From positions 130,747-194,746 of the forward strand of contig JAJPKF010000019.1 in NCBI GenBank assembly GCA_021323865.1: a stretch of 64,000 nt of DNA. Reading direction: 5' to 3'. The position numbers and the translations under genes were made by a program. Of this stretch, positions 1 to 64,000 are shown one piece after another. The notes under the pieces are model-generated. The model was given only the letters and a program-made list of their open reading frames with translations. It was not told where the DNA came from and searched no databases. The DNA comes from Pseudomonadota bacterium (GTDB lineage Bacteria; Chloroflexota; UBA5177; JAJPKF01). How positions within the stretch are numbered: position 1 is the first letter of the stretch; each line of letters begins with the position of its first letter.

Positions 1-154
1 CGATCATCGCGACCCTCAGTCCGGCGAGGTCACTCATGGTTTCCCCCTTCTTGCTTCGAAATTCACCATTGTGGTGCAATCGGCGTGCCTCCGTAAGAGC
101 GCCTCGTCGCCTCAGCTAAGCCGGTCACCCTCGGTCACTGGTTGCGCTGGTCGA

Positions 155-892
155 TCACGGCCAGCTCGTCTCCGTGACCGGTGTGACGATGACCTCCTGA
201 AGTGCCGAGTCACGCGGGAGACGGCAGGCTGTGATCACGACTTCGGCCACATTGGCGGGATCCTGAAGATTCTCCTCGAGGGGCATGGGTATCCCTAACT
301 CCTCAAACCGATCGAAGAAGTGTGTTCGCATTCCACCTGGAATGACGGTGGTCACTCGAATTCCGTGCTCTCGACCCTCGACACCCAAGCCTCGACTGAA
401 CCCCACGAGGCCCCACTTGGATGCATGGTAGGCGGAGGCGTTGGCCCACGCGCGGGTCGCCGCGGTGGAGGCGATGTTGACGATGTGTCCATAGCCCCTG
501 GCTCGCATGGTTGGAAGCACTGCGCGGCTCACTAAGAAGGGACCTCGTAGGTTCACCCCGATCACGGCATCCCACTGTTCCACGCTCATCTCTGCAACTG
601 CCAATGTGTGATCGATGGCAGCACAGCTCACCGCGATATCAACGCTGCCATGCTCCTCTAACGCCCGGTCGACGCAGGCGGCTACAGAATGTTCCTCCGC
701 CACGTTGCACTCCAGGGCTATGGCCGCGACTCCATCCGAGCGCAGGCTGGAAGCCACCTCTTCCGCCGCCTCTCTGCGAATGTCTAGGCACACCACGCGG
801 CTGCCGTGTGAGCCGAATGCTCGGGCGATCGCTGCGCCCAGCCCGCTGCCGGCACCCGTAATGAGCACGACCTTTTCAGAAAGGTCGATCAA
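155..892 (-). CDS. SDR family short-chain dehydrogenase/reductase (last gene of heptose/glycosyltransferase operon)
   Basis: 245 aa; N-terminal TGAGSGLG Rossmann motif, YxxxK (YHASK) catalytic motif; TTG start overlapping upstream GT stop by 4 nt. Confidence 0.8.
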   Translation of the reverse strand: MIDLSEKVVLITGAGSGLGAAIARAFGSHGSRVVCLDIRREAAEEVASSLRSDGVAAIALECNVAEEHSVAACVDRALEEHGSVDIAVSCAAIDHTLAVAEMSVEQWDAVIGVNLRGPFLVSRAVLPTMRARGYGHIVNIASTAATRAWANASAYHASKWGLVGFSRGLGVEGREHGIRVTTVIPGGMRTHFFDRFEELGIPMPLEENLQDPANVAEVVITACRLPRDSALQEVIVTPVTETSWP

Positions 893-2268
893 GCGGCGTC
901 CGTATCGGGATCACGATGTGGAATGCCGATGCCGACGCCTCGACTGGGAAGCGCATCCAGCAGGACGGGTGGGGCTCCGGCTCCCGCCCGTGCCCCAATC
1001 TCCATGATTTGCTTCCTCTCATAACTCTCGATGACCTCCATGTAGAGATTGAGGGTTCGAGTGGCGGTCGTCGACCACGTGAACTCTCGTTCGACACGAC
1101 GACGCCCCAAGTGCCCCATGCGGGCAGCACTCTCTGGGCACTCAAGCACGACGCGGAGCGCCTCGGACAGCGCCGTCGGCTCCTTCGGCGGAACCAACAG
1201 CCCGGTTTCGCCGTCTCGAATCGTGAAGGGGATGCCACCCACGTGGGATCCTATGAATGGCCGTCCGCACGCCATTGCCTCCAGAGGTGTTAGCCCGAAC
1301 GGCTCATACCAAGGGGTAGACACGATAACGTCGGCGGCCGCGTAAAACAACGGCAAGTCATCCGGTTGACGCTTTCCATAGAAGTGGACCAGATGCTGTA
1401 TGCCGAGTTCCGACGCGAGGTCTTGCAAGCGGCCGATCTCGGGCGTGAGAACCGGATCCGGCTCGGAAGACTCTCCGCCCACCACGATCACCATCGGATC
1501 CGCCGTGGTGGTCGCCCGTAGCAGCGCGGTCGCGCGCAGAATGTTGCCCACATCCTTGCGCGGCTGCATACGCCCGATGTACCCGATAATCGCTGCTTCA
1601 GAGGGGAGTCCCAGACTGCGGCGGGCTCCGGCGCGGTCGAGCGGACGGAAGCGCGACGTATCCACGGCCGAAGGGATGATGGTAATGTGATCGATGTCGG
1701 CGTCGTAGTCATGGATCAGTTCATCACGTTCTGATGGACATTGGGCGATCATTCGATCAACGTTTCGAACGATGGAACGCTCGACGGCTATGCGATCCCG
1801 CGGACTGGAGTCGGCGTGGCCCTGGTGGCGCCGTTTGGTAAGTCCCAGAGCATGAAAGATCTGAACCTTCGGGATCCGCAGCTGCGATGCGAGCTGTACA
1901 GTGACCCATCCTGACATCCAGAAGTTGCCGTGGATCACATCGTATACGCAGCCTTCTTGGGCCGCGAACCGGCGAATACCATCGAGAAAGGCAGGCATCA
2001 ACGGCCACAGGTCGTCCTTGGGGAGAAACGAGGGTGGGCCCGCTTCAATGCCGACCGCCCGCACCCCAGGCTCCATCTGGACAACGGGCTCCTGAACGTG
2101 GTCGTCCAGGCGAGAAAACACGTCGACGCGGCAGCCCAAACGGGCCAGATTGCGGCCGACCTGATCGACGTACACGTTCTGCCCCCCGGCATCCGTGCTT
2201 CCCAGGACCGCTAGGGGTGAGGCATGTTCACTGATCATGGCCACGCGTGGTCTGGAGTCAGGCAACAC
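889..2268 (-). CDS. GT4 (GT-B, Glycos_transf_1) glycosyltransferase, MshA-like N-terminus
   Basis: 459 aa ORF; 'RVAMISEHASPLAVLGSTDAGGQNVYV' resembles MshA-type GT4 N-terminus; C-terminal EX7E-like motif. True start may be GTG 2244 or ATG 2238. Confidence 0.75.
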   Translation of the reverse strand: MLPDSRPRVAMISEHASPLAVLGSTDAGGQNVYVDQVGRNLARLGCRVDVFSRLDDHVQEPVVQMEPGVRAVGIEAGPPSFLPKDDLWPLMPAFLDGIRRFAAQEGCVYDVIHGNFWMSGWVTVQLASQLRIPKVQIFHALGLTKRRHQGHADSSPRDRIAVERSIVRNVDRMIAQCPSERDELIHDYDADIDHITIIPSAVDTSRFRPLDRAGARRSLGLPSEAAIIGYIGRMQPRKDVGNILRATALLRATTTADPMVIVVGGESSEPDPVLTPEIGRLQDLASELGIQHLVHFYGKRQPDDLPLFYAAADVIVSTPWYEPFGLTPLEAMACGRPFIGSHVGGIPFTIRDGETGLLVPPKEPTALSEALRVVLECPESAARMGHLGRRRVEREFTWSTTATRTLNLYMEVIESYERKQIMEIGARAGAGAPPVLLDALPSRGVGIGIPHRDPDTDAA

Positions 2269-3273
2269 TTAAGGGGCTCCTCTCGTCCAACCGGCTGACG
2301 GCTGGGTCTGCACCTCTGGCTCGATCCATGACGGCCTCCCAATCACGGGTGAATCGAGCTATGCCGAAGCGCTCCTGAGCCAGGCGTCGTCCGTTCGCGC
2401 CAATGCGTCCTGCAAGACCGGGATCGTCCAGGAGTCTTTCCATCGACTCCCTGAGAACGGCGACATCGCAGGAGACGAATCCTGTCTCTCCATGGTCGAT
2501 AACCATCGGTAGCTCAGTCGTAGCGAGAGCCACAACAGGCATGCCGATGGTCAGGCCTTCTATGACCGCGAGCGGAAGGCTTGTGTAGCGCATGGGGCTG
2601 AACAGGAATCGGTAGCGTGCCACTAGGCGATGGAGATGGCGATATGGAACGTCGCCCAGCCCCCCCAGCGACTCGGTGCCCATGCCCGCTATGTCCAGTG
2701 GCACCTGTTCTCGCAACTTGAGGAAGAGATCGAATCCGGAAATCCGTGGTCGCCGCTCCATACCATTGGCCACCACGATGCCACGGGCTAGGTCCCCCGT
2801 ATACCTGGCTCTCGGGTCAATGGCGACGCTGTGCTCGATGACCGTGGTTGGAAGATCCCCCGAGTCCCACATGATGTCGTTGAAGTGGGTTACGTGCACC
2901 AGCACGTCCGGCCGCCGTGGGAGCGCCCGATCACGGTCCACCGCGGGATGCAACGTGTGCACCGCGTCCGGCTTCGGGGTGTTGTGCTCCAGGTAGATGG
3001 AGGGCAGCTCCTGCTGATGAGACGAAAGAATCTCGAACTGGTCATGGAAGAGGTTGCGGGGAGTTTGGAAGATGACGAGATCCAGGTCCAGATGGCGAAC
3101 CTCTTCCGCCGGCACCTCCCGAACGGTCTGTGGCAGGTCAAAGGTGGTTCCTCGTCCCAAATAGCCTTCAGGACGGTCCGGCTTTGTCGGGAGATACCAG
3201 TTGTGGTCGACTCGGGCGAGCGCATTGAGGTAGCTGCCGTGAATGTGCCAGATAAGAACATTCAGGCGCGGCA
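2258..3273 (-). CDS. GT-B glycosyltransferase (Glycos_transf_1 family)
   Basis: ORF track 2258..3607 but ATG (MPRLNVLIWHIHG...) at 3273 overlaps stop of upstream GT9 gene (3262); C-terminal 'LAVIEGLTIGMPVVALATTELPMVIDHGETGF' EX7E motif. Confidence 0.7.
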
Positions 3274-4416
3274 TACCGCTCTCCGTTCGTACGCGGCTCC
3301 AAGCACGGCCTCTGGAGCCCCGCGTTCGGTTCCCGACTCGTTCAAGAGCTCCCCTGCGGCCGTGACGATCTCGTCGATCGGCACCAGAGTCAGACATTCC
3401 TGATGGTATGGACAGACGCGCCGGTAACAGATGCGGCATGAGACGTCCTGGAACAACTGCCGGAACGGCACCATCCATGGAGACCACTGATGGGGAGGAT
3501 TGGTGAGCGCAAAGAGGGTCACGACCGGGGTGCCCACCGCAGCGCTCACGTGCGCGGGGCCGGTGTTGCTGCAAATCGTCAGATCGCAGGCCTCGATGAG
3601 GCCACACATGGTTGCGAAGTCAATCGTTCCAGTAAGGGAGACCGTACGGGAGCGGCGAGTACTCTTCAAGGAGTCTTGAATCGTTCTTACCAGAGGCGCC
3701 TCCGACTCGGTGCCCGTGAGAAAGACGGTCGCGTTGAAATCGCAAATCAAGCGGTCGACAATGGCGCCGAATCCTTCCGTTGGATAGGTGCGAGCCGGCA
3801 TCGAGCACCCGGGATGAACGACGATGCGCGGCCCGCCGGCAGCATGGGCGGAGAGGATCGTCGCCGAGCGATGATGCGCGATTTCCGGGACACGGAGCCG
3901 CAAATGCAGGTCGTCAGTTTGCATTCCTACCGATGCGACGAGCTCAATGCTCCGCATCACCTCATGTGGAAACTCGCCCGTGTAGTCGCCGTCGTGTTTC
4001 ACTCTCGTCGTGAGCAGCGAGCCGGGCCCTTCAACGGATGCGCCCAGACGAAGAGGGATGCCCGCGAGGTAGCAGAGATAGGCGGCGGCGACGCAGCTCT
4101 GACGGAAGGACGTGAAGATGATCGCGGCGTCGAATCCGGCCGACCTCAGCTCCTCAACCAGGTGCAGCTCTCTGGCCGGATCGCATTCCAGCTGGCTCCA
4201 CGGATCCATCCATGGAGCCTGGTACTCGATCACCTCGTCGATGTCGGGATTGAGGCGCCCAACCTGGGCCCCGACGGGACTGCACAGAAGGGTCAGGTGG
4301 GCTTGCGGAAGCGAATGTCGAACAGCTCGAATGGCCGGTGTCGTTACGAGCACATCGCCGAGATTGTCGAGGCGCACCAAGAGAACGCGGCTCAGCCCCA
4401 CCCATGCCGGATCCAA
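3262..4416 (-). CDS. GT9 family heptosyltransferase (ADP-heptose:acceptor heptosyltransferase)
   Basis: 384 aa; 'SRVLLVRLDNLGDVLVTTPAIRAV' N-terminus typical of GT9 (RfaF/RfaC-like); immediately downstream of hldE. Confidence 0.75.
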   Translation of the reverse strand: MDPAWVGLSRVLLVRLDNLGDVLVTTPAIRAVRHSLPQAHLTLLCSPVGAQVGRLNPDIDEVIEYQAPWMDPWSQLECDPARELHLVEELRSAGFDAAIIFTSFRQSCVAAAYLCYLAGIPLRLGASVEGPGSLLTTRVKHDGDYTGEFPHEVMRSIELVASVGMQTDDLHLRLRVPEIAHHRSATILSAHAAGGPRIVVHPGCSMPARTYPTEGFGAIVDRLICDFNATVFLTGTESEAPLVRTIQDSLKSTRRSRTVSLTGTIDFATMCGLIEACDLTICSNTGPAHVSAAVGTPVVTLFALTNPPHQWSPWMVPFRQLFQDVSCRICYRRVCPYHQECLTLVPIDEIVTAAGELLNESGTERGAPEAVLGAAYERRAVCRA

Positions 4417-5922
4417 TTAGGCCCTCATCTCGGCGGGTTCCCGTGGCGTTGCCGGTTCTGTGCCCAGCGAAAGTATCCGCTCGATCACCGCTGTGGTGCT
4501 GATTGTCCCGGAGAGTGGGACGATGTAAACGCGCCCCCCGATGTCCTCGACCGCTTGCGCTTCCGGAAGGAGCCGGCCCTCGTAGTCGCCTCCCTTCGCA
4601 TGCACATGCGGTCGGAGGGTTCGGATGATATCGGATGGTTCATCCTCGTCGAACACGATGACATGATCGACGGTCTCGAGAGCCGCGAGAAGAGCGGCCC
4701 GATGGTGCTCTGCATTGATGGGGCGGTTGCGGCCTTTCAGACGTCGCACACTAGCATCCGAGTTGACGCCGACGACTAGGATGTCTCCCAAAGCTTTGGC
4801 TGCGCGGAGAAATTCGACGTGCCCCGCGTGAAGGATGTCGAATACCCCGTTGGTGAAGACAATCGTCTTGCCGAGAGCCCGTTCGCGATCCAATACTGGG
4901 ATCAACTCTTCCAAACGCGGTTGCCGGTGCCGGTCGCTGAGGCTGGTCTGCTGAAGGAGCTCCTGCTGGCTGACGACCGCCGTCCCTGACTGACGAACAG
5001 CCAGACGGGCAGCTTCAATCGCGATCCGGGCGCCACTTCGAACGGGGGCCCCGACCGCTACGCTGAGCGCCAGGGCGGCAAGAAATGAGTCGCCGGCCCC
5101 CACATCGTGGGGATCCACAACCGGACCTGCCGGGATGTGGGCGATTTGCCCCGTGCGCTCCACCACCGTAACGCCGTCTGCCGCCCGCGTGATGGCTACG
5201 GCCTCGGCGTCCACGAGGGCCAGCATCCGTCGCCCGATCATTTCGACCGTCTCATCGGCGATTCGCTCGTGATCCGGTGCTCGTCGCTCGACCGCGGTGA
5301 ACGCCTCGAGATGGTTGGGTGTCATCACCGTGGCGCCGATGGAACGGCAGCGCCGAATATCCTTGGAATCGACGAACAGGGGCTTGGGTCTGGTGGACCG
5401 AGCGCGGCCGAGACGCTGGACGAGCGCATCGCTTACGGTTCCATATCCGTAGTCGGAGATGACCACAAGATCCACCGATCCGTAGAGATTGTCTACCGCA
5501 TCCAGCATCACCCTTTGTGACTCGACAGACCATTGGTCCCGCTCGCCTTCGTCGAACCTGACAACGTATTGACCATTGGCAAGGATGCGCAGCTTGTGGA
5601 TGGTTGGCGCGGTGGTGTCGATTACTCGGTGGCTGCATGAGATGCCACATCGATGAAGAAGAGACTCCATCGTTTGGCCGGGCTGGTCGTTTCCGCGGAT
5701 GAAGGGAAAGTGCACGTCCGCGCCCATGGCACGGAGATTGGCGGCGGTGTTGCCCGCGCCCCCCGGGCTGCTCTGCGACCCAGATCGCTGAACTACGGGT
5801 ACAGGACCTTCACTGCAGAGGCGCTGCGCCGATCCCTCCAAATAGGTGTCAAGCATCGCGTCGCCCAAGACGAGAACCCGGAGATCTTTGAACGACCGGA
5901 CGTAGTCGAGCAGGTCAGCCAC
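4417..5922 (-). CDS. hldE: bifunctional D-beta-D-heptose 7-phosphate kinase / D-beta-D-heptose 1-phosphate adenylyltransferase
   Basis: 501 aa; N-terminal PfkB carbohydrate kinase domain plus C-terminal cytidylyltransferase domain with 'TNGVFDILHAGHVEFL' motif; GTG start overlaps gmhB stop. Confidence 0.85.
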   Translation of the reverse strand: MADLLDYVRSFKDLRVLVLGDAMLDTYLEGSAQRLCSEGPVPVVQRSGSQSSPGGAGNTAANLRAMGADVHFPFIRGNDQPGQTMESLLHRCGISCSHRVIDTTAPTIHKLRILANGQYVVRFDEGERDQWSVESQRVMLDAVDNLYGSVDLVVISDYGYGTVSDALVQRLGRARSTRPKPLFVDSKDIRRCRSIGATVMTPNHLEAFTAVERRAPDHERIADETVEMIGRRMLALVDAEAVAITRAADGVTVVERTGQIAHIPAGPVVDPHDVGAGDSFLAALALSVAVGAPVRSGARIAIEAARLAVRQSGTAVVSQQELLQQTSLSDRHRQPRLEELIPVLDRERALGKTIVFTNGVFDILHAGHVEFLRAAKALGDILVVGVNSDASVRRLKGRNRPINAEHHRAALLAALETVDHVIVFDEDEPSDIIRTLRPHVHAKGGDYEGRLLPEAQAVEDIGGRVYIVPLSGTISTTAVIERILSLGTEPATPREPAEMRA

Positions 5923-6559
5923 CGGCCGCTCCTACCGGAACTTCACGTTGCGACCAGCGGCTCGGTTGATATTGCAGCTCTGTCTGCGGCCCAAGCCCTT
6001 CACAAAATCGGATCAAGCGAAGTCCGTGGAGGGTATCTCGCGCCACGAACTCGGGCCTCCGGTCGTTGACCATGGACTTCGACTCCGTTCCCAGATCCAC
6101 CAAAACCGTCCGGCAGCCGACCCGATTGCCGGCTTCGACATCATCGAGGATGTCTCCAATCAGCCAGGAAATGTCTAGGTCTAGGGAGAGGTCGCTGGCC
6201 GCCTGCAGGAGCATGCCGGGCTCCGGCTTCCGGCAACCGCAGTGGCGAGCGAGGCCGGGGACAACGCCATCAGGATGATGAGGGCAGAAGTAGATTCCTG
6301 CCAGGGTCACCCCTTCGTCGGCTAACCTCTTACCAAGCGATGCATGCATTCGGTCGAGATCCTCAGGGCTGAACAGCCCTCGGGCGATCCCCGACTGATT
6401 GGTGATGAGCACCAGCCGGAACCCGGCATTCTGGAGCAGGCGCAACTCAGCAGGAATGCCGGGGTAGATCTGTAGTTCGTCCGGTCGCGACGGGTAGTGG
6501 CGCGGCCGGACCAAGGTGCCGTCCCGATCCAGAAAAACCGCTCGCCATCGCCCGCTCAC
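5915..6559 (-). CDS. gmhB: D-glycero-D-manno-heptose 1,7-bisphosphate phosphatase (HAD family)
   Basis: 214 aa; 'VFLDRDGTL' HAD motif I, 'LVLITNQSG', 'IGD' motifs; GTGA overlap with gmhA stop. Confidence 0.8.
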   Translation of the reverse strand: MSGRWRAVFLDRDGTLVRPRHYPSRPDELQIYPGIPAELRLLQNAGFRLVLITNQSGIARGLFSPEDLDRMHASLGKRLADEGVTLAGIYFCPHHPDGVVPGLARHCGCRKPEPGMLLQAASDLSLDLDISWLIGDILDDVEAGNRVGCRTVLVDLGTESKSMVNDRRPEFVARDTLHGLRLIRFCEGLGPQTELQYQPSRWSQREVPVGAAGG

Positions 6560-7218
6560 GTGCCGGCGCTCCTTGTCGATTCAGTCAGCTGCGCCTCAAC
6601 CACCTCACACACCACATGGGTGATCACGGCATGGATCTCCTGGATGCGACACGTGTCGACACTGCCGGCCGCAACAACCAGGTCGCAATGATCTCCAAGA
6701 GCGCAAAAGGGTGTGCCAAGAATGCCGATGGTCCGTATGTCCATCCTCCGGGCACTCTCTGCGGCGACCAGCAGGTTCCGTGACTGACCGCTGGTAGAGA
6801 AGAGGACAAGCAGGTCACCCGGCCGCCCCTGTGCTGCGAGTTGACGGGCAAAGACTTCCTGGTAGCCATAGTCGTTGGCCAGCGCCGTCAGGACGGTGGA
6901 GTCGGCAGTGAGGGCAATGGCGGCATATGGCTCTCGCTCGAAACGGAACCGGCCCACCAGCTCTGCCGCGAAGTGCTGCGCCTCGGCGGCGCTGCCGCCG
7001 TTACCGGCCGTAAAGACCCTGTTGCCGCGGTCGAGCGTTTCCGCAACCAAATCGGCGGCCCGTTCGACCATCGTCGGGTTGTTGGCCATCGTGGAAAGGG
7101 CATCGCCAAGCTCGTTACGCGCACGCTGAAGAGAGTCGATGACTGAGTCGACCCTGGTGAGCGGCTTCTCGAACGGCAGAGTGCTCAGAGGGCAGCCTCC
7201 CCGCGTCCTCATGGTCAC
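6556..7218 (-). CDS. gmhA: phosphoheptose isomerase (sedoheptulose-7-phosphate isomerase), SIS domain
   Basis: 220 aa; 'FTAGNGGSAAEAQHFAAELVGRF' SIS/GmhA signature; first gene of heptose operon. Confidence 0.8.
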   Translation of the reverse strand: MTMRTRGGCPLSTLPFEKPLTRVDSVIDSLQRARNELGDALSTMANNPTMVERAADLVAETLDRGNRVFTAGNGGSAAEAQHFAAELVGRFRFEREPYAAIALTADSTVLTALANDYGYQEVFARQLAAQGRPGDLLVLFSTSGQSRNLLVAAESARRMDIRTIGILGTPFCALGDHCDLVVAAGSVDTCRIQEIHAVITHVVCEVVEAQLTESTRSAGT

Positions 7219-7391
7219 CGGGTAGTCTGTACCCGTCTATCTGAACCTATGCCGCTTCTTGGTTCACAAACATCGGGCAGGTGACCAAAGCTCGAGCGCT
7301 TCGGATGCCGCCGCTTTTGGGCACGTGCACGGGAACTGCCCGTGCGTGGCTCACTGGGTTGGCCAGCCTTCTCCCGTGAGGAGGCGGAGCC

Positions 7392-8819
7392 CTAGGGAGC
7401 CGCCTTCACACTGTTGACGAGGCGCGTGAGTGAGTCCTTGGCGTCGCCAAACAGCATGGCTGTCTTGGGGTCAAGGTACAGCGGATTGTCGATTCCCGCG
7501 AAGCCCGGACGCATGCTGCGCTTCAGAACGATGATGTTTCGGGCCTGATCCACATTCAGAATGGGCATGCCGTAGATGGGACTGCTGCGGTCGGTGCGGG
7601 CGGCGGGATTGGTCACGTCGTTGGCTCCCACCACCAAGGCCACCTCGCTGTGAGCGAATTCGCCATTGATCTGGTCCATATCGAAGAGCTGCGAATAGGC
7701 AACGTCGGCCTCGGCCAGCAGCACGTTCATGTGGCCCGGCATCCGACCGGCGACGGGATGAATGGCATATTTCACACTGACGTCGCGCTTCTCCAAGAGC
7801 TCACCCAGCTCGTGCACCTGGTGCTGCGCCTGGGCAACCGCCAGTCCGTAGCCTGGGACAACGATGACCTGGTCGGCGTAGATCATGAGGGTCGCCGCGT
7901 CGTCCACCGATATCTCTCTCACTGTGCCGGAGGCGGCCAGGGCGGCTCCTCCACCTGAGGGAGCGGCGCCAAATGCACCGAAGAGCACATTGGTCAACGG
8001 CCGGTTCATGGCCTTGGCCATCAGTTGGGTCAGGAGCGTTCCGGAAGCGCCGACCAAGGCGCCGGAAACGATAAGCAGCTCGTTGGAGAGCACGAAGCCC
8101 GTGAGGGCCGCGGCAAGGCCGGTGAGAGAGTTCATCAGTGAAATGACGACGGGCATATCGGCGCCGCCGATAGGGATGACCAAGAGCAGGCCCAGCAGAA
8201 TGGCCGCCAGGATGAGCAGAGCGAAGATCGCGTAGCTGCTCGTAACGGCCGCTGCCAGAACCCCCAGGACCACAATCGCGATGACCAATGTAGCCACGAT
8301 GAACTGCTGAAACGGAAGCCGGATCGCGCCCCCGCCCACGATTTCCTGCAGCTTGGCGAAGGCCACCATACTACCGGCGAAGGAAACGCAGCCGATGGCC
8401 GAGCCCAGCATGATGGTCGCGAGCTGACCGCCGCTTCCTCCCCGGAGGTGCGCCTCTGTAAGGTGGACCAGCTCGAGGGCCGACACGGCGGCCGCAGCGC
8501 CGCCTCCCATGCCGTTAAAGATGGCCACCATTTGCGGCATGGCGGTCATCAGGACCCGCCGGGCGCTGATGACGCCGGCCGTTCCTCCGAGGGCCATGCC
8601 CAGGAAGATGATGATCCAGTTGACGGCGTGCGGATGAATGCCTGAAGGCAGAACACCGGAGCCGGCGGGCGAGACCAAGGTGGCGACCACTGCCAGCGTC
8701 ATCCCTGCCGCCGCCACTCGATTGCCAAGACGCGCCGTGACTGGTGATCCAAGCTGGCGAAGGCCAAAGATGAACACCACCGCCGCGATGAGATAGGCAA
8801 TGCCGATGGCGGTGTTCAC
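7392..8819 (-). CDS. pntB: NAD(P) transhydrogenase subunit beta
   Basis: 475 aa polytopic membrane N-terminus plus C-terminal NADP(H)-binding domain; GTGA overlap with pntAB. Confidence 0.9.
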   Translation of the reverse strand: MNTAIGIAYLIAAVVFIFGLRQLGSPVTARLGNRVAAAGMTLAVVATLVSPAGSGVLPSGIHPHAVNWIIIFLGMALGGTAGVISARRVLMTAMPQMVAIFNGMGGGAAAAVSALELVHLTEAHLRGGSGGQLATIMLGSAIGCVSFAGSMVAFAKLQEIVGGGAIRLPFQQFIVATLVIAIVVLGVLAAAVTSSYAIFALLILAAILLGLLLVIPIGGADMPVVISLMNSLTGLAAALTGFVLSNELLIVSGALVGASGTLLTQLMAKAMNRPLTNVLFGAFGAAPSGGGAALAASGTVREISVDDAATLMIYADQVIVVPGYGLAVAQAQHQVHELGELLEKRDVSVKYAIHPVAGRMPGHMNVLLAEADVAYSQLFDMDQINGEFAHSEVALVVGANDVTNPAARTDRSSPIYGMPILNVDQARNIIVLKRSMRPGFAGIDNPLYLDPKTAMLFGDAKDSLTRLVNSVKAAP

Positions 8820-9112
8820 TCTTTCCGCTGGCTCCTGGGCTTGAACATCTGGAGCATACGATCGGTGACGACGAAGCCACCGAATACATTAAGGCTGCCG
8901 AGGACAACGGCAACAAAGGCCAGTACGTCGGTTGCCGGGTTGCGGGCCTGGAATGCCACGAGGATGGCGCCCACCAGGACCACTCCGTGGATGGCGTTGG
9001 TGCCCGACATCAGCGGGGTATGCAGCATTGAAGGCACGCGGGCGATGACTTCGAATCCCACCAGAATGGCGAGCACAAAGACGTAGGCGCCGAGAATGAT
9101 CGAGCTGTTCAT
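8816..9112 (-). CDS. pntAB: NAD(P) transhydrogenase subunit alpha part 2 (membrane)
   Basis: 98 aa hydrophobic protein between pntAA and pntB; ATG start. Confidence 0.85.
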   Translation of the reverse strand: MNSSIILGAYVFVLAILVGFEVIARVPSMLHTPLMSGTNAIHGVVLVGAILVAFQARNPATDVLAFVAVVLGSLNVFGGFVVTDRMLQMFKPRSQRKE

Positions 9113-9124
9113 GACTTCATTCCG

Positions 9125-10216
9125 CTACTTGAGGATCTGTCCGTCGTGAGTCACGCAGGCGCCTTGGATAATCTCGTCGTCGAAGTCCAGGTGCAGATTT
9201 CCCTCCTGAACCAGCAACGACACGAAGCTGCTTACGTTTCGAGACAGCATCTGGCTGGCTTGGGTGGCGGCCTGGGCCGGTAGGTTGCGCGGACCCACGA
9301 TCGTTACTCCATGGGCAACCACGGTCTCGCCGGCTTTGGTCAGCTCGCAATTGCCGCCCTGCTCCGCCGCCAGGTCGACGATGACGGCGCCCGGCTTCAT
9401 GCGCTGGATCATTTCCTCACTGATGAGAATTGGGGCAGGCTTTCCGGGAATCAGCGCCGTGGTGATGATCGCGTCCACCGTCGCGAGGTGCTCTCCGATC
9501 GCCTCCTGCTCACGCCGCAGGAACTCCTCGCCTACATCGCGGGCGTATCCTCCCTCGGTGCCTTCGACCTGAAGCTCCGGCGGCATCTCGACGAACGTAG
9601 CCCCCACGCTCTGCACCTGCTCCCGCACCTCGGGTCGGGTATCGAAGCCGAAGGTCATCGCTCCCAGCCGTTTGGCCGTCGCCAGCGCTTGGAGACCGGC
9701 GACGCCGGCCCCCAGCACCAGCACCCGACAGGGAGGCTGGGTGCCGGCGGCCGTAATCAGCATGGGGAACATGCGTTTGGATGCCTCAGCCGCCAGCAGA
9801 ACCGCCCGGTAGCCGGCGATGGTGCTCATGGACGAGAGCGCGTCCATGGACTGAGCGCGGGTAATGCGCGGAATTGACTCGAGGGCGAATGAGGTCACCC
9901 GGTGATTGGCCAGCTGTGCGAGCAGCTCCCGATTCCGAAGAGGATCGAGGAAGCCGATGAGGATGGAAGCTTCGGGGAGCGCTTGAATCTCCGACTCAGA
10001 AGGAGGTCGGGCGACCACCGCGATTGCGGTAGTTTGCGCGAGCTGGGATGCGGGCACGATATTTGCTCCCGCCGATGAGTACGCGTCGTCAGGAAAGTTC
10101 GCTTGGAAGCCCGCGCCTACCTCGACCCGTACGGAGACTCCAATCTTGGTCAGGCGTGGCACATCGTCGGGAACCAATGCCACTCGCGTCTCATCGGGCT
10201 GGGTTTCTCGGCGCAC
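9125..10216 (-). CDS. pntAA: NAD(P) transhydrogenase subunit alpha part 1 (AlaDH/PNT domain)
   Basis: 363 aa; AlaDH/PNT N- and C-domains, 'VLVLGAGVAGLQA' NAD-binding loop. Confidence 0.85.
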   Translation of the reverse strand: MRRETQPDETRVALVPDDVPRLTKIGVSVRVEVGAGFQANFPDDAYSSAGANIVPASQLAQTTAIAVVARPPSESEIQALPEASILIGFLDPLRNRELLAQLANHRVTSFALESIPRITRAQSMDALSSMSTIAGYRAVLLAAEASKRMFPMLITAAGTQPPCRVLVLGAGVAGLQALATAKRLGAMTFGFDTRPEVREQVQSVGATFVEMPPELQVEGTEGGYARDVGEEFLRREQEAIGEHLATVDAIITTALIPGKPAPILISEEMIQRMKPGAVIVDLAAEQGGNCELTKAGETVVAHGVTIVGPRNLPAQAATQASQMLSRNVSSFVSLLVQEGNLHLDFDDEIIQGACVTHDGQILK

Positions 10217-10391
10217 GGCCAGAACCGGGGCCGGCCCGGTATGAGCCGGCGTCTCTTCAGACAGTTATCCGCCTCCTTCGCAGCGGCCACGAACGGCTCG
10301 CGGGTGGGGACGACCATGGCAGTATAGACGCTGGCTCCGGCGTTGCTATTCGGGCCGCCAGCCGGTGGGCGCTCCTGCCTCCGGTTGCCGG

Positions 10392-11156
10392 TCACGGGGC
10401 AGCCGGGGACCTATCGTATGGCCGAACGTCGAGATAGCTCATGAGCCGGCGGGCATTGAAGATCGCGTGCCCCTCCGGATCGTTGTTGAAGTAGATCCAC
10501 ACATTGATCCCCGTAGCCAGCACTCGCTCGATTTCCCGCGACCAGTGCCGGAGCTGTTCCTCGGTATACGAACCGCGGTCCTGGCCCTGGTGAAAACGGA
10601 TGTACGTCCACTTCGTCGTCAGCTCGAGCGTTCCGGGTCGCTTGACGCTATCGGCGACACATAGGGCGACGTTGCGCTCCCGCAGCAAGCACCTGACCGG
10701 CTCCACGAACCAACTGTCATGGCGAAACTCCAGGGCATGATCGTAGTCCTTGGGTAGGACATCGAGAAAGGCGGCCAGGCGATCGTCGTCTCGCGACAGC
10801 CTGGGCGGCAACTGCCAGAGGATGGGACCCGTATGCTGCCGGAGGGAAGCAGCCCGATCGAAGAAGAGTTTCACGTGAGGTTCGGCATCATGGAGCTGCT
10901 TCAGGTGAGTCACATACCGGCTGCCCTTGAGGGCGAAGTCGAACCCGGGACGCGCCCTCTGGTTCCAGGAAGCGAATGTCTGAGCTGTGGGCAGCCGGTA
11001 GAAGGTGAAGTTGATTTCCACCGTGTCGAACGTGTCCGCATACACGTCGAGCCACTGACGTTGGGCCACGTTCGGAGGGTAGAAGAGCTGTTTCCAGTGT
11101 TTGTAGATCCAGCCGGATGTGCCGATCCGGGCCTTGCCCCACCCTGTCGGACTCAT
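10392..11156 (-). CDS. DUF72 (YecE-like) family protein
   Basis: 254 aa; 'IGTSGWIYKHW' N-terminus and FYRLP motifs typical of DUF72. Confidence 0.7.
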   Translation of the reverse strand: MSPTGWGKARIGTSGWIYKHWKQLFYPPNVAQRQWLDVYADTFDTVEINFTFYRLPTAQTFASWNQRARPGFDFALKGSRYVTHLKQLHDAEPHVKLFFDRAASLRQHTGPILWQLPPRLSRDDDRLAAFLDVLPKDYDHALEFRHDSWFVEPVRCLLRERNVALCVADSVKRPGTLELTTKWTYIRFHQGQDRGSYTEEQLRHWSREIERVLATGINVWIYFNNDPEGHAIFNARRLMSYLDVRPYDRSPAAP

Positions 11157-11251
11157 GTCAACTCCATGCTAGTGACGCAGCGTCCGCCGAGCAGGCTAGC
11201 ATCGAAGTGACTGTTCGTCTACTCGAGACGCTCGGCCGGAGGAGCAAATCG

Positions 11252-11716
11252 ATGACTCGCGCCACCTCGCGCCGCCAAACCTCACTGCGTGAAGCCGACT
11301 ATCGTGACCAGGCCGACTTCCGTTACGCGCTCCGGCGCTTCTTTCGTTTCTCCGAGCTCCACGCACGAGGCTCGGGCATCACACCGCAGCAGCACATGCT
11401 GCTTCTCATGGTTCGTGGCCATCCTGCCTATCCGCAGGTCACGATTGGGGACATTGCGGAACGGATGCAGATTCGTCACCACAGCGCATCGCTACTGGTT
11501 GAGCGTTCCCTGAAACGCGGGTTGATCGAGCGCAAGCACGACACCGTCGATCGGCGCCGGGCGTTGGTTTCTCTTACATCGGAGGGTCAGCGCATCCTCG
11601 ACAAGATTACCCGGGCAAATCGCCGTGTTCTCGGGTCGCTCGAGGACACCCTGTTCAAAAGCTCTTTCATCGAGGCCCTGCGCAACGATGAGCAGAGCCC
11701 CGATGAGCCCATCTAA
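11252..11716 (+). CDS. MarR family transcriptional regulator
   Basis: ATG at 11252 (MTRATSRR...); winged-HTH MarR-like 'ITPQQHMLLLMV...IGDIAERMQIRHHSASLLVERSLKRGLIER...RRALVSLTSEG'; divergent from DUF72 gene. Confidence 0.75.
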   Translation: MTRATSRRQTSLREADYRDQADFRYALRRFFRFSELHARGSGITPQQHMLLLMVRGHPAYPQVTIGDIAERMQIRHHSASLLVERSLKRGLIERKHDTVDRRRALVSLTSEGQRILDKITRANRRVLGSLEDTLFKSSFIEALRNDEQSPDEPI

Positions 11717-12173
11717 GTCCATCGCGACCTCGCCGCTGACTCTCGCCCTGGTCCTGTCGCTGGCGCCGGCATTCACCGCGTGTAGCACGGCCGGCTCATC
11801 CAAGCCGCCCACTGCGTCGCCCACGCCAATTCAGCTCGTTGCGCACGCTACTCACTTTGCCGCTCGCCTGCACGGAGGTTTTCAGGTCAGTGGCCGGCTG
11901 TATCCCTCGCTTCCATACCAGAATCGTCCCAACTCCATCCAGCTGACTGTGCTTCGACATGGCCGCACCCAACGATCGGGCGCGGTTCTCGTGGGTTTGA
12001 GTATGCCCGGCATGCACATGGCGCCTGATCACTCGGTGACACGGTTCTCCGGCGGGCACTTTGCCGGAAGGCTAAGATTGCCGATGTTCGGTATTTACCG
12101 CATGCTGCTGGTCTACCGCACCCTAGGACACACCCAGAGCGGTTCCGTGAGCCTTCCGGTGACTTTCCGCTAG
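11703..12173 (+). CDS. hypothetical lipoprotein (signal peptide with lipobox-like LAPAFTAC)
   Basis: ATG 11703 overlaps MarR stop by 14 nt; 'MSPSKSIATSPLTLALVLSLAPAFTAC' signal; no recognisable domain. Confidence 0.4.
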   Translation: MSPSKSIATSPLTLALVLSLAPAFTACSTAGSSKPPTASPTPIQLVAHATHFAARLHGGFQVSGRLYPSLPYQNRPNSIQLTVLRHGRTQRSGAVLVGLSMPGMHMAPDHSVTRFSGGHFAGRLRLPMFGIYRMLLVYRTLGHTQSGSVSLPVTFR

Positions 12174-12180
12174 CTACAGG

Positions 12181-13623
12181 CTAGTAGCCGGTACCGTTCC
12201 CGGGGGCCTGGACCGGCCCGTCTGCCCCACACTGCAGTCTGGGCAGGAGCAATGGCTTGGCCGCGCGCTGATGGAAGTTAAACATGTGCGACAGGCTGTG
12301 CACCGATCGATCGTAGGTCGTCAGGTGCGGAAGCTTGAAGGTGTCCTCAACAAACTTGAGAACTGAACGGAAGTCGTACTGCGTATGGTCTATGGTGTGC
12401 TGCTTGGCGTAAGGAGAAATTACGATTGTCGGAACCCGCGGACCAAAGAGATAGTTGGTGTGCTGCGGCGTCGGAACATGATCATAAAAGCCCCCGAAGT
12501 CATCCCATGTGAGCACGATGGCGGTGCTCTTCCAGTAGGGAGACCGCATGACGGCGTTGATCTGCTTGGCGACCCAGTTCTGCCCGACACACATGCTGGC
12601 TGGAGGATGATCGCTCTTCGCCAGATCCGCGGTAAGCCAGCTCACGCTCGGCAGCTTGTGATGCGCGACGTCTTCATGGAACTGCGTCGGGAGTGGGACG
12701 TTGGTCTTCCATTGGTTCGAGTAGCGGATATGCCGGATCTCGTCGTAGGTGGACCAGATGTAGCCGAAGGTTCCGGGCGCGGGAGCATAGTACTTCCAGC
12801 TCAAGTGAGCCCGATTGGCCTCGTCGGCGATGGTCTTCTTGTTCCAGCAGGGAACCGTCCACCCGGTCTTGCCGTTGACGTAGGTCTCGACCTTGGTGCT
12901 TCGGGCGGCGTCACACCCCCAGGATCTGAAGACGGTCCGTTTCATGACCGGGTTGTCGATGGTGTTGAAGGCCGATCCCGCGATGGTGACGAGATGATTG
13001 GGGAAGCTCGAGCCCAGCACGGTGGAGAAAAAGTGGTCCGCCAGCGCGAAGTGGCGCGCATACGCCCAATAGTCGGGAATCTCCGCCGCATCGTACTGAG
13101 AGTCGGCCATGTCCTTACCGTTTTGGATGGCGTTGACCACTTGATAGAACTTGTCCATCCTGCCGCCGTCGACGGCGTTCAGTGCCGAGTTCCCGCCGTG
13201 TCCCAGGTCTTGGGGAAGATGATCGGGAGTGAGGCCCATCTTGATGAGCTTGGCGGCGACATGAGCGTACTGAGTTCCGTCGGCTCCGGGAAACCGTCCG
13301 AACAAGTTGTCGAAACTGTGATTCTCGCGAACGATGATCACGATGTGCTTGATCGGAGACCGGAAGGGGGCAACACCGCCGCCGGCCCGTGCCGGCTCAG
13401 CCAGTACCCCTCGCACGCCGTGGCGCGAGCCCTTGTTGCTTGGCGACTTCGAGTGAGATGTCGCAGACGGATGACTGGTCTTGTGCTTGAGCACTCCGCT
13501 GGATTGCGGCCTGGGCGCCGTCAGCAGAATTCCGCCGGCCACCATAAGGCCCATGGCTACCAACGCGGGCACAATGGCCCATCTCTTGAGCAACGAAGTC
13601 AACTCGGTTCTCCCTATCCCCAC
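12181..13623 (-). CDS. phosphoesterase family protein (phospholipase C / AcpA acid phosphatase-like), secreted
   Basis: 480 aa; '[13 protein letters not shown]', '[12 protein letters not shown]' motifs of PF04185 phosphoesterase family; N-terminal signal/TM. Confidence 0.8.
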
Positions 13624-13667
13624 TCAAGGCTACAGTGCCTATAGGTTCAGTGTATTGCCTGATGATG

Positions 13668-13693
13668 AAAAAACCCTTAACGTTTGCTAAGGG
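13668..13693 (-). terminator. rho-independent terminator (minus strand) for 13687..14577 gene
   Basis: minus strand reads CCCTTAGCAAACGTTAAGGG followed by TTTTTT; hairpin overlaps stop codon. Confidence 0.5.
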
Positions 13694-14577
13694 ACCGAAG
13701 ACAATTGCTCAGCGTCGAACCACGCCCGGTCCATTCCCCTCCGACTCGATTCGAGAACGCCACGCAGATCCGACTTCCAAAGCGAGTCCGGGACGTCGCC
13801 CGAGAAGATCTCCACTGAGTACGGTCCCGTGTACCCCGACTCGCGGGTTGCTTGCATCAAGGCGGCCAAGGGAATGGCGCCGTCTCCCGGAATGCGTCGG
13901 TCTTGGAAGGATCTGGGCGTTCTCCAATCGCTGACCTGAACCACAAAGATACGAGAACCCGCCTGCCGGATCCAGGCCTCGACGTCGGCATTTTGCCAAA
14001 CGTTCCAATAATCCAGACAGAGGCCGAAACTCTCGCGGTCGACTCGCTCGATCAGTTCAATCGCCTGTTCGACGGTCCAGATGGCCGATTCGACGTTCAT
14101 GATCGTCGGGTTCAGCGGCTCGAAGGCGATCCGCGCCCCGTGCCGGGCTGCAAAATCCGCCGCTCTTCGATATTCGGAAGCCGCGACCTGCAGAAGCTCT
14201 TCAATGTTTCCGGAGGGCGGTCTGCCGGTGTTGGTAACAAAGGGGACGTTATCGCCCAGCAGGGCGAGTCGTTCGATCGTTCTCTGGAATCGCTCCATCC
14301 GATCTCGAGGTGATTTGGGTTCCGGCTGGGAAAGGCTTGGAAAGAGCGTACGCACGGCGGGCTGAACAGAGCCGACCGCCATGCTGCGCTCGCCGATGAC
14401 GCGGGCAACTTCCCCGGGATGCAGACCGGCGAGCTTGAATTCGCAGACTTCAATCGCGTCAACGCCAATGGCCCCGTACTGGTCCACATCCTGCTCGAAT
14501 GACCACGGCCAGGTTGTGAACTCGCTGACTCCGAAGGGGTACGGGCGGGGCAAGGGCGTATTTGAAGCCTTCTCCAT
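13687..14577 (-). CDS. sugar phosphate isomerase/epimerase (xylose isomerase-like TIM barrel)
   Basis: 296 aa; AP-endonuclease/xylose-isomerase-like TIM barrel pattern (…FEPLN…, …DYWN…). Confidence 0.65.
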   Translation of the reverse strand: MEKASNTPLPRPYPFGVSEFTTWPWSFEQDVDQYGAIGVDAIEVCEFKLAGLHPGEVARVIGERSMAVGSVQPAVRTLFPSLSQPEPKSPRDRMERFQRTIERLALLGDNVPFVTNTGRPPSGNIEELLQVAASEYRRAADFAARHGARIAFEPLNPTIMNVESAIWTVEQAIELIERVDRESFGLCLDYWNVWQNADVEAWIRQAGSRIFVVQVSDWRTPRSFQDRRIPGDGAIPLAALMQATRESGYTGPYSVEIFSGDVPDSLWKSDLRGVLESSRRGMDRAWFDAEQLSSVP

Positions 14578-14626
14578 GTCGAGTATCTTGACCGGCAGGA
14601 ACCATACCGTATCACGGAGCGACAGA

Positions 14627-15757
14627 ATGAGCCAGGCAATGAGCGATCAGATGGCGCCAGGAACAACAGGCCCTCCCATCGACCGGGTGGAAGTCGCCGC
14701 GTTCACGGTGCCGACGGACTATCCCGAGGCAGACGGCACGTATTCGTGGGATTCCACCACAATGGTGCTCGTCGAGGCCTACGCGGCTGACATGACAGGG
14801 ATAGGCTACAGCTATGCGGACACGGCCACCGCCGATGTGATTCGGCATCTCTTCGTTCCAATCCTCAAGGGGCGAAACGCTATGGATGTACCGGCCGCGT
14901 GGCTGGCCATGGTGAGGAGCATCCGAAACCTCGGCAGACCAGGAGTGGGGTCGATGGCCGTTTCGGCAGTCGACGGTGCTCTTTGGGACCTAAAGGCCAA
15001 GCTCCTCGACGCTTCGCTTCTTTCCCTACTAGGAGCTTCCAACGATTCGGTGCCGGTGTACGGAAGCGGAGGCTTCACCTCATATCCCGTGGATCGGCTG
15101 CAGAAGCAGCTGGCCGGCTGGGTTGAGGCCGGCATCCAGGCCGTCAAGATGAAGATCGGAACCCATCCCGAGGCCGACGTTGGACGAGTCGGAGCCGCTC
15201 GTGAGGCGATTGGGGATGACGCGCAGCTCTACGTGGATGCGAACGGCGCGTACACCAGAAAGCAGGCGCTGGCCCAAGCGGTCGAGTTTGAGCGTCTTGG
15301 TGTGGTGTGGTTTGAGGAGCCGGTTACCTCGGACGACCTGGAGGGTCTGAGATTGATACGGGATCGTGCTCCTGCCGGAATGAATATCGCCGCCGGCGAG
15401 TACGGCTACGACCTCTGGTATTTCCGGCGCATGCTGGAAGCGGGAGCGGTAGATGTGCTGCAGGCGGACGCGACGCGCTGTGCCGGGATCACCGGATTCT
15501 TGCGCGCCGCGGCATTGACAGAGTCTCGAAGTCTGGATCTATCGGCGCATTGTGCGCCGTCGCTTCATGCCGCCGTCTGCTGCTCCATCAGTCGGCCCTG
15601 GCCGCTGGAGTACTTCCATGACCACGTGCGCATTGAGCATCTCTTCTTTGATGGAGTGATCACCCCGCGGGGTGGCCGGCTGTATCCCGACCGCTCCCGT
15701 CCCGGCTTGGGGTTGGAGCTCAAGCGGCAGGACGTCGAACGTTACCGGGTCGCATGA
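14627..15757 (+). CDS. mandelate racemase/muconate lactonizing enzyme family (enolase superfamily)
   Basis: ATG 14627 with GGAG RBS; 'KMKIG…', 'YVDANGAY', 'WFEEP', 'AAGE' metal-ligand motifs of MR/MLE. Confidence 0.8.
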   Translation: MSQAMSDQMAPGTTGPPIDRVEVAAFTVPTDYPEADGTYSWDSTTMVLVEAYAADMTGIGYSYADTATADVIRHLFVPILKGRNAMDVPAAWLAMVRSIRNLGRPGVGSMAVSAVDGALWDLKAKLLDASLLSLLGASNDSVPVYGSGGFTSYPVDRLQKQLAGWVEAGIQAVKMKIGTHPEADVGRVGAAREAIGDDAQLYVDANGAYTRKQALAQAVEFERLGVVWFEEPVTSDDLEGLRLIRDRAPAGMNIAAGEYGYDLWYFRRMLEAGAVDVLQADATRCAGITGFLRAAALTESRSLDLSAHCAPSLHAAVCCSISRPWPLEYFHDHVRIEHLFFDGVITPRGGRLYPDRSRPGLGLELKRQDVERYRVA

Positions 15758-16962
15758 CTGCTTCCTCTTCCGGTACGGAGCGGCGGGCGCGCATCCTCGA
15801 GGCCTTGCGGGCTGCCCAACTGGACGCCGTGGTGTGCGTTCTGCCCTCGGACGTGCTGCTCCTGTCCGGATACTGGCCGGTTGTGGCAACCTCAGTGGCC
15901 ATCGCAAGCGCGTCGGGTGAAGTTGTCACTCTGGTCCCCCAGGATGAGGCGGAGCTTGCGGAACACGGCTGGGCCAGGACGGAGACCTACGAGCCCGGTT
16001 CATTGAAAGTCCTCACTTCTCCTGAGTCGATGGTGGCGACGCCGCTCAAGCAGGTGCTCGAAAACCTGGGGCTGACTCGTGGCCGGCTGGGAATGGAACA
16101 GCGCACCATCTACGAGGAGTCCTCATACAGCGCCACGTACCGTATGCAAACGGTGATCAAGCCGCTTCTGTCAGAAGTGGTCCCTGAAGCGGTCCTCGAG
16201 CCGGCGGACGCGGTACTTGCGGAGCTTCGTTCGCGCCTGACAGATGATGAAGTGAGGCGGGTCGAGCAGGCCTGCACCATGGCGGAGTCGGCTTATGAGT
16301 TGGGTCGCCGCAGCATCGCCATCGACGCCCTGGAGCCCGACGTTGCCACTGCCGTCAGCGCAGGGTGCGAGCGGGATGGTCTTGCCGATCCGGCAGCCCA
16401 GCGGGCGGGGGCCTTCGTCTGGTGCATGTCCGGGCCCAACTCAGCGGAGGCCGGGGGAGCGTTCGCACGAACCCGGAACCGGCGCTTCCGGTCCGGCGAT
16501 CTGGTCCTGGTGCACTCCAACCCGTACATCGACGGCTACTTTACCGACATCACCCGCACCTACTGCATTGGCCGCCCCAACGACAAAGTTTGCTCCATGT
16601 ACGAGGCCATCTTCGAGGCGCGGGAGGCGGCTTGGGCGGCTATAGACGCCGGCGTCGAGGCGCGGCAGGTAGACGCGGCGGCGCGAACGGTCCTCGACAG
16701 GTGGGGATTCGGTCAGTACTTCACACACGGGGTGGGCCACAACGTCGGTTTTACGGCCATCAGTCCCGACTTTCCACCACGACTGCACCCAGCCTCACCC
16801 GATGTTCTCCAGATCGGCTCGACCTTCAATCTGGAGCCGGCCATTTACATCCCGGGCTTCGGGGGAATCCGCCATTGCGACGTGGTAACGGTCACTAAGC
16901 AGGGACCGCGGCTGCTTACGGCGTTCCACAACGGGCTTGAATCGCTCGTACTCCCGGTCTGA
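15754..16962 (+). CDS. M24 family metallopeptidase (Xaa-Pro aminopeptidase/creatinase-like)
   Basis: 402 aa; creatinase N-domain plus pita-bread fold with 'HGVGHNVG' and 'EP' metal ligands; ATGA overlap with upstream gene. Confidence 0.75.
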   Translation: MTASSSGTERRARILEALRAAQLDAVVCVLPSDVLLLSGYWPVVATSVAIASASGEVVTLVPQDEAELAEHGWARTETYEPGSLKVLTSPESMVATPLKQVLENLGLTRGRLGMEQRTIYEESSYSATYRMQTVIKPLLSEVVPEAVLEPADAVLAELRSRLTDDEVRRVEQACTMAESAYELGRRSIAIDALEPDVATAVSAGCERDGLADPAAQRAGAFVWCMSGPNSAEAGGAFARTRNRRFRSGDLVLVHSNPYIDGYFTDITRTYCIGRPNDKVCSMYEAIFEAREAAWAAIDAGVEARQVDAAARTVLDRWGFGQYFTHGVGHNVGFTAISPDFPPRLHPASPDVLQIGSTFNLEPAIYIPGFGGIRHCDVVTVTKQGPRLLTAFHNGLESLVLPV

Positions 16963-17127
16963 GCCCCGGGCGAGGATGGCGCTCCGGTTGATGATTCGAC
17001 CCTATAGATGATCTCCCGGCATGTCTGACGCTATAAAGGTATGGACTGGCGCGCCGGGCGGAAGGAGGTGCGGGAGAACGTGCGTCCAGTTGTAGGGATT
17101 TTCACCATTTCAGAAGGAGGAGTGAAT

Positions 17128-18138
17128 ATGCATCCAATCGCGTTTACCCGGCGGTTTCTCATCCTGGCCGTAAGCTCGGTTGTTGTAGTCGGCATGGCGA
17201 CCGCCGGCTTCGCATCGGCGGCCGGAGTTTTCTCGCGGCCTGCGGCTCCGACGTCGGCGGCCCACTACACCGTGCTGGTTGGTAATGGTCAGCACGACGA
17301 CTTCGTAAATACCGAATACACGCCGACTCTGCTCAACATCTACGCCGGCGACACGGTTACCTTCAAGGACGCCAACCGGGTGGAACCGCACACGGTGACG
17401 TTCGGGCCGAAGAAGACGATTGCCAAGCTGGCAAAGAACTTCGTGACGCCCATTCCTCACAAGAATGGACCGCCCACCATCAGCCTTACATCCCGGGTGG
17501 TTCGGCCCACCAAATCACACGTCTACGCGGGTGGGTTCGCGAACTCCGGCGTTCTGAGCGCTGAATACCGGCCGATCAGTCACACCTCCTGGACGGTTCG
17601 GTTCACCAAGCCCGGCCGGTACGAATACTGGTGCGTCATCCACTACCCGGCCATGAAGGGCTGGATCGTGGTTCATCCTCGCCCCGGAACCACCAGCACC
17701 TACCACGTCCAGGCGGGAACCTTCGAGCCGGGACGCGCTGTTGCCGATACCTTCTTCCCGGAGAATCTTACGATCCACGTCGGCGACACGGTGGTATGGA
17801 CGTCGTTCTTCCATACCGTCACCTTCGCACCCGCCAAGACCATCCAGGGGCTCCGACATCATCTCGTGTTGACGTCGAAGGGAAAGAACGGGAAGCGCCA
17901 CTATTTCTTCAATCCGGCCGTGGTGTTCCCCAGCAGTCGGAACGGCTGCGGCTCAACGACGCCGTGCATGTATTCGGGAGGTTTCCTCAACGCCGGACTG
18001 CTACAGGGCGGCCCCAAGGGACCGGCGGTCTTCAGGGTAACCTTTACCAAGGCCGGAAAGTTCCACTACGGCTGTCTGATCCATCCCGGCATGGACGGAT
18101 CGATCACGGTCCTTCCGGCCTCTATGCGGCACGCCTGA
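17128..18138 (+). CDS. secreted two-domain cupredoxin (plastocyanin/azurin-like blue copper protein)
   Basis: ATG 17128 preceded by GAAGGAGGAG RBS; signal peptide; two type-1 Cu sites: PHTVTF…YWCVIHYPAMKG and FHTVTF…YGCLIHPGMDG (H, C-x2-H-x2/3-M). Confidence 0.7.
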   Translation: MHPIAFTRRFLILAVSSVVVVGMATAGFASAAGVFSRPAAPTSAAHYTVLVGNGQHDDFVNTEYTPTLLNIYAGDTVTFKDANRVEPHTVTFGPKKTIAKLAKNFVTPIPHKNGPPTISLTSRVVRPTKSHVYAGGFANSGVLSAEYRPISHTSWTVRFTKPGRYEYWCVIHYPAMKGWIVVHPRPGTTSTYHVQAGTFEPGRAVADTFFPENLTIHVGDTVVWTSFFHTVTFAPAKTIQGLRHHLVLTSKGKNGKRHYFFNPAVVFPSSRNGCGSTTPCMYSGGFLNAGLLQGGPKGPAVFRVTFTKAGKFHYGCLIHPGMDGSITVLPASMRHA

Positions 18139-18162
18139 CGGCAGAAAACTCGATAGAAGTTA

Positions 18163-18198
18163 GGGCCGGCTCGCGAGAGCCGGCCCTTCTTTTTTTGT
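18163..18198 (+). terminator. rho-independent terminator
   Basis: GGGCCGGCTCGCGAGAGCCGGCCC hairpin followed by TTCTTTTTTTGTT immediately after cupredoxin stop. Confidence 0.75.
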
Positions 18199-18225
18199 TC
18201 CTCCTGGCAACCCCTCAGGCACGGC

Positions 18226-19980
18226 CTAGCTCTGCCTCGCCGGCCACGGGATGCGTGGAATGCCCCTCTGATACGTTCCGGGTGGTGAAAGGTCGTGCCG
18301 TATGGGTGGCTCCTCAGGCAAGCCGCGAAGCCCCTGAGACAGGCGATCGCTTTGGGCAATGATGTAGTTCGCTGTGCGGGCCGCCAGCGATTGGATCGTC
18401 AGACCCGGGTTGGCCGACCCCTGGGTCGGTAGGATGCTGCCGTCGCAGCAAAAGAGATTTGGAATATCGTGGCTGCATCCGAATCGGTCCACAACCGAGG
18501 TGTCGGGATCGTCACCCATGCGCGCTCCACCGATAAGATGCGCGTACCGCGCCTCCTGGACGACTTCTTCCGCGCCCGCCGCGGACATGATTTCCATGAC
18601 CTTCCGCTTACCGAACTCAATGAGCTTTTTGTCGTTCTCCTTAAGTCCATAGGTAACCTTTGCGACTGGCAGGCCATGACCGTCCCGCTCCTCCGCAATG
18701 GTCACCCGGTTGTCGGCCCACGGGAGGAGCTCGCCAAGTAGGCCGAGCGTCGCCCAATGGTTGTAGTCCATCATTACCTTTCGGAGTCCCCAGCCCCAGG
18801 CTCCCTTGGCCACCATCATTTGCTTGGCAAATGCGATGGGCAGCGGCCCGACCGTCTGCACGGCGAAACCGCGGGCAAAGTCTCGTCGTGGATCGGTCTC
18901 GTAGAACTCCTCGGTGAGGGCGTGCGCAGGCGGCCCCTTGTAGAGCCGGATGAGCTGCGGAAAACGGCCGAGAATGACATTTCCGGCCTGCACCATCAGG
19001 TACCGACCGACGGTATCACTGCTGTTTGCCAGCCCCTTCTCGTGACCCGGGGATGCTGAATTGAGGAGAAGCCGGGGCGTCTCTATGGCATACCCGGAGA
19101 TTACGACCAGCTTGCACCGCTGGTGGCGCTCGTTTCCGGCCGCGTCGAAGTAGGTTACGCCCGAGACCAGGCCATCCGGTCGGAGGTTGACCCGAGCGGC
19201 CATAGAACGATCGCGGATCTCGGCTCCGCAGGCCACGGCATCGGGCACATGACTGTACAGGGTGCTCTGCTTCGCTCCGACCTTGCAGCCTTGGATACAG
19301 AATCCCCGGTAGATACAGTGCTGGCGGTCTCCGTAGGAGCCGGAAAGAATAGCGACCGGTCCGCCGGCCACGACCGGAATCCCGAGCTTGGTACACCCCT
19401 TAATCAACACATCACCCACGCCGGCACTGGGATGCGGGCCATATGGGTAGCTGTGGGGGTATCCCCAGGGAAAGCGAGCAGGTCCCGCGACGGGCATCTC
19501 TCGCTCCAGCATCTCGTAGTAAGGGCGGATGACGTCGTACCGGAACGGCCAATCGACGCCGACACCGTCCAGTTCATAGATGTGAAAGTCCGAAGGATGA
19601 AATCGAGGCGCGAAAGCGGCCCAATGGACTGAGCCACCACCAACTCCGTGTCCGCTGTTGTTTTCCCCCAGTGTGATGGGGTTGGCGCCGGCAGTGATGC
19701 GAAGGTCGTTCCAGTACAGCTTGTGAGAGCCTGCTTCGTCACTGACCCAGTCGCGCTCGACATCCCAGAAGGGGCCTGACTCAATGCCGACGACGCGTAG
19801 GCCTGCCCGCGAGAGCCTCTGGAGAAGGACGCCACCGGCCGAGCCGACCCCGACGATGCACACATCCACCTCTTCGCTCTCGCGATAGTGCCGCATGGGC
19901 GTCTTCAATCTCTGGACGGGCCCCAGCAGGTGATCGGATGATCGAGGCGGATCGAACCGGCCGAAGATGGGCTCGCGCAT
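18226..19980 (-). CDS. GMC family FAD-dependent oxidoreductase (gluconate 2-dehydrogenase flavoprotein-like)
   Basis: ATG at 19980 overlaps upstream stop (ATGA); 'VCIVGVGSAGG' FAD-binding GxGxxG, GMC C-terminal 'GGARMGDDP…', 'GSANPGLTIQSLA'. Confidence 0.8.
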   Translation of the reverse strand: MREPIFGRFDPPRSSDHLLGPVQRLKTPMRHYRESEEVDVCIVGVGSAGGVLLQRLSRAGLRVVGIESGPFWDVERDWVSDEAGSHKLYWNDLRITAGANPITLGENNSGHGVGGGSVHWAAFAPRFHPSDFHIYELDGVGVDWPFRYDVIRPYYEMLEREMPVAGPARFPWGYPHSYPYGPHPSAGVGDVLIKGCTKLGIPVVAGGPVAILSGSYGDRQHCIYRGFCIQGCKVGAKQSTLYSHVPDAVACGAEIRDRSMAARVNLRPDGLVSGVTYFDAAGNERHQRCKLVVISGYAIETPRLLLNSASPGHEKGLANSSDTVGRYLMVQAGNVILGRFPQLIRLYKGPPAHALTEEFYETDPRRDFARGFAVQTVGPLPIAFAKQMMVAKGAWGWGLRKVMMDYNHWATLGLLGELLPWADNRVTIAEERDGHGLPVAKVTYGLKENDKKLIEFGKRKVMEIMSAAGAEEVVQEARYAHLIGGARMGDDPDTSVVDRFGCSHDIPNLFCCDGSILPTQGSANPGLTIQSLAARTANYIIAQSDRLSQGLRGLPEEPPIRHDLSPPGTYQRGIPRIPWPARQS

Positions 19981-20756
19981 CAGTGCGTCCCCGACTGTCC
20001 TGGTGGGGCGTGGTGAGGACGACCGCCTCCGACCGGCCGGTATCCGCCGGATCGGGCCCCAGGGGGCGGTTCCCATTCGTAGCGCTGCTCGTCTTTCTCC
20101 CAGGGCTCCGCCTTGCCGTTCTCGAGGCGCACATATCCCCGCGGGTACGCGGGACCGCCAAAGCCGATCTCGTCCCACGACCAGGGGTGTGCATAGTAGG
20201 CGGCCGCGATGTCCTGGACCAGCAGCAGCCAGAAGCGATCTACGGGCATGCGCTTCCAGATGTTGCCGCCGGCGGGGGGATGGGCGTCGTGGATTGTCTC
20301 CAGGACCTCCTCCTGCTGGGCCATTTCCAATTCTGTGAACCGCTTGGCATGCAGATGAACACTGATCTCGTCGATCGCCTGGATCCCCAATCGAAAGGCA
20401 TCGCCGTCGGCCGGCATGTCTTCGTATCGGTACCCGTCAGACATTCCGGAGTAGAGCCGATTGTCGAGATAGTTCAGGACGGGAATGCGACGCTCGGGGT
20501 CGCGATCATCCTGGGGGAGGATCCGGTTGCAAATCGCCTGCATGGTCGCTGCTTCCCCACCGTCAAAGAACCGGATAGCCGGCACCTGCTCCACGCGATC
20601 CATCACCGTCTGTCGCGTCGCGGCGTCCCAGAAGGCTCGCTGATCGAGTGTGCTGAAGCCGGGATAGTACCCTGGTTGTCGGCGTGGGTCCAAGGGACTT
20701 CCGCTTTGCGGATCCACGGGAAGGAGATGGTCTGCCGCCGGGTTCTGCGACGTCAC
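19980..20756 (-). CDS. gluconate 2-dehydrogenase subunit 3 family protein (small subunit of GMC dehydrogenase complex)
   Basis: 258 aa; family-typical position immediately upstream of GMC flavoprotein with translational coupling; sequence features consistent with PF13618. Confidence 0.6.
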   Translation of the reverse strand: MTSQNPAADHLLPVDPQSGSPLDPRRQPGYYPGFSTLDQRAFWDAATRQTVMDRVEQVPAIRFFDGGEAATMQAICNRILPQDDRDPERRIPVLNYLDNRLYSGMSDGYRYEDMPADGDAFRLGIQAIDEISVHLHAKRFTELEMAQQEEVLETIHDAHPPAGGNIWKRMPVDRFWLLLVQDIAAAYYAHPWSWDEIGFGGPAYPRGYVRLENGKAEPWEKDEQRYEWEPPPGARSGGYRPVGGGRPHHAPPGQSGTH

Positions 20757-21751
20757 GTGTGCGCCGGTCGCCGAAGTAGCGCGGCCAGCAGCCCAAGGAA
20801 CCCGCTCGCGGAGAGTAGCATCGGTGCGAACAAGGGAGGGCCATAGATGAGGTTGTAGAGCGGCAAACGGAGGCCTCCAGGCTTCCTCAAGACACCCCGA
20901 GCATGGAAGAAGGTACCCATGGCTCCGTCACTGAGAGCTAGGGCTGAGATCACTGGCAGGAGGGTCGTGGCCAGCCTTCGACTCCAGATTGATCCGATGC
21001 CCGTGAGCGTCAGCAGCGGCGCGATCAGGAGAGGACTTGATTGGAGCCAGCGATATTGGAAGCCGTTCTGATAGTGCGAGTACGCGGCTTCGCAGCCGCT
21101 GAAGAAGGCGGAGATTCCGGCTACGGCGGCAATGTTGCGCTGGAAGCGGCCCTCGCGAACGTGATGCTCGAAGATGAGCCCTTCACGTGTGAGACGGGGC
21201 AACGCCGCTCGGAGGCCTCGGCCCTGGCGGAGACCGATGTCGGGAACCCGATCGGCAATCGGTTCGAGAGCCGCTGGGTCATTTTCGCGTCTCAGGAATG
21301 AGGCAATGAGCCCCAGGTACCCACTCAGCCCGAACAGGAGTGGCGCAAAGACGGGCGGCCCCATGATCATGTTGTTGACCGGTACCCGCCAGCCGCCAGG
21401 CTTGCGGGCGATGCCGCGCACATGGAAGATGAAGCCGACGACGCCATCCACCAGCACGAGCAGCGAGATCAATGGCAGTAATCGCCGCGCGATCAGTCGG
21501 TTGAATGCCGCCGCGACGCCGGTGGCCGTGAGGCCGGCGCTCAGGATGATGGGCGTATACATGATCTGCTGGCCATAGCTGCCGCGGTAATGCTCGTAGG
21601 CGACCTCTCCGCCGCTCATGAGGCTGGCCAGTGCGGCAACCACTGCGAGGCTTCGCTGAAATCGTCCCTCACGGATATGCTGCGTGATCAGCGTTTCTTC
21701 GTGGAGCGCTTGCCTGAGGAGGCGTCGACGCTGGGCAGCCCGGCTAGCCAA
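20753..21751 (-). CDS. hypothetical polytopic membrane protein with internal tandem duplication
   Basis: 332 aa; two ~160-aa repeats each starting '(Q/E)H(I/V)REGRFQR(S/N)…AAVAG…' and ending 'RKPGG(W/L)R(V/L)P…GPP(V/L)FAP(L/M)L…'; 4-nt overlap with downstream gene. Confidence 0.5.
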   Translation of the reverse strand: MASRAAQRRRLLRQALHEETLITQHIREGRFQRSLAVVAALASLMSGGEVAYEHYRGSYGQQIMYTPIILSAGLTATGVAAAFNRLIARRLLPLISLLVLVDGVVGFIFHVRGIARKPGGWRVPVNNMIMGPPVFAPLLFGLSGYLGLIASFLRRENDPAALEPIADRVPDIGLRQGRGLRAALPRLTREGLIFEHHVREGRFQRNIAAVAGISAFFSGCEAAYSHYQNGFQYRWLQSSPLLIAPLLTLTGIGSIWSRRLATTLLPVISALALSDGAMGTFFHARGVLRKPGGLRLPLYNLIYGPPLFAPMLLSASGFLGLLAALLRRPAHT

Positions 21752-23543
21752 TCAGCTCGTCCACCTTGTCCCGGAAGATGGTGAGCGCGATGCGCCCGCC
21801 CTCCGGCTGGCCGCGCAACAGGGCCTTGGCGAACTTGCGCGCCTGCTCGGCCTTGATCTTGGGGGGCATGGGCGGCTCATTGGGGTCGACCACTGCTTCG
21901 AGAACTGCCGGGCCCGGCGTGGCCAGAAACTGCTGCATGACCTGGTCCATCTGTCGCGGATCGTCCACGCAGAATCCTTGAGCGCCTGCCGCCCGCGCCC
22001 AGGCGGCGAAATCGGCCGGTTGGAGCTCTACGCCGTACTCGGGGTTCCCCAGGAACACGATCTGCTCCCACTTGATCTGCCCGAGTGTATTGTTCTTGAC
22101 GATCACGACTTTGATGGGTAGCTGGTGCTTCACCGCGGTCAGGATCTCGCCCATCAGCATGGTGAAGCCGCCATCGCCCACGAAGGCAACCACCTGTCGG
22201 TTTGGGAATGCTGCCTGTGCGCCGATGGCATAGGGCAGACCCGGAGCCATGGTGGCGAGGTTGCCCGAACAGGAGAACATCTGACCTGCCTTGAGCCGAA
22301 AGTTGCGTGCGATCCAGGTGGTGTTGGTACCGCTGTCGCCGGTGATGATGGCGTCGGGCGCCGCGTGGCGGCTCAATGCGCCCGCGACCACCTGGGGTTT
22401 CATGGGAAGATCCATCCGGTCCGCTTCTTCGTCCATCTGGCGGTTCCAGTCGCGCACGCCCTCCTGGGCGCGCTCCAAGAAGGAGCGGTCCGTCTTCCGT
22501 TGCAGCAATGGGATCAGGGCGGCCAGCGTCGCCTTGGCATCTCCCACCAGTCCGATGTCGATGGGGAATCTGAGCCCAAGCCGTGTCTCGTCGATGTCGA
22601 CCTGGACCGCCTTGGCCTGACCAGGTTTCGGCAGGTAGTTGGCATATGGGAAGGAGGTGCCCACCATGAGCAGCGTGTCACATTGCTCAAGCGCTTCCTG
22701 ACTCGGCAGCGTCCCCAGGAGCCCGATGCCGCCTGCGCTGTACGGGCTGTCGTCGGGAATCGCCCCCTTCCCCAGCAGCGGTTTCACCACTGGCGCCGCC
22801 AGCAGCTCCGCGACCTGAGCCAGCTCGTTGCCCGCGGCAAGTGCGCCATGGCCCGCCAGGATCGCCACGCGCTGACCCTGATTCAGCAGCGCAGCGGCCT
22901 GATTCAAGCTGTTTGGGTTGGGAACCTGAGCCACGGACAGATGACCATCGCCGCTCGGATAGAACCCGGCCGGCGGTGCGTCGAGCTGTCCGGGCATCTT
23001 CACGGGTCCACCGGTGTGACGGTAGTCCCCGTCCTTGGCTTCGGCCACCTGATAGTCGATGGGGAAGGTGATGTGGGCCACTGTCCGCCGCGAGAGAGCC
23101 GTCCGGCAGGCGACGCTGGCAAGATTTCGGACATCCGTGGAGCCCTGTACCTGCTGGTTGAACGCCGCAACATCCTTGTACAGCGAAAGGAGATCCACCT
23201 CCTGCTGATAACTGGTGCCCAGAAGATCGCTGTATTGCTGCCCAGTCAAGGCCAGGACTGGCGCGCCGTCCATCTTGGCGTCATAGAGGCCGTTGAGGAG
23301 GTGGATTGCCCCGGGCCCGCTCGTGGCCAGACAGACGCCCAATCGACCACTGAACTTGGCATAGGCGCATGCGGCGAACGCGGCGGCCTCCTCGTGCCTG
23401 ACCTGGATGAATCGCACCTGCTCCTGGTGGACGCGAAGCGACTCCATCAGCCCGTTGATGCCGTCCCCGGGAAGGCCGAAGATGGTGTCGACATTCCATT
23501 CGATCAGGGTTTCGATGAGCGTATCGGAGGCGGTTTTGGCCAC
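21744..23543 (-). CDS. poxB: pyruvate dehydrogenase (quinone)/pyruvate oxidase, TPP- and FAD-dependent
   Basis: 599 aa; collinear with E. coli PoxB: N-term 'GLPGDGINGLMESL…VRHEEAAAFAA', TPP motif 'GDGGFTMLMGE', C-terminal membrane-binding 'PPKIKAEQARKFAKALL'. Confidence 0.85.
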   Translation of the reverse strand: MAKTASDTLIETLIEWNVDTIFGLPGDGINGLMESLRVHQEQVRFIQVRHEEAAAFAACAYAKFSGRLGVCLATSGPGAIHLLNGLYDAKMDGAPVLALTGQQYSDLLGTSYQQEVDLLSLYKDVAAFNQQVQGSTDVRNLASVACRTALSRRTVAHITFPIDYQVAEAKDGDYRHTGGPVKMPGQLDAPPAGFYPSGDGHLSVAQVPNPNSLNQAAALLNQGQRVAILAGHGALAAGNELAQVAELLAAPVVKPLLGKGAIPDDSPYSAGGIGLLGTLPSQEALEQCDTLLMVGTSFPYANYLPKPGQAKAVQVDIDETRLGLRFPIDIGLVGDAKATLAALIPLLQRKTDRSFLERAQEGVRDWNRQMDEEADRMDLPMKPQVVAGALSRHAAPDAIITGDSGTNTTWIARNFRLKAGQMFSCSGNLATMAPGLPYAIGAQAAFPNRQVVAFVGDGGFTMLMGEILTAVKHQLPIKVVIVKNNTLGQIKWEQIVFLGNPEYGVELQPADFAAWARAAGAQGFCVDDPRQMDQVMQQFLATPGPAVLEAVVDPNEPPMPPKIKAEQARKFAKALLRGQPEGGRIALTIFRDKVDELIG

Positions 23544-23642
23544 GGGTCACCTCAAAGTGTGGGATCGGGATGGTGGGATGCCGTCAGACGGCAAAGTTCA
23601 TGCCGCACTATGTCGAGGAGCGATATATTGTCGAGCGGGCCC

Positions 23643-24236
23643 TCACTCGAAGAGGCGTGCCTTGAGATGACTGGTGATTAAGTGGTTCAGAACGAGATGG
23701 GCGTCTTCCACATAGCCGTAATCGGTGCTGTTCACGACGACGCACAGATCGGACAGCTTGCGTACGGTACCGCCATCGCAGCCCAGCAAGCTGATGGTAG
23801 TGATGGCCATGCGGCGTGCGAGGGAAACCGCCTGCACGATGTTGGGCGAGTTTCCGCTCACGGAAATGGCGATGAGGATATCTCCCGCATTGGCGATGTT
23901 GCGGAGCTGCTCCGCAAAAACGTTGGCATAGCTGGTGTCATTGGCCCACGCGGTCATAAGCGCCACGTTGTCCGTGAGGGAGACCACCCGGAATCGCTTC
24001 GCCCACACATCACCCGTCCCGAGCATCACCGTCTTGGCCAGATCACACGCCATGTGTGAGGCGGTGCTGGCGCTTCCTCCGTTCCCCACCAGAAACACCT
24101 GGCTGCCGCGTGTGTATGCGGCTCGGAGACATTCGACGGCCGCATCGAGATCGCCCAGAGGCAGGCTCTCGAGGACTGACCGAAGTCCATGTATGTAGTC
24201 AAGGGCATCGACTCGGGAGGTGGGGGTTAAGGCCAC
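23643..24236 (-). CDS. gmhA: SIS-domain phosphoheptose isomerase paralog
   Basis: 'FLVGNGGSASTASHMACDLAK' SIS/GmhA signature; ORF extends to GTG 24293 but GTG 24236 gives typical length (197 aa) and 10-nt overlap with hddA stop. Confidence 0.65.
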   Translation of the reverse strand: MALTPTSRVDALDYIHGLRSVLESLPLGDLDAAVECLRAAYTRGSQVFLVGNGGSASTASHMACDLAKTVMLGTGDVWAKRFRVVSLTDNVALMTAWANDTSYANVFAEQLRNIANAGDILIAISVSGNSPNIVQAVSLARRMAITTISLLGCDGGTVRKLSDLCVVVNSTDYGYVEDAHLVLNHLITSHLKARLFE

Positions 24237-25228
24237 TGCTGGTGATCCTCCTCGACATAAATGATCTTGCTGCCCTGCGGTTCCAGGTGCCACGCGACCG
24301 GCCGTAGCTCTGGCAGCGCCGCAATCAGCCGTTCATGATGCTCCGGACAGGCCCACAGAAGGAGGAAGCCGCCACCGCCGGCGCCTAGTATCTTTCCCCC
24401 GACGGCTCCGTTCCGGCGGGCCCGCTCATACCAGTCGTCGATCCGGGGGTTGGTGATCCCGGCCGTCAGTCCCCGCTTCAACATCCAAGCCTCATGCAGG
24501 ATCTCCCCGAAACGGTCGATGTTGTCAACGGCGAGGCCGGCTCGGAGATCCCGCGCGAGTTGAACCATGGCGCGGGTCGCCTCGCGGGTCGGCCCTTCCC
24601 GGGCGGCCTCAGCGCTCTGCTGGCGCAGCAGGTCATTCGCCGATCTGGTCACACCCGTGTAGAGAAGCAGCAGGTGCTCTCGGAGACGCTGTTTGGTTTC
24701 GGTGCGGCAGATGATCGGGTCGACGTATACCGTGCCGTCCGGATTGAACTGCAGATACTGAAGACCGCCGTAGGCGGCAATGTATTGGTCCTGCCGTCCG
24801 ATGGGCTTGCCGCACCGTTCGATTTCGATGGTGCATGCTTCACGGGCCAGCCGCTCTGCGCCGGCATGTCGGCCCAAATGGGCATGAAGCGCATTGAGCA
24901 GGCCGACCGTGTAGGTACTCGAAGAGCCGAGGCCAGTCCCTTCGGAAGGAATGTCAGAGATGGAGGTGATCTCGATGCCCGCGTCGATGCCGGCCAGCCG
25001 CAAAGACTCGCGAATCAGCTCATTGCGCAGCTCGCCCACCGTTCGTACGATCTCCGTGACCGAATAACTGGCTCGGATGTTCCGGTCGAATTTGTGATTG
25101 ACCGTAATGTAGATGTACTTGTCGATCGAAGTCGAGACGACTCCGCCCGGCTCCTCTCGATAGAAGCTGGGTAGGTCGCTGCCCCCACCTGCGAAGCTGA
25201 TTCGCAACGGGCTGCGGGAGACGATCAT
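24227..25228 (-). CDS. hddA: D-glycero-alpha-D-manno-heptose 7-phosphate kinase (GHMP kinase)
   Basis: 333 aa; 'MIVSRSPLRISFAGGGSDLPSFY' N-terminus and GHMP motif 'SSDIPSEGTGLGSSS' match HddA of GDP-heptose pathway. Confidence 0.8.
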   Translation of the reverse strand: MIVSRSPLRISFAGGGSDLPSFYREEPGGVVSTSIDKYIYITVNHKFDRNIRASYSVTEIVRTVGELRNELIRESLRLAGIDAGIEITSISDIPSEGTGLGSSSTYTVGLLNALHAHLGRHAGAERLAREACTIEIERCGKPIGRQDQYIAAYGGLQYLQFNPDGTVYVDPIICRTETKQRLREHLLLLYTGVTRSANDLLRQQSAEAAREGPTREATRAMVQLARDLRAGLAVDNIDRFGEILHEAWMLKRGLTAGITNPRIDDWYERARRNGAVGGKILGAGGGGFLLLWACPEHHERLIAALPELRPVAWHLEPQGSKIIYVEEDHQQWP

Positions 25229-25405
25229 CGGGCCGGTTGCCCGGAGCCCGCTGCAATCGGGCCCATTGCCGGCTGGGGCTCGAATCCGCTCAGGTCGCGC
25301 CTACCGCGAGCGCTAGATATTCAGAAGCGGCGCGGATACAGCCGTGGTGCCCGTTCTCCCGAGCCATAGCTTCATCTTAGGGATCATCGCTCTTACGATC
25401 AGGGC

Positions 25406-26044
25406 ATGATCCCCTTACGAGAGGGCCTTATCCGGCTCGCCGTCGGCAAGAGTGGAGGCGGCCAGGCGCATGGAGTGCTTCGGATGTGGCCGCTCTGGGA
25501 ACGTTTCGCGCGAGTCCTCTGGCCGACGGTCGATGTGCCGTATTCGACGTACCGGCTGTTGTCGATCCACATCCATGAGTACAAGGGGTGGGCCTTCACC
25601 CTCGCCGACGGGGTCGAGATCCGTCGAGGCGACCTCGTCGCTGAGCTGCATTTCAACAATGCCAAGATGATGGAGGCGCTGGGTGATGCCAGCGGATCCC
25701 AGAAGTGGTTGAGCGCCCGGATGTTCCGAGACGGGCTCGAGGCACTTGCTCGGTGGATGGCAGGCCCCGCCTTTCATAGCGACGTCAAAGCTATATACGG
25801 CGTGACGATCCTGGCACGAAGCGCCCGGCGTCTCGGGTTTAGTGTTCGGCCTCGCAGATCGACTCTCGGAGCTCGGGTCGAAGGCATCTTCCTCGCCGGC
25901 CTACTGGCTATCTACACGGCCGAGGGAGCGGATCGTCTCGTGGGCACGACCCCGATCGAGCCGCCCGGGGAGATCTGGATGTCGCGTGCCGAGCTGATGT
26001 CTCGGTATGGTCCTCAAAAGCGCGGCGGCAGTCGGAGCCGATGA
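25406..26044 (+). CDS. hypothetical protein
   Basis: 212 aa ORF with coding-like composition; no motif recognised; start uncertain. Confidence 0.35.
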   Translation: MIPLREGLIRLAVGKSGGGQAHGVLRMWPLWERFARVLWPTVDVPYSTYRLLSIHIHEYKGWAFTLADGVEIRRGDLVAELHFNNAKMMEALGDASGSQKWLSARMFRDGLEALARWMAGPAFHSDVKAIYGVTILARSARRLGFSVRPRRSTLGARVEGIFLAGLLAIYTAEGADRLVGTTPIEPPGEIWMSRAELMSRYGPQKRGGSRSR

Positions 26045-26126
26045 GAGGAACGCTCAGACGACCCAAGCGGGCAAAAGAGAAGAGCGCCCACATCGTGGGC
26101 GCTCTCCGTTTCGTGCAGTGCTCGGG

Positions 26127-26336
26127 TTAGAGCGTGCGTACGTTCTCGGCGCGGGACTTGTTGGATCGGGGATCCCGGCCCTTGTCGTACTCGACGGCCT
26201 GGCCCTCCCGGAGATAGTCGAACCCACCGTTGGCGACCGAGCTGTGGTGGAAGAAGATGTCTTCCTGACCGTCCTCGGGCTTGATGAATCCGAATCCGCG
26301 ATCGGCGATGACGCGAGCGATAGTTCCTTGTGCCAT
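26127..26336 (-). CDS. cspA: cold-shock protein (CspA family)
   Basis: 69 aa; 'GTIARVIADRGFGFI' RNP1 and 'DIFFHHS' RNP2 motifs. Confidence 0.9.
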   Translation of the reverse strand: MAQGTIARVIADRGFGFIKPEDGQEDIFFHHSSVANGGFDYLREGQAVEYDKGRDPRSNKSRAENVRTL

Positions 26337-26675
26337 TCCGGCAACTCCTTAAGAAAAAACTTCAGAGACAGGCGTCCCTGAAGTGCAAGGAGCTACAAAC
26401 CTGGCGTCTGACACCTAAGTCTAGCAGGAATAGAGGGTGGGAGCAGAAAGCAATCAGGGGCCGCGAGTGAGTGTTTCACCTGGCACTTGCCCGCGAAGCG
26501 CCGGCTTCAGTCTCAGCGGGCCATCCGATCGGCTCGGTTGGGCTCCGTCATCGCGTCCGTCCGGTCCGAGATGAAACGTAATCTGCCCGCCCCCGACGCA
26601 GCGGTTGGTCAGGGACCCTGACATGTGATAAGTAAAGAAGATGCGGCCTTTCGGGGCCGCTTATCTTTATTCCAG

Positions 26676-27608
26676 ATGGAAGGTGGACGGCAAATCGTGT
26701 TCTCACTCTTTGGCAGCAAGGCTCACCTCAGCCTGACCGTTGACGGCTCCCAGTTTCTCCCCGGCGACGTGGTCAAGGCTCACCTCGAGGTGAAGATCGA
26801 CAAAGACATCGACGTTCGTGGCGCTACTATCAGTCTTGTTCGGGCCAACCGGTACCAGTATCGCTATACCAGCACCAACTCGGAGGGTGACGATACCACT
26901 GCCTCCCGATGGAAGACCGACGAGGTGCCGGCGGCTTCGCTTCCGATTGGTGAGCCGGGCAAATGGCCCAAGGGTGAGATCTCCCGAGACTTCGAGCTCG
27001 CCGTGCCGGCCGATGCCCTGGGCTCGAGCGCCGGACAGATTACCGGCATCTCTTGGTTGGTCCGAGCGCGGCTTGACATCTCTGGCCGCGATGCCTCAAC
27101 GGAGAGCCCGATTCGGGTGCTCGCTGTCAAACACCGATTTGCTTCCTGGGGCGATGGGGAAGTCTCTACCTCGGGCGTAGACGACTGCGCACTGGAGTTC
27201 ATCAATCTCTCCACCTCACTGCTCCGTCCAGGGGAGAGCATTCGAGGCGGGCTGCGTCTCACGCCTACGAAGAGCTTCAAGGCCGGGGAGATTCATGCCG
27301 AGCTTGCCCGGCTCGAGCGAGTGCCGCAGGGCGAAGGAAACCGCCGGCTCACGCCCTTGGTTACGGGCTCCCTGGGACGTGACGTTCAGCTGACAGCCGG
27401 CGAGCCGCAAGAGCTGGCGTTCGAGCTCACGCTGCCCGCCGATGCTTCTCCTACCTTTGCCGCTCCCCAGTCGAACCTGCACTGGCTGCTGCGTGGGGTG
27501 GTTCATCGGGGCATGCTACACCATGATCCGACTATCTCCAAGGAAGTCGTGGTATTCAACGCCGGTGCGGCAGAAGATGTCGGTGACAAGGAGAACCCGG
27601 CAGCCTGA
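26676..27608 (+). CDS. Spo0M-like / arrestin-fold protein
   Basis: ATG 26676; 'SLFGSKAHLSLTVDGSQFLPGDVVKAHLEVK' resembles Spo0M N-terminus; two internal repeats (…FELAVPADA… / …FELTLPADASP…). Confidence 0.5.
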   Translation: MEGGRQIVFSLFGSKAHLSLTVDGSQFLPGDVVKAHLEVKIDKDIDVRGATISLVRANRYQYRYTSTNSEGDDTTASRWKTDEVPAASLPIGEPGKWPKGEISRDFELAVPADALGSSAGQITGISWLVRARLDISGRDASTESPIRVLAVKHRFASWGDGEVSTSGVDDCALEFINLSTSLLRPGESIRGGLRLTPTKSFKAGEIHAELARLERVPQGEGNRRLTPLVTGSLGRDVQLTAGEPQELAFELTLPADASPTFAAPQSNLHWLLRGVVHRGMLHHDPTISKEVVVFNAGAAEDVGDKENPAA

Positions 27609-27818
27609 TCCGGGCCACCTCACTGAATCTCCTCTGAGTGGCCGGCTTCGGTGGGTTCGACGTCACCTGCTTCGACTGGTGATCAGGGCGAGCCGGTTTG
27701 CAGCGGCCGGCTCGCTCAATGTCTTCCACCGAGGGCCAGGCAAGTCGACCGATCGTCTCCTCTCGGTTCCGTTAAACCGATCTGGGTATTCGGGCGAAGC
27801 CCGGCCTGCTTCGAATGG

Positions 27819-30455
27819 CTAGCCGGCCGCCGCCCCTGCCAGTTCTCGTTCGGGCTCTGTTTCCTCGGGCCGGCGGAACACCAGATGACCCCCGTCGTTG
27901 TCGACCAGCACGGTATCGCCTTCCTTGAAGCGTCCTTGGAGAACCTCCATGGCCAGGGGATCGAGGAGGCGTCGTTGAATGGTCCGCTTCAAGGGCCGTG
28001 CGCCGTACACGACGTCGTAGCCCTCGTTGGCGATCAGCTCTCGGGCAGGCTCTGTGAGCTCGATGTGCAGCTTGCGGTCTCCCAGTCGCCGTTCCAGTCC
28101 GGTCAGCATGATGTCCACGATGTTCTCGATCTGCTGTCGTGTCAGCGATCGGAAGATGATGATCTCGTCGATTCTGTTGAGGAACTCAGGCCGAAACTCG
28201 GACTGCACGACGTCCATCACGCGCCGCCGCATCTCGTCGTAGAGGCGATCTCCTGCCAGCTCCTGGATGATGTGTGATCCCAGGTTGCTGGTCGTGATGA
28301 TGACGGTGTTCTTGAAGTCGACGGTTCGCCCATGGCTGTCCGTGAGCCGGCCGTCGTCGAGGATCTGCAGCAGCACATTGAATACGTCGCCGTGGGCCTT
28401 CTCGATCTCGTCCAGGAGGATAACCGAGTAGGGCCGCCGCCGGACTGCTTCCGTGAGCTGTCCCCCTTCTTCATAGCCGACGTAGCCGGGTGGCGCCCCG
28501 ATCAGACGCGCGACCGTATGCTTCTCCATGTACTCAGACATGTCGATGCGGATCATGGCGCTCTCGTCATCGAAGAGAAACTCCGCCAGCGCACGGGCAA
28601 GCTCCGTCTTTCCGACGCCGGTTGGGCCGAGGAAGAGAAAGCTTCCCAGCGGCCGATTGGGGTCCTGCAGGCCGGCGCGAGCACGCCGGACGGCATTGGC
28701 TACCGCTTCGATGGCTTCATCCTGGCCCACGACCCGGGCATGCAGGCGCTCCTCCATGTGGATGAGCTTCTGGATTTCGCCCTCCATGAGGCGGCTTACC
28801 GGTATGCCGGTCCACTTTCCAACCACCTCGGCAACGTCTTCCTCGCCAACCTCCTCCTTGAGGAAGGTGTGCTCAGATTGCAGCCTGGCCATATTGCCCT
28901 CGGCTTCCTCCAACTGACTGGTGAGCTCCGTCATCCGGCCATAGCGCAGCTCGGCGGCGCGAGCGAGATCGGTCTGGCGCTCGGCCCGCTCGATGTCGAG
29001 CTTGGTTTCCTCGATCTGCTCCTTGATCTCACGAATACGGGAGATCGCATCCTTCTCCGTTCGCCAGTGCGCCTTCATTTCGTCGGATTCGGAGCGGAGA
29101 TTTGCGATCTCGTCCTCGATACCCGCCAGCCGCTCCTTGGCCGACTGGGCGGTCTCCTTCTTCAACGCCTCCCGCTCGATTTCCAGCTGCATGATGCGAC
29201 GATCGATCTCGTCGATCTCCGTGGGCATGGAGTCGATCTCCATGCGCAAGCGGGACGCGGCCTCGTCGATCAGGTCGATGGCCTTGTCCGGGAGAAAGCG
29301 GTCGGTGATATAGCGCTCGGAGAGAACTGCCGCGGCGACGATAGCAGCGTCTGTAATGCGAACGCCATGATGGACTTCATACCGCTGCTTCAGGCCCCGA
29401 AGAATGGTGATGGTGTCCTGAACGGTGGGCTCGGGAACGACGATGGGCTGAAAGCGCCGTTCGAGAGCGGCATCCTTCTCGATGTGCTTACGGTACTCAT
29501 CGAGAGTGGTGGCTCCGATGGCCCGCAGCTCTCCGCGGGCCAGCATGGGCTTCAGGAGGTTCCCCGCATCCATGGCGCCCTCGGCAGCGCCGGCCCCGAC
29601 GATGGTATGCAGCTCGTCGATAAAGAGAATGATGGCGCCCTCCGCCCCCTGTACCTCCTTCAGGACCGCTTTGAGACGCTCCTCAAACTCACCTCGGTAC
29701 TTCGCGCCCGCCACCATCGCGCCCAGATCGAGCTGGATCACTCGCTTGTCTTTGAGTCCCTCGGGTACGTCCTCATTGACGATCCGCTGCGCGAGGCCCT
29801 CCACGATGGCCGTCTTGCCAACTCCCGGCTCTCCAATGAGAACCGGATTGTTCTTGGTCCGACGGGAAAGCACTTGAATGGTGCGCCGGATCTCCTCGTC
29901 CCGGCCGATGACCGGATCCAGCTTGCCCTTCCGCGCCTGATCGGTCAGGTCGCGGCCGAAGCGCTCCAGCGCTTCATAGGTGGCCTCGGGGTTCTGGCTG
30001 GTTACACGCTGGCCGCCCCGGATCTCTGAGAGCGCTTGAAGGATTGCTTCCTCGGTGACGCCATGCCGGCGAAGCAGCGGTCCCACGCCGGCCTTGTTCT
30101 TGCCCGAAGCGAAGGCCAGCAGGAGGTGCTCTACCGATACGTAGTCGTCGCGCATCTGCGAGGCGCGGTCCTGGGCCTCCTGGAGTATCTCGGCCACGTC
30201 GCGAGAGAAGCCCGGTTGCACATTCGAACCGTGGGCGGCAGGAAGCCCCATGACCTCGCGCTGAGTTTCCTGAATGAGCTGCTGAGGGTCTGCGCCGAGT
30301 CGACGGGCGATCGACGAAGTCACCCCGCCCTCCTGCTGCAGCAGCGCAAGCAGGATGTGGGGTTGCTGCACTTCAGTGTTGTGGTGCCGAAGTGCCAAGG
30401 CCTGGGCCTCGACCAAGGCCTCTTGGGTACGTTCTGTATATCGATTGATATTCAT
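27819..30455 (-). CDS. clpB: ATP-dependent chaperone ClpB
   Basis: 878 aa; two AAA+ modules ([16 protein letters not shown]), long M-domain coiled coil, Clp N-domain. Confidence 0.95.
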
Positions 30456-30530
30456 GCCTTGCTCTCTCCGCTCGCCTGAAAAGTCAAACTCCTTCCGGCC
30501 GGGATGATCGACCTGAGCCGGCGGTCCCCG

Positions 30531-30983
30531 CTACTCCCCCTGCATGCGCCGGATCATCTCCTTGAGACGGCCGATCTCCCCCTCGTATTGCTCGCGCAGC
30601 TCTTCGATCCTGTGCTCGTATTCAGCCTGCGCGTCGCGCATTTGTTCACGCATATTGAGGATGACCTCGACTCCGGCGAGATTCACGCCCAGCTCCTCGA
30701 CCAACCGACGAATCTGCAGCAGCCGGTCGATGTCGTCTGGCGAAAAATACCGGATGTCTCCCTTGCCCCGGTAGGGCTCGATCAGACCGAGGCGCTCGTA
30801 ATGGCGGATGGTCTGCTGGTGAACGCTGACCAGTTCGGCAGCCACGCTGATGGTGTAGTGGCGGCGCTGCCGCAGGCCGTGACCGCGACGCCGGCTGCTG
30901 CGGAGGGCCCCATGCATCTCCTGACCGGCCGCAAGCCGCTCTTGTTCGGCCTCGGTCAGCTCGTCATCGCGATAGGTCACCAT
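30531..30983 (-). CDS. hspR: heat-shock repressor HspR (MerR family)
   Basis: ATG at 30983 (MVTYRDD…); 'YTISVAAELVSVHQQTIRHYERLGLIEP' MerR HTH; position downstream of dnaJ. Confidence 0.85.
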   Translation of the reverse strand: MVTYRDDELTEAEQERLAAGQEMHGALRSSRRRGHGLRQRRHYTISVAAELVSVHQQTIRHYERLGLIEPYRGKGDIRYFSPDDIDRLLQIRRLVEELGVNLAGVEVILNMREQMRDAQAEYEHRIEELREQYEGEIGRLKEMIRRMQGE

Positions 30984-31002
30984 TGCCGGTCCTCCATCCT
31001 CA

Positions 31003-31956
31003 TCAGGCTCCGGTCGCCGCCAGCTGCTCGAACAGCTCTCGCTGCTCTGCATCCAGCTTCGTCGGCAGTGCTGCGACCGCCTTGACGAGCAAATCCCCCC
31101 GGCCGCCGCCCTTGAGCCGCGGCATGCCCTGGCCGGTAAGTTTGAACGTCCGCCCGTTTTGAGAGCCCGGCGGGATTTTCATGGTTACCGATCCATTCAG
31201 GGTGGCGACGGGTGTTTCGCCACCAAGGACGAGCTTGGTGAGCGGCACCGGCGCTTCCATGTGTAGGTCGTCACCCTCGAGTCGGAACTTCGGATCGGGC
31301 AGCACGTGGACCCGAAGATAGAGGTCGCCCGCCTCCTCTCCCGGATTGCCTTTGCCCTTCAGTCGCACCCGGGAGCCCTCTCGGACGCCCGCGGGGATCT
31401 TGACCTCGATGTGTTCGATTTTGCCGTCGGGTCGCGTGAGGCTGAGCGTGCGGCTGGTTCCTTGAAATGCCTCCCGCAGCGTGACGTCTACGGGTTGCTC
31501 GAGGTCCTGGCCGCGTACCCGTCGTTGCTCGGGAGCCGGCCCACCGGTGCGGCTGCGGCCCCGACCGAACAGCGATCCGAGATCGAACTCAAACCCGCCA
31601 CCAGGCTGTCTCGCGCCACTGGCGCCGCCGCCGAAGAGCGTCTCGAAGAAGTCGCTGAAGTCGCCCACGTTGCCCGTGGTGGTGTAGGTGTAGGTCCGTC
31701 CCGCCCCTGGTCCACCGCCGGTTCGAAATCGCTGCTGCCAGTCGGGGCCCAGGGTATCGTAGGTCTTCCGTTTCTGTGCATCGCTGAGGACGGCATACGC
31801 TTCGTTGATGTCCTTAAAGGTCTTCTCGGCATCAGGATTGTTGGGATTGACGTCGGGATGGTACTTGCGGGCCAGCTTTCGGTAGGCCTGCTTGATCTCC
31901 TTCTCGCTGGCCCGCTTTTCGACGCCGAGAGTCTTGTAGTAGTCCTTGTACTCCAT
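31003..31956 (-). CDS. dnaJ: DnaJ-family co-chaperone (J domain + CTDs, no zinc-finger Cys repeats)
   Basis: ATG 31956 ([12 protein letters not shown]…); HPD motif 'KYHPDVN'; G/F-rich linker; no cysteines at all, so CbpA/type II-like. Confidence 0.85.
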
Positions 31957-32087
31957 TGCTATGTACCGCTCGCCATTCGCGTAGCTGCTGCCGGATGCCA
32001 CTTCGAGAGGGCCGTTCCCGCCGAGGGAGGGTGATCACTTTGCAATATCCCGGGCCCGTGGAACAACGAATAGCGGAGCTGCAAGGC

Positions 32088-32678
32088 TTACACTTCCTCT
32101 CCCGCCTGCTTCAACGCCACCACCACCTTGGCGGGCCGAAGTACGTCGTCCTGATAGCGGTACCCCTGCTGGACCACCTGGGCGATGGAATGGTCCTCGG
32201 CCTGCGGATTCACGACCGTGCTGACGGCCTCCGCCTCCTCTGGGTTGAAGGGTTTTCCCTCTAGGTCCATCGGGTTGACTCCCTCGGATCGCAGGATCTG
32301 ATCGAGCTGGTACTCGGTCAGGCGTACGCCCTGGATGACGCTTTCATCGGCCGCCTGCTCGGCCTGTTGTCCGTAGCTGAGGGCTCGTTCGAGATTGTCC
32401 TTGACCGACAGGAGCTTGAGGAGCAGCTCCTTCTTGGTATTTCGGGAGAGATCGGCGTAGGTACGCTCGATCCTCTTCTTGTAGTTCTCCATGTCGGCGT
32501 GGACGCGCAGATAGCGGTCATAGTTGGCTGCGGCCTCCCTGCGGGCTTCGTCCAGCTCTACGGCCAGGCCGGCGGGGTCGCCGCCAACCACTTCCGGATC
32601 GTCTTCCCGTTGGTCCTGCGGCTCGTCCACCTCGTCAGTCGTGGCCGGTGCAGCCGGCTGAGTCTGTTGTGGGTCCAT
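32088..32678 (-). CDS. grpE: nucleotide exchange factor GrpE
   Basis: 196 aa; acidic N-terminus, coiled coil and GrpE C-terminal beta domain; between dnaK and dnaJ. Confidence 0.85.
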   Translation of the reverse strand: MDPQQTQPAAPATTDEVDEPQDQREDDPEVVGGDPAGLAVELDEARREAAANYDRYLRVHADMENYKKRIERTYADLSRNTKKELLLKLLSVKDNLERALSYGQQAEQAADESVIQGVRLTEYQLDQILRSEGVNPMDLEGKPFNPEEAEAVSTVVNPQAEDHSIAQVVQQGYRYQDDVLRPAKVVVALKQAGEEV

Positions 32679-32707
32679 TCGAGTCCCTCCTCACGAGGGC
32701 GACGAGA

Positions 32708-34558
32708 TTACTCGCCGCCTTCCTCCGTGGAATGGAACTCCGCCTCGACGACGTCGTCAGGCGTTTCGGACGCACCCTGAGCGGCCCCGGCCCCGTCGGG
32801 CTCACCGGCGGCAGCGCCCTGAGCTTCGGTCTGCTGATAGACAGCCTGAGCCGCCTGGTTGAACGCCGTCTCCAGCTCTTGCTGAGCCGACTCAATCCGT
32901 CCCAGATCCGACTCCTTCAGCGCATCCCGCAGCGTCTGGAGCTTGGTCTCGATATCGATCTTCTCGGCAGACGGGACCTTGTCTCCGGATTCCTTCATGA
33001 ATCGCTCGACCGAATAGGCGTACTGCTCGCCCTTGTTGCGGATCTCGGCTTCCTCGCGGCCCCGTCGATCCTCGTCGGCATGCTGCTCCGCCTCCTTGAC
33101 CATCCGGTCAATATCGGAAGAACTGAGATTGGTTGATGCCGTGATGGTCACCTTCTGCTCGCGGCCCGTCCCCAGGTCCTTGGCGGTGACGTTCAGGATG
33201 CCGTTGGCGTCGATGTCGAAGGAGACCTCGATCTGTGGGATGCCCCTTGGCGCGGGCATGATGCCCTCGAGCCGGAACCGTCCCAAGGTCTTATTGTCGC
33301 GAGACATCTCACGCTCACCTTGGGTGACGTGGATATCCACGGCTGTCTGGTTGTCCTCAGCGGTGCTGAAGATCTCGCTCTTGTGGGTCGGGATGGTGGT
33401 ATTGCGGGGGATGAGCTTGGTGGCAATGCCGCCAAGGGTCTCGATCCCCAGAGAGAGCGGAGTGACGTCGAGCAGGACAACGTCCTTGACCTCACCGGCC
33501 AGGACACCGGCCTGGATCGCGGCCCCAACGGCGACCACCTCGTCCGCATTCACACCCTGGTGCGCCTCCTTGCCGGTGAGCTTCTTGACCAGCTCTTGGA
33601 TGACCGGCATTCGCGTGGAGCCGCCGACGAGCACCACCTCGTCGATGTCCTTCTCACTCAGCTTGGAGTCGGCCAACGCCTGCCGAAACGGGGGAATCGT
33701 TCGCTGGGTTAGGTCGTCGGTCAGCTCCTCGAACTTGGCTCGGGTGATGGTGGTGATCAAGTGCTTCGGCCCGGTGGCATCGGCGGTGATGAAGGGCAGG
33801 TTGATCTCCGTGGAGACCACCTGAGACAGCTCTTTCTTGGCCGATTCGGCCGCATCGAGAAGGCGCTGGAGGGCCTGCCGGTCCTTGCGGAGATCGATGC
33901 CGTTCTCCTTCTGGAACTCCTCAGCCACGTAGTCGACGATGCGGCGATCGTAGTCATCGCCACCGAGCTGGGTGTCGCCGGCGGTGGCCTTCACCTCGAA
34001 GACCCCATCGCCGACCTCCAGGACCGACACGTCGTAGGTGCCGCCACCGAGGTCCCAAACGAGAATGGTCTCCATTGACTTCTTGTCCAGACCATAGGCC
34101 AGCGAGGCGGCGGTGGGCTCGTTGATGATCCGCAGGACGTCTAGGCCCGCGATGGTGCCGGCGTCCTGGGTCGCCTTCCGCTGAGAGTCGTTGAAGTAGG
34201 CGGGAACGGTGATAACCGCCTGCTTGACCTCTTCACCCAGGTACTTCTCGGCGTCGGCCTTGAGCTTGCCCAGGATCATGGCAGAGATCTCCTGGGGGGT
34301 ATAGTTCTTTTCGTCGATGCTCGTTTTGTGATCGGTGCCCATCTTCCGCTTGATGGATGCAATTGTCCGGTCGGGGTTCACAACGGCCTGGCGCTTCGCA
34401 AGCTGACCAACCAGCCGCTGTCCGTCCTTGGTAAAGCCGACGACCGATGGCGTGAGCCGGCTACCCTCCGCATTGGTGATGACGGTTGGCTCACCGCCTT
34501 CCATGACGGCCACCACCGAGTTGGTCGTCCCTAAATCGATACCGACTACCTTCGGCAT
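32708..34558 (-). CDS. dnaK: molecular chaperone DnaK (Hsp70)
   Basis: 616 aa; '[10 protein letters not shown]', 'DLGGGTYD', '[10 protein letters not shown]' Hsp70 signatures. Confidence 0.97.
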
Positions 34559-34629
34559 GCGTGCTTCTCCTGTTCGTGATTCCTCGATGGACAGGGACGA
34601 AATTCCGCCCCGGCCCTACACTCACCATC

Positions 34630-34658
34630 AGTATAAAGGTTGAGCACATTACTGTCAA
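34630..34658 (-). promoter_or_regulatory. dnaK promoter: -35 TTGACA / 17-nt spacer / -10 TATACT overlapping a HAIR-like inverted repeat (CTTGACA-N7-GCTCAAC)
   Basis: minus-strand sequence cTTGACAgtaatgtgctcaaccttTATACTg about 65 nt upstream of dnaK ATG; 10/14 match to HAIR consensus CTTGAGT-N7-ACTCAAG with correct spacing. Confidence 0.5.
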
Positions 34659-35254
34659 GAAATCGTTGAGCGGCCTGATGTAAGGTCATCTATCCAATCT
34701 GCCACTGCTTCCACCGCCCGGGTGGCTTGCTCCCGATTGCCGCTCACCAGCATTGTGAGAAGGGCACCGAGGATCGCGGAGACCATTAGTGTTGCGATGG
34801 TTCCCGCCTCGTCCTGCCGGAGGCCCGCCTCTCGGGCCGCATGCTCAACGAAGGGCAGCCAGGGGCCGGCCCCTCGCTGCAGGAAGTCGGGAAAACGAGC
34901 CGGGTGCTGAAGCGACAGTCCGCAAGTCTCATAGAAGAGGCGATGGTAGGCCGTCAGCTCCTCGGGCAAACACCACTCAGCCCAGTACCGACGCATGAGC
35001 CGGCCGAGCGAGATCGGTTCAGGCCCTTCCAGCCACGCAGCCGTCATCTGCCGCTCTCTCTCCTCGACGGCGCTGACGACCGCCGCGACCAGCCCCTCTT
35101 TGGATCCGAAATGGTACACGAGCGAGAAGGTACTGACGTTCAGTGCAGAGGCCAAGGGGCGGAGGGATAGATCGGCGATGCCATTCTCGAGGACGTACTC
35201 AGTAACCGCCTCGAGCAGCTCTTCACGACGGGCCGGGTTCGGCTTCGGGGCCAC
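34655..35254 (-). CDS. TetR family transcriptional regulator
   Basis: 199 aa; N-terminal HTH 'LSLRPLASALNVSTFSLVYHFGSKEGL'; GTG start. Confidence 0.8.
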   Translation of the reverse strand: MAPKPNPARREELLEAVTEYVLENGIADLSLRPLASALNVSTFSLVYHFGSKEGLVAAVVSAVEERERQMTAAWLEGPEPISLGRLMRRYWAEWCLPEELTAYHRLFYETCGLSLQHPARFPDFLQRGAGPWLPFVEHAAREAGLRQDEAGTIATLMVSAILGALLTMLVSGNREQATRAVEAVADWIDDLTSGRSTIS

Positions 35255-35330
35255 CGCCTCGGCCTCCTTCCCTTTTTGTTATGCTAAAACGAGCGATATG
35301 ATAACATCTGTCATGGAAAGAGGTCGAGAA

Positions 35331-35762
35331 ATGCGGGAACCGGCGCAACCCTTTCGTAGTGCCACCGATTTGCCGCGGGGACATTCCGGACCTCCGAGCG
35401 CGGTGCAGGTTCGGCTGCTGCGTTTGGATGGAGGTATCGAGGCAGTGATCGGGCTGATCCTTGTCACCAGCCCGATATCGGGGATCTTCCAGGCCCTTCG
35501 ACTTCCGCAGCCGGCGTCACGTCCCATGGTTGTGGTGGTGGGAATCATGCTGATCCTACTGTTGCCGCTGTTCTGGTGGCTGAGTTCTCGGACGCTTCCT
35601 GACATGCGCCTGATCGCCGTCGGCAATCTGGTGTCTGCGGCAGTGCTCGCCGGTTGGATCCTCACGACGGGGCACAGCAATACAACCGGCCATCTGTTTG
35701 TGCTGGCGGTGTCCGGAGCGCTGGTCATCCTCGGGATGATGCAACTGGCCGCATCGCGCTAA
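35331..35762 (+). CDS. small hypothetical membrane protein (divergent from TetR)
   Basis: ATG 35331 with GGAAAGAGG RBS 6 nt upstream; 3-4 predicted TM helices; alternative starts 35298/35313. Confidence 0.5.
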   Translation: MREPAQPFRSATDLPRGHSGPPSAVQVRLLRLDGGIEAVIGLILVTSPISGIFQALRLPQPASRPMVVVVGIMLILLLPLFWWLSSRTLPDMRLIAVGNLVSAAVLAGWILTTGHSNTTGHLFVLAVSGALVILGMMQLAASR

Positions 35763-35902
35763 GGCTAAGTCGGGCGATATACTGTCTGCCTAGCAGCGGC
35801 TGAGCCTTGAGGAGCGCACATTACGTCAGCACGCGGGGATGGGGCAATGTCAGCTCTGTTGGAGCCGCCGCAGGGACCTTGAAGCAGCGACTCGACAGCA
35901 GA

Positions 35903-35930
35903 GGAGGCGCCGATGCATATCGGCGCCTCC
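35903..35930. terminator. strong palindromic hairpin between convergent genes (candidate bidirectional terminator)
   Basis: GGAGGCGCCGAT-GCAT-ATCGGCGCCTCC: 12-bp perfect stem, 4-nt loop; no clear T-tract. Confidence 0.45.
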
Positions 35931-36184
35931 CCCTCCCTCACACCCGTCCTTAGGGTGACCTGACAAGCCGCTGATGCGCACCGAAGTGAGCCAGGCTGTG
36001 CGCAGGAAGCGACCTACTTAAGACTAGGCCGTCTTGGGTAAACGTTCGGTCAACGTTCGGTAAAAAGCAGGTGAATTCGAGCTGTGACTCTCACCGCAGC
36101 CCGTTGCCGTCGACCTGTCGGATAGCAGACGGCATCCACCCGTCGAGCACCACAGTCCACTGACGCCGGTGGGGATCCGGCGCG

Positions 36185-37513
36185 CTAGTCCCCCATGCGA
36201 TAGCCGGGTCCGCCCGGGTTGGAGGAGGGGCAGGACAGCTTCTTCTCGATCAATGGCGGTCGAGGAGACTGGTGCAGATTGAGCATCGGACCGAGACTGC
36301 GGACTCCACGGTTGTAGTGCATCGTCTGAGGCAGGCCGTACTGGTCCTCCACGAACTTCATGATCGAGCGAAAGTCCAGACGTCGATGATAGATGGTATG
36401 CGGCCTCGCATAGGGCGAGATGACGATGGCGGGCACCCGCGGCCCGAGACTGTAGGCGTCGCGCACCGGTGGCGCGACGTGATCGTAGAAGCCGCCGTAG
36501 TCGTCCCAGGTCAGGATGACGACCGTATGTTTCCAGAGCGGTGACCGCATCAGCTCGTTCAGCTTCTGCACTGTCCAGTTTTCGCCGGCACACTCACTGG
36601 CGGGCGGATGCTCGCTGAAGGCGAGGTCGGCGGAGAGCCAGGAGATGGCAGGCAGGTGACCGCTCTTCACATCGGCATCAAAGCGACTCGGAGGAACCAC
36701 ATTGGTCTGCCATTGCGATGAATAGCGAATGTGCTTGATGGCATCGAAGGTGGACCAGATGTAACCGCGATGACCAGGTCGCGGTACGTAGTATTTCCAG
36801 CTCACACCGGCCGCGTTGGCTTCATCGGCCAGGGTCTGGAAGTTGAAACAGGGCCGCACGTTGGCGACCGTGCCGTTCCGGTCCACCTGCGCGTAGCTGC
36901 TCGAGGCCGCGTCGCAGCCCCAGGACATCAATGGCGCCACTCCACTGATGGACAGGGTGTGGTTGCTCTGCCCGGATATCAGCACGAACCGGTTGGGGAA
37001 GCTGCTGCTGAGGATAGTGGAGTAGAAGTGGTCCGCGATGCCGAAGTACTTGGCGTAGGCGAAGTAGGCGGGAATCTGTTTGCGCGTGAACTGGGTATCT
37101 GCCACGTCTTTGCCGTGCTGCAGCGCGCCCGGCTGCTTTGAAAAGCCGTCCATCTTGCCGCCGTCCACTGCGATCCTGGCCTGCGGCGGCTGGTGGACGA
37201 TGTTGTACAGCAGGCTGTCGGGCGTTACCGGCATCCTCACCATGGTTCCGAACACGTCGGCCGTGCTGGTACCGTCTGCGCCCCGCAGGCGCCCGAAAAG
37301 ATTGTCGAAGCTGTGATTCTCTTTAATCAGAATGACCACGTGACGGATTGGTCCGCAGCTCGAGGCACAAGTGGTTGAAGTCGCCGGCGCCCAGCCGGTC
37401 GAAGCCCACGTGAGGCACATGCCGGCAACCAGCAGGAGAGCCGCGGCTACTCCACCAGCCCGATGACGGTGGGAACCTGGGGCCGGCGAGACGCGGTATC
37501 GCAAACGAATCAC
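36185..37513 (-). CDS. phosphoesterase family protein (phospholipase C / AcpA-like), paralog of 12181..13623
   Basis: 442 aa; '[13 protein letters not shown]', '[12 protein letters not shown]'; N-terminal signal peptide. Confidence 0.8.
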
Positions 37514-37719
37514 GAAACCAGTCTATTCGCTGCTGGAGCAGCAGACGATCGCGAACAAGGCAACCGAATCCCAGGATGTCGGTCCGGACGTGACTCTCGC
37601 CGCGACAACTTAAGCCAGTCCCCTCTTGAACCTCGGCGCATGTTCAATATGAGCAAGCTCACGTTGAAGATCATTGAGGCTCGGCTATAGTCTGAAGCAT
37701 CAACGGCTCGGAGGAGTCA

Positions 37720-38967
37720 TTGCTTGGCCTGCTGCGGGTGCGAAACGCCCGCTTCTACCTCCTTGGTGAGTTCGTGTCCATCTTCGGCGACGTGGCGCTG
37801 TGGTTGGCCCTGGGAATCTGGGTGAAGTCACTCACGGGAAGCAACAGCGCGGCCGGCCTGGTCTTTTTCGCCTTCGCGCTCCCGACGCTGGCCTCGCCAG
37901 TCAGTGGAGTCTTTGTCGACCGGTTCAGACGGCGGCCGCTTCTGATTGGAACCGACCTATTCCTCGGCTGCCTGGTGTTGCTGCTTACTCTCGTGCATGG
38001 GCGCTCCAGCATCTGGCTCATCTACGTGGTCATGGTCTTTTATGGCCTGGCGTTCAACGTGCTCAGCTCCGCCGGCGCGGCGTTTCTGCCCAGCATCCTG
38101 GACAGCGAGCTCCTTCCCCACGGCAATGCCGCGCTGCAGGTTGGTCGACAGGGACTACGCCTGCTCGGACCACTTATGGGCGCCGGTCTGTTTGCCTGGC
38201 GTGGTGGCGCCTTCGTGGCTGTGTTCGACGCCGCAACGTTCGGCGTAGCGGCGGTCGCGCTGGCGCTCATACGAGTCGAGGAGATCAAGCCCTCGCCCTC
38301 GGAGAGCCACTGGCTGTCGCAGGCGCTGTCCGGGATACGGCATGTCCTCAAGACCACGGTGATCCGCCAGGTTGTGATCGCCATCGTCATCGCGGTGATC
38401 GTGGTGGGCTTCCTGGAGTCGCTCATCTTCGCGATCGTGGCGCAAGGCCTGCACCGGCCTCCGGCATTCCTGGGGCTGGTCATATCGGTCCAGGGGATTG
38501 GCGGCATACTCGGCGGTTTGACCGCCGCAAAGCTCATGGAACGCACGGGCGAGGGCATCCTGGCCGCAATCGGCCTGGGGCTATTTGCCTGCGGTGCGCC
38601 GTTGCTTGCCCTCTCGAGCCTGCCTGCCGTCATAACGGGCATCGTGATCTTCGGGCTCGGCCTCCCGTGGCTGATTGTCGGGGCGACCACGCTCGTGCAG
38701 CGGGTGACTCCGGCGAACCTTCACGGCCGCTCCTTTGCCGCCCTGGATCTGTTGATCGGAGGCCCACAGACCTTTTCCATTGCGTTGGGAGCTGCGCTTG
38801 TCGCCGTAGTGGACTACCGAGCTCTCCTCCTGATCATGGCGGCGGTCGTCGCAGTCGCCTGCCTCTATCTGGCAACGCGGCCGGAGCAGTGGGCGCGAGC
38901 CCGTCGCCACCCCAACGCGCCAACCGGCACGACTGCCGAAGTTGCTCCACACGCCGTGGAGCCCTGA
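37720..38967 (+). CDS. MFS transporter
   Basis: 415 aa; 12 predicted TM helices, MFS motif-like 'VFVDRFRRRPLLIG'; TTG start after GGAGGAG. Confidence 0.8.
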   Translation: MLGLLRVRNARFYLLGEFVSIFGDVALWLALGIWVKSLTGSNSAAGLVFFAFALPTLASPVSGVFVDRFRRRPLLIGTDLFLGCLVLLLTLVHGRSSIWLIYVVMVFYGLAFNVLSSAGAAFLPSILDSELLPHGNAALQVGRQGLRLLGPLMGAGLFAWRGGAFVAVFDAATFGVAAVALALIRVEEIKPSPSESHWLSQALSGIRHVLKTTVIRQVVIAIVIAVIVVGFLESLIFAIVAQGLHRPPAFLGLVISVQGIGGILGGLTAAKLMERTGEGILAAIGLGLFACGAPLLALSSLPAVITGIVIFGLGLPWLIVGATTLVQRVTPANLHGRSFAALDLLIGGPQTFSIALGAALVAVVDYRALLLIMAAVVAVACLYLATRPEQWARARRHPNAPTGTTAEVAPHAVEP

Positions 38968-38984
38968 CCGAAGCCGCGTCGCCG

Positions 38985-40211
38985 CTACAGCTGCGCTTCG
39001 AGATCCGACGTCTTCAGCTGCGGCACCGGCTCACGAGACGCGCGCCACCGGCGGCGTGGTAGGGCCACCGCAGTCAGGGCAGCTGCCGCCACGCAAAGTG
39101 ACGCCCCGCACCAGAACGGAAGACCCTGTTGGACGCCGAACAGAGCGCCCAGCACACCGGCCCCGACGGCGCTTCCCCCGAACTGGAAGAACCCGCCCAT
39201 GCCCATGGCGCGGCCGCGAACGTCGGCCGAGGTCGTCTCGCTGATCACTGCAAACAGCACGGGTTGGACGACCACGAAGCCGGTTGCTTCGATCATTCCG
39301 ACAAGGAGGATCACCGGATAGGAACGGATCTCGGGATAGAGGGCGGCGCACGACGCTACCACCAAGAACGAACCGCTCAAGAGAATGCGCCGGTTCCAGC
39401 GGTCGCCCAGCTTCCCGACGGTGCCCGCCAGGAGCAGCACCGGAATCGCGAAGGCGCTGATCGAGAGCCCAATGAGAAACGGACCAATTCCTCGTGCGCT
39501 GAGATATTGCGGCCATACCACGTCGTACATCGCGAACATGGCCCCCGCGGCAAGCAGCGCAAGACTGGGAACGAGAACCGCTGAGGTTCGCCACCAGCCG
39601 GGTGTGGCCGGAATCGCTTCCTCTTGTCGATGGCCTCGGGTTTCCGGGAGACGGAACAGCGCGGTGACACCCAAGAGCGTGCCGAGGCCGGAGCACAGAA
39701 AGATCGCCGAATCCGTCCACAGCGCCACGGCGCCCCCAATGGCCGGGCCGATGAGGAGGCCTACCATTTCGACGGCCTGAAGCTGTGCGTACCGTTGTGC
39801 TCGTCGCTCACCGGTGGTCAGATCGGCCAGAGCCGCACGAAGTGCCGGAATATAGGCTCCGCCGGTGAGCCCTTGCCCCAATCGAAGGAGCGCCAACAGC
39901 CACAGCGGTCCCAGGTTGAGGAAGAGGCCGAACGAGAGGACTGAGAACACCAACCGGGCGCCGATGAGCACCGGTTTGCGACCCACCCGGTCGACCAGAT
40001 GGCCGGCCGGCACCTGGATGATGGTGTTTGCCACCATGGGACCGGCGATGAAGGCCGCGATCGCCAGCGACCCGCCGCCATGGCTCCGAACGTAGAGTGG
40101 GGCGACCGGGAACACGGCCGCGATGCCCGTGAACATCAGCAGCTGACCGAGAAGTAGCCGCGATGCGGGGTCCAATTGCCGGCTTCGCAGCGTGGTTAGG
40201 AAGTCGAGCAC
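38985..40211 (-). CDS. MFS transporter
   Basis: 408 aa; 12 TM helices, 'GHLVDRVGRKPVLIGA' MFS motif A. Confidence 0.8.
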   Translation of the reverse strand: MLDFLTTLRSRQLDPASRLLLGQLLMFTGIAAVFPVAPLYVRSHGGGSLAIAAFIAGPMVANTIIQVPAGHLVDRVGRKPVLIGARLVFSVLSFGLFLNLGPLWLLALLRLGQGLTGGAYIPALRAALADLTTGERRAQRYAQLQAVEMVGLLIGPAIGGAVALWTDSAIFLCSGLGTLLGVTALFRLPETRGHRQEEAIPATPGWWRTSAVLVPSLALLAAGAMFAMYDVVWPQYLSARGIGPFLIGLSISAFAIPVLLLAGTVGKLGDRWNRRILLSGSFLVVASCAALYPEIRSYPVILLVGMIEATGFVVVQPVLFAVISETTSADVRGRAMGMGGFFQFGGSAVGAGVLGALFGVQQGLPFWCGASLCVAAAALTAVALPRRRWRASREPVPQLKTSDLEAQL

Positions 40212-40270
40212 CCGCTATTATCCGGGCTTCTCGGGTGTATCCTTTCGTGTTTGTGGAAGGAGGCATAGCG

Positions 40271-41641
40271 ATGGGAACAGAACCGGCGACCGCGGATCAC
40301 GATGCGACAGACAAGTTCATCGACGGGCGGCTGGACCACTGGCTTGATCGGTTGGCGACGCTTGTCAACCAGCCCAGCATCTCGAGTCAGAACGTGGGTC
40401 TGGAGGCAACGGCCGACGTGGTGGCAGGCCTCCTTGAGGAATCCGGATTTGATGCCCGCGTGATGCCGTCCGACCCGTATCCTGTGGTCTACGCCGAAAG
40501 CAATGGATCCGGCGACCGGACGCTACTCTGCTACAACCACTACGACGTTCAGCCGCCGGAGCCTCTCGAGCTGTGGGACTCACCACCTTTCGAGGCAAGG
40601 CGCCGCAACGGCAAGATGTTCGGTCGCGGCATTCAGGACGATAAGGGACAGCTCATCTCACGTCTCGCCGCGATCGATGCGGTAAAGCGGACCTTGGGCG
40701 AGCTGCCGTGCCGGATCAAGTTCATCATTGAGGGCGGCGAAGAGATCGCAAGCCCTGGCGTGCCGGAATTTGTCCAGGAGAATCAGGACCTCCTGCAGGC
40801 CGATGCGTGCGTCTGGGAGACCGGAGGCGTGGGGTACGACGAGCGGCCCATCATCATCCTTGGTCTCCGTGGGATCTGTTACATCGAGCTCAGGGCTCGA
40901 GCGCTCAGCCGGGACGCGCACTCGGGTATGGCCCACGTGGTGCCGAATGCCGCTTGGCGCCTGATCTGGGCGCTCGTGAGCATCAAGGACCGGCAGGAGC
41001 ACATTCTGGTGGACGGCTTCTACGACGACGTCATTCCAGCCAGCGAGGCCGAACTGGCCATGCTCGACGCCCTTCCCGACGAGTGCGAGCGGACCTGCGC
41101 CTCGTACGGCATCCAGCATCTGCTACTCGGTCGCACGGGAGCGGAATCACGGCGGGAGGTCTTTTCCCCCACGGCCTCCGTCGACGGTCTAAGCGCGGGA
41201 TACGAGGGGCCAGGATCGAAGACGATCATACCGGCTGAGGCTATGGCCAAGATGGACTTCCGCCTCGTCCCGGACCAGGATCCGGTCGACATCTGCGAGA
41301 AGATTCGAGCGCATCTTCGCGCCGAGGGGTTCGAAGGGATCGAGGTCGAGTATCTTGGTGGCGAGCGGCCGGGACGAACACCGGTGGATGACCCCTTTGT
41401 TCAGATGACAATCGAGACGGCTCAGCAGGTCTACGGGTCAGCTCCCCGAGTCTCACCGCTCATGGGTGGTAGCGGGCCGGTCGCCCCCTTCCGTGACCAT
41501 CTCAGAGTGCCCGTAGTGACCCTCGGTATATCCCATCCCGATTCAATGGTTCACGGGCCAAACGAGCATATCCGGATCGATCAGTTCGTTCGAGGTACCC
41601 GCCATATGGCAAGGCTGGTCGAGCGGTTCGGCCGAGGTTAA
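40271..41641 (+). CDS. M20 family metallopeptidase (dipeptidase/ArgE/DapE-like)
   Basis: ATG 40271 after GGAAGGAGG; 'LLCYNHYDVQPP', 'GRGIQDDKGQL', 'EGGEEIAS' M20 metal-binding motifs. Confidence 0.8.
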   Translation: MGTEPATADHDATDKFIDGRLDHWLDRLATLVNQPSISSQNVGLEATADVVAGLLEESGFDARVMPSDPYPVVYAESNGSGDRTLLCYNHYDVQPPEPLELWDSPPFEARRRNGKMFGRGIQDDKGQLISRLAAIDAVKRTLGELPCRIKFIIEGGEEIASPGVPEFVQENQDLLQADACVWETGGVGYDERPIIILGLRGICYIELRARALSRDAHSGMAHVVPNAAWRLIWALVSIKDRQEHILVDGFYDDVIPASEAELAMLDALPDECERTCASYGIQHLLLGRTGAESRREVFSPTASVDGLSAGYEGPGSKTIIPAEAMAKMDFRLVPDQDPVDICEKIRAHLRAEGFEGIEVEYLGGERPGRTPVDDPFVQMTIETAQQVYGSAPRVSPLMGGSGPVAPFRDHLRVPVVTLGISHPDSMVHGPNEHIRIDQFVRGTRHMARLVERFGRG

Positions 41642-41683
41642 GCGAGGGTGAAGGCCAGCCCGGTCCCGCCGTTAAGTGGTCGA

Positions 41684-43267
41684 ATGGCTAACCGACTGCC
41701 CGATCGATTCAATGTGGCGACGTGGTTCGTCGATCGTTTGGTGGAGGAAGGCCGTGGCGACCACGTCGCCATCCTCTGTCAGGACCAGAGCCTCACCTAC
41801 GGGGAGGTTCTTCGCCAGGTCAACCGCACGGGAAACGTCCTCCGCCGGCTGGGCGTCGAGATCGAGAACCGGGTATTGATGATCCTTCCCGACTGTCCGC
41901 AGTTCGCAGAGGTGTTCTTCGCGACGATCAAGATCGGCGCTGTTCCGGTGCCGGTCAATACCCTGCTGACTGTGCGCGACTATACCTATATGCTTGAGAA
42001 CACGCGAGCGAAGGTGGCCGTCGTGCATGCCGACCTCCTGGACTCGGTCTTGCCGGCCCTGAAAGCCGCTTCGTATCTGAGGGATGTGGTGGTCGTGCCC
42101 GCCAGCAGCTCTCATCAGATTGAAGCTGCATCCGGCGGGCGTCTGAGGATGCAGCCGTACGAGACGCTCATCGCATCCGAAAGCGCCGAGCTTACCCCGG
42201 CGGACACCTGTAAGGACGACGTCGCATTCTGGCTGTACACCTCGGGGACCACGGGCTCGCCAAGTGCTGCCGTGCACCTCCATCACGACATGGTGGTGTG
42301 CGCCGAGCTGTTTGCCGGCGGGATTCTGGAGATTCAACCGGAGGACCGAACCTTCTCCGTGGCCAAGCTGTTCTTCGCCTATGGCCTGGGGAATGCCCTC
42401 TATTTCCCGTTCTCGGTCGGTGCGACCACCATTCTGCACCCCGGCCGCCCCGAGCCGGCGACCGTATTTGAGATCGTCCGCCGGCACCGTCCAACCATCT
42501 TCTATGGTGTGCCCACCTCCTACGCCGCCCTCCTTCACGAGACAGAACAGGGTGCGAACGCGGAGATGAGCTCGGTCCGTATCGCAACTTCAGCGGGTGA
42601 GCCGCTTCCGGCCAGCATCTTCCGTCGCTGGCGGGATCGATTCGGCGTCGAGATCCTCGACGGAATCGGTACCACGGAGGTGCTCCACATGTTCATCGCC
42701 AACCGCCGGGGCGAAGTCCGGCCCGGATCGAGCGGCAAGCCGGTTTCCGGCTATGAGGTCAGGGTCCTGGACGACGAAGACCGGCCGGTGAAGGCGGGTG
42801 AGATCGGTAACCTGTTGGTCGCGGGAGACAGCACCTGCGCCGCGTACTGGAATCGACATGAGGTGACAAAGGCCGCGATTCAGGGCGAGTGGATTCGAAC
42901 CCGCGACAAGTATCACTTTGACGAAGACGGCTATTACTGGTACGAAGGTCGAAGCGACGACATGCTGAAGGTCGGTGGGATTTGGGTGTCTCCGACCGAA
43001 GTGGAGCAGGCGGTGATCGAACATCCCGCGGTGCTGGAGTGTGCGGTGGTGGGTGTTTCCGATGCCGATGGCCTGATCCGCCCAAAGGCGGTCGTGGTGC
43101 TGAAGGACCCCTCAAAGGCCACAGACGAGCTGGCACGGGAGATTCAGGCGTTTGTGAAGGACCGGCTTGCGCCATACAAGTATCCACGCATCGTCGAGTT
43201 CGCGCCTGAACTGCCGAAAACCGCGACCGGCAAGATTCAGCGATACAAGCTTCGCCAGGCTCCCTGA
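41684..43267 (+). CDS. AMP-dependent synthetase/ligase, benzoate-CoA ligase family (aryl-CoA ligase)
   Basis: ATG 41684; AMP-binding motif 'LYTSGTTGSPSAA', C-terminal 'PKTATGKIQRYKLRQ'. Confidence 0.8.
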   Translation: MANRLPDRFNVATWFVDRLVEEGRGDHVAILCQDQSLTYGEVLRQVNRTGNVLRRLGVEIENRVLMILPDCPQFAEVFFATIKIGAVPVPVNTLLTVRDYTYMLENTRAKVAVVHADLLDSVLPALKAASYLRDVVVVPASSSHQIEAASGGRLRMQPYETLIASESAELTPADTCKDDVAFWLYTSGTTGSPSAAVHLHHDMVVCAELFAGGILEIQPEDRTFSVAKLFFAYGLGNALYFPFSVGATTILHPGRPEPATVFEIVRRHRPTIFYGVPTSYAALLHETEQGANAEMSSVRIATSAGEPLPASIFRRWRDRFGVEILDGIGTTEVLHMFIANRRGEVRPGSSGKPVSGYEVRVLDDEDRPVKAGEIGNLLVAGDSTCAAYWNRHEVTKAAIQGEWIRTRDKYHFDEDGYYWYEGRSDDMLKVGGIWVSPTEVEQAVIEHPAVLECAVVGVSDADGLIRPKAVVVLKDPSKATDELAREIQAFVKDRLAPYKYPRIVEFAPELPKTATGKIQRYKLRQAP

Positions 43268-43308
43268 GTCATCGTTGTTGAAACCTTCGGGTGTGCGCGC
43301 ATAACAAT

Positions 43309-43334
43309 GAGGTTCCGGCCAGTGCCGGAACCTC
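43309..43334. terminator. hairpin between convergent genes (candidate bidirectional terminator)
   Basis: GAGGTTCCGGC-CAGT-GCCGGAACCTC, 11-bp perfect stem; flanked by longer-range inverted repeat AACCTTCG…CGAAGGTT. Confidence 0.45.
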
Positions 43335-43360
43335 TGAGAAGTGCGGGTCCTCGAAGGTTA

Positions 43361-43780
43361 CTAGGCTCCCTTGGTGACCGCCTCGGTTGCCTTGTGAGCC
43401 GCATCGGGGCCGTTAGCTGACTGGACGAGGTTGCCGTGGCTGAGAACGCCGACCAACCGGCCGTTGTCAACCACCACAAGCCGGCGAATCTGCTCGTTCG
43501 CCATACGGTCTGCAGCCTGCTTCAGATCGTCATCGGGCGAGACGGACTCGACGTGGGGCGTCATCACGTGGCTGACGCTCTCCTGAAGCAGCCCGTCATG
43601 GCCCTCGGCAACGCAGCCGACCACGATATCTCGGTCCGTCACCACACCGACCAGCTCGTCACCCTCGACGATGGGCACGAAGCCGACATCCTCGGACTTC
43701 ATGATTGAAGCGACGCGCTGAATGCTATCGCCTGGATTGGCGGTGGAAACAGATGTCGTCATGGCGTCTCTAACCTTCAT
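43361..43780 (-). CDS. CBS domain pair protein
   Basis: ATG 43780 preceded by GGAGGA RBS; two CBS motifs ('GFVPIVEGDELVGVVTDRDI', 'RLVVVDNGRLVGVLSHGNLV'). Confidence 0.75.
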   Translation of the reverse strand: MKVRDAMTTSVSTANPGDSIQRVASIMKSEDVGFVPIVEGDELVGVVTDRDIVVGCVAEGHDGLLQESVSHVMTPHVESVSPDDDLKQAADRMANEQIRRLVVVDNGRLVGVLSHGNLVQSANGPDAAHKATEAVTKGA

Positions 43781-43892
43781 GTTGTCCTCCTGAGACATAT
43801 TCGATCTTCGGCCTGCGACGACAATGGGCGCATGGATCATGCCATCGACAGGCACTTCGGAATGCGATCAACAGAGCCGGACGGGAGGAGCA

Positions 43893-43933
43893 GGGCCAAA
43901 AATAGGCGCTCCCCTAAGTGGGGAGCGCCTATT
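43893..43933 (-). terminator. rho-independent terminator of lon
   Basis: AATAGGCGCTCCCC-TAAGT-GGGGAGCGCCTATT 14-bp stem; minus strand followed by TTTTTGG. Confidence 0.65.
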
Positions 43934-43956
43934 GAGGTGTACTGCGCTGAGGTGGC

Positions 43957-46422
43957 TTAGGCGGCGCCAGGCGTCGGAGGCGTGGGCGCCTGCCAGCCCG
44001 CATCGATGCCCGGCATGAGGATGGCGTCGAAGTGAGCGTACTTGATGAGATCGGAGGCGGCGGGTCGCTCGAGCAGCGCCTGAGCCAGAACCTCTTCCAT
44101 GGTGTCGACCGGAATGACGGTCAGCTCGTTCCGAACATCCTCAGGAACCTCTTCCAGGTCCTTCAGATTCTTCTTGGGCATCAGGACGGTTCGGATGCCG
44201 GCGCGGTGGGCGGCCAGAGTCTTGTCCTTCAGGCCGCCGATCGGCAGGACGTTCCCGCGGAGCGTAACCTCTCCCGTCATGGCAACGTCGCGGCGAACCG
44301 GACGCGCCGTGAACGCGCTTACGAGGGCCGTGGCGAGAGCGATTCCCGCCGAAGGCCCTTCCTTGGGGATGGCGCCGGCAGGAACGTGGACATGAATGGC
44401 ATGGTTGTCGAAGGCGGTTGGATTGATGCCCAGGTCACGCGCACGTGAGTGGACGTAGCTCATGGCCGCCCGGGCTGACTCCTGCATGACGTCGCCCAGC
44501 TGGCCACTGAGGATGAAGTTCGGTTTGCCATCCATGAGGGTCACCTCGACGGACATGATGTCGCCGCCGTATTCGCTGACGCTCAGGCCAGTGGCCACGC
44601 CAATCTCGTCGTTTTCCTCGGCCATGCCCCAGTCGAAGCGGGGCGCCTTCAGGAAGTCCGCGACGCCGTCGGCGTCGACAACAATCTCCTCTGCCCCATG
44701 CTCCACGAAGCGACGGGCCAGCTTCCGACAGATGGTTGCGATCTCGCGCTCCAGCTGCCGAACCCCGGCTTCCCGCGTGTATTCACGGATGATGAGCCGC
44801 ATCGCCGCCTCGGTGACGGTCAGCTGCTCCTCAGTGATGCCGTGGAAGCGTCGCTGCTTGGGAACCAGGAAGTCGAGGCCGATACGCAGCTTCTCTTCCT
44901 CGGTGTACCCGGGTAGCTCGATCACCTCCATGCGGTCTCTCAGAGCCGGCGGGATGGTGTGCAGGACGTTGGCGGTCGTGATGAAGAGCACCTTCGTTAG
45001 GTCGAAGGGCACTTCGAGATAATGGTCGGCGAAGTCCGAGTTCTGTTCTGGATCGAGAACCTCCAGCAGAGCCGCGGAAGGGTCACCCCGAAAGTCGGCG
45101 CCAACCTTGTCGATCTCGTCGAGCATGATGACGGGATTATTGGAGCCGGCCTGGCGGATGGCCTGAACGATGCGTCCCGGCAGCGAGCCGATGTAGGTGC
45201 GGCGGTGGCCGCGGATCTCCGCCTCGTCGTGCACGCCGCCAAGCGACATGCGGGCAAACTTGCGGTTCAGGGCAGTGGCCACAGACTTTCCGAGCGAGGT
45301 CTTGCCGACGCCGGGTGGTCCCACCAGACAGATGATCGGGCTGCGCAGCTCTGTCGACAACTGGCGGACCGCCAGGTGCTCGAGCACACGCTCCTTGACC
45401 TTCTCCAGTCCATAGTGGTCGCTGTCGAGCTGTTGCGCCGCAGCTGTGATGTCAAGCTGGTCATCGGTGCTGATTGACCAGGGCATGCCGACCAGCCAGT
45501 CGAGATACGTGCGAATCATGCCGACCTCGGGCGAAGCCGCGGGCATCTTTTCGAGACGCCCAACCTCCTTCTCGGCCTTCTCACGTACCTTCTCGGGCAT
45601 ATTGGCTTCTTTGATCTTCTCGCGCCACTCCTCGGCCTCGGCGGCCTCGGCGTCGAGCTCGCCCAGCTCTCGCTGAATCTCCTTCATCTGCTCCCGAAGC
45701 AGATACTCACGCTGGGTCTTGTCGATGTTCTTCTGGACCTCAGAGCTAATGCGCGTCTTGAGGTCGAGCATCTCGACCTGCTTGCTCAGAAACTGGCTGG
45801 CAAGTCGAAGGCGCTCAGGAATGTCCAGGGTTAGGAAGAGGTGCTTCCGCTCCTCGGACTCCAGCTCGGGAACACAGGCCACCAGATCGGCCAGATAACC
45901 GGGATCGGTTATCTCGCGGACGGAGCCGGGTGACAAGGGATCCGCGGGCACGTTCCCCCGGAGCTGAACGTACTTAGTGATCATTTCCTTGAGGGAGTCC
46001 ATGAGAGCGCTGAGCTCTAGCGAACTCTCGGCCTCCTCTCGGATGGGGGCAAACTCGACCTCCAAGTAGGGGTCGGTTTGTGTGTAGTTCAGCAGGCGGA
46101 CACGGTACTCTCCCTGGGCAAGAAGATGGACCCCGCCGTCGGGCATGCGAACCATGGGACCGATGGTGGCGACAACGCCCATCGGCATGAGGTCGGCCGG
46201 AGAGACGTCGTGTTTCTCGGAGTCGGTTTGAGTGACGAGCACGATGCGCTGCGGCTTGGACTTGACTGCCGCTTCAACGGCCTGAAGTGATGTCTTCCTG
46301 CTCACCTGGAGAGGCGCCATCATGCGGGGGAAGACGATCAGATCGAAGAGTGGTACGACCGGCAGACGCTCGATGTTTGGCTCGGACTTTTCTGCCGAAG
46401 CCTGCGCGTCCCGTGTGGACAT
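43957..46422 (-). CDS. lon: ATP-dependent Lon protease
   Basis: 821 aa; LON N-domain, AAA+ 'GPPGVGKTS', C-terminal protease domain with '[15 protein letters not shown]' Ser site. Confidence 0.95.
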
Positions 46423-46766
46423 GTATGCCTCGTATGGGAATTTCGTGGAAAGTGAAGGCCGGTCCTTGGGTTCCCTCAGTATAGGAATGGGTTCCCCAAG
46501 GAGGAGGCCACCACACCTCGTGGCTTAGTATAGCACTGGAAAGGCTCTTTAGCCCACAACTATAAAGGTTTTGTTACGATCGGTTACCGGAAGCGATGTC
46601 GCCCGGAGCCGTTTTAACTCCATCCAGTGTCAACAGACACGCTCTCGGCACCATAGGATTTCCAGGTACTGGCCGCGACGGAACAGAGTTTCGCGCCACG
46701 ATCGCGGCGTGTCGTGGCCGGCTTTGTGCCCGATCGAGGTCTCTGTCTCGCCAGGGGGGCAACCGG

Positions 46767-47807
46767 CTAGCGAATCAGGATGTGGCCGGGGTCCCCTTCG
46801 AGCGCGTGACCGATGACAACGCCGAGATCGCCGCTCTTCTCCAGGTCCGCTTTGAGCCGCTGCGCCGCCTCGGCGGGCGACGCAAGCAGCAGCCCGCCCG
46901 AGGTTTGAGGGTCCGTGAGCAGCGTCAGCAGCTCCCCAGGTAGAGACGGGTCGAAGACGACCCGCTCCAGCACGAACTCCTCGTTCGTGCGGCCCCCCAT
47001 CGGAATAAAACCGCGGCGTGCATAGTCGAGCGCACCCGGCAACAGGGGAACGGCCCTGCCTTGGAGCTCGAAGCGAATCCCGCTGGCCCGACCCATCTCA
47101 CTGAGATGGCCGAGCAATCCGTAACCGGTGATGTCGGTGGCGGCATGTACTTCAGCTCGAAGCATCGCGCTCGAGGCTCGATTGTTCAGCCGCGTCATCC
47201 ACCCAACGGCCGCCTCGACATGGGTGGCGAGTGCAGCTTCGGCCTTCAAGGCCGTTGCAATGACGCCGGTCCCGAGAGGCTTCGTGAGGATCAATAGGTC
47301 GCCCGCCTGGGCCGTCGACGGAAGCACCAGCCGGTCTGGATGCGCCGTCCCGGTCACTGCCAGCCCGTACAGTGGCTCCTGGCCTTCGACCGTGTGGCCG
47401 CCGATGATAGACACGCCGGCCTCCTGAGCCTTCTCCGAGCCGCCGCGCAGGATCTCGCCGAGGATCTCCATGGGCACAGAGGTGGCCGGAAAAACCACGA
47501 TGTTCAGGGCCGTTAGGGGTTGAGTCCCCATGGCGTAGAGATCGCTCAGCGAGTTGGCGACGGCGATCTGGCCGTATGTGAACGGATCATCCACCACGGG
47601 CGTAAAGAAATCGGTGCTCTGAACAAGAGCAAGATCGTCCCGAAGCCGGTACACGCCGGCATCGTCCGCGAGGTCGGGTCCTGCGAGCACACGCGGATCA
47701 GTAAGGGTGGGTAAGTCGCGCAGCACGTGCGCGAGGCGGGAGATGCTAACCTTGCCGGCTCAACCCGCGCACGCGACGAGACTCGTCAGCCTGATCTCGT
47801 CTGCCAT
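46767..47807 (-). CDS. selD: selenide, water dikinase (selenophosphate synthetase) containing in-frame UGA selenocysteine codon at 47760..47762
   Basis: ORF track begins at GTG 47726, but the upstream in-frame sequence reads MADEIRLTSLVACAG-TGA-AGKVSISRLAHV…, matching the SelD active-site loop (E. coli 'GAGCGCK'); ATG 47807 preceded by GGAGGT RBS; rest of protein collinear with SelD (AIR synthase-like domains). Confidence 0.75.
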
Positions 47808-47999
47808 CTGATCACCTCCCTTCGTAACGTTCTCGCGAGAGATTTGCGGGCAGTCCGCCGTCACCGTTCACGCTTCTCATTCTGGACCGGACAATCGAGC
47901 GGTAGGCTCGGAGACCGTCCTATAGCTGAGATGTCTGCCATTGCACCTGGCCCCGTTTCAACGAGAATCCAACAACACGTAGCGACCGAAAGGGAAGAT

Positions 48000-48536
48000 A
48001 TGGCCAGAATCGAACCGGTCGATCCCAATGGAGCGTCTCCCACCCAGCGAGCGAGTCTCGCGGCAATCGTCGGGCGGGTCACCAATATGAAGCGCACGTT
48101 GGCGCACTCGCGGGTTGCGCTCGATGCGCTCATGCAGTGGTATCCGCTGCAGGAAGCCGTAATGCCATTCTTGGGTGCCAGGGCAACGTCCCTCTTTTGC
48201 CGCGCAATCTCGGCGCAGAACTCCTGTCTGATCTGCTCGTCCTATTTCCGCCGTGAGCTCGTGGAGAGTGGAGAGGATCCGGACAACCTCCATCTGTCAG
48301 AGCTGGAGCGGGTGGTTGTCGACTTCGGGTACCAGCTGGCTCGCGACCCGCATGCTGTGGACGACGACCTCTACACCGGGCTCGCCACCCATTTCTCGGA
48401 CGAGCAGATCGTCACCCTAACGGCCTTCGGAGCGCTGATGATTGCGACCAACGTGTTCAACGACGCGCTTCGAGTGGATCTCGACGCGGATCTGGAACCG
48501 TTCCGGGCTGAGCCCTCGGAGGTCCGGATTGGGTGA
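48000..48536 (+). CDS. carboxymuconolactone decarboxylase (CMD/AhpD-like) family protein
   Basis: ATG 48000 after GAAAGGGAAG; AhpD-like helical fold pattern with 'SCLICSSYF' CxxC; divergent from selD. Confidence 0.6.
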   Translation: MARIEPVDPNGASPTQRASLAAIVGRVTNMKRTLAHSRVALDALMQWYPLQEAVMPFLGARATSLFCRAISAQNSCLICSSYFRRELVESGEDPDNLHLSELERVVVDFGYQLARDPHAVDDDLYTGLATHFSDEQIVTLTAFGALMIATNVFNDALRVDLDADLEPFRAEPSEVRIG

Positions 48537-49332
48537 TCTCGAGGGTAGGGTCGCTTTCATCACCGGTGCAGCTCACGGCCAGGGCCGTGCGACCGCCATC
48601 GCCATGGCTCGTGCCGGCGCTCACATCGCTGCCCTTGACGTGGCGAAACCGTTGCCCTATCCCGGCTATGGTTTGGGAACCACCCAGGATCTTGAATCAT
48701 TACGGAAAGAGATTGAACGCTTGGGTCGAAGTTGTTTCGTCCACGCCGGAGACGTGCGTGACGACGAGGCGGTGTCTGCTGCAGTTCGAGAGACCCAGGC
48801 CCGTCATGAGCGGATCGACATTCTTTTCAACAATGCCGGCATCTGTGGCTATGGGCTCGCTCACGAGCTGTCTGAAGAGGCATGGGACGCAACGCTCGGC
48901 ATCAATCTCAAGGGCGCGTGGCTGGTGGCCCGACGGATCATCCCCATCATGATGGGGCAGCGTTCTGGAGTGATTCTGAACAACTCGTCAGTAGCAGGAC
49001 TTCGTGGCATGGCTAGGCTTGGCCACTACGCTGCATCGAAGTGGGGCCTTGTCGGACTCACCAAGTCATGGGCCATCGAGCTGGCGCCATACAACATCCG
49101 TGTCAATTCGCTGCATCCGACCGGCGTCGATACTCCGCTGAACGAGGGGCTGGCCCAGCTCGAGGGGACGACACCGGAGGAGATCGGGGAGCGATCGGCG
49201 GGCAACTTGCTCTCGGTCCCCTGGATCGAGCCTGAGGACGTCGCGGAAATGGCCGTCTTTCTCGCTTCCGACCGTGCCCGCTACATCACGGGGAGCCAGA
49301 TCCCAGTGGACGCGGGGCTGTTGACGCGATAA
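48529..49332 (+). CDS. SDR family oxidoreductase, LimC/carveol-dehydrogenase-like subfamily (tightly bound NAD type)
   Basis: TTG 48529 after GGAGG; 'VAFITGAAHGQGRATAIAMARAGAHI' signature, 'YAASKWG' catalytic YxxxK. Confidence 0.75.
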   Translation: MGDLEGRVAFITGAAHGQGRATAIAMARAGAHIAALDVAKPLPYPGYGLGTTQDLESLRKEIERLGRSCFVHAGDVRDDEAVSAAVRETQARHERIDILFNNAGICGYGLAHELSEEAWDATLGINLKGAWLVARRIIPIMMGQRSGVILNNSSVAGLRGMARLGHYAASKWGLVGLTKSWAIELAPYNIRVNSLHPTGVDTPLNEGLAQLEGTTPEEIGERSAGNLLSVPWIEPEDVAEMAVFLASDRARYITGSQIPVDAGLLTR

Positions 49333-49430
49333 CCTGGTCTCGAACAACTCGCGCTGATCGTGTGAGCGGGTGAGACGTGAGTTGGAGAGTCGATGGCGCT
49401 CGAGCTCTGCGAGATAGGAGTCGCAGTACG

Positions 49431-50486
49431 TCAGCTGTCACTCATAGACTGGTGGTCGATACGGCCTCGATGAAAGTCGACCACGGCCTCGACGAGTGGT
49501 CCGGCTCCAAATCGGAAGGTGTCGGTTGCCGGCAGGGCCGTTTCGGCGCCAATCGATGCCACCGTGGCGCGTGCGGCGGTCTCTGAAAGCCCGAGGGTGT
49601 TCACGGCCACGCCGATGACGGCGGCCGGATGGATCCAGCCGGCCGCGGCCTCGTGCATCTCGATCAGCTCGAGCGCCGAGGGGATGTCAACCGTGTAGTC
49701 CTCGATGTAATCTCGCGCCGGCATGACCGTCAAGATCATGGCATCAGGCTGGGAGCCGTGGATCAGGGCCAGTGTCACACCCGAATAGGCGGGATGAAGC
49801 AGTGAGCCTTGGCCCTCCACCAGAACGATGTCATGCTTCTCGGACGCTCTCAGAACCTCCTGCTCAATCGCCCCCGCCATGAAGTCGCCGACGACCCGAT
49901 CCAGCGGAACGCCGTTACCTGCGATCATCATGCCCGTTTGTCCCGTGGCCAGGAACACGGCATCGGTACCCCGATCTTTTGCCTCACGCTCGATGTCGAG
50001 TGCCACCGACATTTTGCCCACGGCACAATCACTTCCCACGAAGGTGATCACCGTGCTTGCGGATCGGTGGCTCTGGCCGGTCGCAACCTCAGTCAAGGTG
50101 GGAGGCTTTCGCACATCCACCAGGTCGGTTCCAGCATCCGCGGCGGCTGTTGCCAGCTCCGGATCGTCGGCCAGGAACTGATGGAGCCCTGAGACTACCG
50201 TTAGGCCGGCCCTGATCGCCTGCAGAACGACCCGCCTCCACTCAGGAGGGAGCATTCCGCCCCGGGTGGCCACACCGATCAGTAGCGTGTCCGGCCGGTG
50301 GTGCATAGCGGCGTCGAGCGTCGAGACGATCGGCGTGCTACCGCCCAGACCCACCACCTCACCCGTGGTCTTCCCCGCGTTCGATCCGTCAATCAGGGCA
50401 ACGACTTCATCCGTCCGATAGCGCAAGATGCCCATGGCAGTCTTGCCGAAGTGGAAGTCGAGGTGGCCGTCGGCCAGCACCGCCAC
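49431..50486 (-). CDS. DUF1611 domain-containing protein
   Basis: 351 aa; N-terminal Rossmann-like plus C-terminal P-loop-like 'VGSDCAVGKMS' arrangement typical of DUF1611. Confidence 0.55.
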   Translation of the reverse strand: MAVLADGHLDFHFGKTAMGILRYRTDEVVALIDGSNAGKTTGEVVGLGGSTPIVSTLDAAMHHRPDTLLIGVATRGGMLPPEWRRVVLQAIRAGLTVVSGLHQFLADDPELATAAADAGTDLVDVRKPPTLTEVATGQSHRSASTVITFVGSDCAVGKMSVALDIEREAKDRGTDAVFLATGQTGMMIAGNGVPLDRVVGDFMAGAIEQEVLRASEKHDIVLVEGQGSLLHPAYSGVTLALIHGSQPDAMILTVMPARDYIEDYTVDIPSALELIEMHEAAAGWIHPAAVIGVAVNTLGLSETAARATVASIGAETALPATDTFRFGAGPLVEAVVDFHRGRIDHQSMSDS

Positions 50487-50529
50487 CCGCCGGCCCTCCA
50501 GTGATTTGATGGCTGGCTGTCTCCTTCTG

Positions 50530-51192
50530 CTAGGCTTCTTCTCGGGCCTCTCCCATGCCCGTGGTGGCAGGGAGCGATGTGTTGGACTGTTGTGCCGGGG
50601 ACCTGCCGGCGCTTGGCTGCAGCGTCTGACGCCAAACGTGGTAGATCCGCTGAAGGGCCGTGGCAGCAGTCAGAGCGACCAGGAGAATGAGAACCGGAAC
50701 AAGGATACCCAGCAGCAAGCCGAGGCCGAGAATAATGATCCGCTCGGGTCGCGGCAGAAGGCCCACCTTACACTCCAGACCCAATCCCTCAGCCCGAGCA
50801 CGGGTGTAACTGATCATGAACGATCCGACCAGGAACGCCAGCAAGAGAACAACGGCAGTCGTATTGTGGTGAACGGTGTAGGTGTAGGTCAGTCCGACGA
50901 CAATGGCCGCCTCGCTATAGCGGTCCAGAACCGAATCAAAGAAGGCGCCAAAAGTTGATTGCGACTGAGTGATCCTGGCGAGGGCGCCATCAAGCATGTC
51001 CGCGGCCCCCGCGAGCAGTAGCAGAACTCCGCCCAAGCGAAGGTTGCCGGTGGCGAGAACATAGGCGACGCCAACATTGAGGCCGAAGCCGAGCACGCTG
51101 ACCATGTTTGGCGTGAGTCCGACGCGGGCGAGCGGTCGAACGACGAGCTCGGCCATGCGCCGGCCCCAAGCCTGGACGCCTGAGCTGAACAT
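50530..51192 (-). CDS. CDP-alcohol phosphatidyltransferase (phosphatidylinositol-phosphate synthase-like)
   Basis: 220 aa; motif D-x2-DG-x2-AR-x8-G-x3-D-x3-D ('ADMLDGALARITQSQSTFGAFFDSVLD'); 3-nt spacing after pimA-like gene. Confidence 0.75.
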   Translation of the reverse strand: MFSSGVQAWGRRMAELVVRPLARVGLTPNMVSVLGFGLNVGVAYVLATGNLRLGGVLLLLAGAADMLDGALARITQSQSTFGAFFDSVLDRYSEAAIVVGLTYTYTVHHNTTAVVLLLAFLVGSFMISYTRARAEGLGLECKVGLLPRPERIIILGLGLLLGILVPVLILLVALTAATALQRIYHVWRQTLQPSAGRSPAQQSNTSLPATTGMGEAREEA

Positions 51193-51195
51193 GGG

Positions 51196-52383
51196 TTAGC
51201 CGGAGGGCGCGATCGTGATCGCGGTCTTGCCTGGAGAGAGGAGGTTGGACCAGGCAGGGCTTTCGTTCTCCGAGAGTCGAGCTCGCTCGCCGTAGAAGTG
51301 CAGGATGCGTTGGGCGATCTGCGGCCAGGCGAAATGGTGAGCCCAGGCCTGGCCTGCCGTGCCCATCTCGGATCTCAGTGAGGGATCCTGCAGCAGCTGA
51401 CAGATCGCGTCCGCCAAGGCTTGCTCGTTTCTTGGTGGAACCAGCAGCCCTTGCTTGCCGTGCCCCACCACGTCTCGATAGCCGTCAATGTCTGAAGCGA
51501 CGATGGCTACACCCGAAGCCATGGCTTCCAGGAGAACGATGCCGAAGCTTTCTCCTCCGGTGGCCGGCGAACAGAACACGTCGGCGCTCCTATATAAGGA
51601 GGGCAACACGGAGTCGGGCTGCCAGCCGAGGAAGATGATGTCGCGCAGGCCGTGGGTCTCGACATAGCCACGATAGCGGTCGCGCCCCCAGTCTCCGGCG
51701 CCCGCCACGACGATGCGGGCTTCAGGGAAGGCGTTCTTTATGGCCGGATAGGCCCGGATGAGGTATCCCAATCCCTTACGCTTTTCGGGCCGGCCAACGA
51801 AGAGGATGTTCGGTCGCCCATCGCTCAGTTCGGCAAGCGGTGAGGCAGACGCGAAGCGTTCGTAGTCGACGCCGTTGGGGATGATGGTGTACCGGGCCTG
51901 AAAATACTGTTGCACGAACTTCTTGGAGGCTCGCGAGACAGCAATACGCCCATCGAGATTCATGAATACGCGCTTCAACACGGGGCGTCCATAGAAATAG
52001 CCGTAGTAGGAGCCGCGGTGGGCATGGAACGTCCCGATGTTCAGGGCGTCTGAATAGCGGAGGATGGTTGGCGGGAGCGCGGGCATGAGGGGCTCGTGGG
52101 CGTGGACCACATCGAACTGCTCGGCTCGGAGGATGTCGCGCACCCGGCGAGCCAGCCGGAACGACAAAGTGATGCGGGCGATGGAGCCGTTGGCCCGCAC
52201 CCGGGTGACCCTCCCGACCCGATAGACGTTGTCCATCTGCTTCTCGATTTGACGGTTGGATGACGGCGCAATGATGCGGACGTCATGACCCAGATCGAGG
52301 AACTCCTGCTGGAGGTGCAGGACGTGCTGGGTGACTCCACCGGGATAGGGAAAGTCGTAGGGAGAGACAAGGGCGATTTTCAG
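51196..52383 (-). CDS. pimA: GT4 glycosyltransferase, phosphatidylinositol alpha-mannosyltransferase (PimA)-like; non-canonical start
   Basis: ORF track starts at ATG 52236, but in-frame upstream codons encode 'KIALVSPYDFPYPGGVTQHVLHLQQEFLDLGHDVRIIAPSS…', the conserved GT4/PimA N-terminus; bounded by TAG at 52384..52386; CTG at 52383 has GGAGG 7 nt upstream. Confidence 0.65.
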   Translation of the reverse strand: MKIALVSPYDFPYPGGVTQHVLHLQQEFLDLGHDVRIIAPSSNRQIEKQMDNVYRVGRVTRVRANGSIARITLSFRLARRVRDILRAEQFDVVHAHEPLMPALPPTILRYSDALNIGTFHAHRGSYYGYFYGRPVLKRVFMNLDGRIAVSRASKKFVQQYFQARYTIIPNGVDYERFASASPLAELSDGRPNILFVGRPEKRKGLGYLIRAYPAIKNAFPEARIVVAGAGDWGRDRYRGYVETHGLRDIIFLGWQPDSVLPSLYRSADVFCSPATGGESFGIVLLEAMASGVAIVASDIDGYRDVVGHGKQGLLVPPRNEQALADAICQLLQDPSLRSEMGTAGQAWAHHFAWPQIAQRILHFYGERARLSENESPAWSNLLSPGKTAITIAPSG

Positions 52384-52520
52384 CTATGCGCCTCCGACCG
52401 AGGGCCGAACACCGCGGATGAACGAGACGGCAGGCAGCATACGCCGATGAGGATGCGGCCTTTCCCGCCGGAAAATCGGTGAGTCATTCTAGCAATGTGG
52501 CCGAAATGCGACGGGAAGCG

Positions 52521-52553
52521 GCCAAAAGGAAAGGGCCCGCATTACGCGGGCCC
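52521..52553 (-). terminator. rho-independent terminator for 52576..53094 gene
   Basis: GGGCCCGC-ATTAC-GCGGGCCC hairpin; on minus strand followed by CTTTCCTTTTGG. Confidence 0.55.
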
Positions 52554-52575
52554 CTTTGTCGATACGGAGGTTGTT

Positions 52576-53094
52576 CTAGTGCTTGCCCTTCTTGTGGGGA
52601 AGGACCATGTACATGCGCGGATGCTTGCTGGCGTACTGACCCTTGGAGTCCTTCCACAGCAGCGTCCACTTGCCCTTTTCCTTGCCCTTCTTGTGGAAGA
52701 CGTAGACGTCGAAGCCGTCCTTGTTGAAGGTAATGGGCTCTTTGAGGTCGTGGACCTTCTTGCCGGTAACGGAGTCATACATGAGGATGCGGAAGCACTG
52801 CGCGCCCTTGGGGGAAGCCTTCGGGCAGGCAACCGTAGACGTCACGACGTTGATCGGATCTTTGCCGTGAGGCCGGAAGTTGAACGACTGGCCCTGGGGC
52901 TTGCCGTTCTTACCCTTCTTTCCGCCCTTGACGCCCGGAACGTGGGTCTTCTTGAAATGGCCCGGCTTTGCCGTGCCGCAATTCCCCTTCGAATAGCCCT
53001 TGGCCGAGCATGCGGAGGCGACCCCGGATGATGTGGCGGCGGCGAACGCGGTCATAGGAACGATTAAGACAAGTGCTGCGAGGACCTTCTTCAC
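52576..53094 (-). CDS. small secreted lysine-rich protein, 4 Cys (hypothetical)
   Basis: 172 aa; signal peptide MKKVLAALVLIVPMTAFAAA; about 19% Lys (KGGKKGKNGK, KKGKEKGK); native GC-rich codon usage. Confidence 0.55.
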   Translation of the reverse strand: MKKVLAALVLIVPMTAFAAATSSGVASACSAKGYSKGNCGTAKPGHFKKTHVPGVKGGKKGKNGKPQGQSFNFRPHGKDPINVVTSTVACPKASPKGAQCFRILMYDSVTGKKVHDLKEPITFNKDGFDVYVFHKKGKEKGKWTLLWKDSKGQYASKHPRMYMVLPHKKGKH

Positions 53095-53185
53095 AAGCTT
53101 CTCCTTGGTGGTGTCGGTGTGGGCCGCTTCGTCACGCTTAGCATCAGTCTATAGTACGCAGACAGATTTGGCAAGCAGCAAATTT

Positions 53186-55198
53186 CTAGAGAGGGTGCCT
53201 CTTGTCGGTAAAGAGGCTAGGCAAGATGTACGGGTCGCCCTCATAGACGTGATGGGGCGGTGAGTAGGATGCCGGATGTATTGGGCCGCCCACCGGCACT
53301 GACACCCGGTTCAGCCTCTGCGTCACGGGTACTGTCAGCTTTACTCCTCCCTTCCCTCCGATGGTCACGCCGCCCGTGCCGAGTACCTCTAGGTGTATCG
53401 TACCAAGGTACGAGCCCGGTTGTCTCTGGATGGTCAGCTGGTAGCGGTTGCCGGTGAAGGCGGACGGAGGGACCAGGTAGCGGAACACCACCACATCGGT
53501 GTGGTTTTCCTTGACCCCCATGCCGCCGGCAAGCTGTCGCGCTCCGTACGCCGTTTCGTCGGCCCAGGCATCGATGCCGCTTGATCCGAGCAAACGGGCG
53601 CCGGGGGGCACGTAGATGCGCAGGAAATCCAGGTAGTCGTGCTTGGTGCCGCCCAACCCGAAGTGGGGACCGAACCCCTCCAGGGTGTTGGGCGAGCGAT
53701 TCACATGGTAGCGCAGCGTCAGGGTGGCCTGCGCCCATAGATCGGGGCGTACGACCACGTGATACGTAACTGCTTCTCGCACGTAGGGATTGAGCTTGTT
53801 GTAGGAACGATTGTCGTCGACGATGTAGAGGAAATCGTGTTGCGGGCGGGCAATCGTCCCCTCCGCACCGACGTCGACGATGGTCCGCTCGATGGCCGGA
53901 TTGCGATCGTACATGAGCAGATGCTCCTGAGCCACCGCCCTATGGAGGCCTGTTGCCACGCGCAGGAAGCCGGGGATCCCCATTCCCTGGAGGCGCTTGA
54001 TCATGACGCCCATGAAGACGCCGAGGAAACTCGTCTTGCTGGCATCTGCACGCGCCTGACTGGTCGAGAAGGGATGCCTGGTTCCGTAGATGTAAAAGTT
54101 GGCCACAGCCTGGGCATTCTTGGCGGCGACGACTCGGCGATAGCCGGGGACGTAAACCGGCCCCGTCGCTTGCAGGATATCGGCGGCGCCGTCGGTCACA
54201 TTCACGACCATCGGAGCCCACCGGCCCGTATCCTCGCCATACAGCCATCGTTCAAACCGGGCGGACAAAGGAAAGCTGGGAGACCAGTTGGAATCCCGGA
54301 ACAGCCAGCTCACTTCATCCGTATATGTGGCCATCGGTGCGGGTATGGGCATGGTGATCTCATGGCTGAGGGCGCTGCCGCTCGGCTGAGTCGAGACGAT
54401 ACCCTTACGAACCGTCATGTAGTTGACTGCTCCGATGAAGCCGCCCGTGGATCGCAGCTCACGACGGTCTTCCCATGCGAGCAGAATATGGCTGGGCCGC
54501 GACCAGCCGAGTAGCGTCGGCGCCGCCGTGAGCCATTCGGCCGAATTGCGCAATCCCGGCAGCTCGCCCCGAAAGCGGTGGAGGCTTCGGTTGAGAACGG
54601 CGCTTCCCAGATTGACCGGTGCTCCCCGGAGCGCGGCGAGGGCGCTATCGAACTCTCGAGTTGCGGTCATGAAGCGCAGGTGACCCCTGGCGAGTACGGG
54701 CAGAATACGAGGCAAAAGCGGCTGGCCGGGGCGGTGGGCCGCCAGGATCGACCACATGGGAGAGGAGGCGTCCAGGAGGCTCAGGGCCGCCGAGGTGCTG
54801 TCCCGGCCCGCGGTGGCCAGCGGAGCGGCAGCCGCCAGCTCCGAGCCGACGCCCGGAACCCAGCCCAGATGGCCCAGAAGTGGCTCCCAGAGGACGAGAT
54901 CGTTCTCGGCCAATCCGAACTCGCCATTCGCGGCCGAGAGGTGGCTATTGAGCTGCTGCCGCATGGTCGGATCTTGGAGAGCCGTTAGGTTTCCCGCCAC
55001 CGACCGGGCGATGTTGAGATCGGCGACCGCATTCGACAGGTGTCTGCGGGCCTGCACCAGCTGCACCAGAGCCACGAGCGCTATGACGATAAGGGCTGCG
55101 GTCAAAAGGCGCTTCACTAGCTGCCGCTTTGCCCTGATGTGCACGATCGGGGTTGCCTTGGGCCGTGTCTGGGCCCTCACAGGGATTGCTGCGCTCAT
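53186..55198 (-). CDS. DUF4012 domain-containing membrane-anchored protein
   Basis: ATG 55198 (alternative GTG 55252); N-terminal TM 'LLTAALIVIALVALV' then a >600-aa extracytoplasmic domain; DUF4012 assigned from overall architecture (N-terminal TM plus large ~600-aa extracytoplasmic domain), motifs recalled from memory, low certainty. Confidence 0.5.
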   Translation of the reverse strand: MSAAIPVRAQTRPKATPIVHIRAKRQLVKRLLTAALIVIALVALVQLVQARRHLSNAVADLNIARSVAGNLTALQDPTMRQQLNSHLSAANGEFGLAENDLVLWEPLLGHLGWVPGVGSELAAAAPLATAGRDSTSAALSLLDASSPMWSILAAHRPGQPLLPRILPVLARGHLRFMTATREFDSALAALRGAPVNLGSAVLNRSLHRFRGELPGLRNSAEWLTAAPTLLGWSRPSHILLAWEDRRELRSTGGFIGAVNYMTVRKGIVSTQPSGSALSHEITMPIPAPMATYTDEVSWLFRDSNWSPSFPLSARFERWLYGEDTGRWAPMVVNVTDGAADILQATGPVYVPGYRRVVAAKNAQAVANFYIYGTRHPFSTSQARADASKTSFLGVFMGVMIKRLQGMGIPGFLRVATGLHRAVAQEHLLMYDRNPAIERTIVDVGAEGTIARPQHDFLYIVDDNRSYNKLNPYVREAVTYHVVVRPDLWAQATLTLRYHVNRSPNTLEGFGPHFGLGGTKHDYLDFLRIYVPPGARLLGSSGIDAWADETAYGARQLAGGMGVKENHTDVVVFRYLVPPSAFTGNRYQLTIQRQPGSYLGTIHLEVLGTGGVTIGGKGGVKLTVPVTQRLNRVSVPVGGPIHPASYSPPHHVYEGDPYILPSLFTDKRHPL

Positions 55199-55267
55199 CT
55201 CAGTGCATGCTGCGTCACGTTGCGGCGATGACCACGCCGACCTAGGAGCCACACGGCCTCCAGCCGC

Positions 55268-56905
55268 TCAGTGGCGCGAGTGGGACCGGCCCTGATTGTG
55301 GGGCTGGGCGGGAAGGACGATACGGCTACCACGATGTACCAGCGTGAGGTCGACTGAATTAGAGAAGGGGCCTCGGAAGAACAGCAGGCTCTTGACGGTG
55401 ACGGCGACCTCCCAGCGATAGTGACCGGCCGGCAGGTTGGCCCGGACGCATGAACCCTTTGCGGGCTTGAATCGGTGCAGGTGGGTCTGCCGGGTTCCGG
55501 TGAACGTGCCGATGCGGGCATCGTAAACGGCGTGCGACATCGAACGATGCCAGCACAGGAAGACGAGGCGGCTCGCCCCCTTCTGAGGCCCGAGGGCGAT
55601 ATGGAGCCCCGTCGGAGATTGCAGATGAGGACCGACGTAGAGGCCTGTTCGGCGACTGTAGGGCGCCCACAACTTGAGCGGCGCCAAGGAGCGCACCCGC
55701 CAAAAGTAAAACCGGCCGCCCTTCACGTTCTGCAGGACGTAGTGGTCGGCTCGCTGCACCCGCGATACCAGTGGATGGCGCCACACGGCCCGATTGGGGT
55801 CCTTCCGACGGGCCGCGACGATCTGCAGCTGATACCGAGAGGCCAACCCGCTGCCGTTCCAAGAGATGGGCACGGTCGGGCCCCACGTCATGTACCGGAT
55901 ACCGGGACGCGGAATCTGGGCGCCGGCGGGCACTTGGACCGCAGGAATAAGCAAGAGGGGAAGGACGATAAACAACATGATGTTGATGCTGCCGTGGGCG
56001 AGGGTGACGCCGAACAGCGATTTGGTTCGCAACACCACGGCGCTGAAGTACACGGCAACGACGAGAACGAACAGCAGGTCGAGGGGATTGTGCCATCCGA
56101 TGTGCAGCGCGGCAAAGATAAGGGCCGTAAAGGCCACGCCCAATCCGGTGCCCAGCCACCGCGTGCTGACCGTTTGGATCAAGCCTCGAAAGATGAATTC
56201 CTCAAAGAGGCCGGTGAAGATCATGAGAATCAGGGCTCCGCCGATGATCCAGAGCCAGGACGGGCTGACCATGGGCTGAACACCGAGGATGGACCACTCG
56301 CCCACCCCCAGAATGACTCCACTGCAGGCGACCGCAATCTCAAGCGGCAGATTCTGTGGGTTGGGCGGAACGAGGTTCAGATCCTTCCAGGACAGCCCGA
56401 TATTCTTGGCGATCAGTCCCCCGCCGGCGAATACCGGAACCGCCGTGAGGAGATACCAAAAGGCCTGCGGAACCTGGCCGAGCGGCATGGAGAGGCTGAT
56501 GACGCGAATCATGGGGGCGACCGCGCAGGTCAAGAGAAAGGCCCGTCGGTTTCCCGAAGCTTCCGACCCGGCCAGCAGCAGAATGGTCAACAGGACGATG
56601 TCGATGCCGACTCCCACGACCGCGCCGATGGGATGATTCTGTACGGTGACGTAGGTGATGACCGTCTCGGACAGAATGACGGCAGCCAAGACCAATCCGG
56701 CGATGGTGAGATCTGTCCGGCGGTCGGACGGCTTGCGTTGGGCATCGCTCCGTTTCACGGGGCGAGCCCCGGCCTTGCGACGAGCGGTCGTCACGGATGT
56801 CGGCGAAGACTGAACCGGGATCGGCTGGCTCCTGGCCGACATACCGAAAACTCGGCGCAACCCATCCATGCCGCCCGACTGGCGCGACGAAACCTGCTTG
56901 TTCAT
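55268..56905 (-). CDS. CPBP family intramembrane glutamic endopeptidase (CAAX protease/Abi) with C-terminal extracytoplasmic domain
   Basis: 545 aa; conserved 'EEFIFRG', 'FAALH', 'HGSIN' CPBP motifs in multi-TM region; ~200-aa C-terminal soluble extension. Confidence 0.65.
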   Translation of the reverse strand: MNKQVSSRQSGGMDGLRRVFGMSARSQPIPVQSSPTSVTTARRKAGARPVKRSDAQRKPSDRRTDLTIAGLVLAAVILSETVITYVTVQNHPIGAVVGVGIDIVLLTILLLAGSEASGNRRAFLLTCAVAPMIRVISLSMPLGQVPQAFWYLLTAVPVFAGGGLIAKNIGLSWKDLNLVPPNPQNLPLEIAVACSGVILGVGEWSILGVQPMVSPSWLWIIGGALILMIFTGLFEEFIFRGLIQTVSTRWLGTGLGVAFTALIFAALHIGWHNPLDLLFVLVVAVYFSAVVLRTKSLFGVTLAHGSINIMLFIVLPLLLIPAVQVPAGAQIPRPGIRYMTWGPTVPISWNGSGLASRYQLQIVAARRKDPNRAVWRHPLVSRVQRADHYVLQNVKGGRFYFWRVRSLAPLKLWAPYSRRTGLYVGPHLQSPTGLHIALGPQKGASRLVFLCWHRSMSHAVYDARIGTFTGTRQTHLHRFKPAKGSCVRANLPAGHYRWEVAVTVKSLLFFRGPFSNSVDLTLVHRGSRIVLPAQPHNQGRSHSRH

Positions 56906-57054
56906 GAACGACCCTAACTCTCAAACCCCGCCGGAGGGGCCGTCGAGGAGACGGGCTCGTTCGCGGGCATGCTTTTGCAGTGTAGCCGAAAGGCAATGCA
57001 ACTGAGAAATGGCCTGGAAGGCCATCAGTGGCCCTCCAGGCGCTTCGGCTAGGA

Positions 57055-58518
57055 CTAGGAGCTTGGGGGGGCCAGGGCGTAGATGTGCCCGGGTGTGTCC
57101 GGGAGACCCCTGGCGTCACTGGCGTACAGCGTTCCGTTGGAAACCGAGAGCGGAGCGGGGAACGCTGCTCCCGGAACCGCGAGATGGTACAGTACCTGGC
57201 CGTCCTGGGTCGAGACGCCCAAGACTTGATTCCCGCACCCCGCGAAGGCGACGCCAGGCACCACCGTCACGGCTCCCTGGCAGTAATGCGTGACGCAGGT
57301 TTGCCAGAGGAATTTGCCGGTGTTGGGGTTCATCGCCCGAATGCTGCCCGCGCACGTGTTCCCGGCAATGGTTGTTTGGCCTTCGGCCGCAAACAGCCGC
57401 TTCCCGTTCCAGGCGGCGGAGCCCAGATTGATTCCACCATTGAAGGGATTGCCTTGGAAGAGGCCGATCCGCTTCTCCCACACCGGTCCGGCACCCAGAT
57501 GGTCGGCTCGAAAGGCGTAGTAGATCCCGTTCTTGTTCACCGCTCCCACCATCTCGGTCTTCCCCAGGGTGGGCAGGGTGGCCTGGAAGATGGTAGGCGT
57601 GGCGCCGAAGTCGGCGTCATCCACCTGCTGAGCCGGGGGCACCTCCCAATGTCCGAGCAGTGAGAGGTCGCGCGCGCTCAGCTCGATCATCGATTCTCCA
57701 TAGGTGAGCAGCGACTGCGGGCATGTTCCTGGATTCCCCGTGTCCACGTAGATCGTTCCACGGGCGGCATCCAGGGCCGGTGATCCCCAGATTCCGTCGC
57801 CGACACAGCCGCTGAGGGCCGTCTCGTACACGTGCACGATCTTGCCCGTCGATGCGTTTAACTCAAATACCCCGCTGGGAACCAGGGGACAATCGCTCAC
57901 CGACGCCAGGCCGATGATCACCATACCTCGGTACACGATTGGAGAGTCCCAGATGAACCCGCTGTTCTGGAGTCCGATGCGGGTCTTCCAAACCACCTTT
58001 CCTGTGCCGGCACGCAGGGCGTACATCTGGCTGTCGCCGCCGCCAACAATGAGAACGCGACGGTTTTGCCCGTGGCGCTGGATGGTGGTCACCACGCCGG
58101 ATGAGCTGGGACCATATCGGGTGAAATCGCAGTGCGGAGTGCTCGAGTCACCCACCCAGGTAGACCACAGGGGTTGCCCCGCCGTGTCGCTGGCATGCTC
58201 ATAGCCATCCCACGAAGCCCAGTACACCATTCCGCCGACGACGATTGGTTCGGTGGTCACGGGACCGTTGGCATTGATGGTCCATTGGGTCGTCAGAGTA
58301 GGTGCTGTGACGGGGTTGATGGCCGTTTCGCCGGCCGCATAACTGGTTCTCCCGGGACTGCCGAGATACATCGGCCAGTCCTTCGAGGGGACGGAGCGCA
58401 GGGCATGCGCCTGGATGGGCTGCCACGCGACAGAGAGGCAAAGGAGGGCCAGCACTCCGCTAACCAGAAATGACCACAGCGTACGCGGGGAGACGAGGCG
58501 GGGAAGATGACGGTGCAT
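57055..58518 (-). CDS. PQQ-like beta-propeller repeat protein, secreted
   Basis: 487 aa; signal peptide; repeated 'G-x-V/I-Y…G…A…D…G-K/T-x-W' PQQ/BamB-like blades. Confidence 0.65.
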   Translation of the reverse strand: MHRHLPRLVSPRTLWSFLVSGVLALLCLSVAWQPIQAHALRSVPSKDWPMYLGSPGRTSYAAGETAINPVTAPTLTTQWTINANGPVTTEPIVVGGMVYWASWDGYEHASDTAGQPLWSTWVGDSSTPHCDFTRYGPSSSGVVTTIQRHGQNRRVLIVGGGDSQMYALRAGTGKVVWKTRIGLQNSGFIWDSPIVYRGMVIIGLASVSDCPLVPSGVFELNASTGKIVHVYETALSGCVGDGIWGSPALDAARGTIYVDTGNPGTCPQSLLTYGESMIELSARDLSLLGHWEVPPAQQVDDADFGATPTIFQATLPTLGKTEMVGAVNKNGIYYAFRADHLGAGPVWEKRIGLFQGNPFNGGINLGSAAWNGKRLFAAEGQTTIAGNTCAGSIRAMNPNTGKFLWQTCVTHYCQGAVTVVPGVAFAGCGNQVLGVSTQDGQVLYHLAVPGAAFPAPLSVSNGTLYASDARGLPDTPGHIYALAPPSS

Positions 58519-58679
58519 GGGGAAAGTACCTCTTGGTTCCTAGTGCTCTTGAGAGCAACGTACGGATTGTATACCGGCCCCCGATCTCACCCTCTTGGGC
58601 CTCGGCGAGACCAGAAGCCATCCCATGTACATTTGTGAGTGTTCGCGCTCGCTCGGCCGGCGCATCCGACGGCTCGATC

Positions 58680-59786
58680 GTGAGACGGCGCATCGGCATA
58701 AACGGCAACCTCATCTCTTCCGACCCATCGTTCCGGTCGGCCGGCATCGCTACCTATATACGGCGCCTTGCAGAACGGTTGCCCGTGGTCGACCCCGACA
58801 CCGACTATGTGCTGTTTGGACAACTGGCCACTGGGCTCATGGTCCGCAGCTGGGGCTGGACGAGGCGGCGAGAGGGCCGAATCATATGGGAACAGGTCCT
58901 CTCCCCCATCCAGGTGCGAACGGCAAGGCTCGGACTGCTTCACAGCCCTGCAAACGTGGCGCCGGTAGCACTGGGCTTGCCCAGTGTTGTTACGGTCCAC
59001 GACCTTACCTTCATTCGCCAGCCCGAATGGTTCCATGGCCGAGACCGGTTCATCCTGGCCCCGCTCATGAGGCTGAGCATCCAGCGGGCCGACGCGGTCA
59101 TCGTCCCTTCCGCATCCACGGGTCGGGACGTGGCGGAACACTACTCCCTGCCGGAAGACCGGATCGAGGTGATTCCCGAGGGTGTGGATCCGCGATTCTC
59201 TGAGACGACCCCGGTCTCGGCGCCCGTCCCATACCCATACATCCTGCATGTCGGCACCATCGAACCGCGCAAGAACCTTCCGGTTCTGATCGAGGCGGCT
59301 GCCCGGCTGCGGGCCCTCGCATTTCCGCACCGCTTGGTGTTGGTAGGCGGTCGCGGCTGGAAGTACGAGGCAGTGCTCACGGCGATTCGAAACCACGGCT
59401 TGGAGGATTGGGTCGTCGAGGCGGGCTTCCAATCCGACTTATTGCCCTGGTATCGGTACGCTGCGGCGTTTGTGTATCCCTCCGCGTACGAAGGCTTTGG
59501 GCTGCCGCCGCTCGAGGCGATGGCCTGTGGCGTACCGACGGTGGTATCCAGCGGCGGTAGTTTGCCTGAGGTGGTCGGAGATGGCGCCGTCGTGGTACCG
59601 GTCGGCGACGTGTCTCGCCTTGTTCAGGCATTGGAAATGGTCCTAAGAGACTCGCCGTCAACCGCAGATTTGAAACGGCGTGCCACGGAGAAGGCTCGCT
59701 CGTACTCATGGGACGCTTGCGCGGAGCGCACGGCGCAAGTATTCCACGCGGTTCTTGATTCCAGGGCCCGAATGGGGACGGGATGA
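58680..59786 (+). CDS. GT4 glycosyltransferase
   Basis: GTG 58680 (RRRIGINGN…); C-terminal 'YPSAYEGFGLPPLEAMACGVPTVVSSGGSLPEVVGDG' EX7E motif. Confidence 0.7.
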   Translation: MRRRIGINGNLISSDPSFRSAGIATYIRRLAERLPVVDPDTDYVLFGQLATGLMVRSWGWTRRREGRIIWEQVLSPIQVRTARLGLLHSPANVAPVALGLPSVVTVHDLTFIRQPEWFHGRDRFILAPLMRLSIQRADAVIVPSASTGRDVAEHYSLPEDRIEVIPEGVDPRFSETTPVSAPVPYPYILHVGTIEPRKNLPVLIEAAARLRALAFPHRLVLVGGRGWKYEAVLTAIRNHGLEDWVVEAGFQSDLLPWYRYAAAFVYPSAYEGFGLPPLEAMACGVPTVVSSGGSLPEVVGDGAVVVPVGDVSRLVQALEMVLRDSPSTADLKRRATEKARSYSWDACAERTAQVFHAVLDSRARMGTG

Positions 59787-60991
59787 GAAATCGGAATCCT
59801 TCCCAAGCGAACCGGGCGCCCAGAGGCCTTCGGATCGGGATTCTGACCTACGGCATGGGGAAGGAGCTCACGGGTATCGGCACCTATACCCGTGATCTCA
59901 CCTATGCCGTGCGTGAGGCATCCCCCGAGACGGAGATCATCCTGCTGAATCCTCATCCGGAGTCGACCCTGGACTGGTACAACGACTTTCCGGTCTTGGC
60001 GCTTCCGATGCTGGCCACGCCGGCCCCCATGGTCGCGCTCGGCGCCATGGTCCTCGCATGGGTCAGTCGCCGGCTGGGCTTGGACATTCTGCACGATGCC
60101 TGCAATATCGCCCCGTTCCTGGCGCCCAGGCTGGGAGTACGGCGGGTGGTGACCGTCTACGACACCATTCCACTGCTGGCGCCACAGGCCTATCCGCTCA
60201 TGCACCGTGTGGCCTACCGGACGTTCATTCCGGCCGCCCGTTGGACGGCCGATGCGGTCATGACCGTGAGTGAGGAGTCGGCTCGTGACATCTCCAGACT
60301 GACGGGGATTCCGCGGCACAAGGTGCACGTGACCTATCCGGGTATCCGTTTGCCCTCGGAACAGGAGCTGGCCGGCTGGCGCAACAAGGTCCCCGAGGTC
60401 CTCTCCCAGTTCGGCATCACCGAGCCGTACTTTCTCTATCCCGGCGCTCTGAATCCCCGCAAGAACATGGTCCGCGTCACGCAGGCGTTCGAGTCGCTAT
60501 TGCAGCGTGACTCTGAGGTACAGTTGGTTCTCGTCGGTCCAAACAGCTGGCCCTCGGAGAAGGTTGAGCGGGCCGCCGCCCGGATTGGACGGCGGTTGCT
60601 GCGACTGGGGTATGTGGATGCGGAAACCCTACATATCCTCTATACTGGTGCTCGGGCCGTCGTGTACGTGTCGTTGTATGAGGGCTTCGGCTTTCCGGTC
60701 CTCGAAGCCATGGCGCATGGCACCGCGGTCATTACGTCGAATCGGTCATCATTACCGGAGGTCGCGGGCGACGCCGGCTTGCTGGTCGATCCGACGGAGC
60801 CTGGGGAAATAGAAGGTGCAATGGACCGGTTACTGTCTGACCGCTTTCTCGCCTCCTCGCTTTCGGAGCGGGGCCGGAACAGGGCGGCAGAATTCTCGTG
60901 GGCTCGGTCTGCTCAGGAAGCGCTTCGAGTGTATCGGGCGGTCGCGGGTTGTCCATCACCCCCGAACCCGGAGCACATTGGGTCCGACTGA
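59783..60991 (+). CDS. GT4 glycosyltransferase
   Basis: ATGA overlap with upstream GT4; 'VSLYEGFGFPVLEAMAHGTAVITSNRSSLPEVAGDAGLLVDP' EX7E motif. Confidence 0.8.
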   Translation: MRNRNPSQANRAPRGLRIGILTYGMGKELTGIGTYTRDLTYAVREASPETEIILLNPHPESTLDWYNDFPVLALPMLATPAPMVALGAMVLAWVSRRLGLDILHDACNIAPFLAPRLGVRRVVTVYDTIPLLAPQAYPLMHRVAYRTFIPAARWTADAVMTVSEESARDISRLTGIPRHKVHVTYPGIRLPSEQELAGWRNKVPEVLSQFGITEPYFLYPGALNPRKNMVRVTQAFESLLQRDSEVQLVLVGPNSWPSEKVERAAARIGRRLLRLGYVDAETLHILYTGARAVVYVSLYEGFGFPVLEAMAHGTAVITSNRSSLPEVAGDAGLLVDPTEPGEIEGAMDRLLSDRFLASSLSERGRNRAAEFSWARSAQEALRVYRAVAGCPSPPNPEHIGSD

Positions 60992-61048
60992 CGCAATGTC
61001 TCGTTCTGGAGTTCCGACAGCGCACCCCAACTTAGACGGTGACCGGCC

Positions 61049-62911
61049 GTGAGTGAATCGACCGCGACGCGCATGCAGGAGCCTGCGGCCACACCAGTCG
61101 ACACGCCAACTGTAGCGTCCGACCCTCGCCGCAGGGCTCGTCGCCTATCCCTCCGTGCAACCACCGTCCAAATGCTTGCCCAGTGGGTCATGGTCTTGGG
61201 GTTTGTGGTCTTTGCGTATCTCGTCGTCCGCCGACCATTCCAGAGTGATCCCTCCGTCCAGAATCTTGCGGTTCTGATCGATCTCCTCATCGCCACACTG
61301 AGCACCGGCATCGCGGCGGCATCGGTTCGGTCGGGACGGAGCTGGGTGATATTTTCGGCTCATCTGGTCGTTGCCGGGTTCTTGGTGCGCCTGATCCCCA
61401 GCCTGATCCTGTCTCTTCCGCCGTATCAAGATCCGTATCCGTACTTTTCGACCTTCCTCATCGCATGGAGGAGCAAGTCGTTCTCGCCGACCTCGTTCTC
61501 CTGGTTCAAGGCGACTCCGGCCGAGCTCCACTGGCCACTGCTGCAGTCCCTGACGGTCGAGATTCGGGCGTGGACGGGCATGTCGCTGACCGACCTGATC
61601 ATCCTTGTGCCACCCGCACTGGGAGCGCTCACCTGTGTTGCCGCTTCGCTGGTGGCCTACAGTGTGTATCGATCCTGGCGAACCGCGGCCATTGCCGGGC
61701 TCCTGGTGAGCTTCACCGACGTGGTGATCTTCTATCAAAGCGAGTACCACCCGCAGGGGGTGGCTCTCCTGACGTTTTCGCTGCTCATCTACTTGATCCT
61801 GGAGTCCCGAGCTGCTCTGCGCCTCGGTGCGAGCATCCTCACCCTTCTCGTAGCCGGCGCGTTCCTCCTGACGCACCACGCCTCGGCGCTGGTCGTCCCG
61901 CTCGTGTTGCTACCGTTGCTGGCGATCCCCTTCCTGGCCAGACTTGTGACGACCTATGGGTCAGAGGGTTGGCTGGCAAGATTCAAGCTTCGCGAGATGC
62001 TAAAGGACCTGGACATGGGGCCCTTCGAGCGGCTGGTCCCCATCGTCCTGCTGCTTGTCGTGTGTGGGCTGAGCATGCAGATCTTCTTGTCGAATTCGAT
62101 TCTGTTGCTGGTTGTTCACCAGTTCGATCGAGGCGGTCTGCCCATTGCCAATGCCTCTACCGGCACGAGTCTCTGGCTCCTGCTGCTCCGCTTCGGCAAA
62201 TACCTGCTGCTGCCGATCAGCTTCGTGGGTCTCTTCCTGAGTGCCAGGCGCATGGACGCGAAGCGACTGATCCTGCTGGTGCTGGCGGTTGGACTGGCGG
62301 CCGCAAGCGCTCCCGCCCTGGCGACGGGCAGCACCAGCATCGACCGCATCATTAGTTTCTGGGCGCTGTTCGCCTCGGTCCTTGCCGCCTTCGGGTTGAC
62401 TCGTTGGCTGCCCGGCGCGCTCGGGATTCGACGTTGGGCCGGAGCCTTAGCCGTAGGCGCCATTGCCATCTACAGCTCACTCGGGATCCTCGACGCCCAA
62501 ATCCCGGCCTTCTACCTGAGCCACACGCCTCGCGTCCGGGGACTGTTCTACGGCAACGCACTCCCCAATTCCCGAAGCATCGCGCTGGCCGGCCATTGGG
62601 TTCGATATCACATCCCGCGAACGGCCTACGTGGACACTGATTTCGCTACGCGTGTCGGCGTCTTCTTCTTCGGTCGGATCCCCTTCAATCAGGCCATTTA
62701 CACGCCCCTTCGAGTGCCGTGGAGGGACTATTGCAAGGCGAGTTACGTGGTCGTCGACCCGGCGATGGACCGCGGATTCGACATGCCGGGGCCGGTCCCC
62801 ATCAATTACTCGGGCTATGCCCGGATCTATGACAACGGCTCCGTTGTGGTGTACCAGCGGCAGCGGGGACAGACCTGCACCTTTAATCCGTTGGCGAGGC
62901 CGAAGCACTGA
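61049..62911 (+). CDS. polytopic membrane protein, possible GT-C-type glycosyltransferase or polymerase
   Basis: 620 aa; >=10 TM helices followed by C-terminal soluble domain; context within glycan cluster. Confidence 0.5.
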   Translation: MSESTATRMQEPAATPVDTPTVASDPRRRARRLSLRATTVQMLAQWVMVLGFVVFAYLVVRRPFQSDPSVQNLAVLIDLLIATLSTGIAAASVRSGRSWVIFSAHLVVAGFLVRLIPSLILSLPPYQDPYPYFSTFLIAWRSKSFSPTSFSWFKATPAELHWPLLQSLTVEIRAWTGMSLTDLIILVPPALGALTCVAASLVAYSVYRSWRTAAIAGLLVSFTDVVIFYQSEYHPQGVALLTFSLLIYLILESRAALRLGASILTLLVAGAFLLTHHASALVVPLVLLPLLAIPFLARLVTTYGSEGWLARFKLREMLKDLDMGPFERLVPIVLLLVVCGLSMQIFLSNSILLLVVHQFDRGGLPIANASTGTSLWLLLLRFGKYLLLPISFVGLFLSARRMDAKRLILLVLAVGLAAASAPALATGSTSIDRIISFWALFASVLAAFGLTRWLPGALGIRRWAGALAVGAIAIYSSLGILDAQIPAFYLSHTPRVRGLFYGNALPNSRSIALAGHWVRYHIPRTAYVDTDFATRVGVFFFGRIPFNQAIYTPLRVPWRDYCKASYVVVDPAMDRGFDMPGPVPINYSGYARIYDNGSVVVYQRQRGQTCTFNPLARPKH

Positions 62912-62929
62912 TGCACGCGAGCGCGCGAC

Positions 62930-63601
62930 ATGCCTAGTTTCCTCGCCCTTACCGTATCGCTCTTCGTCTTCTGGACGTTTGGGGCGTTGATCGTGTCCGT
63001 GTGCTGTCCGCGATTCTTTACCCCATGGCCGATCTCTTGGGCGGTATCGCTGCTCAGCGGCATCGCCATGATGGGCGTGCTCGGGGTGGGGCTTGGTCTT
63101 GTAACGTCCGGTTCCCCCTGGTTCTCGCGGTCTGCCACGGTAGAGCTGCCGGTCGCGGTCGTGGTCGCCATTCTGCTGATTGTTCGCTGGGTTCGCGATC
63201 AAAGACGCGCCGGCGGCTTGCCCGCTCCCCGGCTGACACGATTGTCGGGACCCTTTGTGCTCTCCATCCTCAGTCTCGTTCTCTTCGTGGCTATGGTTTC
63301 GGTGGTATGGGCCAAGCGACCGCAGCCGGCAGGAGCCATTCAGCTGAGCGGCGCAAGACAAGGCTCTGCGGCGGTGCTCACAGTCTTGTCGACCTACGCA
63401 AAACCGGTCACTATTCGGCTCAACGCCGTCTGGACGGCCAACGCTGGAACCCATTCACGGCCCCTCGGTCCGATACGGATCGGCACCAAGCCCGTGCACT
63501 TTACGATCCCCGTTCCATACCAGCTGAAGGTGAGTTTGTACCGTGTACAATCCGGATCCAGCCAGGGTCGAGCCGTCCAGTGGCTTGTCCTCCCGCCATA
63601 G
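62930..63601 (+). CDS. hypothetical membrane protein
   Basis: 223 aa; 4 predicted TM helices, then about 100-aa soluble tail; ATG 19 nt after upstream stop. Confidence 0.5.
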   Translation: MPSFLALTVSLFVFWTFGALIVSVCCPRFFTPWPISWAVSLLSGIAMMGVLGVGLGLVTSGSPWFSRSATVELPVAVVVAILLIVRWVRDQRRAGGLPAPRLTRLSGPFVLSILSLVLFVAMVSVVWAKRPQPAGAIQLSGARQGSAAVLTVLSTYAKPVTIRLNAVWTANAGTHSRPLGPIRIGTKPVHFTIPVPYQLKVSLYRVQSGSSQGRAVQWLVLPP

Positions 63602-63640
63602 ATCCGGGAACCTCCTCAACGGACAAGGAGCTTTTTTGAG

Positions 63641-64000
63641 ATGGGCGGGCGGAAGCCCGGCCTGAACGTCGCCTATGTCACCTGGCAGTTTCCGCCCTAT
63701 GTGACGGGCGGCTCGGGCCAGTACGCGGCGGAGCTGGTTCCCGCGCTTCAAGATGCCGGGTGCGAGATAACGGTGTTTGCCCCGGAGGGGGCGAGCCTCG
63801 ACGGGGTCCGTACGGTTGCCGTCAGTCCCGAGCCTGCGGGCTTGGTCGCCTTCTGGCGGCGCCTTCCGGCGGTTGTTGGCCGGTTTCCCAGCAAGCACTT
63901 CGATGTGATACATGGCAACGATATCTGGGATCTGTCGCTCCGCCGTGAGGGCCGGCCCGCCGCGCGGGTCATGGGTGCACACCACGTTCGGCAGCGGAAG
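63641..64000 (+). CDS. GT4 glycosyltransferase (5' partial, continues beyond window)
   Basis: ATG 63641 after AAGGAG; 'VAYVTWQFPPYVTGGSGQYAAEL' GT4 N-terminal glycine-rich motif. Confidence 0.6.
   Translation, partial: MGGRKPGLNVAYVTWQFPPYVTGGSGQYAAELVPALQDAGCEITVFAPEGASLDGVRTVAVSPEPAGLVAFWRRLPAVVGRFPSKHFDVIHGNDIWDLSLRREGRPAARVMGAHHVRQRK

Follow-up and report, generated by a model that had tools for sequence, protein, structure and literature searches.

A conserved ADP-heptose and glycosyltransferase operon in Chloroflexota, a phylum reported to be devoid of lipopolysaccharide

Results

The window analysed here, a 64-kb stretch of DNA, carries at positions 155-7218 seven minus-strand genes, gmhA, gmhB, hldE, GT9, GTB338, GT4 and SDR in the ORF read-out, that on balance appear to form a heptosylation pathway in a Chloroflexota version, with an acceptor other than lipid A. 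The operon was compared with 80 related genome loci.

Operon organization

The genes of the operon, a kinase/isomerase pair elsewhere in the window and the downstream neighbour are as follows.

gmhA, 6556..7218, minus strand: sedoheptulose-7-phosphate isomerase; 220 aa from the GTG at 7218, with an ATG at 7212
gmhB, 5915..6559, minus strand: heptose 1,7-bisphosphate 7-phosphatase; HAD-IIIA; 214 aa
hldE, 4417..5922, minus strand: bifunctional heptose-7-P kinase / heptose-1-P adenylyltransferase; 501 aa
GT9a, 3262..4416, minus strand: family-9 glycosyltransferase; predicted ADP-heptose transferase; 384 aa
GTB338, 2258..3274, minus strand: glycosyltransferase of GT4 fold whose His-rich N-domain is unusual; 338 aa from the ATG at 3274
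GT4, 889..2268, minus strand: SPS/MshA-like retaining glycosyltransferase; 459 aa
SDR, 155..892, minus strand: short-chain dehydrogenase of the classical type; 245 aa; closes the operon
HddA-like GHMP sugar kinase, 24227..25228, minus strand: 333 aa; displaced accessory gene of the system
gmhA2, 23643..24293, minus strand: divergent second SIS isomerase of GmhA-like type; no more than 216 aa; displaced accessory gene
DJ-1/PfpI family gene, start only, 1..79, minus strand: runs off the window; downstream neighbour of SDR

A separate, independent gene call, made on a Logan contig that is identical, gives the same lengths of 214, 501, 384, 338, 459 and 245 aa. For GTB338, the start of the longest ORF (GTG 3607) was dropped in favour of ATG 3274 on the basis of that call and of the junction reading. 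As read from the sequence, gmhA and gmhB overlap by 4 nt (GTGA), gmhB and hldE by 8 nt, GT9 and GTB338 by 13 nt, GTB338 and GT4 by 11 nt, and GT4 and SDR by 4 nt (TTGA), while the TAA of hldE is followed directly by the TTG of GT9. These junctions point to translational coupling of the operon genes. The gene identities, coordinates and operon structure given in a preliminary description of this DNA are correct, the Pfam and NCBIfam matches and the ORFs being in agreement with them. Its term "tightly coupled" also stands, although "GTGA/ATGA overlaps throughout" is only approximate for genes that abut or overlap by 4-13 nt.

The DJ-1/PfpI gene is complete in locus L001, where it encodes 197 aa and matches TIGR01382 above the cut-off with 162 bits. 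It follows SDR in only 2 related loci and probably lies outside the heptose system. Rfam and tRNA scans of the window found nothing.

Conservation across Chloroflexota

All seven genes are present in 35 of the 80 related loci and stand in identical order in 34. At least five Chloroflexota lineages carry the operon, among them the Gram-positive Ktedonobacteria, Thermomicrobia, Chloroflexia, Anaerolineae and Ardenticatenaceae. Because the gene order is identical in 34 independent genomes, a chance arrangement is ruled out and the GT9-type heptose cluster proposed earlier is upheld as a genuine unit. The usual form contains three GT9 paralogs (GT9a, GT9b and GT9c), an extra GT2, the HddA-like kinase and a second GmhA; the three paralogs occur together in 50 of 64 loci, and GT9a stands alone in only one locus besides the window. 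The window copy is thus a rare reduced form, in which a single GT9 is present, GT2 is missing and the kinase/isomerase pair lies elsewhere. The commonest neighbour of the operon is a PucR-type regulator gene. No conserved transporter, exporter, flippase, ligase or initiating transferase was found around the 80 loci, and neither an exporter nor an initiating transferase is linked to the window operon. The literature searched contained no paper on the cluster, nor one that joined heptose or heptosyltransferases with Chloroflexi, Chloroflexota or their genera.

This distribution bears on a reading of the operon as a secondary-metabolite cluster that heptosylates a natural product. Septacidin and hygromycin B of Streptomyces are the accepted Gram-positive examples of ADP-heptose use (PMC10221265), and Ktedonobacteria are rich in secondary metabolism (PMC6497799). 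However, conservation of gene order over several Chloroflexota classes is atypical of such clusters, and the operon has no linked genes for PKS, NRPS, aminotransferases, tailoring or resistance, which makes a natural product a most improbable acceptor.

ADP-heptose biosynthesis

Most of the biosynthetic proteins score under the NCBIfam equivalog cut-offs, the adenylyltransferase domain of HldE being above its own. GmhA matches SIS_2 in Pfam with 98 bits, has GmhA models as its best NCBIfam match (TIGR00441, 166.5 bits, below the cut-off of 209) and contains the GNGGSA, STSG and QEIH motifs. Its orthologs were found in 65 loci, and homology strongly supports a predicted conversion of sedoheptulose-7-P to D-glycero-D-manno-heptose-7-P. 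GmhB (HAD/Hydrolase_like in Pfam) scores 160.6 against a cut-off of 178 with the beta-type model NF006506 and exceeds the cut-offs of TIGR01656 and TIGR01662; its orthologs in 64 loci share 54-67% identity. Both domains of HldE, PfkB and CTP_transf_like, were found by Pfam. The full-length HldE model NF008454 gives 372 bits, below 521, and the adenylyltransferase domain reaches 190.2 with TIGR02199, above the cut-off of 181.5.

A tblastn search with E. coli HldD gave no match in the window and only one weak match, with 25% identity, in the 80 related loci. The pathway, previously described as complete, is therefore complete for ADP-D,D-heptose and not for the L,D form that LPS contains, which depends on the absent HldD 6-epimerase. 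Since no HldD is linked, D,D-heptose is probably the form of the donor. SDR was considered as a stand-in for HldD and rejected, the similarity not being significant (E = 1.4). It matches adh_short with 184 bits in Pfam, its PDB neighbours are FabG/3-hydroxybutyrate-DH-like, and 55 loci have it in linkage with the operon.

The HddA-like kinase and gmhA2 lie away from the operon, at 23.6-25.2 kb of the window. In related loci gmhA2 adjoins the HddA-like gene after SDR, and the kinase gene directly follows SDR in about 28. The best PDB matches of the kinase are the heptose kinases 3k85, 4usk and 4n3o (1e-39 to 1e-33); with the HddA model NF049969 it scores 145 bits, far below the cut-off of 600. 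GmhA2 matches SIS_2, scores 100.6 bits with TIGR00441 (cut-off 209) and keeps the core motifs, in which D replaces E and ED replaces QE. No HddC-like gene occurs in the cluster at any related locus examined, and in these loci no nucleotidyltransferase other than HldE was found linked to it.

Glycosyltransferases

The family assignment of the window GT9 holds, with a match to Glyco_transf_9 (PF01075) of 94.5 bits against a cut-off of 22. The protein falls below the LPS heptosyltransferase equivalog cut-offs for WaaC, WaaF and WaaQ (71 vs 185, 90 vs 135 and 103.5 vs 170, respectively), as do all three paralogs of related locus L019. An AF2 model of GT9a (pLDDT 81) returned 3tov, 1psw and 2h1h as the top Foldseek matches, and the nearest structures are 3tov, WaaF and WaaC. 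In a rough NJ tree the window GT9 is placed in the GT9a clade, the Chloroflexota GT9s lie outside the four E. coli GT9 references, and each GT9 clade covers the sampled Chloroflexota lineages. Identity to E. coli WaaC/F/Q is 21-24%, and the three paralogs appear to be older than the divergence of the Chloroflexota classes. In GT9a/b, Asn takes the place of the conserved Asp in the N-D-S/T-G motif. The C-lobe of GT9a and GT9b contains a four-cysteine motif, CxxC-x4-C-x5-C (C327, C330, C335 and C341 in GT9a), which is absent from E. coli WaaC/F/Q/U. This motif is common in other GT9 enzymes and was given little weight for that reason.

The same motif is a point in favour of a protein acceptor, secreted or part of the wall (an S-layer or cell-wall protein), that would be O-heptosylated in the cytoplasm as by the bacterial autotransporter heptosyltransferases (BAHTs) TibC and Aah. 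TibC, with ADP-D,D-heptose as its donor, carries its iron finger at a roughly similar point along the chain (Cys339, 342, 358 and 370 of 406 residues; PMC4358343). Besides this finger, the TibC-like fold has an N-terminal beta-barrel and a beta-hairpin thumb. Moreover, all cluster enzymes are soluble, and the wall of T. roseum is dominated by heavily modified protein (PMC2615216). Nonetheless, the cysteine spacing is unlike that of TibC, which lies outside the top 50 fold matches, these being canonical GT9 structures (3tov, WaaF, WaaC), and was not found in the PDB sequence search. The alignment of GT9a to the canonical GT9 N-lobe starts at residue 9, so there is no room for the beta-barrel domain of TibC. 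A TibC-like GT9a is thus unsupported by sequence or fold search and was set aside as a candidate; with no candidate substrate gene linked, a protein acceptor is considered quite unlikely.

GTB338 is the best conserved protein of the operon, matches Glycos_transf_1 in Pfam and gives a weak match to tll1591. Its structural neighbours include lipid-linked-acceptor and soluble-acceptor enzymes alike, and the fold therefore does not discriminate between acceptor types. GT4 contains Glyco_transf_4 and Glycos_transf_1 domains (Pfam) and scores below the cut-offs of the MshA model TIGR03449 (318 bits vs 462.5) and the SPS model (115.6 vs 576). Its PDB matches are SPS (6kih, 1e-74) and MshA (3c48, 1.5e-73). 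Across 55 orthologs there is no variation at K84, H139 and R159, which align with MshA K78, H133 and R154, which we take to be phosphate ligands together with Y110 and T134; at the positions aligned to the latter two, GT4 has Phe and Ala.

Host assignment and lipopolysaccharide

The host had been described as actinobacterial-like. The best named matches of ClpB are all from Chloroflexota (86%, 72% and 70% identity), as are all named homologs of GT9 and GTB338, and these names exclude an actinobacterial host. Judged by its encoded proteins, the host is a Chloroflexota MAG. The "pgsA/pimA" content, formerly read as an actinobacterial sign, corresponds to a PIP-synthase-like gene and a generic GT4, both below the equivalog cut-offs, and is not diagnostic. 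As the window contains the PIP-synthase-like gene, the host probably makes inositol lipids.

The earlier proposal that heptose is placed on a non-LPS acceptor survives this correction, because Chloroflexi are reported to be devoid of LPS (PMC8871954; see also PMC2615216). It gains further, likewise indirect, support from Ktedonobacteria, which are cultured Gram-positive carriers of the operon (PMC6497799). Genuine LPS inner-core synthesis would require a diderm host with lipid A encoded elsewhere. The gene families are indeed the classical ones, the envelope architecture of some Chloroflexi is still debated (PMC8871954), and the genome view spans 64 kb plus 7 kb. However, no lpx, kds, lpt or bam genes occur within the 64-kb window, HldD is absent, and GT9 stays below all three LPS heptosyltransferase equivalog cut-offs. 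Together with the reported lack of LPS in the phylum and the presence of the operon in Gram-positive Ktedonobacteria, this renders LPS core synthesis very unlikely.

Proposed function and acceptor

In the proposed scheme the single GT9 would transfer heptose, and the two GT4-fold enzymes would add hexoses from NDP-sugars to yield a short oligosaccharide on an acceptor that is presumably not lipid A. No transmembrane segment is predicted in any cluster protein, and assembly would accordingly take place in the cytoplasm or on the inner side of the membrane. The window genome would make a truncated product, with one heptose and no GT2 step, in comparison with an ancestral form with three GT9s and six transferases.

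Our tentative preference for the acceptor is a small phosphorylated sugar or cyclitol, to which the SPS/MshA-like GT4 would add the first sugar. The HddA-like kinase/GmhA2 branch may provide this acceptor, or it may be inositol phosphate, and the product would then remain soluble or be handed on. The invariant Lys, His and Arg of GT4 favour this reading, and the two changed ligand positions speak against it. We know of no soluble acceptor for the GT9 family. LPS enzymes make up the named GT9 equivalog families as well as those solved GT9 structures that carry an annotation, and the substrates of the related BAHT heptosyltransferases are proteins (PMC4358343); both points count against a soluble acceptor.

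A membrane lipid anchor is a possibility that ranks nearly as high as the phosphosugar primer. Peripheral GT9s and GT4s would then build an LPS-core-like glycolipid or lipoglycan on a non-lipid-A anchor (a glycolipid, phosphatidylinositol or a diol lipid), and an unlinked transporter would flip the product to the cell surface. The arrangement of up to three GT9s with GT4/GT2 enzymes resembles that of the E. coli waa locus, in which the annotated transferases likewise have no linked lipid A-core exporter. PAP2 and DAGK/YegS lipid-kinase genes lie upstream of the operon in 9-10 Ktedonobacteria loci and favour a lipid acceptor, as does the probable synthesis of inositol lipids indicated by the PIP-synthase-like gene. 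The charge of the transferases points both ways: GT9c is net basic, whereas the N-domains of GT9a/b are net acidic, in contrast to those of E. coli WaaC/F/Q/U/G, which are net basic. Against a lipid anchor, GT4 is far nearer to SPS and MshA (about 1e-74) than to the lipid-acting PimB' (only 1e-17), and no lipid-synthesis or export gene conserved across classes was found near the operon in the 80 loci.

A broader reading, which we regard as doubtful, is that the operon makes a phylum-wide heptose oligosaccharide that would be a vertically inherited counterpart of the LPS inner core, kept after or without lipid A on a different anchor.

Discussion

ADP-heptose and the GT9 enzymes are regarded as part of the LPS machinery of Gram-negatives, the cited exception being the antibiotics of Streptomyces (PMC10221265). 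In the present case, a phylum reported to be without LPS carries a conserved, syntenic heptose operon, which predicts a D,D-heptose glycan in Chloroflexota, including the cultured Gram-positive Ktedonobacteria, and provides a genetic handle for finding it. Because the operon is kept across classes of such a phylum, an undescribed heptose-containing cell component is suggested. Annotations as "LPS heptosyltransferase" in Chloroflexota genomes should therefore not be taken as evidence of an outer membrane. The operon also implies that soil Chloroflexota may be producers, so far overlooked, of the innate-immune agonist ADP-heptose. If the oligosaccharide were indeed a counterpart of the inner core, it would bear on whether the Chloroflexota ancestor had an outer membrane.

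Comparison with known systems

The operon shares with the LPS inner-core system (GmhA, HldE, GmhB and HldD with WaaC/F/Q/G) the three ADP-heptose enzyme families, the GT9 fold, with 3tov, WaaF and WaaC as the nearest structures, and up to three GT9 paralogs beside GT4 enzymes, all transferases being soluble. It differs in the absence of a linked HldD, in a host phylum reported to be without lipid A and in its partners, which are the SPS/MshA-like GT4, GTB338, SDR and the HddA-like kinase. The TibC/Aah system is likewise cytoplasmic and soluble, and TibC combines ADP-D,D-heptose with a four-cysteine metal finger in the C-lobe; GT9a, however, lacks the N-terminal beta-barrel and has another cysteine spacing, and the operon contains no autotransporter gene.

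The GDP-D-glycero-alpha-D-manno-heptose pathway (GmhA, HddA, GmhB and HddC) serves the S-layer glycan of Aneurinibacillus and the capsules of Campylobacter and Burkholderia. The HddA-like GHMP kinase and second GmhA of the Chloroflexota cluster are shared with this pathway, as would be the use of heptose for a non-LPS glycan in a monoderm, whereas the main Chloroflexota route is HldE/ADP and no HddC is linked. SPS, which is found with a glucosylsucrose synthase in Thermosynechococcus (tll1590/tll1591), and MshA of mycothiol synthesis show strong similarity to GT4, to about the same degree. Both act on a small phosphorylated acceptor, and tll1591 extends sucrose (PMC9909042). In contrast to these enzymes, GT4 lies below both family cut-offs, has two phosphate-ligand positions changed and is encoded within a heptose operon, with no dedicated phosphatase linked besides GmhB. 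Finally, septacidin and hygromycin B share with the present system the synthesis of ADP-heptose in a bacterium without LPS, but their clusters are strain-specific and include tailoring enzymes, whereas the Chloroflexota operon is phylum-wide and has only glycosyltransferases.

Organization of the predicted heptosylation operon

The minus strand of window 155-7218 is filled by seven ORFs, whose products match, in transcription order, the Pfam families SIS_2, HAD phosphatase, PfkB plus cytidylyltransferase-like, Glyco_transf_9, Glycos_transf_1, Glyco_transf_4 plus Glycos_transf_1, and adh_short. The Glyco_transf_9 match of the window GT9 (GT9a) scores 94.5 bits against a cut-off of 22. The top NCBIfam names for the first three proteins are GmhA, beta-type GmhB and HldE, and the adenylyltransferase domain of HldE lies above its cut-off (190.2 versus 181.5). 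The remaining operon proteins score somewhat under their equivalog cut-offs and are therefore divergent family members. As read from the sequence, successive junctions comprise a 4-nt GTGA overlap, an 8-nt overlap, a TAA followed directly by TTG, overlaps of 13 and 11 nt, and a 4-nt TTGA overlap. An independent gene call on the identical public contig confirmed ATG 3274 as the start of GTB338, a 338-aa GT4-fold glycosyltransferase, and gave the same lengths for all other operon genes. The longest-ORF start for the third transferase, GTG 3607, was rejected in favor of the ATG. The seven-gene operon reported in the preliminary description is thus confirmed by the ORF map, Pfam, NCBIfam and the junctions.

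Past the window edge, the public contig carries a DJ-1/PfpI gene after the SDR gene and then a convergent topoisomerase IB gene, so the last operon gene is the SDR or the one after it. Directly upstream of gmhA, across a 173-nt gap, lie three ORFs for the pntAB transhydrogenase (7392-10216, minus strand). This linkage was not seen in related loci, which usually have a PucR-type regulator in that position.

Assignment of the host

The gene identities given in the preliminary description hold, but the phylum does not. The host was described as actinobacterial-like, yet the best named relatives of GT9, ClpB and GTB338 belong to Chloroflexota. At E <= 1e-10 the database contains 1831 relatives of the window GT9, and the named proteins among the best 120 are all from Chloroflexota. 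When one genome was scanned for each species, 80 loci emerged that are 51-60% identical to the window GT9; almost all belong to Ktedonobacteria, Thermomicrobia (Sphaerobacter, Nitrolancea, Thermalbibacter), Chloroflexia, Anaerolineae and Ardenticatenaceae. The best named matches of the window ClpB (86%, 72% and 70% identity) are all Chloroflexota MAGs, and GTB338 homologs are distributed in the same way. The dnaK-grpE-dnaJ-hspR-clpB heat-shock cluster (27819-34558, minus strand) provides no argument for Actinobacteria; its HspR-like MerR regulator (30531-31052) scores just under the HspR cut-off (94.6 versus 105). The supposed pgsA/pimA pair consists of a PIP-synthase-like gene under its cut-off and a generic GT4, and it does not point to Actinobacteria either. 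The pair lies in window 50530-62911, which may be another locus for envelope lipids or glycans and also encodes a CAAX-protease-like membrane protein, a PQQ beta-propeller protein and a 620-aa protein without a family match:

50530-52236: PIP-synthase-like CDP-alcohol transferase (165 bits, cut-off 180) and adjoining GT4
53186-55252: DUF4012 protein
58470-60991: two more GT4 genes

Conservation and architecture across Chloroflexota

A tblastn survey of the 80 loci with the window proteins found all seven genes in 35, of which 34 retain the window gene order; most loci without the full set are interrupted by contig ends. The operon is phylum-wide in Chloroflexota. Its usual architecture in the survey is gmhA-gmhB-hldE-GT9a-GT9b-GT9c-GTB338-GT4-GT2-SDR-hddA-like-gmhA2, with these genes tightly coupled in locus L019. 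In the 64 loci that span the stretch in question, three GT9s occur in 50, GT9a plus GT9c in 11, and GT9a alone in only one. The window is therefore a rare reduced form: it carries a single GT9, lacks GT2, and has the HddA-like kinase and the second GmhA displaced by 16 kb, at 23643-25228. What was found is more accurately called a reduced copy of a heptosylation operon that occurs throughout Chloroflexota.

In a rough neighbor-joining tree with only four reference sequences, GT9a, GT9b and GT9c form three clades, each spanning the sampled Chloroflexota lineages, with GT9a sister to GT9b and E. coli WaaC/F/Q/U outside. This topology suggests that the GT9 triplication predates the divergence of the Chloroflexota classes.

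In four loci from Anaerolineae and Chloroflexaceae MAGs (L005, L026, L063 and L069), hldE (~40% identity) is located at the operon's far end, directly after the SDR gene in L026 and after the HddA-like kinase gene in the other three. HldE and the HddA-like kinase thus occur together in one operon and are probably not redundant. The sole gmhA-type gene detected in L063 and L069 is a weak gmhA2-like match upstream.

In the window, the displaced kinase and gmhA2 genes are followed by four further genes (whole stretch 18226-25228, minus strand), which may form a module for sugar oxidation that has newly come to adjoin the heptose pair:

21744-23543, minus strand: pyruvate-oxidase-like TPP enzyme
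20753-21751, minus strand: unannotated membrane protein
19980-20756, minus strand: Gluconate_2-dh3 subunit
18226-20178, minus strand: GMC oxidoreductase

Elsewhere in the window are two paralogous PF04185 phosphoesterase-family genes of the phospholipase C/acid phosphatase type, an arrestin-domain gene, and selD, which implies selenium use by this Chloroflexota MAG:

12181-13623 and 36185-37513, minus strand: PF04185 phosphoesterases
26625-27608, plus strand: arrestin C-terminal domain protein (PF02752, 44 bits)
46767-47726, minus strand: selD, selenide, water dikinase (338 bits, cut-off 125)

Heptose donor and GT9 enzymes

No homolog of E. coli HldD occurs in the window, and the 80 loci contain only one weak, peripheral match. 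The operon SDR is a classical enzyme resembling FabG and 3-hydroxybutyrate dehydrogenase and is unrelated to HldD. The likely donor is therefore the D,D form of the heptose.

The structures nearest to the AF2 model of GT9a (pLDDT 81) are the Veillonella GT9 3tov, then WaaF and WaaC. GT9a, GT9b and GT9c all score under the WaaC/F/Q equivalog cut-offs, and GT9a shares 21-24% identity with those of E. coli. GT9a has Asn where WaaF and 3tov have the Asp of the N-D-S/T-G motif, and GT9a and GT9b contain a CxxC-x4-C-x5-C motif absent from the E. coli enzymes. Ranking next in the fold search, after bacterial GT9 structures, were chains of plant chloroplast NDH-PSI supercomplexes (9grx_1, 7wff_a, 7f9o_6), suggesting a GT9-like fold for one NDH subunit.

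Candidate acceptors

One candidate acceptor is a small phosphorylated primer. The operon GT4 is about equally close to sucrose-phosphate synthase (6kih, 1e-74) and MshA (3c48, 1.5e-73), versus only 1e-17 for the lipid-acting PimB'. K78, Y110, H133, R154 and T134 are ligand residues in the reported MshA structure; among 55 GT4 orthologs the positions aligned with K78, H133 and R154 do not vary, although Phe and Ala stand at those aligned with Y110 and T134. The HddA-like kinase is nearest to bona fide heptose kinases and no nucleotidyltransferase besides HldE is linked, so this branch could supply heptose phosphate. GTB338 weakly resembles the glucosylsucrose synthase tll1591, which in Thermosynechococcus adjoins the sucrose-phosphate synthase tll1590 (PMC9909042). 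The fold neighbors of GTB338 include soluble- and lipid-type enzymes alike and do not decide on the acceptor.

The N-domains of GT9a and GT9b are net acidic, which favors a small primer, whereas those of E. coli WaaC/F/Q/U/G are net basic. GT9c is net basic, which favors the other candidate, a lipid anchor, as do the analogy of the overall layout to an LPS core locus and the PAP2 and lipid-kinase genes upstream in 9-10 Ktedonobacteria loci. These PAP2 lipid phosphatase and DAGK/YegS-type lipid kinase genes are divergently oriented and lie 4-5 kb upstream of GT9a (L012, L013, L061 and other Ktedonobacteria loci); in six loci a gene for a pyridine-nucleotide disulphide oxidoreductase is found there as well. 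Transfer to protein by a TibC-like heptosyltransferase is unlikely: neither sequence nor fold search retrieved TibC, and the canonical GT9 N-lobe of GT9a begins at residue 9, leaving no space for the beta-barrel domain (PMC4358343).

No transmembrane segment is predicted in any cluster protein. Clustering of all ORFs from the 80 loci revealed no conserved transporter, flippase, ligase or initiating phosphoglycosyltransferase. Among the neighboring genes, that for the PucR-type regulator was the most frequent (~30 loci).

Comparison with known systems

The searchable literature yielded no paper linking heptose or heptosyltransferases with Chloroflexota. The earlier proposal that heptose is transferred to a non-LPS acceptor is plausible, as published work describes Chloroflexi as lacking LPS and treats their envelope as debated (PMC8871954). 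From the operon follows a concrete, testable prediction: a heptose glycan in a phylum with a disputed envelope. Ktedonobacteria are regarded as Gram-positive (PMC6497799), and a review portrays Gram-positive ADP-heptose as exceptional and linked to Streptomyces antibiotics (PMC10221265). According to a commentary, a 2024 study showed that enzymes for NDP-heptose occur widely in several kingdoms (PMC11461863), which makes the biosynthetic half of the operon, taken alone, less surprising.

Follow-up and report, generated by a model that had tools for sequence, protein, structure and literature searches.

A truncated selD call with an in-frame TGA: evidence for a selenocysteine codon and a downstream bSECIS hairpin

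The selD gene on the minus strand of the window (that is, of the whole 64-kb stretch of DNA that we analysed) very probably encodes selenocysteine (Sec) at an in-frame UGA and is predicted to carry a functional bSECIS hairpin downstream of this codon. Comparison of sequences demonstrates the reading frame, homology both before and after the UGA, the pairing of Sec with Cys at this position, and a hairpin whose conservation and covariation are confined to UGA-type genes. The gene is an ordinary Sec-type selD, and the outcome is an annotation fix that holds nothing new for selenocysteine biology: the database entry P0001 (319 aa, without the catalytic loop) should become a 346-aa selenoprotein with U16.

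Reading frame, start site and protein identity

The features of the gene are the following.

46767..47807, minus strand: full-length selD CDS, 346 codons plus a TAG stop, with U (Sec) as codon 16, according to the translation, TIGR00476 and the alignment with E. coli SelD
47814..47819, minus strand: Shine-Dalgarno sequence GGAGGT, 6 nt 5' of the ATG; in the orthologue L162 the ATG likewise follows GGGAGGTGAT
47805..47807, minus strand: true start ATG; the start matches that of L162 (MTDELRLT) and the N-terminal length is as in E. coli SelD
47760..47762, minus strand: in-frame TGA, Sec codon, residue 16, aligned to the catalytic Cys17 of E. coli SelD
47751..47753, minus strand: AAG, Lys19, which by alignment is the catalytic Lys20 of E. 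coli SelD
47724..47726, minus strand: GTG miscalled as start, in reality the GUN codon for Val28, which lies in the apical loop of the candidate SECIS

Read directly, the frame on the minus strand runs through MADEIRLTSLVACAG, then the TGA (47762..47760), then AGKVSISRLAHVLRDLP and so on, unbroken into the called ORF. The mechanical ORF call was 46767..47726, with 319 aa and a start at GTG 47726, and the first 27 codons are missing from it. According to the original prediction this call had been truncated by the in-frame TGA, and the frame is indeed continuous across a single TGA into 46767..47726; the ATG at 47807, the GGAGGT, the TGA at 47762..47760 and the hairpin which that prediction had placed on this strand are all present in the minus-strand reading. 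The ribosome-binding site proposed 6 nt before the ATG also stands, both the GGAGGT and the ATG being kept in L162, the closest orthologue. The only alternative in-frame start upstream is GTG 47864, which has no ribosome-binding site.

The 319-aa ORF call is thus an artefact caused by treating UGA as a stop, and it is not limited to our own ORF list. The database entry P0001, on record with the Pfam domains PF00586 and PF02769 (AIRS and AIRS_C), is the same truncated product (319 aa, 100% identity). The nearest relatives in the databases are mostly proteins of 319-326 aa with their first residue just past the Sec position, and most of these show the same kind of truncation.

Regarding the identity of the protein, the gene encodes, by prediction of enzyme activity from its sequence, a selenophosphate synthetase. 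The 346-aa product, with a placeholder at codon 16, scored 362.9 bits against TIGR00476 (cutoff 125) and 320.5 against NF002098 (cutoff 299). In the TIGR00476 match residues 6-314 corresponded to profile positions 1-310, with residue 6 on position 1. E. coli SelD (3u0o) was aligned end to end (residues 3-338, E = 6.9e-72), and Aquifex SelD was aligned with E = 1.3e-57. The codons upstream of the TGA had been claimed to be homologous to the SelD N-terminus; the profile match, which begins at position 1, and the match to E. coli SelD, which begins at residue 3, both agree with this.

The segment A-G-U16-A-G-K19 was aligned with G-A-G-C17-G-C-K20 of 3u0o, so that position 16 lies on Cys17 and Lys19 on Lys20, both of them essential residues of E. 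coli SelD. Since codon 16 and Lys19 fall on this pair, the truncated call is a SelD without its catalytic loop: only readthrough of the TGA gives the protein its N-terminal Gly-rich loop. The relatives listed retain the motif G-U/C-x-x-K. Bacterial SelD proteins that contain Sec include those of Haemophilus influenzae and Aquifex aeolicus, and the structures of the latter (PDB 2yye/2zod) come from a protein crystallised as a Sec-to-Cys variant.

The in-frame TGA among relatives

Relatives were taken as 80 loci from species genomes and 80 from metagenomes, and the codon aligned with codon 16 was located in them by tblastn. The query carried Cys at codon 16 and therefore the retrieval was not biased towards TGA. 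The metagenome matches listed had 44-53% identity, not 60-65%, and the close orthologues were taken individually. Among the 160 loci listed the aligned codon was TGA in 140, TGC in 14 and TGT in 6, and the flanks were conserved on both sides of it as RLT...AG[U/C]A[GAS]K. Furthermore, Cys stands at the Sec position in 8 of the full-length relatives aligned, whose N-terminus is nearly identical to that of the window protein. The claim that the TGA aligns with the catalytic Cys/Sec of SelD was therefore borne out by Cys17 of E. coli as well as by the 20 Cys-type against 140 TGA-type relatives listed.

The closest Sec orthologue, L162, is syntenic and has 65% identity. In the 15 codons before the TGA it differs from the window gene by synonymous codons for Arg (AGG/CGT), Thr (ACG/ACA) and Ala (GCG/GCT). 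Because of these synonymous differences, and because the GGGAGGTGAT ribosome-binding site is kept, the upstream segment must be under selection as coding sequence. To judge from these alignments, it is not by chance that the catalytic codon is an in-frame TGA preceded by a homologous peptide.

The 319-aa product given by ORF callers and public databases, together with the Sec machinery not being found in the window, could be read as a sign that the TGA is a true nonsense codon, so that selD would be either a pseudogene or the source of a 319-aa product begun at GTG 47726 without the catalytic loop. We consider this highly improbable. The 15 upstream codons are conserved as protein, with synonymous differences from L162 and a conserved ribosome-binding site, and the same TGA is present in 140 of the 160 relatives listed. 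The GTG at 47726, for its part, is not preceded by a ribosome-binding site and falls within the loop of a stable hairpin, and it is established knowledge that a SelD lacking the Cys/Sec-x-x-Lys loop would be inactive. Global reassignment of UGA was also considered and rejected, as TGA closes 24 of the 49 long ORFs in the window and is its most used stop.

A sequencing or assembly error is extremely improbable as the origin of the TGA, even if a single-base change suffices to turn TGC or TGT into it. An independent Logan assembly (L001, from SRR5579884) is 100% identical over 46767..47900, TGA included, and this base-for-base agreement rules out an artefact of assembly. NCBI, ENA and Logan sources all contain the identical truncated protein, a 319-aa member of its cluster comes from JGI, and L162 and L163, which come from two other samples, have TGA too.

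The candidate SECIS hairpin and its covariation

The hairpin is placed as follows.

47716..47734, minus strand: candidate bSECIS hairpin, with 5' arm UCGCGCA (47734..47728), loop CGUGC (47727..47723) and 3' arm UGCGCGA (47722..47716)

It has a 7-bp stem and a 5-nt loop, CGUGC, with a dG of -10.1 kcal/mol. The stem begins 25 nt past the UGA and the loop 32 nt past it; counting the U of the UGA as 0, positions 28-34 pair with 46-40. In the loop, G occupies position 2 and is followed by U. The loop-closing bases, C and C, are unpaired, whereas most relatives have a G-C pair there. An eighth pair, C35-G39, was rejected, position 39 being a C, and the stem stays at 7 bp.

The consensus bSECIS model is that of Zhang and Gladyshev (2005), in the form in which PMC13188914 summarises it. 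According to PMC13188914 the loop has 3-9 nt, the stem 4-16 bp, the spacing between UGA and loop 16-37 nt and the MFE is at most -7.5 kcal/mol, with a G in the first two loop positions that is usually followed by G or U. The window hairpin lies within all the consensus criteria quoted there. Taken alone, it is nonetheless weak evidence of a SECIS. The folding energy of the hairpin region was no better than that of shuffles (z = -0.12). Regarding the base rate, 33 of the 1841 TGA triplets in the window (1.8%) are followed by a hairpin within the same criteria at -10.1 kcal/mol or below, and 6.6% of them by one at -7.5 kcal/mol or below, in a window of 62% GC. Since single-sequence folding did no better than shuffles and such hairpins occur at a base rate of 1.8-6.6%, we relied on comparative evidence. 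Rfam gave no gathering-level match in the 64-kb window, and a permissive Rfam scan of 47600..47900 (E <= 10) gave one irrelevant snoRNA match only. This miss was not counted against the SECIS reading, because bSECIS elements are short and heterogeneous.

Among the sequences listed, a hairpin in the same register, with at least 6 of the 7 pairs, was present in 35 of the 141 Sec-type genes and in none of the 20 Cys-type genes. The loop of these same-register hairpins always holds a Val GUN codon at 36-38. For covariation we used 43 Sec-type sequences, which were picked by the peptide [QEHY]-V-[LM] at +11 to +13 and not by their pairing. In this set 87.2% of the cells were paired against 73.6% in column shuffles (0/500), and in 43 cells both sides had changed, where 12.2 were expected (0/500). 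Covariation scored 0.400, against 0.155 in the shuffles and 0.05-0.13 in registers slid by 1-3 nt, and compensatory changes affected 6 of the 8 pairs. These counts come from related coding sequences and part of the signal could be due to shared ancestry, against which the slid-register control argues. The clearest covariation was GCG...CGC, GCC...GGC and GCU...AGC, where a synonymous change in the third position of Ala goes together with a change in the first position of the Arg, Gly or Ser codon that lies four codons downstream; selection at the protein level does not explain such a pattern in the third base of Ala.

The close orthologues agree with this pattern. The stem in L162 is identical to that of the window, and the proximal sequence differs. 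The syntenic Cys orthologues L164 (TGC) and L166 (TGT) keep only 3-4 of the 7 pairs, and in them the Arg has been replaced (R-to-E and R-to-D). At the level of sequence comparison, then, the hairpin covaries strongly and is conserved only in UGA-type genes. The original prediction had named the 7-bp hairpin as a SECIS candidate, and it can be kept as such: it fits the published bSECIS model, and its register is that of a covarying hairpin which occurs in Sec-type genes only.

A Sec-type selD whose SECIS is some other fold, for instance a weak proximal stem at +6 to +27 as in Binataceae and Nitrospirota, seems unlikely to us. In about half of the Sec-type relatives listed the best hairpin does have its centre at +19 to +24 and not at +37, and the MFE fold of the window sequence includes a small proximal stem. 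The window lacks, however, the proximal hairpin GGUCC-GGN-GGACC, and its distal hairpin stands exactly in the register of the covarying class and is identical in the closest orthologue, where the proximal sequence is different. The distal hairpin is therefore the one that we propose as the SECIS of this gene.

Across the relatives (L002-L161), the Sec-type selD genes show at least two SECIS placements, for example +13..+28 in L008 and +28..+46 in L074. The proximal class is of the form GGUCC-GGN-GGACC or GGUCCAA...UUGGACC with its loop at about +21 to +24, and was seen in Binataceae and Nitrospirota. The distal class, whose loop contains a Val GUN codon at +36 to +38, was seen in Chloroflexota-like loci, in Uabimicrobium, in some Acidobacteriota and in the window. 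Moreover, a Cys-type (TGC) selD of Binataceae type, L012, keeps GGGUCC-GGC-GGACCU at +13..+28 as do its Sec-type neighbours, and from its sequence this hairpin looks like a remnant SECIS left after a recent change from Sec to Cys.

It is doubtful that the distal SECIS (+28 to +46, with a Val GUN loop) is a distinct and phylogenetically broad bSECIS class that co-evolves with a particular type of SelB, or that Sec decoding has been kept solely for SelD. If the distal class were distinct, its members (Chloroflexota-like, Planctomycetota-like Uabimicrobium and Acidobacteriota) would stand apart from the Binataceae and Nitrospirota with the proximal GGUCC-GGN-GGACC.

Sec machinery, known systems and neighbouring genes

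According to the mechanism that we propose, translation would begin at ATG 47807 behind the GGAGGT ribosome-binding site. The hairpin located 25-43 nt past the UGA, with its 7-bp stem and a CGUGC loop containing the conserved G-U, would act as a bacterial SECIS and would be bound by the SelB.GTP.Sec-tRNASec complex. Sec would then be inserted at the UGA in place of termination, and the product would be a SelD of 346 residues with Sec as its catalytic residue 16. For SelB binding and for the actual insertion of Sec at this UGA we infer from the established bacterial mechanism, and the same mechanism suggests that selA, selB and selC lie elsewhere in the genome to which the window belongs.

No selA or selB was found in the 64-kb window by Pfam scans of its 49 long ORFs and of the ORF 48000-48536 (+). 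ARAGORN, repeated with positive controls, found no tRNA-Sec and no tRNA at all in the window. A tRNA-Sec (anticodon UCA) adjoins selD in 5 related loci, and these make up 5 of the 7 tRNAs that ARAGORN found in 1.35 Mb of selD-centred DNA. The positions within each locus are given below.

L032, 1506-1604: tRNA-Sec beside selD
L110, 4555-4646: tRNA-Sec beside selD
L113, 997-1096: tRNA-Sec beside selD
L120, 2320-2414 (complement): tRNA-Sec beside selD
L128, 431-527: tRNA-Sec beside selD

Two of these loci, L113 and L128, have the hairpin class of the window. In L120 the selD is Cys-type (TGC), yet the tRNA-Sec still adjoins it.

These data also bear on the reading in which a suppressor or near-cognate tRNA decodes the UGA as Cys, Trp or Gly, much as the SPS1-UGA genes of Hymenoptera are read through independently of a SECIS. 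There is a precedent for it, since a UGA at exactly this position of SPS is read in such a way in insects (PMC4561486), and the scans of the 64-kb window found no Sec machinery. For the window gene we regard it as very improbable: its hairpin fits the bSECIS model of the SelB type, including the G-U of the loop and the spacing, and covaries in UGA-type genes only; relatives that share its hairpin class show linkage between tRNA-Sec and selD; and TGA is the stop codon that the window uses most.

Insertion of Sec, the preferred reading, places the gene in a well-known family. SelD has been described as the second most widespread prokaryotic selenoprotein family (PMC13188914) and as one of two selenoprotein families that are the most abundant (PMC1794560). 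SelD proteins with Sec, as well as the truncation of their annotation, have been well described (PMC1794560, PMC4561486, PMC13188914). Mariotti et al. 2015 (PMC4561486) reported that selenoprotein genes are usually misannotated and recovered bSECIS elements in Sec-type selD genes. SECIS variability in SelD, and the loss of the SECIS on conversion from Sec to Cys, are the subject of Inoue et al. 2024 (Metallomics Res.), as cited in PMC13582414.

The window gene shares with the Sec-containing bacterial SelD its membership of TIGR00476, the N-terminal G-U-x-x-K loop, the UGA at the same codon and a downstream bSECIS inside the CDS. Only the lineage (uncultured, with Chloroflexota-like nearest named relatives) and the SECIS placement set it apart from other Sec-type SelD: its hairpin is distal, with the Val-codon loop at +36 to +38, whereas many other lineages have a proximal one. 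E. coli SelD (3u0o), in contrast, uses Cys (TGC or TGT) and has no need of a SECIS, where the window gene has a UGA and a hairpin. As in the bSECIS elements of E. coli fdhF and fdnG, we find a simple stem-loop in the coding region past the UGA with G-U at the start of the loop. At 32 nt, however, the spacing comes close to the upper limit of the consensus range, and the hairpin lacks a bulged U and has no sequence similarity to the fdhF element. A degraded SECIS in SelD genes converted from Sec to Cys was reported by Zhang et al. 2006 (PMC1794560), and the hairpin loss in L164 and L166 matches that pattern; the window gene, unlike the converted ones, is the Sec form with its hairpin intact.

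The source organism is likely a Sec decoder. Because the corrected selD marks it as such, other UGA-split genes in its genome deserve to be inspected again. A screen of the intergenic gaps of the window gave no credible candidate for a second selenoprotein gene split by TGA. Extension of the long ORFs across TGAs, which is noisy at 62% GC, gave two same-frame gene pairs that are split by a TGA plus a few codons. One of them is at 53186..56905 (-), with an Rce1-like gene and a DUF4012 gene, and the other at 61049..63601 (+), with ORFs of 620 aa and 223 aa without a Pfam match. Both pairs are probably due to chance at this GC content.

Regarding the neighbourhood of selD, the order GT4 glycosyltransferase, CDP-alcohol phosphatidyltransferase, DUF1611, selD and Lon is conserved (window 43957..52236; L162-L167). 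In relatives, two lipid A-type acyltransferases and an inositol-1-phosphate synthase precede this order. The GT4-to-Lon cluster is common to Sec-type and Cys-type orthologues, and it looks like a lipid cluster of the phosphatidylinositol-mannoside type. In orthologous loci DUF1611 is directly upstream of selD; in the window two plus-strand genes stand between them, in 47808..49332.

48000-48536, plus strand: ORF of 178 aa without a Pfam match
48442-49332, plus strand: SDR

Since both of these plus-strand genes are inserted there, selD is transcribed divergently from them.

Two further observations concern other parts of the window. The 327-aa ORF at 26625..27608 (+) matches the arrestin domains PF02752 (C-terminal, E = 3.3e-11) and PF00339 (N-terminal, E = 3e-05), and an arrestin domain is unusual in a bacterial ORF. 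In 37800..40162 there are two ORFs that overlap on opposite strands, 37800-39062 (+) and 39031-39720 (-), both without a Pfam match, and across TGAs the frame of the latter extends by a further 162 codons upstream and 149 downstream.

Follow-up and report, generated by a model that had tools for sequence, protein, structure and literature searches.

Where does translation begin in a gene whose conserved N-terminus lies upstream of its first canonical start codon? This question is raised by a glycosyltransferase family 4 (GT4) gene of an uncultured soil member of the Chloroflexota, on the minus strand of the window, the whole 64-kb stretch of DNA analyzed here. The first in-frame ATG, GTG, or TTG of the gene is the ATG at 52236, and the open reading frame listed from it (51196..52236, 346 aa) is identical to the public gene call P0001. 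Upstream of this ATG, a Shine-Dalgarno core GGAGG (52391..52395) is followed on the minus strand by a spacer of 7 nt (cgcatag), a CTG (52381..52383), and 48 further codons that lack ATG, GTG, and TTG and specify the conserved N-terminus of PimA; from the CTG onward, the codons translate as KIALVSPYDFPYPGGVTQHVLHLQQEFLDLGHDVRIIAPSSNRQIEKQ. An in-frame TAG (52384..52386), which arises from a spacer 2 nt longer than in relatives, directly abuts the CTG on its 5' side and thus excludes an in-frame start further upstream in this genome. GGAGG-led canonical starts were found at other genes of the window.

The sequence-only reading of this stretch had described the GGAGG, the TAG, the CTG, the start-less stretch, and the PimA N-terminus, and each of these statements held when the sequence was re-read. 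It had left open whether initiation genuinely occurs at the CTG or at a nearby ATC, or whether a base-call error has altered the start codon. Comparative data speak strongly for the first of these possibilities and against the other two, and we consider the PimA-like GT4 gene to be probably translated from CTG 52383..52381, with a probability of about 0.85. The corrected coding sequence would span 51196..52383 (minus strand, 395 codons plus a TAA stop) and would restore codons 2-49 (52237..52380), the N-terminal strand-loop-helix-strand of the GT-B N-domain (KIALVSPYDFPYPGGV...) that is absent from the public 346-aa call.

The protein was assigned from full-length similarity. Mycobacterium smegmatis PimA (PDB 2GEJ, 4N9W) aligned from query residue 2 (RIGMVCPYSFDVPGGVQSHV) across residues 2-364 in a phmmer search against PDB (E = 5e-63), and Met1 of PimA corresponds to the CTG codon in the PDB alignment. 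The 49 extra codons are needed to match PimA residues 2-50 and Pfam profile positions 1-43, with the Glyco_transf_4 match covering profile positions 1-170 only when they are included and otherwise beginning at position 44. The PGGV, TFH, GR..RKG, and GGESFG..EAMA motifs, which we take to be the functional motifs of the PimA structures, were all aligned. No NCBIfam equivalog cut-off was reached, the best match being TIGR04047 (MSMEG_0565 family) with 134.5 bits against a cut-off of 259.85, and the gene is therefore named PimA-like and not PimA.

The full-length similarity supports the earlier assignment to a PimA-like GT4, and the neighborhood of the gene points the same way in part. A CDP-alcohol phosphatidyltransferase gene (PF01066; 50530..51192, minus strand) follows, with its ATG 3 nt past the GT4 stop. 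Of the 11 relatives with a locus that extends past GT4 and with genes called there, 10 have such a gene directly 3' of GT4, usually followed by DUF1611; in the remaining one, L062, the contig ends within the downstream gene, to which no Pfam family was assigned. Lip_A_acyltrans genes were identified upstream in 6 of 9 relatives with upstream genes called, and no Lip_A_acyltrans homolog was found in the 64-kb window. The gene product is likely a membrane-glycolipid enzyme.

We compared codon 1 across 15 loci of the clade, all from different samples, and found 11 with CTG, 2 with TTG, and one each with GTG and ATG. Orthologs that are more distant (up to 55% identity) carry ATG or GTG at precisely this codon, which marks it as the ancestral start, and the same CTG is kept in related genomes, which marks it as a real feature and not a sequencing error. 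The criterion that an ATG in orthologs would indicate an assembly error proved too simple, because the distant orthologs have ATG or GTG and the closest relatives have CTG. Five CTG loci (the window, L038, L062, L063, and L068) contain no in-frame ATG, GTG, or TTG between the upstream stop and the CTG, and where upstream canonical codons are present at clade loci, their positions are not conserved. Comparison of these sequences shows where the start lies, that it is conserved, and that other starts are lacking.

Codon 1 is NTG in all 15 loci, and the nominal amino acid (L, V, or M) varies through the first base only. Internal leucine codons, by comparison, are NTG in just 47.7% of cases, and none of 21 invariant-leucine columns is NTG-only (4-10 of 13 sequences). 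By these counts, codon 1 is constrained as an NTG start, not as a leucine. A neighbor-joining tree placed the TTG and ATG loci at the base and CTG in the crown, with GTG and TTG reversions nested inside. Pairwise identity at 4-fold sites was 0.35, that is, saturated, and the proteins remained 76-85% identical; by this measure the GT4 genes of the clade are functional and not pseudogenes. The C at codon 1 was retained in 9 of 11 full-length crown sequences, a degree of conservation equaled by 6.4% of 4-fold sites (empirical tail of 6-11%), which is only suggestive of selection for C itself rather than for any NTG, and the clade loci are phylogenetically related, so that simple probabilities overstate their independence.

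The coding signal begins at the same place. The N-terminal stretch of the relatives showed majority fractions of 0.92, 0.95, and 0.57 at the 3 codon positions, and 49% of its codon pairs differed synonymously versus 15% non-synonymously. In-frame triplets 5' of the CTG were unconserved, with 92% of differences "non-synonymous," and the upstream DNA carried indels that are not multiples of 3. Codon periodicity and synonymous excess therefore set in exactly at codon 1. Amid this otherwise unconserved upstream DNA, the GGAGG had a majority fraction of 0.90 and lay 5 nt from codon 1 in 12 of 15 loci, compared with 7 nt in the window. At the GTG locus, the GGAGG was 11 nt away, and at the ATG locus, it had degraded to GGATG.

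Further upstream, we identified a conserved block, TTGCTAGAATGACTCACCG (52477..52495, minus strand), which contains a putative extended -10 promoter (TGnTAGAAT, 52494..52486) and, so interpreted, would predict a 5' UTR of ~95 nt. The block reads TTAGAAT at locus L072. The promoter and terminator scan returned nothing at the block, and the pattern TGnTAnAAT occurs a single time in the window, too rarely to mark it as the usual promoter form of this organism. Beyond the block, direct reading of the sequence revealed a GC-rich hairpin (52524..52554, minus strand), GGGGCCCGC-gtaat-GCGGGCCC with TTTCCTTTT after it, which was missed by the terminator scan because its T-run is interrupted. The hairpin probably terminates transcription of the 172-aa gene upstream, and it would place GT4 first in its own transcript. 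An Rfam scan of 52200-52700 gave only sub-threshold matches, located around the upstream terminator, and found no known leader RNA.

Several other accounts of the start were weighed, the first of which retains the CTG and has it served mainly by termination and reinitiation after an upstream open reading frame. Two candidate frames exist on the minus strand of the window: one in the +1 frame, with its ATG at 52487 in the conserved block, 35 codons, and a TGA (52382..52380) that overlaps the CTG as cTGA (52380..52487), and an in-frame one of 18 codons (MLPAVSFIRGVRPSVGGA; 52384..52440), which has its ATG at 52440, closes with the TAG beside the CTG, lacks a Shine-Dalgarno, and is not conserved in relatives. 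The start is overlapped by a TGA in 14 of 15 loci, but with a conserved lysine (AAR) as the second codon this overlap is automatic. In 13 of 14 loci, the +1 frame stays open over 26 or more upstream codons (median 46, versus 20.5 and 29.5 in the other frames), but frame 2 is likewise open in 10 of 14, and GC by position in the UTR (0.58/0.63/0.66, versus 0.66/0.42/0.71 in the gene) displays no coding-type periodicity. In 9 of 15 loci, a conserved-block triplet lies in the +1 frame with no stop before the NTGA, and in 7 of these 9 it is ATG; however, the block can be read as an extended -10 promoter, in which case its ATG would lie outside the transcript, and the ATG is missing in 5 of 15 loci. 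A second gene of the window, PntA-like with a CTG at 10264, also has its CTG directly after a stop, one that closes a 17-codon ATG-initiated frame. Against this, no upstream-frame ATG has a Shine-Dalgarno, and the statistics are post hoc and drawn from related loci. We regard reinitiation as the main route to the CTG as improbable.

Translation from the isoleucine codon two codons downstream of the CTG, ATC 52377..52375, is more doubtful still. ATH codons initiate at ~1-2% of AUG in E. coli, akin to CUG, and all 15 loci have ATH as their third codon; isoleucine codons are ATH only, so this conservation is uninformative. The ATC lies 13 nt from the GGAGG here and 11 nt in relatives, versus 5-7 nt for the CTG. 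An ATC start would not account for the strict NTG at codon 1, where CTC, CTT, and CTA never occur, and codon 1 is the start both in all distant orthologs and in those relatives that have ATG, GTG, or TTG there.

A start at Met 52236, giving the 346-aa protein without the N-terminal motif, or at the upstream ATG 52440 with readthrough of the TAG, has very little probability. The former is the first canonical start and was chosen by gene callers, but no Shine-Dalgarno precedes it, and the 48 codons before Met50 are conserved as protein, change mostly synonymously, and encode the first strand and glycine-rich PGGV loop that match PimA residues 2-50. The latter is in frame with the GT4 gene, but the upstream sequence and frame are unconserved, this genome and its relatives have spacers that differ in length by 2 nt, and L062 and L063 have an in-frame stop 7 codons 5' of the CTG with no start codon in between. 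Programmed stop-codon readthrough or recoding was also considered and rejected, as neither frame nor length is constant upstream and the triplets there are unconserved. A sequencing or assembly error at the CTG, or an ATG or GTG lost to a recent inactivating mutation in what would then be a mis-assembled gene or pseudogene, would be favored a priori, since CTG makes up ~0.024% of bacterial initiation codons (PMC11497404) and the public annotation cuts the gene short. It is nevertheless extremely improbable: 11 assemblies made independently from different samples and projects share the CTG, the Logan assembly of run SRR5579884, made separately for the same genome, is identical to the window across 5,041 nt, and the reading frame is under strong purifying selection across the clade.

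Initiation at the CTG thus remains the preferred reading, and the following course would be expected from it. The GGAGG 7 nt upstream would position the 30S subunit, and the initiator fMet-tRNA (anticodon CAU) would pair with CUG and tolerate a first-base C-U mismatch. We infer that methionine is the first residue, so the protein would start fMet-Lys-Ile-Ala-Leu-Val and have 395 residues instead of 346, with a predicted N-terminal peptide of (f)MKIALVSPYDFPYPGGVTQHVLHLQQEFLDLGHDVR, or KIALV... once the methionine is removed. CUG initiates at ~1-2% of AUG in E. coli and belongs to the class of starts that IF3 discriminates against (PMC2830850, PMC11497404, 10.1101/063800, PMC2268962); these efficiency figures derive from E. 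coli and may not hold for Chloroflexota. By analogy, translation of the enzyme would be low in efficiency and sensitive to the level of IF3, and the strong, well-spaced Shine-Dalgarno probably makes up for part of the weakness of CUG. mRNA accessibility calculated from the partition function (-60 to +40, 14 loci) did not reveal a consistently opened Shine-Dalgarno or start (0.25-0.55 unpaired, like the whole segment), and so no help for the weak codon is visible there. The CTG probably took over from a canonical NTG start early in the soil Chloroflexota clade, close to its base, and has been retained while synonymous sites reached saturation.

The candidate CTG start of the PntA-like gene was unexpected. 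It has the same layout of GGAGG, 7 nt, stop, and CTG, and the 2 genes (CTG at 52383 and 10264) share GGAGGCG-N-ATA-R-CTG with an in-frame stop abutting the CTG. Starts of this type may therefore be commoner in the lineage. A Pfam scan of 8 other window genes with long start-less stretches pointed to none that needs a non-canonical start; for the PntA-like gene this was wrong, since Pfam domain boundaries are too coarse and alignments with homologs and PDB entries extend the homology of the protein upstream of its first GTG. No further GGAGG-led CTG starts were present in 54.5 kb of the relatives' loci, and a tRNA scan found no tRNA gene in the window. A lineage of Chloroflexota that uses CTG as a regular minor start, at the percent level versus the roughly 0.02% typical of bacteria, is a tentative and rather unlikely proposal, its basis being 2 genes in one 64-kb window. 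If it applied, first-base discrimination (by IF3 or the anticodon stem of the initiator tRNA) might be relaxed, or a helper such as stop-adjacent upstream open reading frames might be involved, gene callers would systematically truncate or over-extend CTG-start genes, and the case would bear on how the ribosome discriminates the first base of a start codon. In the initiator tRNA, a C30-G40-type change among the three G-C pairs of the anticodon stem would account for acceptance of CUG (PMC11497404).

For the GT4 family itself, every public model in the clade has a wrong N-terminus. In some, the protein is shortened to 346, 378, 379, or 386 aa, so that the first strand and the loop that binds the nucleotide sugar are missing; in others, residues without homology lengthen it to 398-436 aa. 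Start calling that takes homology into account and permits CTG would correct them. Because the product is likely a membrane-glycolipid enzyme, the weak CTG may act as a translational throttle on it. A CTG kept despite saturated synonymous sites, one transition away from the stronger TTG, also offers a natural case for selection on weak starts.

PimA of mycobacteria, a GDP-mannose-dependent phosphatidylinositol alpha-mannosyltransferase (PDB 2GEJ, 2GEK, 4N9W, 4NC9), resembles the PimA-like protein over the full length of its GT4/GT-B fold and shares with it the PGGV loop, the histidine of TFH, the GR...RKG motif, and the E-x7-E motif. The context is PimA-like in part, with a CDP-alcohol phosphatidyltransferase as a neighbor and, in relatives only, PatA-like acyltransferases. 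Unlike mycobacterial PimA, the protein belongs to a member of the Chloroflexota and not the Actinobacteria, and mycobacterial pimA has a canonical start, whereas the Chloroflexota gene probably starts at CTG.

Conserved CTG starts are already known, and the PimA-like GT4 gene adds a new case of this rare kind. The CTG start of rpsL is conserved in Deinococcus-Thermus, and Deide_03051 of Deinococcus deserti was re-annotated to CTG (Baudet et al. 2010, PMC2830850). As in these cases, the GT4 CTG is conserved across related genomes and was recognized since canonical-start models cut conserved fold elements. One of the Deinococcus cases is backed by an N-terminal peptide, whereas the data on the GT4 start are comparative; this comparative evidence is broader, as it covers 15 loci with saturated synonymous sites and includes changes back to TTG, GTG, and ATG. 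Unlike rpsL of Deinococcus-Thermus, the gene encodes a lipid glycosyltransferase in the phylum Chloroflexota. Near-cognate starts of E. coli, including infC (AUU), the codon-2 CTG of cdsA, and the CTG of plasmid RepA (PMC2830850, PMC11448367, PMC2268962), similarly combine a weak start codon with a Shine-Dalgarno, and low expression sensitive to IF3 proofreading would be expected in each; autoregulation or a backup role was experimentally shown for them, whereas a regulatory role for the GT4 start is a possibility. Belinky et al. (2017, PMC5622118) deal with start-codon turnover and compensatory Shine-Dalgarno changes among the ATG, GTG, and TTG starts of prokaryotes, and the GT4 clade likewise switches the first base of its NTG start. 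The pattern at the ATG locus (GGATG), the GTG locus (11-nt spacing), and the CTG and TTG loci (GGAGG at 5 nt) resembles such compensation, in single loci and anecdotally.

The minus-strand sequence around the start of the PimA-like glycosyltransferase (GT4) gene (...ggtcGGAGGcgcaTAGCTGaaaatcgcccttgtctctccctacgac...) contains a GGAGG Shine-Dalgarno (52395..52391), an in-frame TAG (52386..52384) forming the last three bases of a 7-nt spacer, and the start candidate CTG (52383..52381). The 48 codons after the CTG encode KIALVSPYDFPYPGGVTQHVLHLQQEFLDLGHDVRIIAPSSNRQIEKQ, and the earliest ATG, GTG or TTG in the frame is ATG 52236, from which the public call of the source genome (P0001) runs as a 346-aa ORF. 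The sequence-only reading, which had described the GGAGG, the TAG, the CTG, the lack of a canonical start before ATG 52236 and a PimA-like N-terminus, was right in every detail. With the 49 extra codons the Pfam Glyco_transf_4 match covers profile positions 1-170, and without them it begins at position 44. The best solved relative was M. smegmatis PimA (2GEJ, 4N9W; E = 5e-63), whose alignment spans query residues 2 to 364 (N-terminal KIALVSPYDFPYPGGVTQHV in the query vs RIGMVCPYSFDVPGGVQSHV in PimA), and the CTG therefore occupies the place of PimA Met1. We put the probability that this CTG is the GT4 start codon at about 0.85.

The closest relatives in a protein search (76-85% identity) came from uncultured Chloroflexota, mainly in soil metagenomes, and their protein calls carry L at the codon-1 position (...EAPLKIALVSPYDF...), behind N-terminal extensions of varied length and sequence; other calls begin internally, at "MTQHV" or "LVSPYDF". 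None of the public models of CTG loci (P0002-P0020) has the correct N-terminus, some being truncated (346-386 aa) and the others extended (398-436 aa), and NCBI HZT95460.1 starts at a TTG overlapping the Shine-Dalgarno, 4 codons upstream. Gene callers everywhere thus appear to have trouble with the same start. At the DNA level, 15 clade loci from various samples and projects were compared, of which 11 have CTG at codon 1 (the window, L001/L031, L002, L038, L062, L063, L064, L065, L068, L069, and L072), 2 have TTG (L066 and L071), and 1 has GTG (L067). The remaining locus, L070, is the sole ATG-bearing clade member. The comparison with orthologous loci proposed in the sequence-only reading supported CTG within the clade. 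In more distant orthologs, which reach 55% identity and come from Chloroflexia, Anaerolineae, Dehalococcoidia, Actinomycetes, and other groups, exactly codon 1 is ATG or GTG. In five CTG loci (the window, L038, L062, L063, and L068), the stretch from the upstream stop to the CTG holds no in-frame ATG, GTG or TTG, with that stop only 7 codons before the CTG in L062 and L063. Where upstream canonical codons are present, their positions are unconserved, and several are an "NTG" made by the base preceding GGAGG. A CTG was also seen at the aligned first codon of a distant ortholog (L040 position 2206, Ga0193723_1005712, 38% identity), which does not need a CTG start because it has an in-frame ATG 3 codons before the CTG.

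The upstream alignment contained only 2 conserved islands, the GGAGG and a 19-nt block ~100 nt upstream (TTGCTAGAATGACTCACCG, 52495..52477, minus strand), and its indels have lengths that are not multiples of three. The block fits an extended -10 promoter (TGnTAnAAT), with its T, A and final T invariant in 14 aligned loci, and was found in L001, L002, L038, and L062-L072. Its distance upstream of the start is ~90-105 nt for 13 of the 15 loci, against 45 nt in L071 and 145 nt in L070. It is conserved although the neutral sites of the clade are saturated, and conservation extends ~10-20 nt past the hexamer (GACTCACCG..AATTTCCGG). Possible readings of this are an initial-transcribed or 5'-end RNA element and a regulator site. 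Just upstream, after the gene for a 172-aa protein, a strong GC-rich hairpin of 8-9 bp with loop GTAAT is followed by T-rich TTTCCTTTT (52554..52524, minus strand) and is likely the intrinsic terminator of that gene; a consensus terminator scan did not report it because the T-run is interrupted. An Rfam search of the GT4 5' region found no known leader. We read the order as a putative terminator, promoter, ~95-nt UTR, Shine-Dalgarno, and CTG.

Termination-reinitiation from an upstream ORF could feed the CTG, and several features are in keeping with it. With Lys (AAR) as codon 2, the start reads NTGA and is overlapped by a +1-frame TGA. In 13 of 14 loci the +1 frame stays open over 26 or more upstream codons. 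The block triplet, ATG in 10 of 15 loci, lies in this frame, and in 9 of 15 no stop intervenes between it and the TGA. The window has a +1-frame ORF ending over the CTG as cTGA (52380..52487, minus strand) and an in-frame 18-codon ORF from ATG 52440 whose stop is the TAG directly before the CTG (52384..52440, minus strand). However, upstream-ORF peptides of the clade are unconserved, with no coding periodicity and no coding-type GC periodicity in the UTR; another frame is open nearly as often; and the block ATG is sometimes absent, has no Shine-Dalgarno, and would be untranscribed if the block is the promoter. We consider reinitiation to be of low probability.

Internal Leu codons in 13 full-length genes are CTG in 37% and CTG or TTG in 47.7% of cases, and 21 invariant-Leu columns have NTG in merely 4-10 of 13 sequences, with no NTG-only column. 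Codon 1 is NTG in all 15 loci, the encoded residue varying between L, V and M solely via the first base, and the chance of thirteen Leu codons all being NTG is about 0.477^13, or ~7e-5, with relatedness ignored. Judged from these alignments, codon 1 is constrained as a start and not as leucine, and this constraint, together with codon conservation in relatives, strongly supports genuine CTG initiation, one of the two explanations offered in the sequence-only reading. Codons 2-49, in the alignment anchored at codon 1, have majority fractions of 0.92/0.95/0.57 by codon position, and all codon pairs gave 49% synonymous and 15% non-synonymous difference, whereas in-frame triplets -16 to -5 were 92% "non-synonymous". 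The GGAGG spacing is exactly 5 nt in 12 of the 15 loci, with the window spacer of 7 nt being 2 nt longer than in all these relatives, and 11 nt in the GTG locus L067; the Shine-Dalgarno of the ATG locus L070 is degraded to GGATG. A trade-off between start-codon and Shine-Dalgarno strength is possible (25 nt upstream of the start in L070 and L067, one locus each). A start at the nearby ATC, the other codon proposed earlier, is unlikely, as its spacer would be 13 nt in the window and 11 nt in relatives, its conservation is uninformative with Ile having ATH codons only, and the NTG constraint on codon 1 would be left unexplained.

A base-call error, also raised earlier, is contradicted by a Logan assembly of run SRR5579884, which matches the window base for base over 5,041 nt with the TAG-CTG included, and by CTG in ten further assemblies; the CTG is not an error, and the gene is not a pseudogene. 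Pairwise identity at 4-fold degenerate sites in the crown clade is 0.35 (range 0.27-0.41), that is, saturated, and GT4 proteins of the clade are still 76-85% identical, indicating strong purifying selection on the gene. In a neighbor-joining tree built without bootstrapping, L071 (TTG) and L070 (ATG) split off at the base, the crown is CTG, and one nested subclade holds GTG (L067), TTG (L066) and CTG (L069). The most parsimonious history is a single change to CTG followed by two reversions. The C at codon 1 is kept in 9 of 11 full-length crown sequences, a level of conservation reached by just 6.4% of 109 4-fold sites (10.7% where the majority base is C), so that selection for CTG itself, beyond any NTG, is suggestive and not established.

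The gene encodes a full-length GT4/GT-B enzyme whose greatest similarity is to PimA, and "PimA-like" is as far as the evidence would carry its name, since no equivalog cut-off was reached in an NCBIfam search. A CDP-alcohol phosphatidyltransferase gene starts 3 nt past the GT4 stop, with a DUF1611 gene next in line, and relatives (L065, L066, L067, L068, L071, and L072) have 1-2 Lip_A_acyltrans (PatA-like) genes directly upstream, an order resembling the mycobacterial PIM locus. In the window (50530..53094), the upstream neighbors instead encode a DUF4012 protein and the 172-aa protein, which is rich in Lys and probably secreted, with no acyltransferase homolog found within the 64 kb; gene order differs from that of the relatives, and the promoter-like block is kept. 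A PIM-like set of PimA-like GT4, CDP-alcohol phosphatidyltransferase and DUF1611 genes (window 49431..52383, minus strand, and relatives' loci), joined in relatives by PatA-like acyltransferase genes, is widespread among metagenome bins of Chloroflexota. Gene content suggests that inositol-phospholipid glycolipids may exist outside Actinobacteria.

A scan of the window for GGAGG-led starts identified a second candidate, a PntA-like (NAD(P) transhydrogenase alpha) gene (9125..10276 including GGAGG, minus strand; start region gaaGGAGGcggaTAACTGtctgaagag), with GGAGG at 10276..10272, in-frame TAA at 10267..10265 and CTG at 10264..10262. It repeats the GGAGG-7 nt-(stop)-CTG layout of the GT4 start, with 13 of 15 bases identical. 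The earliest canonical start, GTG 10216, has no Shine-Dalgarno and lies within the first strand, and the public call (P0125, 352 aa) begins still later and is truncated. Alignments to solved PntA structures begin at query residues 14-16, 1-3 residues upstream of GTG 10216; relatives (60-69% identity) have an acidic, Pro-rich N-extension of 12-14 residues, equal in length to LSEETPAHTGPAPV, and several of their JGI calls have a literal L or V as first residue, a non-ATG start. The gene probably starts at CTG 10264, on less evidence than for GT4. The abutting stop closes a 17-codon ATG-initiated ORF (10265..10317), and upstream ORFs end at or overlapping both candidate CTG starts in the window (cTGA, TAG-CTG, TAA-CTG). 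Of the window starts that follow a full GGAGG and lack a canonical alternative upstream, two use CTG and five a canonical codon, and no further GGAGG-led CTG start was found in 54.5 kb of relatives' loci. The finding hints at what may be an unusually high frequency of CTG initiation in this Chloroflexota lineage.

In bacterial initiation, pairing between the Shine-Dalgarno and anti-Shine-Dalgarno sets the start codon in the P site. Such pairing would place the GT4 CUG there, fMet-tRNA(CAU) would read it despite the first-base C-U mismatch, and the product would carry (f)Met rather than Leu at its N-terminus. In E. coli, CUG makes up 0.024% of start codons (PMC11497404), with expression relative to AUG of ~0.9-2%, against ~58% for GUG and ~30% for UUG (PMC11497404; 10.1101/063800), and surplus IF3 represses initiation at non-canonical starts (PMC2268962). 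From this efficiency and the IF3 inhibition, we infer that GT4 translation would be low and IF3-sensitive, partly offset by the full GGAGG at a good distance.

The result corrects the annotation across the whole clade and provides a clear case from nature in which a weak start codon has been retained over long evolutionary time. On CTG start codons in Chloroflexi, a full-text literature search gave no relevant result. The finding of a GT4 CTG start is real and well supported, and it adds to a rare kind already known, since conserved CTG starts have been described elsewhere. CTG starts are reported for E. coli cdsA codon 2 and plasmid RepA (PMC11448367), and Deide_03051 was re-annotated to a CTG start, fold elements having been missing (PMC2830850). 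The rpsL CTG start is conserved across Deinococcus-Thermus and backed by peptides (PMC2830850), and the GT4 gene shares with it a conserved CTG start.

Follow-up and report, generated by a model that had tools for sequence, protein, structure and literature searches.

We found that positions 52576-64000 of the window analyzed, a 64,000-nt stretch of contig JAJPKF010000019.1 (GCA_021323865.1; 130,747-194,746 of the forward strand), belong to a genuine gene cluster that builds and attaches a cell-surface sugar chain and is of a mostly familiar kind. We lean, modestly, toward a chromosomal multi-operon locus in which an envelope glycan would be assembled on a polyprenyl-phosphate carrier and completed outside the membrane by a GT-C enzyme. 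The gene content and domain calls do not depend on chance matches, and all genes named in a preliminary description of this DNA were at the positions it had given. The features were as follows.

50530..51192, minus strand: CDP-alcohol phosphatidyltransferase of the phosphatidylinositol-phosphate (PIP) synthase type, a context gene outside the coordinates first described
51196..52383, minus strand: PimA-like GT4 glycosyltransferase, by GT4 matches
52524..52556, minus strand: intrinsic-terminator-like hairpin and U tract 3′ of gene A, by sequence reading and folding
52576..53094, minus strand: A, Lys-rich basic secreted protein, 172 aa, monocistronic
53146..53174, minus strand: sigma70-like promoter match upstream of A (TTGCCA-17-TAGACT, 9/12 positions)
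53186..55252, minus strand: B, 688-aa DUF4012 protein, anchored in the membrane by its N-terminus and with most of its length extracytoplasmic
55268..56905, minus strand: C, CPBP (type II CAAX protease-like) intramembrane protease
57055..58518, minus strand: D, secreted or anchored PQQ-repeat (BamB-like) beta-propeller
58635..59786, plus strand: E, GT4 glycosyltransferase, 383 aa from the GTG at 58635 (Glycos_transf_1, 8.8e-32)
59783..60991, plus strand: F, GT4 glycosyltransferase (Glycos_transf_1, 1.2e-29)
61049..62911, plus strand: G, predicted polytopic GT-C-fold glycosyltransferase, 620 aa
62930..63601, plus strand: H, membrane protein, 223 aa, ~4 TM helices and a C-terminal beta domain
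63641..64000, plus strand: I, third GT4, truncated at the window end (400 aa in full on the public contig; Pfam GT4 at L006 10712-11914; NCBIfam GT4 matches)

The region had been described as a contiguous 11.5-kb island. An envelope gene cluster was present, but its bounds were not those of 52576-64000. The locus began at ~50.5 kb with the PIP synthase and PimA-like genes (50530-52383) and, on the public contig, continued for 10 kb or more after the window stops, taking in genes for a GT4, Wzx, a sulfotransferase, an AglJ-like GT2, PatA-like acyltransferases, and RmlC. GC content was flat across the locus (0.61-0.64), and a search around it for flanking repeats and mobile-element genes found none; with this flat, native composition, an island in the foreign or mobile sense is unsupported.

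The GT-C-like topology proposed for G was upheld by a confident AlphaFold model (pLDDT 88.9, pTM 0.91) and by a fold search. Specifically, the best 16 Foldseek matches in the PDB were all catalytic subunits of oligosaccharyltransferases (OST; STT3, AglB, and PglB, E 2e-9 to 1e-5, TM-score ~0.5), followed by AftA, ALG12, ArnT, and DPY19, with AftD also matched. The protein has ~13 TM helices and a ~130-aa C-terminal domain, the longer start being chosen because it keeps the first TM helix whole, and it matched no Pfam or NCBIfam family, STT3 (PF02516) and Wzy_C included. An exhaustive HMMER search among 1.84 billion representative proteins returned only 89 relatives of this rare family, and PMT_2 was weakly matched by three of 49 relatives. 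Residues conserved throughout the family were D128, in the first long outside loop, E232, Q236, H276, and R433. As the WWDYG motif of OSTs and an STT3 Pfam match were both absent, it is the ranking of folds that suggests OST-like chemistry for G, at TM-scores of ~0.5 and with ArnT, AftA, and ALG-type enzymes matching as well. The latter enzymes use monophosphate sugar donors. Judging from the model, G appears to represent an undescribed family shaped like protein-glycosylating enzymes.

H, the second of the two polytopic membrane proteins reported at the locus, had no Pfam match. It is possibly a distant DUF1616 relative, based on an hhalign comparison with that family (66% probability, E 5e-5, 198 colinear columns). 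Homologs of H directly followed those of G in loci L088 and L089 (BLASTP 3e-8), and the syntenic order GT4-G-H recurred with G proteins that were 34-40% identical. Wzx was present in G loci L089-L092 and absent from the 8.6-kb L088 contig, which also held a CPBP protein of the C subfamily (3e-71). In L089, the gene run was headed by a GT2 49% identical to that of our locus, and L091 contained another relative of this GT2 (5e-66); the GT2 and G families occurred together in three independent loci. The recurrent company of the G family was accordingly an H-like partner, GT4s, Wzx, and the AglJ-like GT2, and additional unannotated membrane proteins of 410-589 aa were found in the other G loci.

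All three GT4s previously noted (E, F, and I) were confirmed, as was the coupling of the first two, in which the TGA stop of E overlaps the ATG of F as ATGA (59783-59786). The 438-aa ORF of E over-extended into D; the GTG start at 58635, as called on the matching public contig, leaves a 116-bp intergenic region between E and the divergent D. The soluble GT4s weakly matched PglH, PglJ, and Agl16. Past the window, genes for a GT4, Wzx (PF01943), and Sulfotransfer_3 lay on the same strand, and next to them, on the opposite strand, was the GT2 gene, whose product had AglJ (3e-44) and PpgS (3e-38) as its best matches and two C-terminal hydrophobic helices. Because the GT2, Wzx, and sulfotransferase genes are outside the window, and the GT2 gene is on the other strand, it is proximity and recurrence that point to their co-function with the rest.

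In the pathway that we favor, the AglJ/PpgS-like GT2 would load a sugar onto polyprenyl phosphate, and the soluble GT4s E, F, and I would lengthen the lipid-linked glycan at the cytoplasmic face. The adjacent sulfotransferase probably sulfates the glycan, which the Wzx/MOP flippase would carry across the membrane, and G, together with its small conserved partner H, would move the glycan, or a lipid-linked sugar, to an extracytoplasmic acceptor. The divergent operon D-C-B may provide extracytoplasmic helpers; specifically, the DUF4012 protein and the CPBP protease could have a part in positioning or processing the acceptor or machinery, a role suggested by the genomic ties of both to GT-C machinery in other lineages.

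This gene set resembles the archaeal Agl (AglJ, AglB, AglR) and Campylobacter Pgl (PglA/H/J, PglK, PglB) systems in having a GT2 closest to AglJ, soluble GT4s, a MOP/Wzx-type flippase, and a polytopic GT-C with OST subunits as its best structural matches. With the Haloferax Agl pathway, which starts on dolichol monophosphate, it shares the absence of a phosphoglycosyl transferase; neither the Pfam-annotated locus nor a scan of the larger window ORFs revealed one. In contrast to both systems, G is not of the STT3 family and differs by a small C-terminal domain and two additional TM helices at the N-terminus; A has no N-X-S/T sequon; and the DUF1616-like, CPBP, and DUF4012 partners are foreign to Agl and Pgl. 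Multi-component transmembrane glycosylation, in which a GtrB/CsbB-type GT2 and a small flippase act with a GT-C such as YfhO, GtrC, or ArnT (PMC8035078), likewise combines a polyprenyl-phosphate sugar synthase GT2 bearing C-terminal TM helices with a GT-C acting outside the membrane. Our locus differs in that no GtrA-type small flippase was seen there, Wzx being present instead, and in that G was closer to OST than to ArnT in the fold search. Moreover, the number of its GT4s, three to four, points to an oligosaccharide and not to the single-sugar decoration of GtrB/CsbB-type systems.

Some weight, well short of that given to the above pathway, goes to a classical Wzx/Wzy exopolysaccharide or capsule locus. 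Here G would polymerize the repeat units, serving as a Wzy whose GT-C_A-like fold is unusual, the initiating phosphoglycosyl transferase would be elsewhere in the genome, and DUF4012 would assist in export or act as a co-polymerase, a role proposed in Bifidobacterium EPS clusters. Pfam often misses members of the diverse Wzy group, G is the sole polytopic polymerase candidate in the locus, and its homologs are surrounded by Wzx, several GT4s, and sugar-nucleotide genes. Additionally, the neighbors of DUF4012 in the EPS cluster of B. longum include Wzz and the priming transferase (PMC5412050). However, besides the lack of a Wzy_C match in G, no WaaL/Wzy-type structure was among the 50 fold matches listed, where OST, ArnT, AftA, and ALG were present, and neither a phosphoglycosyl transferase nor a chain-length regulator was found in the ~35 kb examined. 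The 410-589-aa membrane proteins of other G loci could be the true Wzy, and bona fide Wzy_C-TPR genes occurred separately in seven CPBP loci.

B shares its Pfam family and its glycan-synthesis setting with DUF4012 proteins of Gram-positive EPS/CPS clusters (B. longum 105-A BL105A_0406; a CPR/Gram-positive-enriched family), but here and in most metagenomic relatives the neighbor is a GT-C or polyprenyl-phosphate sugar GT2 gene, not Wzz or a priming transferase. Of 80 metagenome loci, 42 had DUF4012 beside a GT-C gene of the TMEM260 type, and an AglJ-like GT2 was directly downstream in L093 and L095 (1e-116 and 1e-101), the two closest relatives of B with enough flanking DNA. Adjacency to the CPBP subfamily of C was seen in only two of ~70 loci. 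B itself has a single TM helix at ~residues 43-72, and its conservation spans ~650 aa across 39 relatives. Its DUF4012 assignment (PF13196, 63.6 bits against a cut-off of 28, 3.6e-17), like the CPBP/Rce1-like and PQQ_2 assignments below, was above the curated Pfam threshold, and the preliminary description, which had named these three domain searches as the result that could overturn it, thus survived.

In the case of C, the Rce1-like match (PF02517, 55 bits against 22.4, 1.1e-14) covered residues 219-310. EExxxR, FxxxH, and HxxxN, the named motifs of active CAAX proteases (PMC12260438), were found as E235-E236-R240, F264-H268, and H304-N308 and were kept by the whole subfamily; with all three in place, C is predicted to be catalytically intact. 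Extra N-terminal helices carried a conserved APLIR..SL.MPL..PQ..WY block. The soluble C-terminal extension, earlier estimated at ~200 aa, comprised ~215 aa after the last TM helix and is predicted to be all-beta, probably as two FN3-like domains: the structure model had a confident TM core and low-confidence beta strands at the C-terminus, Pfam FN3 was at the same position in the relative P0003, and relatives had FN3 or LysM domains after the core or TPR repeats before it. The subfamily adjoined DUF1616 in 38 of 65 loci (on the same strand and directly downstream of it in 27) and had a GT4 upstream in 32. This CPBP-DUF1616-GT4 link recurred in Chloroflexota, Bacillota, and archaea, and in five of the 65 loci the large membrane proteins directly upstream of DUF1616 were matches to the G profile.

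D matched PQQ_2 (PF13360, 56.8 bits against 27.6, 3.3e-15) and has an N-terminal hydrophobic segment (residues 12-36). Its identity as a quinoprotein dehydrogenase was rejected (TIGR03075, 56 bits against a cut-off of 480). Comparative genomics, suggested earlier as a check, recovered recurrent gene links outside this genome but not the proposed protease-propeller pairing: no propeller counterpart was present in 85 CPBP-related loci, the recurrent partner of the protease in other genomes being DUF1616. We regard the propeller as a lineage-specific addition, and, given also the rarity of the DUF4012-CPBP adjacency, the D-C-B operon may have come together locally and not function as a unit with G.

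CPBP/Abi envelope proteins are known from S. aureus, namely SpdC-SagB, SpbR-SpsB-LtaS, LnsB, and MroQ (PMC12260438; bioRxiv 10.1101/2020.05.21.109470). Like C they are polytopic with an Rce1-like domain, and they act in envelope-polymer assembly via partner proteins or cleavage. The motifs of the non-catalytic SpdC, SpbR, and LnsB are degenerate, unlike those of C and its subfamily, and these proteins do not share the extra N-terminal helices and C-terminal beta-domain extension. Moreover, the S. aureus partners are a hydrolase or signal peptidase, in contrast to DUF1616.

The two genes at the upstream end of the locus raise a further alternative. The 50530..51192 product scored 164.8 bits with the NCBIfam archaetidylinositol-P synthase (cut-off 180) and 130 bits with PIP synthase (cut-off 170), and its counterpart on the matching public contig had Pfam CDP-OH_P_transf. 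For the PimA-like gene, the ATG at 52236 yields 346 aa only; an in-frame stretch, KIALVSPYDFPYPGGV..., lies upstream, and the conserved N-terminus is open in frame back to a CTG directly after a TAG stop, making this CTG the likely start. These genes could belong to a PI-anchored lipoglycan pathway analogous to actinobacterial PIM/LM/LAM, which we consider unlikely. PIP synthase, the PimA-like GT4, and PatA-like acyltransferases would form an acylated PI-glycolipid that the other GT4s extend in the cytoplasm and that, once flipped, G (PimE/MptA/AftA-like) elongates outside with a GT2-made polyprenyl-phosphate sugar. The PIP synthase and PimA-like genes are immediately upstream in one operon, two PF03279 acyltransferase genes are downstream (the best NCBIfam model of the complete one is PIM acyltransferase, 3e-43), the GT2 is similar to synthases of polyprenyl-phosphate sugars, and the structural matches of G include AftA and AftD. 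The enzyme classes of the mycobacterial pathway (PgsA1, PimA, PatA, Ppm1; PimE, MptA, AftA) are present within ~25 kb. However, every PI-pathway match was under its curated equivalog cut-off, and G is outside the mycobacterial GT-C Pfam families. In the G-family loci L088-L092, neither CDP-alcohol transferase nor PF03279 genes were present within 10 kb, so the PI link is at most local. In bacteria that contain PI, these genes have a housekeeping role, and they may be no more than neighbors here. Gene A, with its own predicted promoter and terminator, stands between the PimA-like gene and the rest.

That the locus is no functional unit, its pairings reflecting only the general clustering of independent envelope genes, we find improbable. 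Clusters of envelope glycan genes are common even where the genes do not strictly act together, the pairing of CPBP with the propeller or with DUF4012 is rare or unique, and there are four transcription directions or units. Nevertheless, pairings recurred across phyla and domains far above loose clustering (DUF1616-CPBP in 27/65, DUF4012-TMEM260-like in 42/80), the GT4-G-H order recurred in synteny at 34-40% identity of G, and the E-F overlap is accompanied by short gaps throughout.

Protein A had been described as about 19% Lys, somewhat above the 17.4% measured for the full protein and 18.3% for the predicted mature part, while its four Cys and secretion (an N-terminal signal peptide) were borne out. 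The mature part has a pI of 10.1, and A contains three basic XBBXBX motifs where 0.69 would be expected (p = 0.016). Only one other sequence, a 99% identical variant, was found among 5.8 billion, none came from outside its own species, and A had no Pfam, NCBIfam, or PDB match. We speculate that A binds the glycan made here, which would be anionic (sulfated), or some other anionic polymer of the envelope. Both immunity and maturation factors of bacteriocins are known among CPBP/Abi proteins, and fast-evolving toxins are often homolog-free, as is this small, basic, secreted, four-Cys protein; one CPBP subfamily member (L002) also adjoins a radical-SAM/PqqD/ABC peptide-modification cluster. Still, it is very doubtful that A and C are a bacteriocin-and-immunity style pair unrelated to the glycan genes, with A an antimicrobial and C giving self-protection or processing, since the dominant conserved context of the subfamily is DUF1616, GT4, GT2, and GT-C genes rather than small secreted peptides, the DUF4012 gene lies between A and C, A has its own predicted promoter and terminator, and its signal peptide is standard Sec with no dedicated exporter nearby.

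Finally, the native codon use attributed to A was evident (AAG:AAA 28:2, GC3 0.83), and the terminator ascribed to it was found at 52530-52556 as an 11-bp GC-rich stem (AAAGGGGCCCG/CGGGCCCUUU, -22 kcal/mol) followed by CCUUUUGG, though a simple terminator scan overlooked this hairpin and its fold z-score was -1.3. Sigma70-like matches were no commoner here than in shuffled sequence, making the one upstream of A weak evidence for a promoter. An AAGGAG ribosome-binding site is located just 5′ of the GTG start, and A is a separate, probably well-expressed transcription unit.

The region from 52576 to the window end, which the preliminary description had presented as an envelope glycan island, was best accounted for by a lipid-carrier glycan pathway. 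All of the genes it had listed were found in place in an ORF map of 48-64 kb, and the three domain calls it had offered as its own test (DUF4012, CPBP and PQQ) all scored above the Pfam cut-offs.

Genes of the locus (A to I) and two genes upstream of A, in window coordinates
50530-51192, upstream of A: PIP-synthase-type CDP-alcohol transferase, from NCBIfam matches below the cut-offs
upstream of A, minus strand: PimA-like GT4, from generic GT4 matches; 346 aa when called from ATG 52236, in frame to CTG 52383
52576-53094, minus strand: A, secreted protein, 172 aa (ORF map)
53186-55252, minus strand: B, DUF4012 protein, 688 aa (ORF map and Pfam)
55268-56905, minus strand: C, CPBP protease, 545 aa (ORF map and Pfam)
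57055-58518, minus strand: D, PQQ_2 propeller, 487 aa (ORF map and Pfam)
58470-59786 (maximal ORF), plus strand, divergent from D: E, GT4; 383 aa from the GTG start at 58635, as called on the matching public contig
59783-60991, plus strand: F, GT4 (ORF map and Pfam)
61049-62911, plus strand: G, membrane protein of predicted GT-C fold, 620 aa
62930-63601, plus strand: H, membrane protein, 223 aa
63641 to the window end, plus strand: I, GT4, incomplete in the window and 400 aa on the public contig L006

Both E and F matched the Glycos_transf_1 C-terminal domain (1e-29 to 1e-32) and the Glyco_transf_4 N-terminal domain (1e-13 to 1e-15) in Pfam, and were translationally coupled as had been proposed, the stop of E and the start of F overlapping as ATGA. 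The maximal ORF of E carried an extra 165 nt upstream (58470-58634) that overlapped the 5′ end of the divergent D, and an alternative start near 58680 (MRRRIGI...) is possible. In the PimA-like GT4, a conserved N-terminus (LKIALVSPYDFPYPGGVTQHV...; 52236-52386, minus strand) could be read on in the same frame as far as CTG 52383-52381, right after a TAG stop, with no ATG, GTG or TTG between this codon and ATG 52236; the likely explanations are initiation at CTG and an error of sequencing or assembly at the start codon. A 34-aa ORF without notable features lay between C and D (56921-57025).

An exact-sequence look-up located the same proteins on public contigs of a metagenome-assembled genome, in Logan under run SRR5579884 and also in NCBI, JGI and ENA, where the contigs measure ~332 kb. 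On one of these, L006, which runs past the window end, the full-length copy of I confirmed its GT4 domains and was accompanied on the same strand by a Wzx/MOP flippase (PF01943) and a Sulfotransfer_3 protein. Beyond the latter, the other strand encoded a GT2, an 84-aa ORF, a PF03279 acyltransferase, two BNR/sortilin-like proteins, RmlC and a second PF03279 acyltransferase, incomplete because the fetched locus ends there. The GT2 had AglJ (3e-44) and the polyprenyl-phospho-GalNAc synthase PpgS (3e-38) as its top NCBIfam matches, and ended in two hydrophobic helices, that is, with the architecture of DPM1, GtrB and ArnC. The complete acyltransferase was PatA-like, its best model being PIM acyltransferase (3e-43; 147.9 bits against a cut-off of 209). 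The two adjacent BNR/sortilin-Vps10-like beta-propellers (412 and 410 aa; L006:17169-19654) were located between the PatA-like acyltransferase and RmlC.

The GC content of the locus was flat (0.61-0.64) and no mobile-element genes or repeats were seen at its borders, which argues that it is native and not a compositional island; horizontal acquisition was dropped on the same grounds. The island at 52576-64000 thus held as a set of genes, and did not hold as a foreign or compositional segment or in its extent, as the locus runs upstream of A and past the window end. The remaining genes of the window had housekeeping functions (ClpB, DnaK/DnaJ, Lon, transhydrogenase and others), and neither Rfam families nor tRNAs were detected when the entire window was scanned for them.

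The most distinctive protein of the locus was G, for which Pfam and NCBIfam gave no match even at E = 10 and a word-indexed homology search returned only G itself. When 1.84 billion representatives were searched exhaustively with HMMER, 89 relatives emerged, 19 of them below 1e-30, which make up a small family with members of ~550-620 aa. In an alignment of 49 members Q236, H276 and R433 were invariant, and D128 (in a YPPLxDPY block), E232 (FYQSEYHPQG), W152, W162 and others were nearly so; D128, kept in at least 90% of these relatives, sits in the loop after TM3, placed outside by the positive-inside rule. Three family members weakly matched PMT_2, and single members matched PMT, DUF6541 and PTPS_related, all of which we take to be GT-C clan families.

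An AlphaFold2 model of G (pLDDT 88.9, pTM 0.91) showed ~13 TM helices, with a small alpha/beta domain at the C-terminus, and its 25 Foldseek matches in the PDB at E ≤ 1e-3 were all GT-C enzymes, so that the GT-C-like topology suggested for the 620-aa protein was borne out by a confident model. The best 16 were catalytic subunits of oligosaccharyltransferases (STT3A/B, yeast Stt3, AglB and PglB; E 2e-9 to 1e-5, TM ~0.5), followed by AftA, ALG12, ArnT, DPY19, ALG9 and AftD. A search of PDB sequences with the G-family profile found nothing. The sequence of G lacks a WWDYG-like motif and matched no STT3 domain in Pfam (E ≤ 10), which places it outside the STT3/AglB/PglB family; assignment as a Wzy/O-antigen ligase (PF04932) was likewise rejected, there being no Pfam match and, among the structures listed as matches, none of the WaaL or Wzy type. 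From its model, we regard G as a GT-C enzyme of a new family, oligosaccharyltransferase-like in shape and not a member of STT3. The gene also seems to be under-called on the public contigs, where the 579-aa call cuts into TM helix 1; since this helix spans residues 26-61 in the model, the GTG start at 61049 is preferable.

Relatives of G occurred in recurrent surroundings. The locus of a 40% identical relative (L088) had the order GT4-G-226 aa-426 aa-GT2-GT4-CPBP, and that of a 34% identical one (L089/L090) AglJ-like GT2-epimerase-GT4-acetyltransferase-like-GT4-G-228 aa-589 aa-Wzx-GT2-GT4; in two NCBI assemblies (L091/L092, 23% identity) glycosyltransferase genes preceded G, which was followed by Wzx and sugar-nucleotide genes. 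H is homologous to these proteins of 226 and 228 aa (BLASTP 3e-8; phmmer 3e-12), and the partial gene at the end of L088 encodes another member of the CPBP subfamily to which C belongs (42% identity; profile E 3e-71). Given this shared local order, GT4-G-H is a conserved core, accompanied by an AglJ-like GT2 in three of four distinct loci; the GT2 of L089 was 49% identical to that of our locus, and the GT2 match in L091 reached 5e-66.

The small partner H had no match in Pfam. Its four N-terminal TM helices and beta-rich tail are as in DUF1616 proteins, and its position directly after G is that of DUF1616 genes, which also directly follow G-type GT-C genes. Scored against a DUF1616 (PF07760) HMM made here, H gave E 0.054 with a negative score and was not called; when the H family (three members) was aligned to DUF1616 (20 proteins) with hhalign, the profiles were colinear across 198 columns, at a probability of 66% (E 5e-5). 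Homology of H to DUF1616 is, by these sequence comparisons, likely but unproven. A search of PDB sequences with the DUF1616 alignment found nothing. HVO_2173, a DUF1616 protein of Haloferax, is a membrane protein with AglB-dependent N-glycans (PMC8241124), and the literature searched contained no further functional notes on the family.

In C, the Rce1-like/CPBP domain (PF02517; 55 bits against a cut-off of 22.4) covered residues 219-310. Active CAAX proteases have the motifs EExxxR, FxxxH and HxxxD/N (PMC12260438), and C has counterparts of all three (E235-E236-R240, F264-H268 and H304-N308); across 11 subfamily members E235-E236-R240, H304-N308 and F264 were invariant and H268 was kept in at least 90%. 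This conservation predicts that C is catalytically competent, unlike the envelope regulators S. aureus SpdC, SpbR and LnsB, in which the motifs are degenerate. The ~200-aa C-terminal extension that had been noted was found to comprise ~215 aa after the last TM helix. It matched nothing in Pfam, showed no internal repeat when its halves were compared by BLASTP, and aligned with the FN3-containing tail of a relative (P0003), being modelled as beta strands with low confidence. The model of C was confident in its TM core and unreliable beyond residue 322; Foldseek found nothing in the PDB at E ≤ 1e-3, with weak FN3/monobody-like matches and no Rce1 among the best 50 listed. A word-indexed search returned 10 relatives of C, some with extra domains: FN3 (P0003) or LysM (P0007 and P0009) after the core, and TPR before it (P0004). 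A role as a C-terminal sorting protease was rejected (MrtJ, 33 bits against a cut-off of 75; MrtS, 23.9 against 130), and A, B and D had no C-terminal TM sorting tail.

Among species-representative genomes, members of the CPBP subfamily turned up mainly in Chloroflexota (Anaerolineae, Dehalococcoidia and Chloroflexia), Bacillota (Peptococcaceae, Pelotomaculum and Desulfocucumis) and Archaea (Methanosarcina, Methanobacteriaceae, Bathyarchaeota and Thermoplasmatota). Among the 65 loci with enough upstream DNA, DUF1616 was directly upstream of CPBP on the same strand in 27 and anywhere in the locus in 38, and a GT4 lay just upstream of DUF1616 in 32 CPBP loci. Additionally, in five loci (L039, L005, L060, L065 and L042) the large membrane protein encoded immediately before DUF1616 was matched by the G-family profile. 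The CPBP-DUF1616-GT4(-GT-C) module is therefore widespread. Homologues of the AglJ-like GT2 were present in 17 CPBP loci and Wzy_C-TPR genes in seven. The DUF1616-CPBP pair itself (L007-L075; for example L023:9070-10822) was observed in Chloroflexota, Bacillota (Pelotomaculum, Desulfocucumis and Desulfoscipio), Methanosarcina and Bathyarchaeota. One subfamily member had other company: in L002 (10001-19410) the genes downstream of the CPBP gene comprised a pair of small ORFs (79 and 69 aa), a PqqD-like gene, an ABC exporter and three genes for radical-SAM proteins, of which one carries an ScmC domain. This set looks like a peptide-modification (RiPP-like) cluster, a context unlike the glycan one.

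The propeller D is BamB-like (PQQ_2, PF13360; 56.8 bits against a cut-off of 27.6) and weakly matched the 'empty quinoprotein' family TIGR04528; assignment as a quinoprotein dehydrogenase was rejected (TIGR03075, 56 bits against a cut-off of 480). The protease-propeller pair singled out in the preliminary description is adjacent in the window, and it did not recur: none of the other CPBP-subfamily loci analysed had a homologue of D, and the pair is thus lineage-specific.

DUF4012 was found in only two CPBP-subfamily loci (L005 and L009). In B it scored 63.6 bits against a cut-off of 28 (PF13196), with LRxTGGFI and RDSNWSPDFP blocks common to 38 relatives; PDB sequences searched with the DUF4012 alignment yielded nothing. 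The literature searched gave context annotations only, namely a DUF4012 gene in an EPS cluster of B. longum (PMC5412050) and enrichment of the domain in Gram-positive bacteria, Chloroflexi, Cyanobacteria and CPR (PMC6744442). A metagenome scan with DUF4012 gathered 80 relatives (best 44% identity), and in 42 of the 80 loci (L093-L172) the DUF4012 gene adjoined a TMEM260-like (PF11028) gene, usually directly upstream (for example L108:8316-11839). TMEM260 is a GT-C family, a protein O-mannosyltransferase in animals (PMC10214176). The DUF4012-TMEM260 link is strong and apparently unreported. Moreover, in the two closest DUF4012 relatives with enough flank (L093 and L095) an orthologue of the AglJ-like GT2 was directly downstream (1e-116 and 1e-101). 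With these neighbors, DUF4012 is tied in general to GT-C and polyprenyl-phosphate sugar machinery, and at the present locus G is the GT-C available to B.

Protein A was, as described, secreted, with a signal peptide, four Cys, its own terminator and native codon use; its Lys content was 17.4% overall and 18.3% in the mature part, somewhat below the ~19% claimed. The codon use (AAG:AAA 28:2, GC3 0.83) reads as native and, if anything, as biased towards high expression. The gene has an AAGGAG ribosome-binding site and, as a candidate promoter, a sigma70-like match; downstream lay a GC-rich hairpin with a stem of 11 bp and a U tract (52530-52556). Word-indexed and exact-sequence searches found a sole homologue, a variant within its own population that is 99% identical, and A had no family match, nor did a single-sequence search of PDB sequences return any. 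The mature protein has a pI of 10.1 and three XBBXBX motifs (GKKGKN, HKKGKE and HKKGKH), where 0.69 would be expected from shuffles that keep the composition (p = 0.016). A 27-nt direct repeat (52571-52597 and 52670-52696, 81% identity) encodes HKKGK twice and indicates a recent internal duplication that added basic motifs; besides it, repeat and tandem-repeat scans of 50-64 kb gave short chance matches only. The Cardin-Weintraub consensus, by which proteins bind sulfated glycosaminoglycans, has the form XBBXBX. As the neighboring operon encodes a sulfotransferase, the most economical guess is that A binds a sulfated or otherwise anionic envelope glycan.

In the lipid-carrier glycan pathway, the AglJ-like GT2 would place a sugar on polyprenyl phosphate and the GT4s would lengthen the lipid-linked glycan, which would probably be sulfated and then flipped by Wzx; G with H would perform the extracytoplasmic transfer. 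B and C would act as accessory or processing factors, while D would have been added in this lineage and A would serve as a basic ligand. For the transfer step we lean towards Agl/Pgl-like en-bloc transfer by G, because no phosphoglycosyl transferase or Wzy/Wzz was seen among the annotated genes, an AglJ-like GT2 heads the gene run of L089, and oligosaccharyltransferases rank first among the fold matches of G. A further-reaching version, to which we assign a low probability, joins G, H, the motif-intact CPBP protease and DUF4012 into one unrecognised extracytoplasmic glycosylation machine with proteolytic coupling, which may be common to Chloroflexota, Bacillota and methanogenic or other archaea. 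Here the non-STT3 GT-C may move an oligosaccharide, already flipped, linked to polyprenyl monophosphate and possibly sulfated, en bloc to envelope proteins or wall polymers, and processing by the protease, of either the acceptor or the DUF1616 subunit, may be obligatory; if true, this would constitute a second, independent oligosaccharyltransferase-like lineage with proteolytic coupling.

Alternatively, G may be a Wzy-like polymerase; however, only Wzx of the Wzx/Wzy pathway was found (PF01943, past the window end), and the annotated 35 kb held no Bac_transf, WecA-type, Wzy_C or Wzz domain. G may also have a PimE/Mpt-like role in PI-lipoglycan synthesis; upstream of A, the PIP synthase scored 130-165 bits against cut-offs of 170-180, and the PimA-like protein matched generic GT4 models only. 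Multi-component transmembrane glycosylation systems combine a polyprenyl-phosphate sugar GT2 ending in TM helices, a GT-C and a GtrA-type flippase; of these parts, the AglJ/PpgS-like GT2 and the putative GT-C are present at this locus, and no GtrA-type flippase was seen. That A is bacteriocin-like, with C as an Abi-type immunity protein, has a low probability.

A polysaccharide or glycoconjugate cluster is as such an ordinary find. Envelope glycan biosynthesis is almost uncharted in Chloroflexota-like and other poorly cultured single-membrane lineages, and the locus offers a handle on four uncharacterised families (a rare, Pfam-less GT-C, DUF4012, DUF1616 or its like, and a motif-intact CPBP subfamily) whose recurrence together spans bacterial phyla and archaea. 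The databases and literature searched gave no record of the G family as a GT-C family, of the cross-domain CPBP-DUF1616-GT4(-GT-C) module or of a DUF4012-GT-C linkage. Should G transfer glycans to protein or wall, it would represent a new branch of en-bloc glycosylation enzymes, and the locus would give a catalytically competent bacterial CAAX-type protease its first functional context in glycan assembly; should it not, the locus is one more variant polysaccharide cluster.

Finally, a second glycan-related spot was noted ~46 kb from the locus (889-5922, minus strand), with two more GT4s (889-2268 and 2258-3607) and a bifunctional PfkB kinase/cytidylyltransferase-like gene (4417-5922) of HldE/RfaE-like architecture, as in ADP-heptose synthesis. 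An AT skew of about -0.2 over 28000-34000 coincided with the minus-strand ClpB, DnaJ and DnaK genes, and a similar one over 60-64 kb with the membrane-protein genes G and H; both are effects of coding strand and composition and no separate feature.
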